In this document: positions 1-64,000 of the stretch, piece after piece
Position numbering within the stretch: the stretch's first letter is position 1
Layout: the number at the start of each line of letters is the position of its first letter
Assembly: GCF_022045235.1 (NCBI RefSeq)
Contig: NW_027266341.1
Span: 58,962,001-59,026,000 of the forward strand
Direction of reading: 5' to 3'
From: Haliotis cracherodii
Lineage: Eukaryota
DNA length: 64,000 nt
Position numbers and translations under genes: made by a program
The notes under the pieces: model-generated
What the model saw: only the letters and a program-made list of their open reading frames with translations
Database searches by the model: none
What the model was told of the DNA's origin: nothing

Positions 1-639
1 TCATTAAACAGGTACTTCAAAGTAAATGCACCATGTTTTATAACATACACCTTCAATCCCCACTTTATGACTTGTTAAAATCCTGTCTACTCCATGTATT
101 AACCATAGTATACAAAACCCAGTTCACAATAATTGGATAACTGGAGATCAAGGCCATAAAACTTACAAATATACAAAAAGGTGACTTATTAAAAAAACAC
201 CAGCTCAGTTGTTACCCCCCTTCTATCTTTTTTATTAGGGTTGTAAAACTAGGTGATTATAATGTGATCATTTGACCCAAGCCCAATTCTTGATCTCTGC
301 TGCTGGGAGCTTGGTGTATATAGTGTGTATCTACTTCAAAGGACTTAACCACTAAGGGGATTTGCTAATTATCCATTCAACTTAATATGCTGATGCTTTG
401 ATCTGAGCTTGGGCAATACAGGTGCAAAGGTGTGTGCAATCAACCCTTTCAGGATTTTGAGTGGAGAGAGCCTTTCTGTAACTTGCAAAGTTCTCATTGG
501 CTGGTTAGATCACCGTGTATTGACAAGGAAGGAACTAAAAGGGTGGAAGGTCCATGTTGGTCATCATTCATTCCTGGAAATAGCAAGAGTTACACATAGT
601 TGACTCACTAAGCAAAACCTTTACAAAGCAGTGTAGTCA

Positions 640-712
640 GTTGGATAGCTGATACCTAGTGTTGGATAACTGATACCAAGTGTTGGATAACCGATACCTA
701 TCTTTGGATAAC
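640..712. repeat. 21-bp minisatellite, ~3.5 copies
   Basis: gttggatagctgatacctagt / gttggataactgataccaagt / gttggataaccgatacctatc / tttggataac in tandem. Confidence 0.8.
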
Positions 713-1889
713 AGCTCCTGTGTTGTATAGCCATGAGAGTCATTGCAGACTGGGAAGGTAAACTTTCGTTTTTTCATTTTTTCAATTTTCAAAATTTTCA
801 AAACAATAACCTGTTCTTCTGAAATGACAGATTTTCAATTTTTCTACACACAATATACTTTTAATGGCCTTATTCTAACTATTTATTAAGCATGGTTAGC
901 TTTAATTAAAATAATGTTTATGGCCTGCACTAATTGATACCTGCACTTACTCAATTATTTTAATTATTATATAAACTATTGTAATCAGTTTACACATTAT
1001 GAAGTAACCACATTATACTCTTCAAAACAAGTTAATGGAATCCTCAAAATATTTAAATACTCTTAAGACATGAATTGAGAAATAGTTAGTTTAAAGAATT
1101 GTTGTACAAACATCACAAGATGATAAGAAAACTTTGAGTACAGCTTAACAATGGCATGAGAAGGATGTTGGTGTGAGGGATTTATCTAGGTATCACCTGA
1201 GACAGGTGTGAGGCAAGGTGAGATGGATTTAACAGGTGCTTGTATGGATTTAGATTATCTCAACACAGTGAATAAAGAACAGGTATCAGGATCATAGATA
1301 ATACAACACTGACCCTTATGGGATAACCTAGTGATATGTCTAAACTGTTAATTATTATGTAAACATCTATTGTATTATGTATTCTATTATGCATAATCTT
1401 ATATTCCAAAAGTCATGCACACCTGCATTAAGGAATCTAATTTTTGTTCACCAAACGCATAATGAAAAATGGTCAGAATAAAATTTGTCATGCATCTATA
1501 ATGCATATTGTCACAATGGTCAGTAAACCCTAGCATGTGTCTCTAGCAAGCTTGACCTCAGCTGACTGTCCAGTGTCTGCACTCTGTAAGCAGTAATGTA
1601 TAACAGCTTAGTGACACTCCTAAACAGTTTTCAGCACATTCAAATTCACAAATTGATACTCCTCAATCCCCATGCCACCTTGCTCATGTGAGAGATTTCT
1701 ATGCCATTTAATTGAATTAGATCACCTATTGAATTTGACAATGAGTGAGTGATTCAACTGATTTGTTTATACAAACAAAAACAAGGTATTGTTTCTTACC
1801 TGACTCAATTTGTTTAAACAAACACCTTGGTATGAGGTCTTGCCCCAGCCAACCAGAGCCAAGCTCTTAACAAGCTTCTATTGTTCCAG

Positions 1890-1966
1890 CCATATTTGGC
1901 AGGAACTGATTGCACTTTTGACACTTACAGCCTATAAATAAGCAGGGTGGAAGCTTGTAGATCAGT
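1890..1966 (+). promoter_or_regulatory. Core promoter of the Ser-rich gene: CArG box, TATA box, Inr
   Basis: CCATATTTGG (CC[A/T]6GG) at 1890-1899; TATAAATA at 1933-1940; TCAGT initiator at 1962-1966, with its A 31 nt downstream of the TATA start; first ATG at 2024. Confidence 0.7.
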
Positions 1967-2023
1967 ACAGTGTTGCCTGATACAATTAACTACTTGTATT
2001 TTGGAATTTTCTGTGACCTGGAT

Positions 2024-5000
2024 ATGATTATGATGGCAAGGAGTACCGAAAGAATACTAGCTCAACTTGAAGGTAAACTATTTAAATTTGAATATGATCT
2101 TGAATTAATGTAAAAAATCAATTAAATCAAATAAATTCAATTTATTGTAAATTTGAAACTGATTCATTTAAAATCTACCTGGAATTTGAGGTAGAAGTAA
2201 AATTTCATCTAATTATGCATATCATCTAATAGGTTTCAAATTAGGATAATAGTAAGGCTGTAGTTGTAACATTAGTTGCCATTGATACCTGTCTTTAGGG
2301 GGATAATTATAGAACATCTGAGTTGCCCCTTCTGTAGTGCTCTAGTTTGCCCCTTCAATGTCAGCTGTCTGTTAATCACCCATAATAGTCGGTCATAGGG
2401 TGAGTGCAAGGCCCCAATTCAGTCGGTCTAATTTTGGTTTCATCACATCTGTTAAAACCAGTAGCATCTGCTCATTAGTATTAAATTTGGACATTGCTGT
2501 TAGGAATTGATTTTTCAAGTGGTTTCACAGGATGCCAGTTTATTTTGATTTCATTTTAAATTTTGAACAAATATGAGTGCTGTTTGACACACAATATTTT
2601 AATATTGTGGTGTTATTTCTTCAAACAAATGTTAGCATAATAATGTTACAATAATTCACTTTTTGAAAATTTATTGTTTTCTCTAACAAATTTGAGTATG
2701 AGATAGTGTTTGATTTACAATATGTAAACAGCCCCAAGTTGGTAGTATAATTAATAGACAGAGATTAGCACTGACAGTGAAATGTTGTTTGAAGTGGAGA
2801 ATACATGAAATATACAATGTCTGATTAGATGATGGAAACAAAAAGTGGTATCAACATGAAAGAGTCAGATTGTTCTTCCTGCTTGATAACATGTCATTTT
2901 CTTGTTGATGTCATGGTGGGTTGTTTAAGAATTTATGACATCGCTAATCCCAGAGCCAGCCGTGAGTAATCCCCGGTAGATAACCCAGGTAGACACAGTT
3001 TGTAAATTACAGATCACACTAATCCACCCTGAACTAAAGACAGTGAAAAACACTGAGAAAATCAAAGCATTGAATGAAAGATAATCAATTAGTGTTGTAC
3101 AATGGGAGAGTTAGTTTCAGTGTCACGGATCTGTATACAGCAGATTGCAACACAATAGGTTAATTGCCTGGGCTCAACCTCCAGACAGCATGGTGAGATA
3201 TATAGACAGCCAAGTGGCATCCCACTCACATTTAAGGCAAGAAGGTGATGCTGCTCACATCAGTCTAACTCGGGCTTGGATCTACCTGTGGTTTTTACCT
3301 ATTTTCACCTGTCCTCCACACCTATGCTGGTTAGCATGTTAATTATGGGGGAATGTGTTGGACTTGTCAGCTCTCACCTGAACCCCGGGATTGTACAAGG
3401 TATATGTATACTTACACCTGCTCTGTAATTGATGGCTGGAGGTTTACAAGGTGTTATGTTATTCTAGAAGGGATTTTACTATCGCCAATTATGTTGTTAC
3501 CTTCACAGGTTTGTGTTGAAATGACAATTATTGGTGCAAGTTTTTACTGGGTCAGCATGTATCTTTGCTCATTTGCAAGTTTGACTTTCCACGAGCAGGT
3601 CATACAAACAAACGAGTGTGGCACATTTATTACTTTGTACTTATAGGCTTACGTTTATTGCAGATTGGTTAGAGTGCACCATGGACACCGATGCCAGCAT
3701 CAATGACCACATGACCTCGGACGAGATGTACATGCAGCTTCAAGCTGATATGGTAAGTCAAATTATCTGTTTTCATGGTATTCTGGCTGAATTTGCATCA
3801 TAAAACTTCCATCACCATCACCATTTCTTGGTCAAAGGGGGGTAACTCTTGATATACATTTTAAGGCTCTTCGATCACTACCCAAGGTCAGTCGCCTGTG
3901 TTGAGTTACTGTTGACTCAAGCAAGTGTTTGCTTGCTTGTGTCACAATGGTCCATTCATCATTTCAACAATGTATCAGGTAGAGTGAATTGCTGTTTGAA
4001 CAGGGTGTATCTATCTGCTTTGTATTGTAGCCTGTCCTTGGTAAATGCAATTTCCTGCTGTACAAAGAGTGATTCCACATTTCATTAAATGCTTCATGAT
4101 TTTCCCATCAGTGGATTTTAAAAACTTTCTAGACTAGGTGTCATCTCTGCATGGTTTCCAATATAAACAATTTGGGTAGGTTTTAAAGGCAAATGGTTAT
4201 ATAATTTGCAGCTCTTTCCCTGTCTCACCCTTTGATAAATTTATAACAACAGACTGCATTGTCTCAAAACTCATATTTTCCGACTTTAATGTTTTCTAAC
4301 TCAATCAAATTTCACTGCCCTGAAGAGATATTCAGAAAGGATTACCAAAATAAATTGACATAAACTTGCTAATTTCTAGAGGACATATCATCAAAGGATG
4401 AGAATTAATTACAGGGAATTTCTCCTGGGAACCATGCCTCTGTATACTTTTCCCTTTACAAAGTTAGTTTTAACAGTTTAGCTAAAACCTGTAATCAACT
4501 TGGGAGTTATTGTTTGAAAGCCTCCCCTCCCTGGCCTGTGAGAGGCTATACAGAAAGCAGGGCCCTGGTCACTACAAAGGTCCCCCACATCTGTCTGGCC
4601 TCCCAGCTTGACCACTCTCACATAATTAGCACACTGTAACATTCTGTCTCCTGACAGGGGCACTGTTTAGGATGAACATTTCCAATTCTCAAATGTGTTT
4701 TCCAACTTCCACATATCAGTCCTTAAATTGTCCTTTGTGGATAATTCAGAAAAAATAATTCTAAAACCAAGGCCCCAGAAGGTTGAAACAGTTTGTAATC
4801 AGTCAAGCAGAACTCCCCACCCCATGAGGGCCCCAGTGGTATAATGAGCAGGGGGCATCTGATTTGCATGTGTATAGCCCTATTGGTCAGTATGAGCTAA
4901 TCAGGATGGCATTGTGAGTTGCACTCAGGCCTGGGCTGTGCAGTGGTCAGTTGCAGAGGCCAGACATAGTGATCTCAACATTATGTACTGTCTGTACCTT

Positions 5001-8000
5001 AAATGGAACACAGGGGAAGTTTGAGCAACAGTTTTCTTCATTTGGATTTTACCTTTGTGACTGGATGTACGAGCTGAGGACTGTGATATTGTGTTCAGGA
5101 AACTGATGACCAATTGGGTCTGTGGGATCAACTGTATATATTCCTTCTGAGCCAGGCTGGGCATTCTTTCTTCTAGCTGTAAGTGTTTCAACAGTGTTGT
5201 ACCTAGATCTGGAAATGGTTTACAGAATTTGTAAGGTAATTGTGATAGAGGGTTGGTGATGGTGGTGACAAGGGATGGCAGCCATCTTATCTGTTTACAA
5301 CTCATCCAAAATGGCTGCCATTCTTTGTTGGTCTCATGTAATGTTATGATGCAGCTTCAGCCTATTTTCTGTTCATTCTTTTTAACATTTCTGTTTCAGT
5401 ATTTTATTTTACTTATTTAGTGTTTTTTGTTGATGCAAAAAATTGTGTATTTGTCAACTAGGACATTTTGTAATTATATTTGCATTTCTTTCTTAAATTC
5501 CTCAGATAAATAAAATCTAAATAATTTTTTTTATTTTCAACAATTCCCTTTGATGTTCAGTGGCCAGAAAGTTCAGTTTTCCCATTAAACTTGCCCTGTC
5601 CAGTCTATTGTAAGGGGTCCACTCGACAATGACATAACCAGCCACTGAAAAAGCATTAGGATTCATGTAGAGAGCCTGTCAGACTGGACTGAGAGGCAAT
5701 AAATCTTGCAGTAGCTGCTTCAGGCTCTTTAACCCTTTACATGCCTATGTCCCCCTTCAGATAAGCACCCCTCAAACCATAGTTGCATTTATGGCCCCAT
5801 TTTACAACCATGTAACCCTGGAAACCAGCCCCAGTCTGACCATGATGTCTGATATACACAATGATAAGATTAAACAGGTCACTGCACAATACTGGCAGGC
5901 CTAATTAAGATTTCTATTTCTTTAAAACCATTTAGACAATTCATTTTATCAAGTAAAAAAGTATTTTTAGAATATTTAAAAGGTAATACAATTTAAATAT
6001 ATAATATTACATAGGTATTTTTCAACGAAATAATAAATTATTTTCCTACTTTTGACATCTAACCAAGTTTTCCAAATTACTGCCACACTTGTTTTGATGC
6101 CATGTTTGACACACACAAACATGTCCAATGAGGGAACAAATGGTAATACTAGGGGCTAATTGGTGACAAGTGGCCTAGAACTGCAACTTGTCAATGGCAC
6201 ACTTAGCACAATGTCCCAGGGTTAAAGACAAAAGAATAGAATCCCCTAATCAGCAGCAAACAAACCCCTGACAGGGCCAGGCTTACATTGTTTAACCCAG
6301 ACAGTATGGCTGCAGGTAGAAAAACATAGGCCTTAGAATAACTCCCTGTCATTGTCCAAGCTTGGACCAATCACACTGTAGTTTTAGTCTGATTAGCACA
6401 GCAAACAGGTTATTGTACACAGGGGATATAATCGGCTGAATTGCCCTGGGTTAGTTTATTTGCCATAACCTTTGGCCATAGGTAAATATTCCCTTAGCTG
6501 TCAAAAGTATAGAATAACATTTAGGTCCCAAGGTCATAAGTAATTGGATTTCAGGGAGTTATGGTAGGAATGGAACTGGTTGTGGTTCTCCTTTAATTAT
6601 TTGATATGAATTAGTTTGTTTTAAACCTATGACATTTGTTGACCTGTTTACTTATTTATTTTTTCTTGATTTCCAGGTAAACATCAAAGCTCAGGAGCAA
6701 GCCCTCCAGTCTGAGATCAGCAACATTAAGTCGAAGTTCACAAATCTGCTCCAGACCTGCGGCCTGGAAGATGAGTTTCCTGTTGATGACAACGTGAAGA
6801 TGTCCACACCAAGAAGGCCAACACTAGCCAACGATGGAACTCCAAGACGCACCAACTTCAACTATGCTGACTTCCTGATAGAACAGCTCCTTGCTGGAAA
6901 TACCCTAACAGACTCTGATCTCTCCATCAGCCCTGAAGACACAAGAAACTCGGCGGAAGTTGAACCTGAGAACCTGAACCATGTTGACTCTTGCAACCTC
7001 CTCAGTGCCAGCACAGCAGCAGTGCCCAACCAGAATGTGTTCCACACAGACAATCACCATGTCACCGTTGCTTCAAACGTGCTCCGCCAGGTCATGCCGA
7101 ACAACATCGATGTCACCACATCCGAGAATGGAGTTGCTACTTCCTCAGACTCTTACCCCCAGTCCTCCTCAGACTCCTCGGATAACCAGGTTGTGCCTGA
7201 TCTTGACCGTGAGAAGGACCTGGATTCTCGCAGGCATTATTATTCAGACTTTACTATTGACAGACAGAGGAAGATCAACCAGCTTCTTATCCAGCTCAAG
7301 CAGAACAACAACACCACCCTCCTCAGCAGGCCAGAGGTTTTCCCAGGCGGTGACAGCTCCGAGCGACTTGTTGAGGGAGCTGAACAGCAAGTGTCCTTCC
7401 GCAAGGTCATGATCAACAGGCGTACCTCCACTGCCAGTTCCAGGTCCAGCGGTACTGACTCGGCCTCTGCATCCAGCACCATGAAGAAATCCAGTCGATC
7501 CACAAGTCGCCGCAATAAGACATCTTCATCTCGGACAATTAGTCACCCACTGATGTCCTCGACCATGATCTCCGACCCCTCCATTGCCATGCCCAGCAGT
7601 AGCTCCAACTCCAGCGTCTACACCTGGTCCATTGATGAGAACTCCGATCCAGCCGACCTCCAGGGCTCCTACATGAGGAGTAGACACAGCCAGCACAAGT
7701 CTCACAGAATCCGCAAGTCGACTTCCAGCACACCCCGAGTGTCTACTGAGCGCAAGCGACGTCACCACCGTCATCGTGAGGCCCCATCTCTCCACCTCAC
7801 CCACATGGTTTCCACCATCGAGACATCCAGCTGCAGCAACCGAGTCTTCGCAGAGAACAACTGTGAGAAACTACCCCGCACCAGTACCAAGACACAGTTG
7901 CCCATCATCAATAACTCTTCCTGGGAGAAGGCCCCCATCCACTCTACATCAGGTGCCGAGTTCTTCAGCATCCAGCCCTCTGATGTCGATGACACTCTGG

Positions 8001-8641
8001 ACTCCTCCCCTCTCCAGGAACGACTTGATCTTCCCGGGAAGTCCAGCTCCAGTGGTAGCAGTGCTGGCGGCCTCATCAACCCCAGCAATACCATGCAACA
8101 AAGTGCTCTGACAACAACAGACTATACCCGTGTGTCTTCCCTGGTGGACTCTTCTCTCATCGACACCGTCCTCACAGACAGCCCAGCCGACTCTGTCAAC
8201 AGCAGTGGCCTCTACGCTCCCTGCAACTCTCCCCGCTACAGCAGCGTCGGCTCTCACTGTGGCTACACCACCGTCAGCAGCAGCGTACCCTCAACTTCCA
8301 GCAACGAGTACAGAGCACCACTGCCGACACCCGCCACAGTCAGACCTGAAGACTCCATCTTCAAGATCCCCCACAGTCCTATTGGGAAGAAGAGGTCATC
8401 GAAGAAGAGCGTGAGCCACAGCCCCAGTGTCCGTACCTCAACACCCCGCCCCCCCTACTCCGGGGGATCAGTCCGCAGTGAGCCTGTCATGAGGAGGAAG
8501 CTGTTCTCTACCGGAGCAGTCGGTGCCACTGAGCACAAGATCTTGGACAAGAAGGCATTGGTCCGCAAGTTCAAGAAGTTCAGTCATCACTTTCACAAGA
8601 GCGACAAGTCGAACAAGATCAAGACCCTCGCCCAGTTGTAA
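2024..8641 (+). CDS. Uncharacterised ~700-aa Ser/Thr-rich, mostly disordered protein (3 coding exons)
   Basis: Exons 2024-2072 (ATG...GAAG|gtaaac, phase 1), 3664-3752 (ttgcag|ATTGG...GATATG|gtaagt, phase 0) and 6677-8641 (ttccag|GTAAAC...TAA). Phases join into one 2103-nt frame: MIMMARSTERILAQLEDWLECTMDT...KIKTLAQL. The 1965-nt open, C-rich exon stands out from the AT-rich flanks. AATAAA at 9039-9044. Confidence 0.85.
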
Positions 8642-9038
8642 ACTGAACAATTTGTGCTCCTGGTTTTAATAGTGCGAATGTGATGTTCACTTGTACAGGA
8701 CATTTGTGAATAGTGTGGTTGTGAGGACAATAGAAGCTGTGGCTTCGAGGTTGTGATTACAAAGAAATTGACTTTGTGTAAATGTTGTGAATAACCATCG
8801 GTGATATTACTTTTCCTGCAATTCCCAGACTCTTTCATTACAATTCCACATTATCATTCAAAACCACAATTACTGTCATTCCCAGTGCAATACAGATTTC
8901 CATGCATACCAAACAGATTCTTGCTCATTGTATAGTGTAAATATGTACATATGTCAGATGAATGCTATTTATTTTCTTGTCAAGAACACAAGAACAGTGC
9001 TACAATATTTTTGATTTCTAGTCAATCAAAATGTCATG

Positions 9039-9044
9039 AATAAA
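9039..9044 (+). terminator. Polyadenylation signal of the Ser-rich gene
   Basis: AATAAA ~400 nt after the stop, followed by a T/GT-rich tract (ttctctttgttttg). Confidence 0.6.
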
Positions 9045-9319
9045 TACAAATCAATTCAAACCATTCTCTTTGTTTTGCTATAATACTTTGGGTGACCAGC
9101 TAATAATTGTCTTTAGATGAAATTTCCATCTTCAATTTCACAATGCTGGTTTTCTAATATCAGTTGGTGTAGTGCCCACTGTGGTCGACTGTAAATAGTC
9201 CTTGGTGGACAAACAAAAGCATGAGTCATGGACCCTGTCATTTGGACAATCTGCCAAACCTCAAGAGGATTGAATACACAATGCCATTTAGAAAGAGGTC
9301 AAATGTAACAAATGTTATA

Positions 9320-9472
9320 TTTGGGATATCACTTTCTTAGTAACAATGTACAGATTCTCATACTTTTTTGGGTTGAGTCCCGTCTGGAATTCGAACCCAT
9401 ACTTGCCAGAGTGAGGCACCTAATCGCCAACGCAGCGATCAGCGATCTAACCCACTCAGCCACCGAGGCTTC
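9320..9472 (-). mobile_element. tRNA-headed SINE (short family E)
   Basis: Minus strand has A-box-like GGTGGCTGAGTGGGTTAG and B-box GGTTCGAATTCC, followed by non-tRNA sequence. Confidence 0.55.
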
Positions 9473-11332
9473 CACAAAATGGAAGTCCGACAACTGGTAG
9501 TCCATAGGGGATTCACATACAACATACAAAGCTGTTAACATTACAAGAGTTTGAAGCAATGTAAAAGTTTCGTCTCTGCAGGAGACATTCATGTTGCCTT
9601 GTGGGTGCAGTCAAGGGCATACAATGTGGTAAATCTAGTTATTTTAAGATAATTGTTATTTTTCAACCACTGACATCGTAAGAACAAAACAATTCTGTAA
9701 ACCAAATACAAACTGCCTATTATATTCACCAGCCCCTACTTTCAAACACGACCTACAAATGCAGTAAACTCCATCCACATCTGACTGAACTATTTATTCA
9801 AACCTACTACAATATCATTAGCATCTATTTCAAATCCCACAATGCTGTAAGGCATTTAAACAAACACACCCAAAACTTGCAAGAACCAAAATGAAAGTAC
9901 CTAATGAAATTACAGAATTAATTTAGCCCATTTCTTCCTCAAGAGCCCTTGAAACCACCTTAGATTTACTTCAAAAGTCCCAGCACCCATCTCAACAGCC
10001 TCCAATCCCCTTCACCCTTTCAGAACCAACTTGCCTGAAGCAAACAAGACAGCCTGATCCAACTTTACCTAATCCTGACACAATGCTAATTCCAACTTCC
10101 CCTGGCCCAACAATAGCCCCACTAGTTTTCTACCAGGCACACAATGAGCTCTCATCTTCCTATAGGCGTTACAATAGGGGCTGGGGGTGCCTGTAGATGG
10201 CAGTACAATAGGGGACTGTCCACAATAAAACTTCCTGTACCTGACAGTGATGAAACTTGCACTGTCACCAGTGTTGTAGATGTGCCACTATCCTGCACGC
10301 CTGACTGTTACACTGAACCCCTACAATGGTATGACATGGTTTGGTTGTTGGGTAACAGGACTGTCTGAATCAGCTCCCTAGTCTGGCTTTCATCTCCTGG
10401 TAGATAAGCTAATCTTGTAGTCTCCTGCTTGAACGCAAACATGTGCTGTGTAACTTGCTAAATTGGAGTTGATAATGTCCATGGTTTTCTTTGAAGCAGT
10501 TTTGCACACAAAGGAATTACTCATGTTAGTTGGGTCATGGTTGATAAATGTTTGAAATCTTTCACACATTTGAAGGTGAGATGATGGCACAGACACACTA
10601 ACCAGTGCAGATGCAGCATGCAGCGGCCATAGCTACAATACATACACAAAGAGGGGCACTACTCCACAAAGCCTGAGATGAAATTCATTACAGGCTATCT
10701 GTTTTCTAAACCAAATGTACCTGATACATAAATCATAGGTTTGAAAGAAGCTTTGGGCTAGTTGGCTATAACTGAGTGTTGGAAATTGGCCCTCATCCTA
10801 TCATCCTTACCAAACTGCCCAATAGTTAGGGATGATAAGGACTAGTAGAAATTAGCCATTTTTAAGGGTTTTGCTATGTTAGCATTATGAGGACTGGTGG
10901 TCTAAAGTGTTGGTTTCTAGTGCTGATAACTCATTGTGTCTTGTACTGCAAATGCAGACATTGAAGCCGGAAAACGCGTTCCTCTTTGCTTGCTAAAATA
11001 TATATATTAGGGGAGTAACCATTGATGAATGCCATTGTCCAGAGTCAAAACATCCACGGCCATTCAAGATCAATAGCTACCCATGGATTTACACTTGTGA
11101 TAGTATTGATGATAACAATAAGAGAAATTACTGCAAATCATTTACTTTTGTATTCAATCCAAAACACATTGCAATAGTTGTACAAGTATAGCAGCAGCAT
11201 ATCACGGTCAGCTTATCATGGCAATAATACTGTGAAATTGATAGCCCCCTAATATCCTGATATCCCATTGAGAAGCAATGCAATAAGAATACAGATTAAG
11301 ATCTGTATCATATTTACAGCAAACACAATGAA

Positions 11333-11486
11333 TACAGAGTAGACACAATTTATGGATAACAACTTCTTTATTTACTGAAAATAGATCCTTATACCACTGC
11401 TTAACAACGGTACAAGGATCTATTCCAAAACATCGTCTTTACAGTAAATATAGCAGTTGTCATCCAAAAATTGGGTCTACTTTGTC
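11333..11486. repeat. Degenerate long inverted repeat (hairpin MITE remnant)
   Basis: cagagtagacacaatttatggataacaact...tttactg pairs with cagtaaa...agttgtcatccaaaaattgggtctactttg. Confidence 0.5.
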
Positions 11487-13596
11487 ATCTGTAGAGAGAG
11501 GTTAACAGAAGGTGAATGTCGCTGGATCTATCAGCTCTAGGTCAGATATCAACATGCACATAATTTATCAGCATTAAATGCTGCTGAAAACTATGCCATT
11601 TTGAAAGAATAATGTTTTCTCTTGGAAACAAGGGGTAATGCAAGCCACTTAGCACCTACCCAATATTCACTGTATCAATGTGAACCTTGGCATATAATTG
11701 TTTTCTAATTATTCTTGGTAATGCCTTTGTTTCAAGGGATTTGGATAATGACTATAGTGAAGAGGCGTGATGTGGTCAGATAAGTCTTGATCATTTTGGC
11801 TCTTACGGTGGACAAGTGAAATCTTCTAAAAAGATATTTAAAAATGGGTAAAAGATACTAAAACATAATGATTGTTTTTATTGGAAATTAAAATACTGAA
11901 GCACACTCTTAAGAAAATCCTTTACATGTCTTTCAAAAATTGCAATTACGGTATAATGTGCCACTCTGGCAGGTGGCAGAGGGATTATCTAGTGGCTAAT
12001 CTGATTACACTTCCCCGACAGTGCCCCTACACAGGTGACAAATGGAACACTGCCCCTACACAGGTGACAAATAGAACGCCATCCCAATATAGGTGACAAA
12101 TAGAACACCATCTCAACACAGGTAGCACAACAAATATCAGATTTTGTCCATGTCTTGCAGGTCTACAAACAGCAAGGTATGTTTCAGTTCATCAATTCTT
12201 ATGTCTGTACAACACTAACAGACCGATTGTATTTCTAATTGTACCTAGAACTGTAAGTTTTAGTGTTCAACGTGAAATCGGGAAACACATAAAAAATTGA
12301 ATAACATACCCTATAAAATTGTGTCATGATTTCCCTATTCAAAGTTAAAACATGTCTAACAAGCCCGATGCCTGTCATATAAACATTCAATGAGACGCCC
12401 GTATCAGGATTATTGGGAAGAACGGCCCCAGTACCCAAGCTTATTCCCAGAGTTGACTGGTGCCATGGCCAACTGTGTGTAGTGCTGTTGCTCATGATGT
12501 CAACCACTGGTTTGTCTGACCCAGATCTGATTACTTACCATTATGTAGGCGATGTATGTCTGACGGATGAACAAAGCACATTCACTTCAAAGATCCGTAA
12601 AATCATGTAACAACCTATTCAAAACCTTACAGACCCCTTCTGATTCCCATAATTCAATCATGTTACTCATCAAATACTTGTCTCTGACGTTTGTCTAATT
12701 CAAGCATTTACCACACCAAGACTCAAGAGAGGACATACAATAACTGTAATTAAAGTTCAGGGCACAAGTTTCATTATTACACAACACTTACAAGTTCAGC
12801 CAACTTTATTTCATGATGTTGTTTTACATATCATAAACTTAATGAGTAGTGAAGGACTAGTACCCTCATTATGATGGAGGAAACAAGAGCAGGGAAACCC
12901 TGAACCATAGACTAACATCTAGTCTCTGAAATGAACATATCGCACAGAAAAAAACAGTTGTTCAGTTATCTTAATAAAAATATAACAAAAGGGAGCCCAG
13001 TGACTCTCTTCATTTTCAGATACTGCTGTAATCTAACTTGCCAAACATTATAGACTTGCATGGGCTGTATTTGATATATATTTGTATCAGGGTCTGTAAG
13101 ACAGACTTCCTGAAACACCGAGCTGAGTCAATGGTCCTGAGGATGCAAGTAGTTCTGAAACTAGCTTGATCATCACCGTCAATACAGAAATCTCACCATC
13201 ACCTGGGAATACATACAACTGATTTGCGGTGTAGTTGCTATTTTTAATCAACAAATCAAGTCATTTAGGAAAAATATATTACCCAATAATGAAAAATAGT
13301 TTTGTTAGATAAATAAGTCTACCAAAATTAAGGAGATTGGCATCTCAGACAGATTGAGTTGCTCAAGTCAACGAAGATGGATATTGTAACTGGTGGCGAG
13401 GGGACAACAGCTGCACATTTCTAAGGACATTAACTCTGTAATGAAAGTTTGCAATTCATTTGGTTTGGGCACATTGTCAATGCAATTGCCTAGGAATTTG
13501 GTTCAACCCCTTGGAACAGTACTTCAGTTACGTTATGGAGTGTCAGCTCAATGTGGGCGGAAAGCCTGAAGGGAGGCAGGCCTTAGTTACTACAAC

Positions 13597-14939
13597 TAGG
13601 GCTGGGACGGGTAACTCGGGTCAGGTGGGTACTGAGTAGGACCCGGGTACCCACAGGACTACCCTGACCCGTGGTTAGTCACCTGATAAAAATTATCTAG
13701 AACTCTATGGTTACACTACAAGTCACTAATGTTTGGATTTGTTTCTGACTATGCACCATTCCTTCTGACTTTTATATGTTTGAATAAAGAATAAGATTCT
13801 GTCAAATTCAGTGGATGCATGGCCAGATCGTTCTATACGTGTATCTAAGTGCATTTTGCTTGGGCTAAAGTCAATCGACTCCAAATTGGATATTTTGTTC
13901 CTATCTCTTGAGACCGACACCTGGTAGGGTAGGTTAGTAGGGTGTTGGGTAAGGGTGAAACGATACACAGATATTCCGATGCATCGCGATACTTGACCCA
14001 CGATACGATATACGATACACGTGGGCCCATTTATCGATACGCCACGATACGGAATGCAAATCTCAAGTAAAGCGTTTCCTCGCTATTGTGCCTTTCAATA
14101 AACCGCTAAATTGGTTATAGCGCGCGGTAACGCATGGCTCCCCAAAACGTACTTACATTTTTAATAAGCTCAGGTTTTACACCGACATGTTTTTCCCCAT
14201 CTCAAAAAACATTATCAGCTGATCCCCGCAAGCACATAACACCGGAAATACCTGTCAGCAAATCCGAACTGAAGTACGCAATTAAATACGATTACTATAC
14301 TATCTTGTTATTAAAACGTGTTCATTATATATCTGGACTTGTGTTTGTAATATATTTTATTAATTTTATTCAAAATTTCATTTAATATTTTTTTCATTAA
14401 GTTATGCGAAATCGTGTGTGAAGAGATACTGCAACCACGGTCAGATTACCGCTTTTGACGTATTGAAACGAACTTTAGTTGCTAGAGAATGGATACATAT
14501 ATTAAAAATGCCATACTTTGACTCCTTAAAAGTCATGTGTGTGGCAATTTGGCGAATATATGTCAACATAAGGTTTTCGCAATCGAAATACATGTAGCAC
14601 GGGAAGTCCCTAGGGTGACTGATCAAATTGTTCCATACGTAAAAATATCCTGCATTAATTATTTTCTGGTGTTTGAACTTTGAATTGTTTTTAAGGAAAG
14701 TTAGAGAAAGTTCCAACTTCAGTAGTCTTGTTATTATAAAATAATTTTGACTGTTCCAAAATCATGAAAGGTTCAATCTTGACATGCTTTAAGTCTTGTT
14801 TTATTTATCATTGCATATCGAGATACGTATCGTATCGTGACCAGAATATCGAGATGCGTATCGTATCGTGACCTTCCTGTATCGTTGCAGCCCTAGTGTT
14901 GGGTACCCGAGTAGTAAATTTGGACTTGTCCAAGCCCTA
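13597..14939. mobile_element. Non-autonomous hAT-type DNA transposon, interrupted by a nested element
   Basis: TIRs TAGGGCTGGGAC / GTCCAAGCCCTA; 8-bp TSD ACTACAAC / ACTACTAC; same family at 17484-17870 and 61446-61864. Confidence 0.8.
13950..14895. mobile_element. Non-autonomous hAT-type element nested in the previous one
   Basis: TIRs TAAGGGTGAAACGATAC / GTATCGTTGCAGCCCTA; subterminal CGATAC/GTATCG repeats; perfect 8-bp TSD GTGTTGGG (13942-13949, 14896-14903). Confidence 0.85.
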
Positions 14940-16097
14940 ACTACTACCCATACAGACCGTTCCCAACACAGACATTTCCCAACTCAGACAATTCCCCGCA
15001 TTCCTGAGGCTAGTGAGCTAACTGACTGTAAAAGTCCCGTTTCCCCCCTTGCTGATCTAGGCTGTACCAGGACATGTGCCTGTAGTAGGGAAACACAAGC
15101 AGGGGTGTAAGACAGGAGAGGGGGCACATTAGCATGTATGTATGAGGGTTGTACTAACATGGATGTGAGTGACAGTGGGGGTAGGGGAAGAGGGAGTATG
15201 CTGGTTATACAGATAAACAGTGAACACATTTCTATAAGTGGATAGTGCAATGATGGGATTAAATTGCGTACTTCAATTCGGATTTGTTGACTGGTATTTC
15301 CGGTGTTACGTGATCGCGTTGATCAGCTGATAATGTTTTATGAGATGGGGAAAACATCGTGTCATTGGAAAACTTGAATTTATTAAAAATGTAAGCAAAT
15401 TTTGTGAGCCATGCTTTACCGCACGCTATAACCGAGTTAGAGCTTTATTGAAGAGCGCAAAAGCGAGGGAACACTATATAGCATATAGTGTAGGAAATAT
15501 AACTGGATATAAATGTTTATATCATCATATAACTGGATCAGTTTGACCTGTATGTTATATATTGTCTGTGCATGTTGAACAGAATTCAGGTCAAGGAGAT
15601 GCATGAAAGGAACATACCTGTGAGATTGTATTGTAATGTAGTGTAAATGTTGTGTAAAATGGTATCAACTGCTACCCTACAATATTTGAATGTGGCCGGG
15701 CGCCACCCACTGAAGTGTAACTGGCATGTAATTGTACCTGAACTTGAACAGCATGTGACATCTTAATAAATTAATTTTCTTCTTTTACTTCCGTAAATAT
15801 GTGCACAGGCTGTTGGGAGGGAAGTCAGTTGCTACACTGTGCATCCATTTTAATAACTTCCTGTCTGATGCTAATCCTGACTCAGCCTAGCTGTCAGCTG
15901 TTGGCGCAATTACCTCAAGATGTCACTAACGAGTCATGTGTCAAACTCACCTGTGCAAGGTAGATGTGTGATCATTAAGGTGAGACAATTAGTGTACCGA
16001 TGCAACTGTAGTGTCTGTGACATTCACCATGATGGTCACTTGGGGTCAAACGGAATAGTTACAGTAAAATATACATGGCTCATGAAAATGGTAGTGA

Positions 16098-16305
16098 CTG
16101 AGTGGGTGGGTGGGTGAGTGAGTGAGTGGGTGGGTGGATGGGTGGGTGGGTGGGTGGGTGGATGGGTGGATGGGTGGGTGAGTGAGTGAGTTGGGTCCAA
16201 CGTCTCTTTGAACAGTTACATCAAAGTGTGTCAGCTTGATGTGGGAGGAAAACCTGAAGTGATGCAGGTCTCTGACATTAACCACTTTGGTGAAACCCAC
16301 AAGCA
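16098..16305 (-). mobile_element. 3' part of SINE family D with an expanded (GGGT/GAGT)n tail
   Basis: Matches the 36613 family (tgtcagcttgatgtgggaggaaa...gatgcaggtctc); the tail is expanded into a tetranucleotide microsatellite. Confidence 0.65.
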
Positions 16306-16657
16306 TGGACCAAAGACAGAAGTGTATTCTCTGTACTCATGAAGTTATTCACGTTGTTCCCTTTGGAATTGAGCCCAAAAGTAGAACACTTCTGACCATC
16401 CTCAACATCAATGAATGTGTTTACACCATGGGCAAGATAATAGGCCGTTGTACTAACGAAAGAAAGTGTGCACCCTTTACACTTTCAATTTTTGAATTCC
16501 CAGCTTTCTTTAAACTGGTTCTTCATCTTCCATGTTTTAATCCTTATTAATTCTCAGAGTTCATTTATAAGTGACTTCAAATACCTTGTAATACACAAAG
16601 TCACAAGTTATTTTTGTTAAGAATATGTGATGTCTAAGTGTGGTCTTTAGACACCAG

Positions 16658-16764
16658 GGCCCCATTCCACAAAGTGATCTTAGCGCTAAGTCGATCGTAA
16701 CTCCCATTCTTTAACACTGACTTACGACAATTGTAGCGCTAAGATCGCTTTGTTGAACGGGGCC
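16658..16764. mobile_element. ~107-bp palindromic MITE, PIF/Harbinger-like
   Basis: ggccccattccacaaagtgatcttagcgcta...tagcgctaagatcgctttgttgaacggggcc; 3-bp CAG on both flanks; second copy at 23943-24049. Confidence 0.7.
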
Positions 16765-17270
16765 CAGGATCTTATTTAACTGTGCCAAGGAAGTTCAAAA
16801 CCTGAAAACATATGAATTGGTAAATAAAATTCAACACCCCTGATGCAAATTTCTTATCTGTGTCAAACAGGCACTAGCCATCACTGAAAGATAGCCAGGG
16901 GTTGAGGGACTATATAATTTAACGTATATTGAATCACATGTATCACAAAAGTAATGCTTGACACAACGAAATTTGTGGAATTCATCGAATCCATGGAAAA
17001 TTCTCATCCCTGCAAATTGGCAATCCAGCTCATCTCAGGCCAATTGGACTATGGCCGGCACTGGCTTGAAACAATACAGGAACTAGTTTAGTTGTGTTCT
17101 ACAAACTAAATGCGGCAGGATCTGATGTTACATGGCTTACAGGTAATTGATGCAATACCACTGCTCCACCGCAGCAGGAGGTATTATGTAGGTAGCCTAA
17201 CAATCAGACCATAGTGTCTAGTGAAGGCACCTTGGTGAGTTATCTCCCCTGTTTCCATGACAGCACTTAC

Positions 17271-20200
17271 CGGCATGAGGTATTGCTTGTATTTGTTGTG
17301 GACCTTCTCCCTGGTTTTGGGGTCCTCTGGGTAAAGAGTCTTCTGTACCAGCGCCAGCAGCATCTCTCTCTTCAGCTTCATCGCCAGCTGGGAGTTGAGG
17401 TCCACCTCAGATGTCTGCAGGCAACAAAACATACTTGGGAAGCATGCTTTACATTGGAGGGTTTTATAAATATAGATTCAAACTAGGGCCGGGATTTACT
17501 ACCCTGGTACCCAACACCCTATTACCCGACCCTACTTGGGTACCGCTATAGGTCTCAAGAGTTGGGTATGAAATGTCCGAAAGGGAATTCGTTTCCCCGC
17601 TAAAACTATTTAGATACACAAATAAAATGATCTGATCATGCATACGCTGAAGTTGATAGACGCTTTATCCTTTATAAAACTTTATAAAAGTCAGAATGCT
17701 TGCATAGTCAGAAAGAAATGTGAACATGCGCTATACTTGTAGAGTAACCTTGGAGTTTTATTGTTAATGTCGTTTAACAATATATCATGTGACTAACCAC
17801 GGGTCCGGGTAGTCCTGTGGATACCTGGGTGCTACTCAGTACCCACCCGACCCGGGTACCCGAGTTACCAAGTTATCAAGGCTAATTTCTCTTCTTGTTT
17901 TGTGGAAGAGACAATTCCAAATTTGAATAAGATCAAGAGCACCATTGCAGTCATGGGGCAATTGAACCCGAGACTTTGGCATGACAAGTTAACGCCTTAC
18001 CCACATGGCTACCTCTGCACCACAGGATTAGGGAATAAGTGAGTGTGGTTTTACGCCACTTTTAAGCAATATCACGGCAGGGGACACCAGAAATAGGCAT
18101 CACACATTGTGAGGTAAGGTGAAATGGGGTTTAACATCGCGTCCAAGATTATTGCACTTATATAGCGACGTGCATGTTCGTGTGTGTGTTTGTGTGGCTA
18201 CTTGTACTAGTTCGGACTGATGCCGATTTATAGTGCTAGCTCACTGAGATACCATGCCGCAGTTTAACATGAATACCCCACTCAGACACAGTATACTGAC
18301 TCCGAGCCAACCAGTCCTTGTTTTAGCCCCTTTATGCCGAGCGCCAGACAGGGTAACAACAAGTACCATCTTTTAATGTCTTTTGGTATGACGCGGCCGG
18401 GGATAGAACCCTGGACCTTCCGCTCTCCGGGCGGTCGCTCGACCACTAGACCACGGAGAAGATCACAGTCAAGCAGCTTAACAACAGTGCAGTGTTTACC
18501 TTCAGTATGTAGTGATCAAACCCATACACCTCATCGATCAGGTCGAGGGTGCGGAGGGTCACCTGGATCTCGAAGTACTTGTCAAGGATCTCGCTATATA
18601 GAACCCGCTTCGTCAGGTACGGACGCCAGATTTTGGGGATTCTGAAATGCAAAATAGTTTTTTCAAGCGAAGTCTTGGGAAGTGGCCAGTTCGAAACAAG
18701 TTCTGTAAAAAGCTTGAGAAAGCTGCTTTTTGATCATGCTGATTGGTTAATGTCCACAAATTTTACTCTTGTGTCCAATCCATTGGGTTTTGTACACTGA
18801 TAAGTAGACATTTTTAAAAGTTAATCTACTTCTATGCTGTTTCAGGCAACTTCTAATTAGCGTATGTTGGTGTGCTGCTCCAAGCAAACCACATAACAGT
18901 GATACATGTCTAGGTTACAATAAACGAGACGTCGCATATTGTATACAGGATGCCTGTATTCAGGCAGTGAGACAACATCTGTAAAGACATGTATGCAAGC
19001 TGAAACAGCAACTCAAGGTAATTACGCAGTGTTGTCTTACTATTTATCAAATGTCTCCATATGTATTTGAATGCAAGAAACTCAAAAATGGGCTATGGTG
19101 ATTTAGTATGATTATTTTTGTTTGTTGTTTAACACTGCCCTCAGCAAAATTCCAGCTACATGACAGCGGTCTGTAAATAATCGAGTCTGGACCAGACAAT
19201 GCAATGATGGACATCATGAGCATCAATCCACGCAATTGGGATACGATGACATGCATCAACCAAGTTAAGAAGCCTGACCACCAGATCTTGTTAGTTGCCT
19301 CGTATGACAAGCATAGTCGCCTTTTACAGCAAGCACAAGTTGCTGAAGATCTATTCTAACCCGAGTATTCATGGTGTGCTTGTGTTTTTTTACTCAAGCT
19401 TATCTGGGGCTCTGAAGTATGCAAAGTTTCCTCCATATCACAGTGACCTCTTGTAAAACTTGTCCCCACTGAAATCGGATGGACTGACGTGACATGACTA
19501 CACTATGGCAGCATGTATGTCTCGACCAGATGAATTGTGGTTGATTAATTGTGTGAGTGAGTATTGTTTTACGCTGCTTTTAGCAATATTCCGGTAATAT
19601 CACAGCAGTGGAATATAACAGGCAAGCAGGTCACACATAGCAACCCTCCTTGTGGTACTCCTCAGGGTCTATTCTGCCTCAAGACATCCACTGGGGAATA
19701 GCTGGGCATCACAGCAAACTGTATAGTTCAGTAGTGCTGTGTGTACTAACGAGTACTGGGCTTACGACAGCTGAGATCAATGGGCCCATTCAGTGAACTA
19801 TTTATATGTACCAGGTTTGAATAAGTCTTTTTGAGTATTTGTGTGTCTCAAATTTTACAAAGAGAAATAACTGATATAATATGATACCCAAGCGGATTAT
19901 ATGGATTTTCATTTTTGTATAAAACCAGAAATAGGTTTTCGTACAGTAACCTCTTCTCTCAGTACATAATTCTGCCACATGTCTACTCTCGTCAGTGGCT
20001 AACATATACACTGACCTGACATCTTCCCGAGGCAAGGGAGTTAACCAACTATAAAAGTCCAGTTTCCACCCTTGCCGAACTAGGCTGGAATTATGGAGTT
20101 ATATTTTGGCTATACATAGCCCAATTAAAATCGATTAATGAAATCAACATCCAATTTGTAAACTGACATCCAGATTTCAGTCGATTTCAGGATTTGCAGG

Positions 20201-23200
20201 GCATGTGTACCGATAACTTAGCGTTGACATATATATTCCCAATCTTTTCATGTTTTTAATCAAGGTACTCACATGATTTGATACACTTCGAGAAGTAAGA
20301 TCTGTTTCATTACAATGAAGATCTTAAATATTGATCAGATCGTCTTAACTGAGGCATCGCCATTATGTTTAAAGCAAGTGACGTGATAGGTGGAATCTGA
20401 CTGGTCAGTAGGAGGGGCATAGAAGGGACATAACAGCCACTGGTGGCGCTATGGTCAAGCTTTGAAATTCCAGCCAGGGTGTAAAATGGACATTTACGGT
20501 CAGTCAGCTCCTTTGCCTCAGGGAGACGGTGACCTGCAAGACAAATCCCAGCAATCATGACCAGTGGAAATCATAAAATAACAGCCTCCTTCTCAAAGGA
20601 ATAACTTGAAAGTTTTGTCCTGTAAACATTCTTTGGGACTCCAAAGGGATGTAACTCTGCACAGCAAATTGCAGCACCTTGGAGGACTGGGCCTACCGGT
20701 ATTTGTTGAACCCAGTTTCACTGCAAACCCGGTTTGGGATGTACAAACCTAGAAGCAAAGCGCCGGTCACTCTTCCGGTAGCCGACCACCAATCCCTCGC
20801 CCCCCCACAGACCCTTGTTGCATTCCTCGGGGTACACCACCTTCACGGGGACGTTCTGCACGCGCTCACTGAAACAGACACACAGTGCAGATATTTACTG
20901 ACTTGCCATACATCTTGCTTCTTAGACTCATACACCAAGAAGTAAGACACAAACAAAATGAACCAATTCAAACATGACCTTGAGATCTTGTTGATAGAAA
21001 ATTCTACGGCATAAAAATGTAATATTTGGAAAAGGAATGTTGATTATAAGGTTAATTATTTTGAGGGATTGAACATAGCTGGTCAGAAATGTGTTGCAAT
21101 ATGCAGTGACTGTATTGTGATTGGTATCGATGCTGGGGCTGGAATTTTGTATCGAGATTAGACATATTTTCAGCTTCAGCTGCAAAACCAGATATTTCAG
21201 TTTGGCAAGGGAGGAAACTGGACTTTTATAGTCAGTTAACGCCCTTGCCTCGAGAAGATGCAAGCATTAGTAATGTGCTATTCTTTCTGTTCATGGAAAA
21301 CAAAGGTAACTACAAATTTTAGACCAGAGAAAAATATGGGATTAACCTTTCATATTTCACTGAAGAGTTGTGACAGAAGCTCTAAGATCTATTTGGGGAA
21401 CAAGGCCAAGTAAAATACCTGCAATGCAGCACATCCCCAACATACATTCTAAACAGAAAATGCCAGGAAGTGAATGAGGTGTCAGAATAGAAACATCTTG
21501 CACTTTGATACACACTTAAGTAAGACATTTCCAAGACAGATTTGTGGCATCGGGCCCCTGTCCAGTCAAACTGTCAGCAGAAAAATGTCCAATCTCATTT
21601 AAATCAGATCTAAGTTCTCGCTGCCGCTAAACAAAAATCTGACGACATCCCATTACGGGTCACGTCAGAATGACCTTTTGCGAACTTTGACCGACCACTG
21701 AAATGACTAACAAGAAGTCGACACCAGCCAATTAGAAAGTAGCTTTCTCGAGCTTTACGGTACTCATTTCAACCTGACGACTTCCATTTTGACTACGCTT
21801 GAAAAATATGTTGACACAGTTCTCGATTAAAATTTTGAAAACTGAACAAACGAACATTCCAGAATGTCCAATATATGGTTGCGATTGTATGGCAGTGCTT
21901 CCCACGTACTATGCAACGTCTCCTCCATTCAAATGTTTATCCCACGGGAGCAAGAGATAGACGATAACTTTGACGGAATCAGTCGTACAGGCCGTAACTG
22001 TCGTTCGGAATACCCCGTTTTAACGTTTTCGAGATTGTATGATTAGAAAACACATTCCAACTGTCACTTGCATGATCTGGTAAGCGACGCTTTGATTGGT
22101 TGGATGTAAGGTCGTTCTGACGTGACCCGTAATGGGATGTCCTCAGATCTTTGTTAAGCGACAGCGAGAACTAAGATCTGATTTTAATGAGATTGAAAAA
22201 TGTCATAATTCCCTTGTAAAGTTTCCATGCACAGACTGACTCTATAGTGAAAAGTGTGGCGCCAGTTTTACCGTTTCCCTGTGTTGGGGTTCAGCTTGAA
22301 TGGCCCTTGTTCTGGCTGCCAGTGTACAGCTGTAGGTTCACCCTGCATGAACTCCATACACCGGCGCTTGTAGTGAGCCGGGAGCAGCTGATGGGCCTCC
22401 TTGGACAACACGTACTTGTACGCTGCATTTCCTGAAATAATGCAGTACACTTTATAATATCCGTCTCCAGAGTCATGGAGTGGAGAATCACTGGTACATT
22501 TACCCTTTTTCAATTCTAGGGCTGGGATGATATAGCAACTGTGTGATCCAATATGTGAGGTGAGATGAGGTGAGGTGAAATTGGGTTTAAAGTCGATCAA
22601 AGATTATTGCACTTATATAGCGATGTCCATGCATGTGTGTGTGTGTGTGTTTTAACGTCGCGTCCAAGATTATTTCACTTATATAGTGATGTCCATGCAC
22701 GTGTGTGTGTGTGTGTGGCTGCTTGTACTAGACCGGATTGATGCCGATTTATAGTGCTAGCCCTCTGAGATACCATGCCGCAGTTTAACATGAATACCCC
22801 ACTCAGACACAGGATACTGACTCCGAGCCGACACGTCCTTGCTTTAACCCCTTAATGCCTAGCGCCAGACAGGGTAACAACAAGTACCATCTTTTAACGT
22901 CTTTTGGTATGATGCGGCCAGGGATCGAACCCCGAACATTCCGATCTCCGGGCAGACGCTATACCACGGAGAAAGGTGATTTTTTAACCTTTGGCTTTGT
23001 TTTGAAAAGTATGAAAGCTTGCTTTTTAAAGGCCTGGTTTATCTGTAGACACATGTAGCATACAATATTGACATCACTTTGATGCATGAGAAAACAAGAA
23101 AAACAATTTTGGGTCGGGTGCTTCAGACATAAATGGCCAGGAAACCAGGAGACACATTTTGGGGGACCAATTGTAAAACATGTATACAGATGTTTTATCA

Positions 23201-36612: not shown

Positions 36613-36890
36613 GGGGGGCACGGGTGGCCCAGTCGTCTAAGGCGCAGCGATTCGCTGTGCAGAGTTGCGTCCCTTGGGCACGCCAGAAACCTATGATTGC
36701 GGGTTCGAATCCCGGTTCGCCCCGATTATGTTTCTAGATTTGTCAGCACCATGCCCGTGCTCATGGGTTTCACCGAAGTTGTTAACGTCTGAGACCTGCA
36801 TCATTTCGGGCTTTCCTCCCACATTAAGCTGACACGCCGCGATATAACTGGAATACTGTTAAAAGTGGCGTTAAACCAAACTCACTCACT
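36613..36890 (+). mobile_element. Full-length tRNA-headed SINE family D
   Basis: A box GGTGGCCCAGTCGTCTAAGG, B box GGTTCGAATCCC, TTTCCTCCCAC core, tail GGCGTTAAAC(ACTC)n; TSD cacaacaat; other copies at 38950-39205(-), 40939-41216(+), 52095-52385(+) and 53367-53610(-). Confidence 0.85.
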
Positions 36891-37368
36891 CACAACAATT
36901 TCTCATGAATTTACAGCCACAGGTGTATTGTCCTATTAGGTGTGTAGCCTTGATATTCTCACGCAGTTGCCTTAGCATAATAAAAGTCATAATGGCATGA
37001 CCTTTCAGGAGCAGATTCTTCCGGAACCCAAGAAAACCGAAGCCATCACCTTGCCAGTTAATGGAAAAGACTTTGCCTTTTTCTTCGCAGGAGATGTTAG
37101 ATGTTTCCACTGCTCTGACTGTTCACCTGTGGATAGAAATGGCTCAACATTATCAGATGGGTGTTTCCAGAACGACGTTAATTCTGATGAGGGATGATGA
37201 ACAGCAGTCACAGGCATGGAACCCGGCATGCTGGAACCTGTGCCATGCCCAGTTCCTTCCTCAGAATGTTTTCAACTCTGCCATGAGGGATAGCTGCTGT
37301 ACAGGCTCTGTGACAGGTTGTGTCGTCGATCATCCGTAATCATATCAACATTTTCCTTTGTGGTGGCA

Positions 37369-37736
37369 GGTGAGGTGAGGTGAGGTGAGGTGAAATGGGA
37401 TTTAACGTCGCTTCCAAGATTATTGCACTTATATAGCGACGTGCATGTACGTGTGTGTGTTTGTGTGGCTGCTTGTACTAGTCCGGACTGATGTCGATTT
37501 ATAGTGCTAGCTCACTGAGATACCATGCCGCAGTTTAACATGAATACCCCACTCAGACACAGTATACTGACTCCAAGCCGACCAGTCCTTGTTTTAGCCC
37601 CTTAATGCCGAGCGCCAGACAGGGTAACAACAAGTACCATCTTTTAACGTCTTTTGGTATGACGCGGCCGGGGATCGAACCCCGGACCTTCCGCTCTACG
37701 GGCGGACGCTCTACCACTAGACCACGGAGGCGGTCT
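37369..37736 (-). mobile_element. SINE family A inserted in the mariner remnant
   Basis: Near-consensus copy; flanking duplication tgtgg(t/a)ggcaggtg. Confidence 0.9.
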
Positions 37737-37872
37737 GTGGAGGCAGGTGGATGTCTTCCTAAACTTGGACCCTCTTCGAAGTTCTCTCTTCCTCTCTTGA
37801 ACTCAACTGTCCACATTAACAGTGACAAAGGAATGACAAACAGCATGTCCACGTCGATGTCTGTTGGAGATA

Positions 37873-38049
37873 CAGTAAACTACGTTTATCACGAACACGC
37901 TTATAACGAAGTGACGGATATAACGAACTGTTTTTTGGGGAGGGCCCGGCCATTTGCGGTATTCTTTGGTTGAAATGCTTTCAACGAACTCCAATTATAA
38001 CGAACAAAAGATATTGGTACCTTTGAGTTCGTTATAACCGTAGTTACTG
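37873..38049. mobile_element. pogo/Tigger-type MITE
   Basis: TA|CAGTAAACTACG...CGTAGTTACTG|TA; internal TTATAACGAA repeats. Confidence 0.7.
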
Positions 38050-38331
38050 TACTTGATGACAACGCGATAGCCAGTCTTTTGTCCATGTTCATTAACAGAG
38101 AATCCCCAATCACTTTGATGCCTGCAGCATGGTTGAGTATTTGGTTCAAATGTAGCCTGTAAGTATGGAATGTATATTGTACATAATACATGCACAACAT
38201 AATACATACACATTTGTAAGGGTGTACTATATGCATCGTTAGGCTTCGAACTTTTCAGATACCAGTACTTTTCAATACAGCAATCCTTCTTTTTGAACAT
38301 ATAGGACGAACAGTCGTGTTCTAAAATGATG

Positions 38332-38575
38332 GACCCGTGAAGATTCCGGGGTAGAACAGGTCTTCAGCAACCCATGCTTGCCGTAAAAGGTGACTAACGG
38401 GATCGGGTGGTCAGGCTCGCTGACTTGGTTGATGCATGTCACCGATCCCAATTGCGTGGGTCGATGCTCGTGATATCAATCACTGGATCGTCTGTTCCAG
38501 ACTCGATTATTTACAGACCGACGTCATATAGCTGGAATATTGCTGAGTGCGGCGTTAAACAACAAACCAACCAAA
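38332..38575 (+). mobile_element. Full-length non-tRNA SINE-like family B
   Basis: TSD TCTAAAATGATG / TCTAACATGATG; tail GCTGGAATATTGCTGAGTGCGGCGTTAAAC(AAAC/CAAC)n; no A/B boxes; further copies at 42083-42335, 52534-52755 and 63536-63800. Confidence 0.85.
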
Positions 38576-40077
38576 TCTAACATGATGACAATTAAGCTCA
38601 GTTTAGACACTATCCGCGCCCGTGTGGGTTATGTAAACCATACAGAGACATGGCACTGATGGCGTTTGTTCAGACGACGCCAGTGGACGAAACCGTTGAC
38701 TTAATGTCGACGCCTGTGTTGACAAATGATTATATGATGTCATGGCATATGATCCTCCTAAAAGGCGGAAACTGTTCGCGTCTTGGCACGGTATGCCGGT
38801 TCCAGGCTCCCTATGCGCGTCGTCAACTTGCGCCAAACTTATATTGCGATATGAAAGACGGGGCCCAGCTTATACTCATTTTGTATATCAGTATGATGAC
38901 ACGGATGATGGCTTTAAATAGGTTCACTGCATTTCTTTTAGCATGGTGATGTGAGTGAGTAGGGTTTTTAACGCCACTTTTAACAATATTCAAGTTATGT
39001 CATGGCGTGTCAGCTTAATGTGGGCGGAAAGCTCGAAGTGATGCGGGTCACAGACGTTTCCCACGAGATGGTGCTGACAGACCTGGAAACATAAACCGGT
39101 CGAACCGGGATTCGAACCCATGACCATAGGTTTCTGGCGTGTCCAAGTGACGCAGTCATGCACAACGAATTGCAGTGCATTTGAATACTGGGCCACCCGT
39201 GCCCCGTTAATATGATGTTGTTAAAAACATTAATTCGTCACGCCAAAGACCGGGTTCGATTCTCCACATGGGTACAATATGTGAAGCCCCTTTCTAGTTT
39301 CTCCAGGGGTGTTCTTGCTCCCTGATTCCGGTTCAATCTGGTTGTAAGCGGTTGCTAAATCATTCGGATGTTCAAGCTCGGTGATTTGTTTGATTGTGTG
39401 TCGTCGTGCCCCGACAGCGTGATACATTGCTCATAATATCAACCACAGGTTTGTGTGACCCAGACTCCATTATTTACAGCCCCGACATACAGCTGGGATA
39501 TTGTTGTGTGGTGTAAAACAACGGATGCACATGGTTTCGCTTGAATATTGCTTGAAGCGGCGTTAAACCCAACTCCCTCACTCACTTAATATGATTAACA
39601 TACGTAGCTATCCTATAGCGATAGGGTGGCTCACTGGATAATGTCCTCGACTGTCCCATATGATTCCAACATGAAATTGCAAGAATGATGCCTTGTTTAC
39701 AATTAATATCAGATATGTCTTGAAATATTTCTCTGCGTATTGAGAATGTAAATATTGAAGTGGCCATTGTTCCAGTCTTCTGCACAATATGATTTTCTTT
39801 TAGATCTTTTGGGAGCTAAGATTGACATCTTTAACATATAAATATCAAAAACATCCAGTATACTTGTATCGGAGATCGTCTCAAGCCGAATGCTTGCATA
39901 TATATATTTACTCGAAATAATATTGCGAATGCTAGTGAGCGAACTGGGATTTTGCACTTAATAACCCCTTTTGCAAAACATACATAGCCCTAAATACAAA
40001 GATTATATAAACAGGTTGCCTAGTGCTTAGCTTGTACTGAAAACACGTCCAAGGGAACCCGTCTTATTTCTAGGCCA

Positions 40078-40134
40078 CCGCTAGGGGGCGTGAGCCTATA
40101 TATAGGCCAAACAAACGCTCAGATGCAGATCAGT
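40078..40134 (+). promoter_or_regulatory. CYP core promoter: CTCF-like motif, TATA, Inr
   Basis: CCGCTAGGGGGCG at 40078-40090; TATATATA at 40097-40104; TCAGT at 40130-40134; ATG at 40169. Confidence 0.6.
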
Positions 40135-40168
40135 AGCTGCACAGTGTCAAAACCGGAGCTTGCCGAAA

Positions 40169-43100
40169 ATGGAGGTGTTTGGCCTGCTCGACGTGCCTCT
40201 TTGGTTGTTGATGTTGATTGGCGTCTTGACATTATACAGCACGTAAGTAAATATGTTTGGTATGCTGTCAAGGTGGAGACATCCTTGTACATAAATGACA
40301 TGTTCGATAGAATTATATCTATCATTCATCGTAGGTGAAGCGTACGAGAGTTAAACAAGAGTTGGTTATTACCCGTGGAAAAGAAACGTGAATAAAATCG
40401 CAAGAATTGGGTAACTAAAAAGTTGGAATGAAAAAATAGACGCTACTTTCTTTAATTAGTTTTTATACATGCATATGTTTAAGTAAATAAACATGAGTTG
40501 ATAGAAGTTCGTGTTGCAGGTGGAAATCTTCACCTGTTTTTAAAAGGGGTTTTGTTACAACAATGTTAAATGTCATTACTATCTCAGATGAAAATTATCA
40601 TGGAGCATATTGAATAAACTGGTTATTAAAAGACAATTGGTGATATAACTGACGGACAGATCACCAGAACTGTCACGCTTAAAACTGCAACCAGTGCAGC
40701 TCTCCTGAACTAAGGGAGGTAACTAAAGCCAGCCTCCAATCCTCAATAATTTTGGATCTATGCACACTCAGGAACCACTGTTATTGCCTGTTGATTATGC
40801 CAATCTAGAATATAGACTCCCCTTACCGAATCCTGTGGGAGTTGTTACAGAAAAGTCAAGAGATTAATTATGAGGCTGACAGCTGGCAGTGCAGAAGGGC
40901 CAGGCCACAATGGGATATGCACCTGATGTTACCCAATTGGGGGCATGGGTGGCCCAGTCGTCTATGGCACAGCGGGGCTGTGCAGAGTTCCATCCCTTGG
41001 GCATGCCAGAAACCTATGATTGTGGGTTCGAATCCCAGTTCGCCCTATTTATGTTTCTAGGTTTGTCAGCACCATACCCGTGCTGGTGGGTTTCACCAAA
41101 GTAGTAAACGTCTGAGACCTGCATCACTTAGGGCTTTCCTCCCACATTAAGCTGACATGACGCGATCTAACTGGAATACAGTAAAAAGCGGCGTTAAACC
41201 CAACTCACTCACTCTCTGTTATCCAATCAACAGGTGATTCTGGTTTACATAAGGTCGACCTAATGGAACAGGTGATTTGGTTGATAGCTAGACAACCTAC
41301 CTTAACAGTATGCATTGTTGCTCATTATATCAATCACTGGTTTGTCTGACCAAGACTCAATTATCTACAGCCCACAATCATATAGGTGGAATGTTAAACA
41401 ACACCTACAAAGAGAAGTATTGATTTAACATTCTCAGCTCCCTTGGGAGTATACTAGTTTTTATTTTTTTATACTTCCATTAGATTGTGCACAGATTGTT
41501 TTTCCAATATCTAAAGATTTGTTCAAAATCAAGTTTTAAAATGGATCTTTTGTATTGTATTGAGGGATGGGTGCAATAAAAAAACTAACAGGGTTTCGTT
41601 TTCCTATTCCCTATGGGGCAGTCAGGTAGCCTAGTGGTTAAAGCGTTCGCTTGTCAACCGAAGACCCGGGTTCGATTCCCGACATGGGTTCAATGTGTGA
41701 AGCCCATTTCTGGTGTCCCTTGCCATGATATTGCTTGAATATTGCTAAAAGCGGCGTAAAACCATACTCACTCATTTTCCCTATATACATTACTAACCCA
41801 TCATAGACTTTGTGGAAAGAACACAAACACTTTTATTCCAAATTTGTGAAATTTGGAAACCAATTGAGCTAAGGAACCTGCCTAAGATTCAAATTTAATT
41901 TGATGTGCTCTGAGCTTGAGGGTAAGATGAGCTCTGTCTTGTTGTTAACAGGTACATGTCCTGGCATCATGGGATCTTCAAGAAGCTGGGGATAGATGGC
42001 CCCCCTCCCAGGCCCATTGTCGGCAACCTGATGACCATCTTGAAGAGTGTGAGTATATCTGACAGAGTTCTTTGATGACACCTTGTTTGTTTGTTTGTTG
42101 TTCAACGTGTCACTCAGCACTATTCCAGCTGTATGGTGGTGGTCTGTAAATAATCAAGTCTGGACCCAAACAATCCAGTGATTGATATCATGAGCATCGA
42201 TGTATGCAATTAGGATATGATGACATGCATCAAACAACACCCAATCCCATTAGTCACCTCTTACAACAAGCTTAGTCGCCTTTTGAGGCAAAACATGGAT
42301 TGATGAAGACCTACTCTGACCTGGATCTTCGTGGGTTTGGTTAGGTTTGTGCCTCATATGCAGCTCAAAAAAAGATATCATGTCAGCCACTTGACCAAAC
42401 TATAAACTAAAGTACAGGTGTTTCATAATTACCATTGATGACACCTCTGTACAGCAATATTTGCAGATCAGACAAGTTAATCCTTTTATTTCACAGGGCT
42501 TTGAGTCTACCAGTGTACTAGGGTTGGTGGGGGTGGGGATTATGCTGATAATCTCTATGGGGGGTGGGGTAATCCTGACCCTCTCCTCATTAGTTCTGAC
42601 TACTTCTGTCCCCAACCAAAGTAACAATAAGTGTTACATTCAGAATGATTTTTGTCTTGCTTTGCTGGTTCGATTTAAACAAAGAGATTGTATTTTTTGA
42701 TTGGACAGGTTAATGGTATTTGTATCCAAGTGAACATCAATGTACATTAGACCTGGGTTAAGTAGACCTGCAGTATTTCTGTCCCTTGTGTTTTACTAAC
42801 TTGCTTCACGTTGATCAAATGCACAGGTGGCGCTGTTATCTGAGGTGCACACTTTAAGGTTGAGGCCAGTGACTGCATCAGGGATCATCGGAAAACATTC
42901 CTGACCTAGCATAATTCAATTTTGTATAAACAGTATTATGCATAATTCAATTTTTTATCAACAGTATTATGCATAATTTAATCTTGTATAAACAGTATTA
43001 TGCATAATTCAATTTCGTATCAACAGTATTATGCATAATTTAATCTTGTATAAACAGTATTATGCATAATTCAATTTTGTATCAACAGTATTATGCATTA

Positions 43101-46100
43101 TTCAATTTTGTATCAACAGTATTATGCATAATTCAAATTTGTATCAACAGTATTATGCATGAATACACAATGCCTTCTATTAGTGTTAGTCATGTTTCAG
43201 TTTTGTGAGAATGTTTCAAAGGCAAAACATTGATAATTATGAGGTAACTTGAAATCAATGAGGGTAATATATTTAAAATTCCTTTTGATAATGAAATAAA
43301 AAAAGTAAAATAATTAGGATTATTATTTTTTTTCTCCAAGAGGATTTGAATGAAAGTCATAATAAACGTTCAAATATGTTGGACCCTTGGAGTTGAACAT
43401 GGCGAAATGTATTAATAAAAGATGAACCTTTTTGTAAAATAGTATTTTAACTTTACTGTTTCACTCTTTACAAGAGGAAATGAGTAATGCCTAGTTTTCT
43501 GAAGTCCTTGTCAGAGAACTATTTGTTGTTAGCCTTTGTTGATTTTGTGATGAACTCTTGATGGCTATTTCCAGGGAATGCATGGAGCCGACTTGTACTG
43601 GTGCCAGACTTATGGAAAGGTGGTGGGGTAAGTTGGTCAGGGTTAGACAGGATGGTGGGGTAAGTTGGTCAGGGTTAGACAGGGTGGTGGGGTGAGTTGG
43701 TCAGGGTTAGACAGGGCGGTGGGGTAAGTTGGTCAGGGTGTGACAGGACGGTGGGGTAAGTTGGTCAGGGTTAGACAGGGTGGTGGGGTGAGTTGGTCAG
43801 GGTTAGACAGGGCGGTGGGGTAAGTTGGTCAGGGTGTGACAGGGTGGTGGGGTAAGTTGGTCAGGGTGTGACAGGGTGGTGGGGTAAGTTGGTCAGGGTG
43901 TGACAGGGTGGTGGGGTGAGTTGGTCAGGGTTAGACAGGGTGGTGGGGTAAGTTGGTCAGTGTGTGACAGGGTGGTGGGGTAAGTTGGTCAGGGTTTGAC
44001 AGGGTGATGGGGTAAGTTGGTCAGGGTGTGACAGGGCGGTGGGGTGAGTTGGTCAGGGTTTGACAGGATGGTGGGGTAAGTTGGTCAGGGTTTGACAGGG
44101 TGGTGGGGTAAGTTGGTCAGGGTGTGACAGGGCGGTGGTGTAAGTTGGTCAGGGTTTGACAGGGTGGTGGGGTAAGTTGGTCAGGGTGTGACAGGATGGT
44201 GGGGTAATTTGGTCAGGGTTTGACAGGATGGTGGGGTAATTTGGTCAGGGTTTGACAGGACGGTGTGGTAGCCTTGTGGTCAATGTGTTCCCTGGTCACC
44301 CCAAAAGCCTGGGTTTGATTCCCCACATTGGTAGACTGTGTGAAGTCCATTTCTGGTAACCTGCCGCCGTGATATTGCTAGGGGTGGTTGGGTAGCCTTG
44401 TGGTTAAGGCGTTTGCTCGTCATGCTGATGCCCCGGGTTTGATTCCCCACGTGGGTACGATGTGTGAAGCCCATTTCTGGTGTCCCTGCCCGGCGAACTC
44501 ACTCACTCATTCTGGGTTTGACAAGAAGCATCTTCCTAGGACAAAATCTAGAATTATTAGTTGCTGGAAAATTTCAGTCACAATGACCAGCAAGATAATG
44601 AGAACCATTTCAGACTAATCATAGCTGATATATGTTAAAGCCAATGTACTTTGAACAGAGTTTGTGTGCATTAGACAACAGACTAAAATAACTTACTGAC
44701 AAATGTGAAAAGAAACCTATCAAATATCACATATGTATTTATATTTTGTTAATTTGTTTGATTAATAATTCCTCCAGCCACGAAAAGGTTGAGGTCCTGG
44801 TTGTAGTAAGGAAGTTTATTGCAGGATCTTCATGACCCGGTTGCCGATGCTTCTGATATCAGATGACGAGATGATGAAACAGATAATGGTGAAAGACTTC
44901 AACCTTTTCCCCAACAGACAGGTCAGATATCTATAGTATCAAACATTCAATTTCACTTAGAAGTGACAGACAGTGAAAACTTTAGAAATATCCCAGTGTT
45001 AATTTTAAGCTCACCTGGAATCCATGTTTTGGTTATGTAATGGCATGTTATGATGCCTGCAGTTGGTCTACTCTTTCTTATGTGCATATTCGCCAGCTTA
45101 CAAAGTGGTACAATTTCTTCAAGATCAGATCCTTTAGTCCAATAAAATAAGATGTGTGTTATGAGAGGTTGCATCAAATCAACCCTAAACTTTAAATGCC
45201 CAGTCTAAAACAAGCATGCTTGGGTTTTTGAGCCAGCCACATGTCAGCATTCTAAAATGATAACTGTTCATTTCTTTGTCTCCTCAATTTGAAATCTGAT
45301 CCCAGCAAAGGAAGACCAACACAGTATACAATCCATAGTACACCCTATTGGCTGCAGATGCCATGCCACTCAGAAACGACAACATGAAATAAAACAACAA
45401 AAAATCAGACCAGTTTCTTATTTTGCATTTCGATCTCCCTGATGATATTCAAGTTACAGATATCAGATATGCTTATCTGAAAGCTTTGCCCCCTCATACC
45501 ATGAATTTAGGAGCCTTGAGGCAGATTGGCCGAATAGAAGGTAACCTGAATCTGACCTGACCCCCTATGGATATGTGGTCAGATCTTCATGCTATCGGAA
45601 TAAAGGTCTGATTTTAATGAGATTACAAGTCATATGCTTTGCTGTCTGTCACTCCATTCACTGTTTGACTTTTTGATGGTATTTTCAATCATAGTGGGAT
45701 TTAAATTTGACAGTAGAATAATTTAATTTGATTAAATATGGATTTAAACATTTATTTTAATCAAGCCCAGCATGTATTTTTTCTTTATCAAGCATAGGGC
45801 AGTATCATCTTTTTTACAACATATTCTATGGTTCTAATGATACTTTTCATTGGTTGTCATATTTCTACCTGTGGGGTACTCCACCAGTTCTGTATGTATG
45901 TAATGTGTGGGTTAGCTTCAGCTTGGTTTCTCAATACAGGAGATTCCCAAGGCAATGGTTGGCTTCCCGATGGATCAGTCTCTGGTTTTCTCAAAAGATG
46001 ACCATTGGAGATTCATTCGGAACTTCATGACGCCAACGTTTAGTGCAGGCAAGCTGAAGCGGGTAAGACTCTTTAATCTTTATTTTTATCATTGACAAGC

Positions 46101-49100
46101 TTTAATTCAATCCGTTCCCCGACAAAGATTCTAGGGCAGAATCAGTTGCCAGTACCCCATGTTTGTAATTATTGCTCACTTAATGAGGATCAGGTGGTCA
46201 CAATGTGTGACCTGTTTGTATATATTGACAGAGTGGAGACCACATCCATTGTCTAGTGGACATGAGGAAGAGTGGGGGCTTGATCCCCGAGTGCTTCATT
46301 CCAAAAGATGTTAAAAGATTGTAATAATGTTGTTACCATGTCTGGGGTTTGGCGTGAAGGAGATGAAACAAGACTGGTCGGCCCGGAGTCAGTATACTGT
46401 GTCTGAGTGGGGTTTCCATGTTAAACTGGGGCATGGTATCTGAGTGGGCTAGTGCTATAAAACCGGCATTAGTCTGGACTAGTACAAGCAGCCACTTACA
46501 CATCCACTATATGTCCAGGGCTAGCATTTTGATAAATGTACGCTATCCCCAGGATCCATTCCCATGGTTCTTGCAATCTCAAATTACCCACCCTTGAGTT
46601 ACATTTGCCAATTTTATTGGCAGTGCTACTAGGTCTAATGTACCGATCAGAATTCGAGTTACAACCTAGCCTCAATTTACGGTTCGCAATATCATCAACA
46701 TGGCGGCCTGTCCCATTGATTAGGATCAAGTTTGCGAGAAATTCAACATTAAAAAACTTATTGACATGCAAAAGAAAGCCCTTAAGAATCTTTTCGATGG
46801 AAAAGATGTTTTCTTTTCCCTTATAACTGGTGGTGGCTTTGGTTTCTAGATAATAAGAGTTACCCCCCTTACCCTCTCCCTTGGCCTTATGTCAACTTTT
46901 GATTGGTCAGTAAAATGACAATAAAAGTAATGGGTGGGTGATCTGGGAATGGATACATGGGTTAGTGTATGGGTTTACTGAAATGCGAGCCCTGGAGATA
47001 TAGAGGATACCACACATAGTAAGAGTATGAATTGAGTTTTACGCCACACTGAACAGTATTTGGGTTACATCAAGGGTTGTCTAGTTTAATATGGAGAAAA
47101 GAGACGCAGGCTGCAGACAGGGCTGTAGAAACTCCAGTGAAACCCACAACTAGAATGATGTGGTTCAGAGGATCCTGCAGGACCTAAGACCATGCGGCCA
47201 CTCATGACCCTGATAAAGGTTTTCAAATGTTCATCTGTCCATGTTATTTCTGCCTGTCTATAATCATTTCATTTCAGGAGCAAAATTCATGTCTTTCATA
47301 GTTCTCTTTGAAACTTTCGACCAATAGCAATGTTAAGTGGATTCTCTTGCTGTTTATGGAATTTTAGCTCATGAGACCAAAGGTCCAAGTGAGCTTCATG
47401 ATTTAGCATGTTGTCCTTCGTCTGTGCATCGTCAGTCCACAGGAAATGATGCACTCAAAAGGAAGATATCTAACACAAAGATAGGACAAAGGTTTGCCAT
47501 TTAGCTTAGTCCATCTTTAACATCACTAAATATATACTACTCAAAATTTGATAAGGATCACCAGGTGATATGTGTGTAAGTTACCACAAACATAACAAAA
47601 GACATGACTCTGACTCAGAAACGTGTTTAATCATGTTATGAATGAAAATGCATGAACGGCATGAACTTGTATCAATATGGAATGTTTGAAATCTGCAAAC
47701 ACCAAAAGGCATTTCATTAAAAAATGTTAACAGCAGACAAGAGAAAGAATTACACAGTTATGAGGGATAGTCCATCATTACACTTAGTCGATGAAGTGTC
47801 AATATCGAGTATGACCTCCCCTTGCATCAATGACGGCCTGACAACGTCGAGATATGCTGTCAATAAGCACCCGGATGTTCCCAATGGGAAGGTTGTTCCA
47901 CTCTTCCACGAGGGCATGTCCGAGCTCTGCCAAAGTCGTGGGTTGTGCTCTACGGCGTGAAAGGGCAACCTGCAGCATGTTCCAGACATGCTCAATCGGG
48001 TTCAAGTCAGGCGAGCGCGCTGGCCAATCCATGCGGACAATTGTCTCCTGCTCAAGGTACTGCTCAACCACCCTGGCGCGATGAGGACGGGCGTTATCAT
48101 CCATCAGGATGAACTCAGGGCCAACAGCACCAGCGTAGGGTCTGACGTACACATCGAGGATCTCATCCCGTTACCTCACCCCCGTCATTGTTCCTCTCTC
48201 CAGGACATGAAGATCTGTCCTTCCATCTCTGTTGATTCCACCCCAGACCATGATGGAACCACCACCATAACGGTCATGTTCACTGATGTTGGCATCATGG
48301 AAACGTTCACGTTGTTGTCGCCACACCCGCTGCCTCCTGTCTGTAAAGTCCAAACAATACCTGGACTCATCGGTGAACAGAACTGGAACCCAATCGTTCC
48401 GTGTCCAAGTGACATGATCTTCAGCCCATTCCAATCGCTCCCGCCGGTGTCGAACAGTCAGGGGGATTCGGACACATGCCCTTCTCGAGTAGAGACCTGC
48501 ATTGTGAAGACGATTCCGTATCGTCTGAGTGGACACATTCACCCCCGAGGCGTTCAGGAGGTCGTTACGTAGGCTGGTTGCTGTCCAGAAGGGATGACGT
48601 CATGCCTGAAGAGCCACAAAATGATCTTGGCGTTGGGTTGTCGACCTCTGACGACCACCCCCCTGTCGGTGTGCTGCTGTACCAAAATTTTGCTGTCGGG
48701 ACCAGGCCCTGCTTACAACGCTCTGGCTGACGTTTAGTGCATTGGCAACGTCACGTTGTGAATAGCCAGCATCAAGCATTACAATACACCTGCCCAGTTG
48801 TTCTGTCGTCAGGCGACGCCTTACACTTTGAGGGGGGCATTGCGTAGATAAACGTAGTGTAAACACTCAATTGAGTTTACAGTTTCACAATGAATCAGAC
48901 ACCGTTGCCTGATTGGAAATCGTGCAATGGTAGCAAAAGCATGAACTGTGATGTGAAACGCATTTCCCATGGCATGAAATGCACGTGCACCCGTGTTGGA
49001 GACGTTTTTGATTTCACTTGAACACAATATTGCCTGTTATGCAGTTATTTTGTTTTTTTATTAAGAAAAATATCTACGATCCTTATCAAATTTTGAGTAG

Positions 49101-52100
49101 TATATAATAGGAGTCTACCTGGTGAGCAATGTCTTGGCAATATTTTAAGATTTAAGTTTGTTCTTTGAATAATATTTAACACCATCAACTGATGATAGGT
49201 TCATTTCACAGGAACTTGATGATAGCGTGAATAACATGATATATTCATATAGAAAAAAATCACACCCCTCTACATGCATAGTCTCTATGTATATAGAGGG
49301 ATGTGATTTTTTTCTATACAAATATATTATGTTATACACGCTATCATTGAGTTCCTGTGGTTCACTTGAGATCTAATCCACAAAGTGTTCGTTAAGTATG
49401 TCAGTCTAGCAATATGGACATAACATGTATGCAGTCTGTCTCATGGTCAGATGATGCCGGTAATCCACAGAGTGTTAGTTAAGTATGTCAGTCTAGCAAT
49501 ATGGACATCACATGTATGCAGTCTGTGTCATGGTCAGATGATGCCGGTAATCCACAGAATGTTAGTTAAGTATGTCAGTCTAGCAATATGGACAGAACAT
49601 GTATGCAGTCTGTGTCATGGTCAGATGATGCCGGTAATCCACAGGATGAGTGACAGGCTGGTGGACCTGTTGACCGAGCGGGCGGAGAACAAGGAGGAGG
49701 TGGAGATCAAAAGGTAACTACATTGTGGATGTTTTATAGGAAGTTAGGATACAGTCAGTGCCGAATACTTATGTTACTAGATCAGAAGGAATGCCACAAG
49801 ACTCTGTCTTCGGTCTTGTTGCTTTAGTCTAAGGCTGCTGATGAGTGTTCCTGTTCTAGTGTATTAGTTGTTCTGGAGAAGTGTTTTTTACGTATCCTTT
49901 GACCCTAAGTCTCACTAATTTCATTATTTTCTCCACACATGATTAATAGGGGAAAGGAGGTACCCCATTGACTTAATTTGTAAATAACCTCTCTGTGTGA
50001 TCTCCTTTTATGTCATAGCTTTTAAAGGAATGTTATAACAAATTATTTAGTTTTAGACAAACAACTCTCTTTTAAGATAAATAAAATTAAAAGTATTCAA
50101 ATTCAAGGGCCATTGCAGTTAAAACATGAAGTATCGCATGGGTGTTTTCGTGTAGGACTGATACCATTAAGTGTGCAACATCTTGTCAACTTATGAAAGA
50201 TTTTGTGCAAGAACAAAAGATATAGACTTTCTTTTTCTCATCCTTCCCAATTTTCTAAAAAAGGAGCTAAGCTACTTAGTTTCAAGATATGTTCATTTTA
50301 TCAGCCATTATGTCTAAAAACTGCGATTATTACATAAACAGGTATAAGCATGATAAGTCTGAAAATGGGACTTTGCAGGAAATGAGTCCAAATGTTTGAT
50401 GCCACATATCTCTGTAATCAATATAAATCGGAGATTGTAAATGGTACTTTTACGGTCCTAAGATATCGTAGTTTTGAAATATATAAAGTAATCAAAATGT
50501 GATTTTTCATCCATAAGGTATCTGTGTCATGGTTAGTCATGATTAGTGACAGGCCATCATGATATGGCTGAACTATTGCGGACCACAGCCTAAAACAACA
50601 TTCACTCTCTCCCTTATCCAAGAGTCTTCATTGTGTGAGTAAGTGCTGGCTGTTGTGTGGCAGGTTCCTGGAGAAGTACACCATGGACGTGATAGCTGGG
50701 ACTGCATTTGGAATGGATGTCAATGCCCTCAACCACGAAGACGACCCGTTTGTCAAGAACGCCAAGACCATCCTGTCTAATGGCCTGAACTCAGCATACA
50801 TTGTGTTTATAAGTAAGTTTTCCATGGTTTATCTTTATTCTGGTGTCTGTACTGATAGAAAGAAGGGAGCGACACTAAGGGACGCATGTAATTATTCAGG
50901 ACATTTTGTACAGGCTAGATGCAAACGTTACTCTTAGTCTGTGTGGCAGCTTGTAGTAGTCCGGAATAATGCTGATTTTATAGTGCTAGCCCACTGAGAT
51001 ACCATGCCATAGCTTCACATGAATACCTTACTCAGACACGGTATACCGACTCCCGAGTTGTCAGTCCTTGCTTTAGGTCCTTCATGCTGAGCGCCAGGCA
51101 GGGAAACAACAAGTTCCATCATTTAAACTTACCTGGTATGACATGGTGGGGGATCGAACCATCAACTTTCTGCTCTCCAGGCATAGCCTCTATCCATTAG
51201 ACCACGGAGGCGGTCATTCATGTGGGAAAGACAATGTACCATATTCGTTGTAGTAAACGCCCCTGACCAACTTGTAGATCAGTCTGTCAGTAGTCTTTAT
51301 AAGCACCCCATACTAAGCCCAACATTTTACATTTCTTTATATTTCTTTGTGTGTATTACATATCTGTTCACAGAAAACACAGCAGTGTAGGAGGGATGTA
51401 TAATTGCCTCACTACAATTATCACAGAAACTTTAGTTTCACAGATGATTGATGTAAGACTGATCTCTATTGCTTGATCTCCGACACCAAGGTCCACTTGT
51501 GCATAATTTATAAGGTTTTCTTTATTTTCTAAGTCCCCAGGGCACTTATTACAGTGAATATGGCACATGTGTTGATGGCTATAAGGCTAAGGGTTGACAC
51601 ATAGGTGTTGGACATTTGACCATGTTAACTGTGGTGTATCGCAATGCTAACGTGCACAGTTACATTCATTGTTGCATGTTAATAACAGGTTAATAACATA
51701 TTGTTGATATTAAGGTACTTGATTCATATTTGTCAATTAATTCTCAATATTTAACAGAGAAGTTTATGTGAAGTGTCTGTCTTTTGAATACAAACTTCAT
51801 ATTCAGATTGGCTACAGTGACATGGCAGTGTTTTGGTTTGAACAAACATTCTGAATTAGGATAGTGATGGAGTACTGGTGATCATGCATTCCTGATGTAA
51901 AACATCTTTGTTCACTCTTTCAGCCTTCTTCCCCTTCCTCATCCCACTGACGTCGTTGCTTGGTTACCACTTGTTCCCCGAATCCAACATGAACTTCTTT
52001 GTCAAGGTGACCAACAAGATCCTTGAGGAGAGGAAAATTGATCCATCGGTGAGAATAGAGGGCTGGTTTAATTTGGCATTTCAGAGCAGAGTAGGGGGTA

Positions 52101-55100
52101 AGGGTGGCCCAGTCATCAATGGCGCTGCAATACGCTGTACAGAGTTATGTCCCTTGGGCATGCCAGAAACCTATGAATATGGGTCTGAATCCCCGTTCTC
52201 CCCGATTATGTTTCTAGGTTTGCAGCATACACACCATGCTAGTGAGTAAGGTGCAAACCACCAAAGTGGTAAACGTCCAAAACCTGCATCACTTCAGGCT
52301 TTCCTCACCCATCAAACTGACACACTGTGGAAGACATGGTAGAACTGGAATACTGTTCAAAGCAGTGTTAAACCCCACTCACTCAGGGCGGAGTAGATCA
52401 CAAGTATTCTCTTCATAGGTGATGATTTAATTTGGGATCAGTTGTCCAAGATGTGGGTGTGGTCTCAATGTGGGAGGAGAGCTGAAGTGAGGCATGGTCA
52501 TGATCATTTGCCCCTCTGGAGAATCGTATGATTTTGTTTGTTTGTTTGTTTGATTGTTTTTTAATGCTGCACTCAGCAATATTCCAGATACATGACGGTG
52601 GTCTGTAAATAATCAAGTCTGGACCAGACTAACTAGTGATTGACATTATGAGCATCGATCCACACAATTCCAATGGGATGACATGCATCAACCAAGTCAG
52701 CGAGCCTGACCACCCGATCCCGTTTGTCGTCTTTTATAGCAAGTATGGGTTGCCGTTTTTTTCCCCGTCCTATAAAAGTCCAGTTTCCACCCTTGCTGAA
52801 CTAGACTATGAGTCAATGAATAGTCCAATCAAAATCGCGTAACGAAATCCACATCCAGTTTGTAAACATATGTGCAGGTTTTGGTCGATTGCAGGATTTG
52901 CAAAGCATGTGTACCAACAACTTAGCTTCAACAGATATTTTGCAAATCTTTTCATGTTTTTAATCATTGTGCTCAAGTGATTTGATGCACTTCATGAAGT
53001 AAGACGCGTTTTATTATAATATAGGTTATCGATCCGATTGTCTTTACTGGGCAACACCATTTTATTTGAAGGAGATGCAAATGATATGAGTAGTGGAATC
53101 TGATTGGTCTATAGGAGGGACATAGAAGGGGCAAAACTTGTAATAGCCGCTGGTAGTGCTACGATCAACCCAGAAATTCCAGCCTGGTGTGGCAAGGTTG
53201 GAAACTGGACTTTCACTCCCTTGCCTCAGAAAGATGGAAATTGAGCATTGTTGCCAATATTATCAACCACAGGTTTTTTCTGCTCCAAACATTATTGCAT
53301 GAAATAAACTGCCATGAAAAAGTTGCAGTAATGCTTAGTAACATCATCAGATGCATTCACTCTTGCTGAGTGAGTGAGTGAGTTAGTTGGGTGTAAACCA
53401 AAGTATTCCAGTTATATCACGGCAAGTCAGCTTGATGTGGGAGGAAAGCCCGAAGAGATGCAGGTCTTGGACAATTTAACACTTTGGTGAAACCCACAAG
53501 TACGGGTAGAAACCTAGAAACATAATTGTGGAGAGCCTTGGATTTGAACAGATTTTTGGGCGTGCCCAGGGGATGCAACTCTGGACAGCAAATTACGGCG
53601 CAAATGCCCCCCACTCACACAGATTGTTATGTACACCTTTGCAATATGAAGGTTGAAAGGTTTTGAGCTACATGTTCCCCTCTGTCTTGGTCTCGCAGAG
53701 CAGCAAATACACAGACTTCATTCAGCTGATGGTGAACGCAGACGAGGAGAAGCGACAGACGATGCAACAGAATGGTGGAGACACTTCTAGCAGCAATGGC
53801 CAACCTGCAGGTAAGCCCTAGACTACTTGATTTTCTTCCTAGAAGTATAATTCTGAGATGTGTCTGGAAAGTGCAGGAATGAGTTCGGCATTATCTTCAG
53901 GCCTGACCAGGGACGAAATTAGTGCTGCCGCGCTGCTGTTCTTCATCGCTGGCTACGACACGACTGCTTCTACCATGTCTTTCTGCGTGTATAACATCGC
54001 CACCCACCCCGAGGTGCAGGAGCGGCTGGTAGCCGAGATAGAGACTGTGCTGGGGGACCAAGAGCCGGATTATGACAGTATTCAGAAACTGGAGTACCTG
54101 GAAATGTGTTTGTCAGAAACACTCAGGCTTCACCCCGCTTCTGTCAGGTAGGCTTTATGATGGCGAGGTATCTGTCAGAGATGTCGGCAGGTTGTGGACC
54201 TGATCTATATGTCATTATCCATATTTTCTCAAATAGGTTTTTCAGTGACTCATTGATTCAAGGGTCTACCAATATGTTTCAATATATTTGTTCACCGTTC
54301 CCGTTGAGGTACTCTCTGTGTTAATTCATGTTCCTTGAGCACGTAAATATCCAGAAAAAGGCATCTTACACCATTTCATTGATATACACACTTCTGGTTG
54401 CTAACAGTTTGGCAAACTGAGCAGGGAACATATAAAATGTTCCTTACATGTTAACGGGGTACATTGAAAATAACAGAATGGGTCCTAGCCAATCAGAATC
54501 CTCCATTCATGTGTAAGGTAAGATAAATGAGATCAGATGAGATTAGCCACTTTATTCATCCATCTTTAAGAATGTGGCTCAAGTGATGTTGGTGTGTGAG
54601 ACGTGTGCTTCCTGCTGTTTCCCAGGGTGGATCGAACCTGCACCAAGGACATGGAGGTCAAGGGCGTGAAGATCCCCAAGGGCATGACAGTGGGGATTCC
54701 CATCTATGCCATCCACCATGACAGTGACCGCTGGGACAGGCCTGAAGAGTATGACCCAGAGAGGTAGGCTGACAAATGATCACATATGGCTGAGAGTTAC
54801 GAGTTTTGACAAGGGAGCAATTGTAAATATTCTCCTCAGGGCTCTGGAAGCAGAGTCTGGGAGACCTGACTGTTTTTGATAACCCTCCCCTGATTTTCTA
54901 TTTCCGATCCCCATGGCCCTATCTGTCAATTTCATGTTGTGATGAGATGGAGACTATTTATCATCCAAAACTGGCTCCCACAGGAGATATATAATATAAT
55001 ATCGCTCAATGCATATGTATAACAGACTGTCCTTAAAGGTGAGGTGAGGTGAATTTGAGTTTAACGTCGCGTCCAAGATTATTGCACGTGTGTGTGTGTT

Positions 55101-57714
55101 TGTGTGTGTGACTGCTTGTACTAGTCCGGACTGATGCCGATTTATAGTGCTAGACCACTGAGATACCATGCTGCAGTTTAACATAAATACCCCACTCAGA
55201 CACAGTATACTGACTCCGAGCCGACCAGTCCTTGTTTTAGCCCCTTAATGCCGAGCACCAGACAGGGTAACAACAAGTACCATCTTTTAAGGTCTTTTGG
55301 TATGATGCGGCCGGGGATCGAACCCCGGACCTTCCGCTCTCCGGGCGGACGCTCTACCACTAGACCACGGAGACGGTCTGTCGGTCAATGTCAGCCTAGG
55401 CACAGATCAAGATAGTTTAGATGTGCATTTCTTCGTTTGTTCAGAATTGGGTGATATCAAGCAATATCTGTATTGTAGATATCGCTGCAATGAAATTGCA
55501 TCACAATGCTTTGCAGACCATTGTGACATCATTGGTTACCATGACGTCACAATCAAATGACATCACTAATGGCTCTGCTACTGAAGCTGTTAGCATTACT
55601 TTTTACACTTAAGACACTGCTTATTACTGTCTACAAACTGATGAAGTTGGAAGAATGATGTTGGATGATAAATAAAATCTCACACTTGTGTCTTTTGATA
55701 TCAAATATATCAACACTCGTTGATAAAAGTGAAAAATTTCCTTGGCAAGCCTCAGAGTTTTTACACTTTTATCAACTCGTGTTGATATATTCGATATCAA
55801 AAGACACTCGGGTGAGATTCTCTATTTATCATCTAAAACTGGCTATTTACAATGTCTCACTTTAACACAAGGCACTAGTTACAATGTCTGACTTTCACAG
55901 AAGGCCCTGGTTACGATGTCTCACTTTCACACAAGGCACTGGTTACGATGTCTTATTTTCACACAAGGCACTAGTTACGATGTCTTACTTTCACACAAGG
56001 CACTAGTTACGATGTCTTACTTTCACACAAGGCACTAGTTACGATGTCTCACTTTCACACAAGGCACTGGTTAAGATGTCTTACTTTCACACAAGACGCT
56101 AGTTACGATGTGTTACTTTCACACAAGGCACTAGTTACGATGTCTTACTTTCACACAAGGCACTAGTTACGATGTCTTACTTTCACACAAGGCACTAGTT
56201 ACGATGTCTCACTTTCACACAAGGCACTAGTTATGATGTCTTACTTTCACACAAGGCACTAGTTACGATGTCTCACTTTCACACAAGGCACTGGTTAAGA
56301 TTTCTTACTTTCACACAAGGCACTAGTTACGATGTCTTACTTTCACACAAGGCACTAGTTACGATGTCTTACTTTCACACAAGGCACTAGTTACGATGTC
56401 TCACTTTCACACAAGGCACTAGTTACGATGTCTCACTTTCACACAAGGCACTAGTTACGATGTCTCACTTTCACACAAGGCACTAGTTATGATGTCTTAC
56501 TTTCACACAAGGCACTGGTTAAGATTTCTTACTTTCACACACGGCACTAGTTACAATGTCTTACTTTCACACAAGGCACTAGTTACGATGTCTCACTTTC
56601 ACACAAGGCACTAGTTACGATGTCTCACTTTCACACAAGGCACTGGTTAAGATTTCTTACTTTCACAAAAGGCACTAGTTATGATGTCTTACTTTCACAC
56701 AAGGCACTAGTTATGATGTCTTACTTTCACACAAGGCACTAGTTATAATGTCTTACTTTCACACAAGGCACTAGTTACGATGTCTTACTTTCACACAAGG
56801 CACTAGTTACGATGTCTTACTTTCACACAAGGCACTGGTTACGATGTCTTACTTTCACACAAGGCACTGGTTACGATGTCTCACTTTCACACAGCTATAA
56901 TGTCTTTGCTGTACTGAATATGGGCAGCTGACCAAGTGGTTGTCTCCCTTTAAATAATGATAATGCACCTGGATTATTTACGGAACTCAAAGCTCCATGT
57001 TTTCGCAGTGTGGTAATGCTCTATGATTTTTGTCAGATTTAGCGCTGAAAACCGGAGCAAGCATGGCCCATTTGACTACCTTCCGTTTGGAAATGGACCC
57101 AGGAACTGTATCGGCATGAGGCTTGCTTTAGTGGAGGCAAAGATAACACTTATCAAGCTTTTTAAGAATTTCAAATTCTCATCAAGCTCAAAAACACAGG
57201 TAGGTGTGTCATGTAGCATGCTTAGGAAAAGTGAGTGACAATACTTATAAGTGAGTGAATGAATATCATTTTAGGCCACAGTCAGCATAAGTCTAGCTAT
57301 AGTGCAGTGACCTGAAGAAAATGAAGCCTTGGCCAGGCAAGCCAGTGTCTGACAGCGTGAACATCCATGCCATCAGGGTAGTATGATGTAAAATATACTA
57401 GAGGGTGGGGTAGTAAACTATCTTTTTAATAAAATTATTTGTTGACATGTTTTCAACAAAAATAACTATTAATTCATGAAGTTTTGGACCAAGTTATTGC
57501 CAGGACCAAAGAAACAGTTTGTTAAATCCGTCAGCTCATTATAAGCGTGTTTGTATAAACATAGCTTACTGTACTTTTTTTATCATTAAGATTTTGATGT
57601 TGTTTTCTTCTGAATGAAGTGTTTTCATTAACCTAACAGATTCCCCTGACGTTCATGCCGTCTGCATTACTGAGGCCTGCCCAGGGCCTCTGGATCCGGA
57701 TTGAGAAGAGGTAG
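40169..57714 (+). CDS. CYP3A-like: Cytochrome P450, CYP3 clan (CYP3A-like), 13 exons, 513 aa
   Basis: Exons 40169-40242, 41952-42048, 43575-43627, 44825-44921, 45940-46062, 49625-49713, 50664-50812, 51924-52048, 53699-53810, 53901-54147, 54626-54763, 57037-57199 and 57640-57714; all GT-AG, 1542 nt in frame. Motifs: N-terminal TM anchor, GIDGPPPRPIVGN, WRFIRNFMTPTFSAGKLK (C helix), FFIAGYDTT (I helix), ETLR (K helix), PERF, FGNGPRNCIG (heme Cys). Confidence 0.95.
42909..43160. repeat. 31-bp AT-rich minisatellite, ~8 copies (CYP intron 2)
   Basis: Unit gcataattcaattttgtat(a/c)aacagtattat. Confidence 0.95.
43621..44260. repeat. 32-bp G-rich minisatellite, 20 copies, starting across the exon 3 donor
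   Basis: Unit tggtggggtaagttggtcagggttagacagg(a/g); exact 32-nt period. Confidence 0.95.
46236..46496 (+). mobile_element. Degenerate SINE family A
   Basis: ...ccaaaagatgttaaaagat...ggagtcagtatactgtgtctgagtggg...ggactagtacaagcagccac. Confidence 0.7.
46501..47010 (+). mobile_element. Long-TIR non-autonomous element with a RecQ-like helicase 5' remnant (AcademH-like)
   Basis: ~60-bp imperfect TIRs (catccactatatgtccagggctagcattt / aaatgcgagccctggagatatagaggat); frame 46700-46837 MAACPID*DQVCEKFNIKKLIDMQKKALKNLFDGKDVFFSLITGGG. Confidence 0.6.
47535..49102 (-). mobile_element. Tc1-family DNA transposon (DD34E), full length but inactivated
   Basis: Perfect TIR TACTACTCAAAATTTGATAAGGATC with TA flanks; located in CYP intron 5. 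Confidence 0.95.
47799..48840 (-). pseudogene. Tc1 transposase pseudogene
   Basis: Paired-type HTH N-terminus, FTDESR, GGGSIMVWG, MDDNARPH, WPARSPDLNPIEH (34 aa between D and E); one frame with stops at 48602-48600 and 48173-48171; ATG at 48840 offset by one extra C in a C6 run. Confidence 0.9.
49207..49359. repeat. Long imperfect palindrome (hairpin MITE-like)
   Basis: cacaggaacttgatgatagcgtg...aaatcacacccctcta / tagagggatgtgattt...cacgctatcattgagttcctgtg. Confidence 0.75.
49374..49643. repeat. 87-bp tandem triplication spanning the exon 6 acceptor
   Basis: Units start at 49374, 49461 and 49548 (plus 9 nt at 49635); each contains catggtcag|ATGATGCCG. Confidence 0.95.
50920..51215 (-). mobile_element. 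SINE family A (diverged)
   Basis: Ends ...ttagaccacggaggcggtc. Confidence 0.8.
55038..55378 (-). mobile_element. SINE family A
   Basis: Near-consensus copy. Confidence 0.9.
55668..55829. repeat. Long imperfect palindrome (hairpin MITE-like)
   Basis: aatctcacacttgtgtcttttgatatc...gttgataaaagtg / cacttttatcaac...gatatcaaaagacactcgggtgagatt. Confidence 0.75.
55847..56893. repeat. 32-bp minisatellite, ~33 copies (CYP intron 11)
   Basis: Unit ttacgatgtc(t/c)tactttcacacaaggcact(a/g)g; no spacers. Confidence 0.95.
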
Positions 57715-58589
57715 ACGATTTGTCTTGAATGTGTGACAGACTAGGGCCAACACAGCAGCTTTTGTATTTCATGTCTGACCATGTCATTCATTTAATGTCA
57801 CCATGTTGGTATTGTGATTTTAATATGACTTAAAACAGCTTTAATACTGGAATGGCAGTGAAATAGTGATAAAAAATTGTTTCAAACGAGTAAATACATA
57901 TATTTTTCATGTTAATATTGGTTATTTTACAAATGTCCTTCAAAATGATGTGTGGTGTTCAACTGAAGCATGAAATTTGAAATCTCTGAAATGACCTGAT
58001 TATCAAACATGTATTCCGGGAGCCACTATATCTATGTACACCGATTGTTTTCAACTAACCACAATGTCTAGTGTTTATTTTGTTGTAATGTTTACTATAA
58101 CATGTTTTTAGTGTATGTCTCGCTTTTAGTTTTTTTCGTATTGTTTAACCTTGAATGTTGACATTTGATATTTTACTATTACCTATTATCAATATTATTT
58201 CTTTTATTTGATTAAAGGATACTTTCTAACCACATTATACAACAATTTATTTTAATTGAAGGTTCAAAACAAATTAATTTTCCCTAGAAGGGCTTCTCAG
58301 TGTATTCACTGATCCAGGTCTTAATTCCTCTTTCATGCAAATTATTTGATAACCAGCATATTGACTTGGTGTAGATTTTAACAGGATTTTCTTAAAGGGG
58401 GCCTTGAGTTTATTTAATTAGCAACTTCATTTGAGGTGGGGTGGTATGTTTTCAATATATATGTTCAATTACAGAATTTGTTCAAAGGAGGTGGAACTTT
58501 TCAATTTTTACCTACATTTGGTGATGGGGGTCACTTGACAAAATGCGAGAGTATTTGCAAGGTCTATAATTACATTGAGGTATTTTCAT

Positions 58590-58885
58590 TGATAGTTTTC
58601 CATGATCAGCAGTTACAAACACAAATAATTGGTGCTCTTATATGTTAGCTAGAACTTACCAAAGTTTTCATTAAGCATTATAATTAACAGTTTTCCATGA
58701 GGAGCAGTTACAAACACAAACAATGGGTGCTCTTATATGTTAGCTAGAACTTACCCAACTTTTCATTAAGCATTTAATCGAATTATAATTAACAGTTTTC
58801 CATGCTGAGCAGTTGAATACACAGAACGAAATGGTGTATATGTATAGTAGAGAGAATCTATCAAGTTTTCATTTAAGCATTAAAT
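58590..58885. repeat. ~100-bp tandem repeat, 3 diverging copies, downstream of the CYP stop
   Basis: agttttccatg..agcagttacaaacacaaa...gctagaacttacc...ttttcattaagcatt repeated. Confidence 0.75.
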
Positions 58886-61445
58886 GGATTGCTGACTCTA
58901 GATGTTGATAGAGCCTTTCCCAACAATTCTTGAATAGACTTTGATTTTGAAATCCAGGTTGCAGGAATGTGTGTTTGCTAACCTGTAGAGGTAGCAGTGT
59001 GATATAGAATAGGCTATGTATGAAGTTTATGTTTCCATGGAACTGTCTTTGTTAGTTAGTCAGTGTCTAAGTTTTAGAGAAGACATGAAAAGGTGCTCAA
59101 GATTTAATATCTTGTTCCATGTAGTGAACACATATTCAGGCTTTTCCTAGACTTGCTCACAGGCCGATATTCGTTTTATAATTTTGATGAGTTGGCTTAT
59201 AAAGTTTTGTACCCATAATTCAATGAAGTTGGATTACACAGACTTCCTATGATAAAAGGCCAAGAGGTATGTGAGTTATGACAGCCATTGTACGAATGGT
59301 AAAGAGTGCCTTGTGAAACACACCCAAGATAGGTCCATGCATTGCAATGCAAATATTGATATATTATAATGATTTCTTGTTGTATATTCTATGTGTGTGA
59401 ATTCAGAGCTAGATGTTCGCACTAACCTCAGTTGAAATGTATCATGCCATTTTCTTCCCTATTGTTTACAAGACACTCACTGCACACGCACTGCAAAGGA
59501 CACGATGTGATAGGAGCCCTTTCAGCCCAGGGGATCTTAATAATTTAAGAAATGAGGAAATTGTTTGAAAATCGTTATTAATGTTATCAGATGTGTTATT
59601 ATGAATCCGAATTAAATTCATTTTATCAATTGGCTGTTCGGACTAATAACTACACTAAGGTTAGGCTAAGAAATGTGTCAATAAAGCTGAGCTTTCAGGT
59701 TTTCAGGAAGCATTTTTCTAATATTTGAACATGAGCAGTCTTTGACCAAGCCGAATTCCTGATGAGATGTAGAATGAGAACAGTACACATATTGTACAAG
59801 ATTCATCTTGGGTCACGGCCTGCTCATGCTAAGATTTTTACTTGAAGTTTAAAAGTCAACCTTTTACAATACCTTTAGCAATCGTATCCGTCCAAAACAG
59901 GATTACAAAAGAAAACTACTTGTTTTTAACACATCTTATTAAGATAACATTACATAACAATTTTCTGAAACTTTACAGTTTGACATTTCCAGAAGGGCTG
60001 AAAAGGGCCGTTATCCTACCCTGTCCTTTGTCTTTGTTTCTAAATGCCTGGTAGGGCTGAAAAAATAATAGTGTTGGTTCTCGGGCACCACCCCCATCAT
60101 CATAAAGTCTGAGGCACGTTTCGTTTTTATTTCCATTTTCAAAAATTAAAAAAATATCCTACAACTTAAAAACCAATGTGCCCGCCTGCTCTATATTTTC
60201 CAAAGTCATTGCCTGAGAACCAATTCTTTTATTTTCTTAAGCCTAATGCAACTACTACTATGATAAGACTTGCTCAGTTCCCTGGAGGAACGTTATTGGC
60301 TGTTGCTTTACCGACCAGAAACCTGCTTATGTAACAGGTGTTGGCGACCATCCTGTTATTGTTTTTGATAACAACTGTTTATTTGATTTAAACCACCCTG
60401 TTATTGTTTTTGATAACAACTGTCAAATTGATTTTGACCAGGGCTTTTGTTGAATGAAATGTTTTTAGATAGATACAACACACTATCACACTGTTTACAA
60501 AAATCGAGCAAAACACAGGGACCACCATGCAACATAAGGCATCACAATTCACTGGGCAGAGTTGCTTCCCTTAGTTATGCCAGGAAATGCTGATGGAGGG
60601 TTATAATGTCAGATTTGCCTTGAATATTATCTATGGTTTGTCAGTGACTTACCCTTGCTTTTGGATTTGACCATAGTGGCATGTGTTAACGACATCAATT
60701 TGGGCTTCCCTCCCAGATTAAACAGACACACTAGGTAAATACTGCTCAAACTTCAAACTTGTTATTCTTTATTTAAAAAAATACTCAGATGAATATGTAC
60801 TCATTTTAATGTGTTAATATGACTGAATGATTTTTTTCTATTATTTACATACTGAATTTCAGGACCAAAATGACCAAATTATGATGTACCAAATTTCCAT
60901 TAGCTTCACGGGTAGAACCTTTGTTCGTGTAATTCCAGGACTCGCTTCAATGTCTCTGAAGTCATTGATACTTAGGTATCGTTTGCTCATTGTAATTATG
61001 AGTGTCCGTCTCAGTAAGCGAAATTCTATGGAATAGGTCCACTTCTTAGCCTTAATAACGTGCCATTGTCTTCAACTGGTGATTGTACGAGGGCTTCATT
61101 ATTCCGTGTGTTGATCAAACCTTTACAAAACAACCTTATACACCAAATAAATTATAAAGGCCAAAAGTTTTATTGTCTACATAGCTATTTGCATAAACCC
61201 ATGTACCCTAATTGCATGTACCTCTATTATACTGAGATTTTCATGATCACTTGTAACAGTATCTATTGTACCCTGGGGTCTGTTGCTTACTGTATAACTG
61301 CTTTGATTATCTAGGTGAACTAAAACGTACTTGTTTGGTTGATGGCGCTGTTAGCTTGTATAGTGGGTTTCGTGAACAGTAAAATCTCGTTAATCCGGAT
61401 CAGTGGAATGAACCTTATTCGTAAAGGCCGAGGTATAATGGGGGC

Positions 61446-61864
61446 TAGGGCTGGGACAAGTCCAAAGTTACTACCCGGGTACCCATCCCATATTACCCGA
61501 CCCCACCCGGGTGCCCGCTGTTGGTCTCAAGAGATAGCTACTAACTGTCCGATTGGGAAAAGTCTGACCATAGCCTTGGACAAAATGTATTTAGATACAC
61601 GTATAAAAAGTTCTGGTCATCCATACATTGAAGTTGACTGAAGTTTTATTTTTATTCAAACTTCAAATCAGTAGGAATGGGCGTAGTAGTTAGAAAGAAC
61701 TGCGAACATTGGTGACTTGTACTTTAAACATAGAATTCTAGATATTTGTTGTCATTAAACAATATATCACGTGACTAACCAGGGGCCCGGGTAGTCCTTA
61801 GGGTACCCGGGTCTTACTCAGTATCCACCTGACCCGAGGACCCGAGTTACCCGTCCCAGCCCTA
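61446..61864. mobile_element. hAT-type MITE (uninterrupted copy of the 13597 family)
   Basis: TIRs TAGGGCTGGGAC / GTCCCAGCCCTA; 8-bp TSD ATGGGGGC / ATGGGGAC. Confidence 0.85.
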
Positions 61865-63535
61865 ATGGGGACTTATGTTCAGCAGCATCTGCATAATTTA
61901 AGTTATGAGCAAAGCTGAATCTGTCATCAACGTTGCCAGAAGTGTTTATGATATTGATTATTTTTGTTTCATTACTTGAATATTTTGTGAATTTAATCAA
62001 TAAATGTTGAATTAAAATGTGTAAAAAAGGAAGCAAATCTTGACCCGAACCTATTTTCTCAGCACATTTGAGATGAAGAAAATACAAACATATGGGACAT
62101 GTCTGATGAAATATTTCAACGTTTTCTGAGACTTAAAATGTGACATTTCCCTTTGGCCAAAATGTCCCGTCCTTTTCTGATTGACATGGGCACCTACCTT
62201 CAAGAATTAGTATACACGGGAGTTTCCTATAGCTACCCGGTAGGAAGGAGTTCCAAATTAACAGGGGCCGGAATTACGAAGATCCGCTGTACAAGTTTTG
62301 CCTATGCAAACAGAAACGATTTGAAGCGGCAGTAAAATATATTCAGGTGTTCGCATTACCTCGTGTTCAATGTTATATATGTAGAGAGAGGATGGGTTAC
62401 AGCTATATTAACATTGTCGGTGTGAAAACTGTCGGCGTATCTTTGTCTTTATCTTTCAATTTTGCTTAATGAATCACATTTCGCATGGAACGCACGTGCG
62501 GCACGCACTTCTAGGACGCGTACTCGAAGTAGAGTATGTAGAGGTTTGTATACAAGAACATAACACGCATTGCCTTACCGTTGACCAGTGCTTTTCCTGT
62601 TGACTGCAGAATGGCATTGCAAAGTGACACCACTCGGATGTTCAGGGAAGAAATAAGGGTATTGTTGTGATTGTTATAAGTTTAATATGAGATTTCTTAT
62701 CTGTTTTGCATTCTTCAACTTAAACAATAGTATGGGCTCAAGATATTTCGTTGAGTTTTTCATCATAGCTGTGATGTTAGTTGTACCTGAGGTGTTGTTT
62801 TGGTGTTATTATTATCCACAACAGATTATTTGGCACGATTATTTTTTGTATGCTATATATTCTTTCCAAATTCTCAACCTGTGCTCTCGCTTTGATATGG
62901 GGTGTCATGTGATCTAAGGCTGTCTTAGCCCTTTCTGAACCCATTCCCCGTTTCTCCTGATAATGATTCTTGGTTTGTCGGCACCATTCCCGTTCTCGAA
63001 TGTACTGATTTCTACAACCATTGCCACTGTGGTCTTTCTAGCCAAGTGGATAAAGCGTTCGCTCGTCACGCCGAAAGCGGGTTTCGATTCCCCGCTTGGG
63101 TACAATGCGTGAAGTCGTTTCCCGTCGTAATAGTGATTGAATATTACTAACGGCGGCGTAAAAACATACTCACTTTCTTCTCACATGAAGCTGACACGCC
63201 ATGACTTGAAATACTGTTCAAAGCGGCGTTAAAATCATTCGCTCACTCACTACGTTTTGCTATGCAGTGTAGGTTTTGAGTTGAATCTGCCGAGGGTGAT
63301 CATGTACAAATTGCCATTACTACCAAGAAGGGTCTTGGTAATGGGTTCATTTAAGACAAAGTAGCTTTAAGAAATGATTTTTACTCAAACCACTTGTTGT
63401 TGATGCACTGAATGACGAGACAGTCCAAATAACTGCTCCCGATTGTATTGATATTGTACTTATTGTAATTTTTATTTACATTTAGGTTTGAAATAAAAAG
63501 ACAATATTATTATATGTCTCATTTGTGTCTTAGCT

Positions 63536-63800
63536 TTGTTTGTTGTTTTACGCCGCACTCAGCAATATTCCAGCTATAATAAATTATGACGGCGGTCTGT
63601 AAATAATCGATTCTTGACCAGACAATCCAGTGATTGATATCATGAGCATCGATCCACGCAAATGGGATCGATGACATGCATCAACCAAGTCAGCGAGCCT
63701 GACCACCCGATCCCATTAGTCGCCTTTTATGACAAGCATAGTCGGCTGTTACGGCACGCATTGGTTGCTGAAGATTTATTCTACCCCGGATCTTCACGGG
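63536..63800 (-). mobile_element. Full-length SINE-like family B
   Basis: Perfect 10-bp TSD TGTCTTAGCT; duplicated hairpin module. Confidence 0.85.
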
Positions 63801-64000
63801 TGTCTTAGCTAACAAAAGAGGGGAATCTTCTCTCTTCCCAAAGAATGAACCCTATCCTGATGTTTAACAATATTTTTTATGAAGGTTAATTTCGCTTCTT
63901 TTTCCATTCTATATGAAAGCGCGTGTTTTATGAAACCAATGCACATGGCAATTTTAACAATTTATGTCAATGAAGATAATGTGTTTAAAAAGTTGCTTAA

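What the first reader, a model, noticed from the sequence alone, without database searches (positions are those of the whole stretch)
1..17270. Orphan 700-aa gene probably nested antisense inside the last intron of MRPL28
Seen: MRPL28's last visible exon ends at residue 197 (...YLMP|gtaagt). Known: animal MRPL28 continues with a conserved EEAEW[VIY]GL...EA..KQ segment (~60 more aa in human). I scanned 1-17270 by eye for a minus-strand (E/D)-W-x-G-L exon and found none. Inference: the terminal exon lies left of position 1. The whole + strand gene (promoter ~1900 to polyA ~9050) would then sit in a >17-kb intron of a housekeeping gene on the opposite strand, with possible transcriptional collision or co-regulation.
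Basis: partly seen in the sequence, partly recalled or inferred. Interest (0 to 1): 0.7.

Follow-up and report, generated by a model that had tools for sequence, protein, structure and literature searches.

The report
Mollusc gene nested inside mitoribosome gene
In abalone, a gene for an unstudied protein predicted to be mostly unstructured sits backwards inside a 64,000-base intron of a mitochondrial ribosome gene, and database records place the two genes side by side in several snails and a freshwater mussel, so the arrangement is likely very old.

Summary
The nesting is real; "orphan" and "last intron" are wrong. The next MRPL28 exon (EEEAEWVGL) lies 46.7 kb left of the window. Eight exons translate to the annotated 268-aa Haliotis cracherodii bL28m exactly. 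The host intron is the 5th of 7 and 63,966 bp long; the others are 3.9 kb or less. Single contigs in 3 of 4 laid runs join the two flanking exons. The plus-strand gene lies wholly inside it and has several first exons, one left of the window. It is not an orphan: the named relatives are all gastropods and bivalves. The protein has no significant Pfam match, is predicted mostly disordered, and keeps short motifs (C-terminal TLANL in 30 of 33). In 10 of 11 other species with both genes on record they share a scaffold length; 6 of 11 have consecutive accessions, including a bivalve. Same-intron nesting there is inferred, not shown. Best reading: an old antisense nested gene in a passive housekeeping host, encoding a likely motif-based intracellular adaptor. 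No evidence for or against collision or co-regulation. A known kind of arrangement with an undescribed protein family.

The parts
26313..26337 (-). MRPL28 (bL28m) coding exon 1, start codon
   Evidence: tblastn of P0024; the 8-exon model is identical to P0024
22272..22431 (-). MRPL28 exon 2
   Evidence: AG/GT ends
20749..20868 (-). MRPL28 exon 3
   Evidence: joint 18641-20749 in 4 of 4 runs
18500..18641 (-). MRPL28 exon 4
   Evidence: joint 17414-18500 in 4 of 4 runs
17271..17414 (-). MRPL28 exon 5, ends ...YLMP, phase-0 donor GTAAGT at 17270
1..17270 (-). In-window part of MRPL28 intron 5 of 7 (63,966 bp in all), host of the nested gene. It continues 46.7 kb left of the window. Outside the window on G000:C78, minus strand: exon 6 (EEEAEWVGL...) 58915172-58915304, exon 7 58911993-58912017, exon 8 coding part 58911366-58911423. 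Also outside, plus strand: the nested gene's first coding exon A at 58956251-58956284 (start of the NCBI 695-aa model)
   Evidence: bridged by single contigs in runs X5, X9, X11
1933..2072 (+).
   Evidence: sequence; only low binned depth
3324..3399 (+). Alternative first exon C (matches the start of H. rufescens isoform X1)
3664..3752 (+). Shared exon 2 of long isoforms, first part of the N-terminal helix
4895..5178 (+). Alternative 5' exon D, spliced to 6677 in one contig of run X1 and covered by a separate contig in X9; would give a short isoform starting at Met 6800
5215..5235 (+). Alternative first coding exon E (matches the start of H. rufescens isoform X4)
6677..8641 (+). Nested gene, large last coding exon (654 aa + stop), Ser/Thr-rich, ends KTLAQL
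   Evidence: 19 of 20 listed differences in related-abalone contigs are synonymous
8642..9052 (+). 3' UTR with AATAAA at 9039; contigs end at 9017-9052

Best explanation
A protein-coding gene lies on the opposite strand wholly inside the 64-kb fifth intron of abalone MRPL28; it encodes a protein predicted to be mostly disordered that likely acts as an intracellular adaptor through short conserved motifs, and MRPL28 is likely a passive host. SHOWN: exon map, splice across the intron, nesting, purifying selection, family in gastropods and bivalves, alternative first exons in annotated isoforms. INFERRED: (a) the pair has been linked since the gastropod-bivalve ancestor (about 0.9) and nested in this same intron (about 0.7); (b) the pair stays together because the nested gene's several first exons and about 40 kb of upstream DNA all lie in the host intron, so only a clean transposition could separate them (about 0.55); (c) the protein binds partners through motifs (YYSDFTIDRQ helix pair, SVYTWS, ILTDSP, FKxP, a basic helix, a free C-terminal TLANL) and promoter choice adds or removes the N-terminal helix (about 0.6). 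The partners are not identified.
For: Model identical to annotated bL28m, introns 3881, 1403, 2107, 1085, 63966, 3154, 569 bp. Same-length, same-depth contigs map contiguously to exon 5 and exon 6 in X5, X9, X11. No other Pfam-recognisable frame (0 of 82 frames of 75 aa or more) and no Rfam match in the intron. Linkage: 10 of 11 other species share a record length, 6 of 11 have consecutive accessions. MRPL28 models of H. rubra and Solemya velum stop just past the homologous donor. The family tree needs the minimum 3 changes for 4 named mollusc groups. AlphaFold: 517 of 695 residues under pLDDT 50, six short helices. Motifs kept: FKxP 33 of 33, [VI]YxW[ST] 33 of 33, last five residues TLANL 30 of 33. 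H. cracherodii vs H. asinina identity is 94.7% for this protein and 87.3% for bL28m.
Against: No coordinates were seen for any other species, so neighbour and nested cannot be told apart there. In Saccostrea cucullata the two proteins compared sit on records of different length (1,235,737 vs 757,363). Two clam-like metagenome loci show no MRPL28 exon in their short flanks, which neither supports nor refutes. Run X1 did not show one contig across the intron. The runs are only guessed to be RNA and come from related abalones. No enhancer or conserved non-coding element was tested. The motif patterns were read off the alignment, so their shuffle controls are partly circular. No partner, localisation or expression pattern is known.
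Confidence: 0.6

Rival explanations
1. Functional coupling: bursts of nested-gene transcription collide with, or trigger early polyadenylation of, MRPL28 transcripts and so tune mitochondrial ribosome output; this is why the pair is kept.
For: Convergent overlap, deep linkage. Nine AATAAA hexamers lie on the host strand in 9053-17270 (no chance control run). Nested genes can affect hosts in C. elegans (PMC12274878, abstract and Discussion read).
Against: In Drosophila nested pairs are less co-expressed than neighbours and co-regulation is judged unlikely to fix them (PMC3814207, section 6 read; PMC5174743, passages read). Full-length spliced MRPL28 contigs and nested-gene contigs occur in the same runs, though these are bulk samples.
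Confidence: 0.15
2. Nesting is recent and limited to abalones; elsewhere the genes are only neighbours.
For: Only H. cracherodii was mapped base by base. The S. cucullata records differ. Most nested genes arise by insertion of young duplicates (PMC5174743, abstract).
Against: Turning a neighbour into a nested gene needs a local rearrangement. The Solemya MRPL28 model breaks at the same donor. MRPL28 carries the lower number in all 4 GenBank accession pairs, as a host would in positional numbering (three are Biomphalaria, and RefSeq pairs go both ways, so this is weak).
Confidence: 0.2
3. The protein is specifically a cell-cycle regulator, a CDK/Plk1 substrate with a cyclin-docking motif.
For: [RK]xLF near the C-terminus in 24 of 33 (shuffled mean 0.94) and STP in 32 of 33. 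Reading these as cyclin and Polo-box docking motifs is recalled knowledge.
Against: The motif is missing in all 7 rows of the heterobranch clade and 2 others; STP has a shuffled mean of 18.6 of 33; full CDK sites number only 0-2 in the 6 proteins counted.
Confidence: 0.12
4. It is a secreted mucin- or adhesin-like protein, as the automatic database names say (mucin-4-like, mucin-5AC-like, FLO11-like).
For: Source names; 17.7% Ser and 8.3% Thr.
Against: No Pfam family for P0002 and no mucin or adhesin family among the 7 weak matches over 22 members. Names differ between orthologues, as expected from composition-driven naming. Several isoforms start with polar or basic sequence (by eye, no signal-peptide predictor run).
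Confidence: 0.04

Closest known systems
Synapsin-TIMP nested pair (PMC2825198, passages read)
   Same: A gene nested in reverse orientation in a host intron and kept over very long times.
   Different: SYN-TIMP spans cnidarians to humans and both proteins are characterised. Here the range found is gastropods and bivalves, the guest is uncharacterised, and nesting is shown in one species only.
polq-1 / ceh-10 opposite nested pair of nematodes (PMC12274878, abstract and Discussion read)
   Same: Housekeeping-type host with an opposite-strand guest, conserved across one phylum.
   Different: The guest there is a homeobox factor with a measured effect on host transcription. No such data exist here.
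Genomic regulatory blocks with bystander genes (Irimia et al. 2012, PMC3514665, passages read)
   Same: Conserved microsynteny; an unrelated housekeeping gene with one very long intron.
   Different: The partner is not a known developmental regulator and lies inside the intron. Conserved non-coding elements and enhancers are untested.
Typical Drosophila nested genes (PMC3814207, PMC5174743)
   Same: Opposite strand (71.3% of D. melanogaster nested genes), small guest, long host intron.
   Different: Typical guests are younger and evolve faster than hosts. This one is old, appears single-copy (C-terminal query), and within Haliotis is more conserved than its host, although less so against Gigantopelta (54.4% vs 61.2%).

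Membership tests
Opposite-strand intron-nested protein-coding gene | All exons of the guest lie within one intron of the host | tested here: met
   All mapped guest exons (-5749 to 9052) lie within -46695..17270; further unmapped non-coding 5' exons cannot be excluded
Opposite-strand intron-nested protein-coding gene | Host transcript splices across the guest | tested here: met
   Contiguous record coordinates on exons 5 and 6 in 3 of 4 runs
Opposite-strand intron-nested protein-coding gene | Guest is on the other strand, spliced and under coding constraint | tested here: met
   Plus-strand frame, spliced contig 5178-6677, 19 of 20 listed differences synonymous
Orphan gene | No homologues outside the narrow lineage | tested here: not met
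   Relatives in Gigantopelta, Patella, Babylonia, Aplysia, Elysia, Biomphalaria, oysters, scallop, ark shell and unionid
bL28m / MRPL28 (host) | Full-length homology to annotated bL28m | tested here: met
   Spliced model identical to P0024; 532 of 764 candidates at E<=1e-20, many carrying PF00830
Genomic regulatory block (Irimia 2012) | Conserved microsynteny of unrelated genes | tested here: met
   10 of 11 species share record length, 6 of 11 consecutive accessions; indirect proxy
Genomic regulatory block (Irimia 2012) | [quoted passage not shown] | tested here: met
   63,966 bp against 3,881 bp for the next longest intron
Genomic regulatory block (Irimia 2012) | Target is a developmental transcriptional regulator | tested here: inconclusive
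   No known domain; function unassigned
Genomic regulatory block (Irimia 2012) | Conserved non-coding elements and enhancers in bystander introns | not testable with these tools
   No other mollusc genome or chromatin data on hand; motif counts near the promoters were not convincing after multiple testing
Mucin / FLO11-like adhesin (automatic names) | Recognised mucin or adhesin domains | tested here: not met
   None among 22 members scanned against Pfam
Mucin / FLO11-like adhesin (automatic names) | Signal peptide | not testable with these tools
   No predictor available; N-termini vary by isoform

The most novel reading that the evidence does not exclude
An undescribed mollusc-specific regulator with a near-invariant C-terminal TLANL docking motif has stayed inside the same MRPL28 intron since snails and clams split, and is kept there because its transcription throttles full-length MRPL28, coupling a regulatory programme to mitochondrial ribosome supply.
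Probability: 0.12. Interest if true: 0.7.

Novelty: new member of a known kind. Interest (0 to 1): 0.4.

Why it matters
Antisense nesting alone is common. What lifts this case is its likely age and the guest: a disordered protein family with no domain assignment, misleading automatic names and strongly kept short motifs, which points to a conserved mollusc regulator that my searches did not find described. It would add a phylum-level example to the few old nested pairs I found in the papers read, and gives a defined locus to test why such pairs persist. Practically, the long intron probably explains truncated MRPL28 gene models in H. rubra and Solemya velum.

Tried and rejected
Function by similarity: Pfam gave nothing for P0002 at E<=1 and only weak scattered matches over 22 members. 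The PDB sequence search gave one match at E=0.053. Foldseek on the low-confidence model gave none at E<=0.001. ESM Atlas gave one lead at 0.81, a level shuffled proteins reach a third of the time, and no usable hit for residues 596-695. Homodimer test of residues 24-75: no answer, score 0.02, no evidence either way. Paralogues: the C-terminal 63 aa found only this locus in G000 (loose first look). Other genes in the intron: 0 of 82 frames matched Pfam (short exons could be missed); no Rfam match in L002-L006 or window 1-27000. Direct nesting test elsewhere: 2 of 496 pattern-matched metagenome stretches were relatives, with flanks too short and no MRPL28 exon. No holder run was on record as RNA. 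E-box, K-box and CSL motif enrichment: not convincing after multiple testing. Literature: no paper held any of 6 orthologue ids; no listed paper held YYSDFTIDRQ or SDFTIDRQ, and TLANL/KTLAQL hits were unrelated by title (15 of 28 listed); no listed paper combined MRPL28 with nesting or molluscs (top 15-20 rows seen). The four text supplements of the spiralian-motif paper PMC7441323 held none of 5 motifs; sequences not held as text could still include the gene. Earlier scan notes: nothing on this locus; one unrelated nested pair.

Full report
Setting. The window is G000:C78:58962001-59026000. The plus-strand protein and the MRPL28 exon each hit, at 100% identity, NCBI proteins named Haliotis cracherodii on a record of 61,937,186 bases, the length of C78. 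Negative coordinates below are genome position minus 58,962,000.

The missing exon. The only minus-strand match left of 17300 is at -46696, reading EEEAEWVGL after a TTCCAG acceptor. tblastn of the annotated 268-aa bL28m placed further pieces near -49980 and -50580. Eight exons with GT/AG introns translate to that protein letter for letter; the introns are 3881, 1403, 2107, 1085, 63966, 3154 and 569 bp. None of five MRPL28 exons tested has a second copy in the 164 kb. The host intron is therefore the fifth of seven, not the last, and 16 times the next longest.

The splice is used. I laid 4 of the 24 listed runs; they are Logan contigs only guessed to be RNA, from related abalones. In X11 one 1318-nt contig (depth 37.2) maps by record 637-781 to window 17270-17414 and by record 505-638 to exon 6. 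X5 (1317 nt, depth 145.7) gives 509-653 then 652-785. X9 (1075 nt, depth 80.6) gives 299-443 then 442-575. I matched records between the two calls by length and depth. In X1 the listed pieces were two separate contigs, so 3 of 4 runs show the bridge. Joints to exons 7 and 8 appear in 4 of 4 runs.

The nested gene. The large exon 6677-8641 encodes 654 aa. Contigs cover it and end at 9017-9052, near AATAAA at 9039. Of the 20 listed differences in this exon, 19 are synonymous (324 further table rows across the stretch were not shown). The NCBI model begins at -5749. H. rufescens has five annotated isoforms that differ only at the start; three of these starts map to -5749, 3324 and 5215, and one begins at the internal Met at 6800. 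One X1 contig splices 4998-5178 to 6677. All mapped exons fall inside intron 5. About 40 kb lies between exon 6 and the first mapped guest exon. In the whole intron, 0 of 82 frames matched Pfam and Rfam found nothing.

Not an orphan. The word-index search gave 22 proteins (including its own) among 7,977 scored candidates. phmmer over 1.84 billion representatives gave 26. Every named member is a gastropod or bivalve; many members are unnamed. A quick tree of 33 members separates named bivalves, heterobranchs and the abalone-Gigantopelta-Patella group with the minimum number of changes; one long-branch unnamed row (P0017) falls between the groups. A clam-like genomic locus shows the large coding exon opening at the same position.

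Linkage in other molluscs. No other mollusc genome could be read, so I compared accession numbers and record lengths. Eleven other species had both proteins on record. Consecutive accessions: H. rufescens (XP_046362849-53 / 854), Gigantopelta aegis (XP_041358578 / 579), Babylonia areolata (XP_076446945 / 944), Biomphalaria glabrata (KAK6975942 / 941; KAI8798067 / 066), B. pfeifferi (KAK0046002 / 001, 1.57-Mb record) and the bivalve Potamilus streckersoni (CHS0354_039594 / 039593, 0.97-Mb record). Same record length only: H. asinina (accessions 6-7 apart), Aplysia californica (2.06-Mb record), Crassostrea virginica and Magallana gigas (chromosome scale, weak). Different: Saccostrea cucullata (1,235,737 vs 757,363; the other 4 members of that cluster were not looked up). 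Patella, Mizuhopecten, Ostrea, Tegillarca and Elysia had only the guest among the rows seen. Two MRPL28 models, H. rubra and the protobranch bivalve Solemya velum, end shortly after the homologous ...P|V junction, as a read-through of this donor does here. Adjacency back to the gastropod-bivalve ancestor (Cambrian, over 500 million years; date recalled) is well supported. Nesting in the same intron is a reasonable inference, not a result.

What the protein looks like. AlphaFold with 22 sequences gives mean pLDDT 48.3, 517 of 695 residues under 50, and helices at 30-68, 104-114, 219-231, 236-251, 367-381 and 666-682. Across 33 members of 612-1575 aa, short blocks persist in one order: an N-terminal helix, YYSDFTIDRQ-type (30 of 33), PxASST-type (33), [VI]YxW[ST] (33), ILTDS (32), FKxP (33), a basic helix (33) and terminal TLAx[LF] (32; exactly TLANL in 30). 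The patterns were drawn from the alignment, so the shuffle values only show that they are not compositional. Within Haliotis the protein is more conserved than bL28m (99.4 vs 98.1% against H. rufescens, 94.7 vs 87.3% against H. asinina), but less so against Gigantopelta (54.4 vs 61.2%). Pfam, PDB sequence, Foldseek and ESM Atlas searches named no family. Conserved short motifs in a disordered chain with a fixed free C-terminus are, by general knowledge, the pattern of intracellular adaptors and regulators. Short isoforms would lack the N-terminal helix. I commit to that reading at about 0.6; the partners are unknown.

Why the pair persists. My best reading is structural lock-in with a passive host: the guest's several first exons and a long upstream region all sit in the intron, as in the bystander arrangement of Irimia et al. 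(PMC3514665, passages read). Two features of that arrangement are met (conserved linkage, long intron); the others could not be tested or were inconclusive. Drosophila studies find nested pairs less co-expressed than neighbours (PMC3814207, abstract and section 6; PMC5174743, abstract and passages). A C. elegans study shows that a guest can induce a short host transcript, which its authors favour reading as a by-product (PMC12274878, abstract and Discussion).

Verdict. The arrangement is a new member of a known kind, closest to SYN-TIMP (PMC2825198, passages) and polq-1/ceh-10. My searches found no description of this pair or family; subscription papers and unseen supplements could hold one. 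Interest 0.4: a confirmed, probably ancient nesting around an undescribed protein family, without evidence yet of functional coupling.

Noticed in passing
window 8936-8951 and 8966: Two tandem Pumilio-type elements (TGTAnATA) in the nested gene's 3' UTR (reached in 2 of 500 shuffles; one of 7 patterns tried) and one AU-rich element; a weak hint of a short-lived mRNA (motif labels recalled).
   Followed up: partly
H. rubra P0025 and P0067; Solemya velum P0108: Truncated or split MRPL28 gene models; P0025 and P0108 end just past the donor homologous to window 17270, probably annotation failures at the long intron.
   Followed up: partly
L012:1593-1618: A 25-bp MRPL28 micro-exon included in all 4 runs.
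   Followed up: yes
L006:150-1589 (MRPL28 intron 6, left of the window): A 507-bp inverted repeat at 92% identity, like the ends of a non-autonomous DNA transposon.
   Followed up: no
window about 47800-48600, minus strand: Frames resembling a Tc1/mariner transposase, split over two frames (identification recalled, not searched).
   Followed up: no
window about 50570-52250, plus strand: Frames resembling cytochrome P450 exons of a neighbouring gene (identification recalled, not searched).
   Followed up: no
L004:5698-7369 and L003:5570 to L002:2015: A tandem array with a period of about 62 bp and several local duplications of up to 1.5 kb inside the 64-kb intron.
   Followed up: no
bivalve members P0006-P0010, P0013, P0020, P0022, P0042: The PxASSTMI-type motif is present once in abalone but repeated two to four times in bivalves, which suggests a tunable binding repeat.
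   Followed up: no
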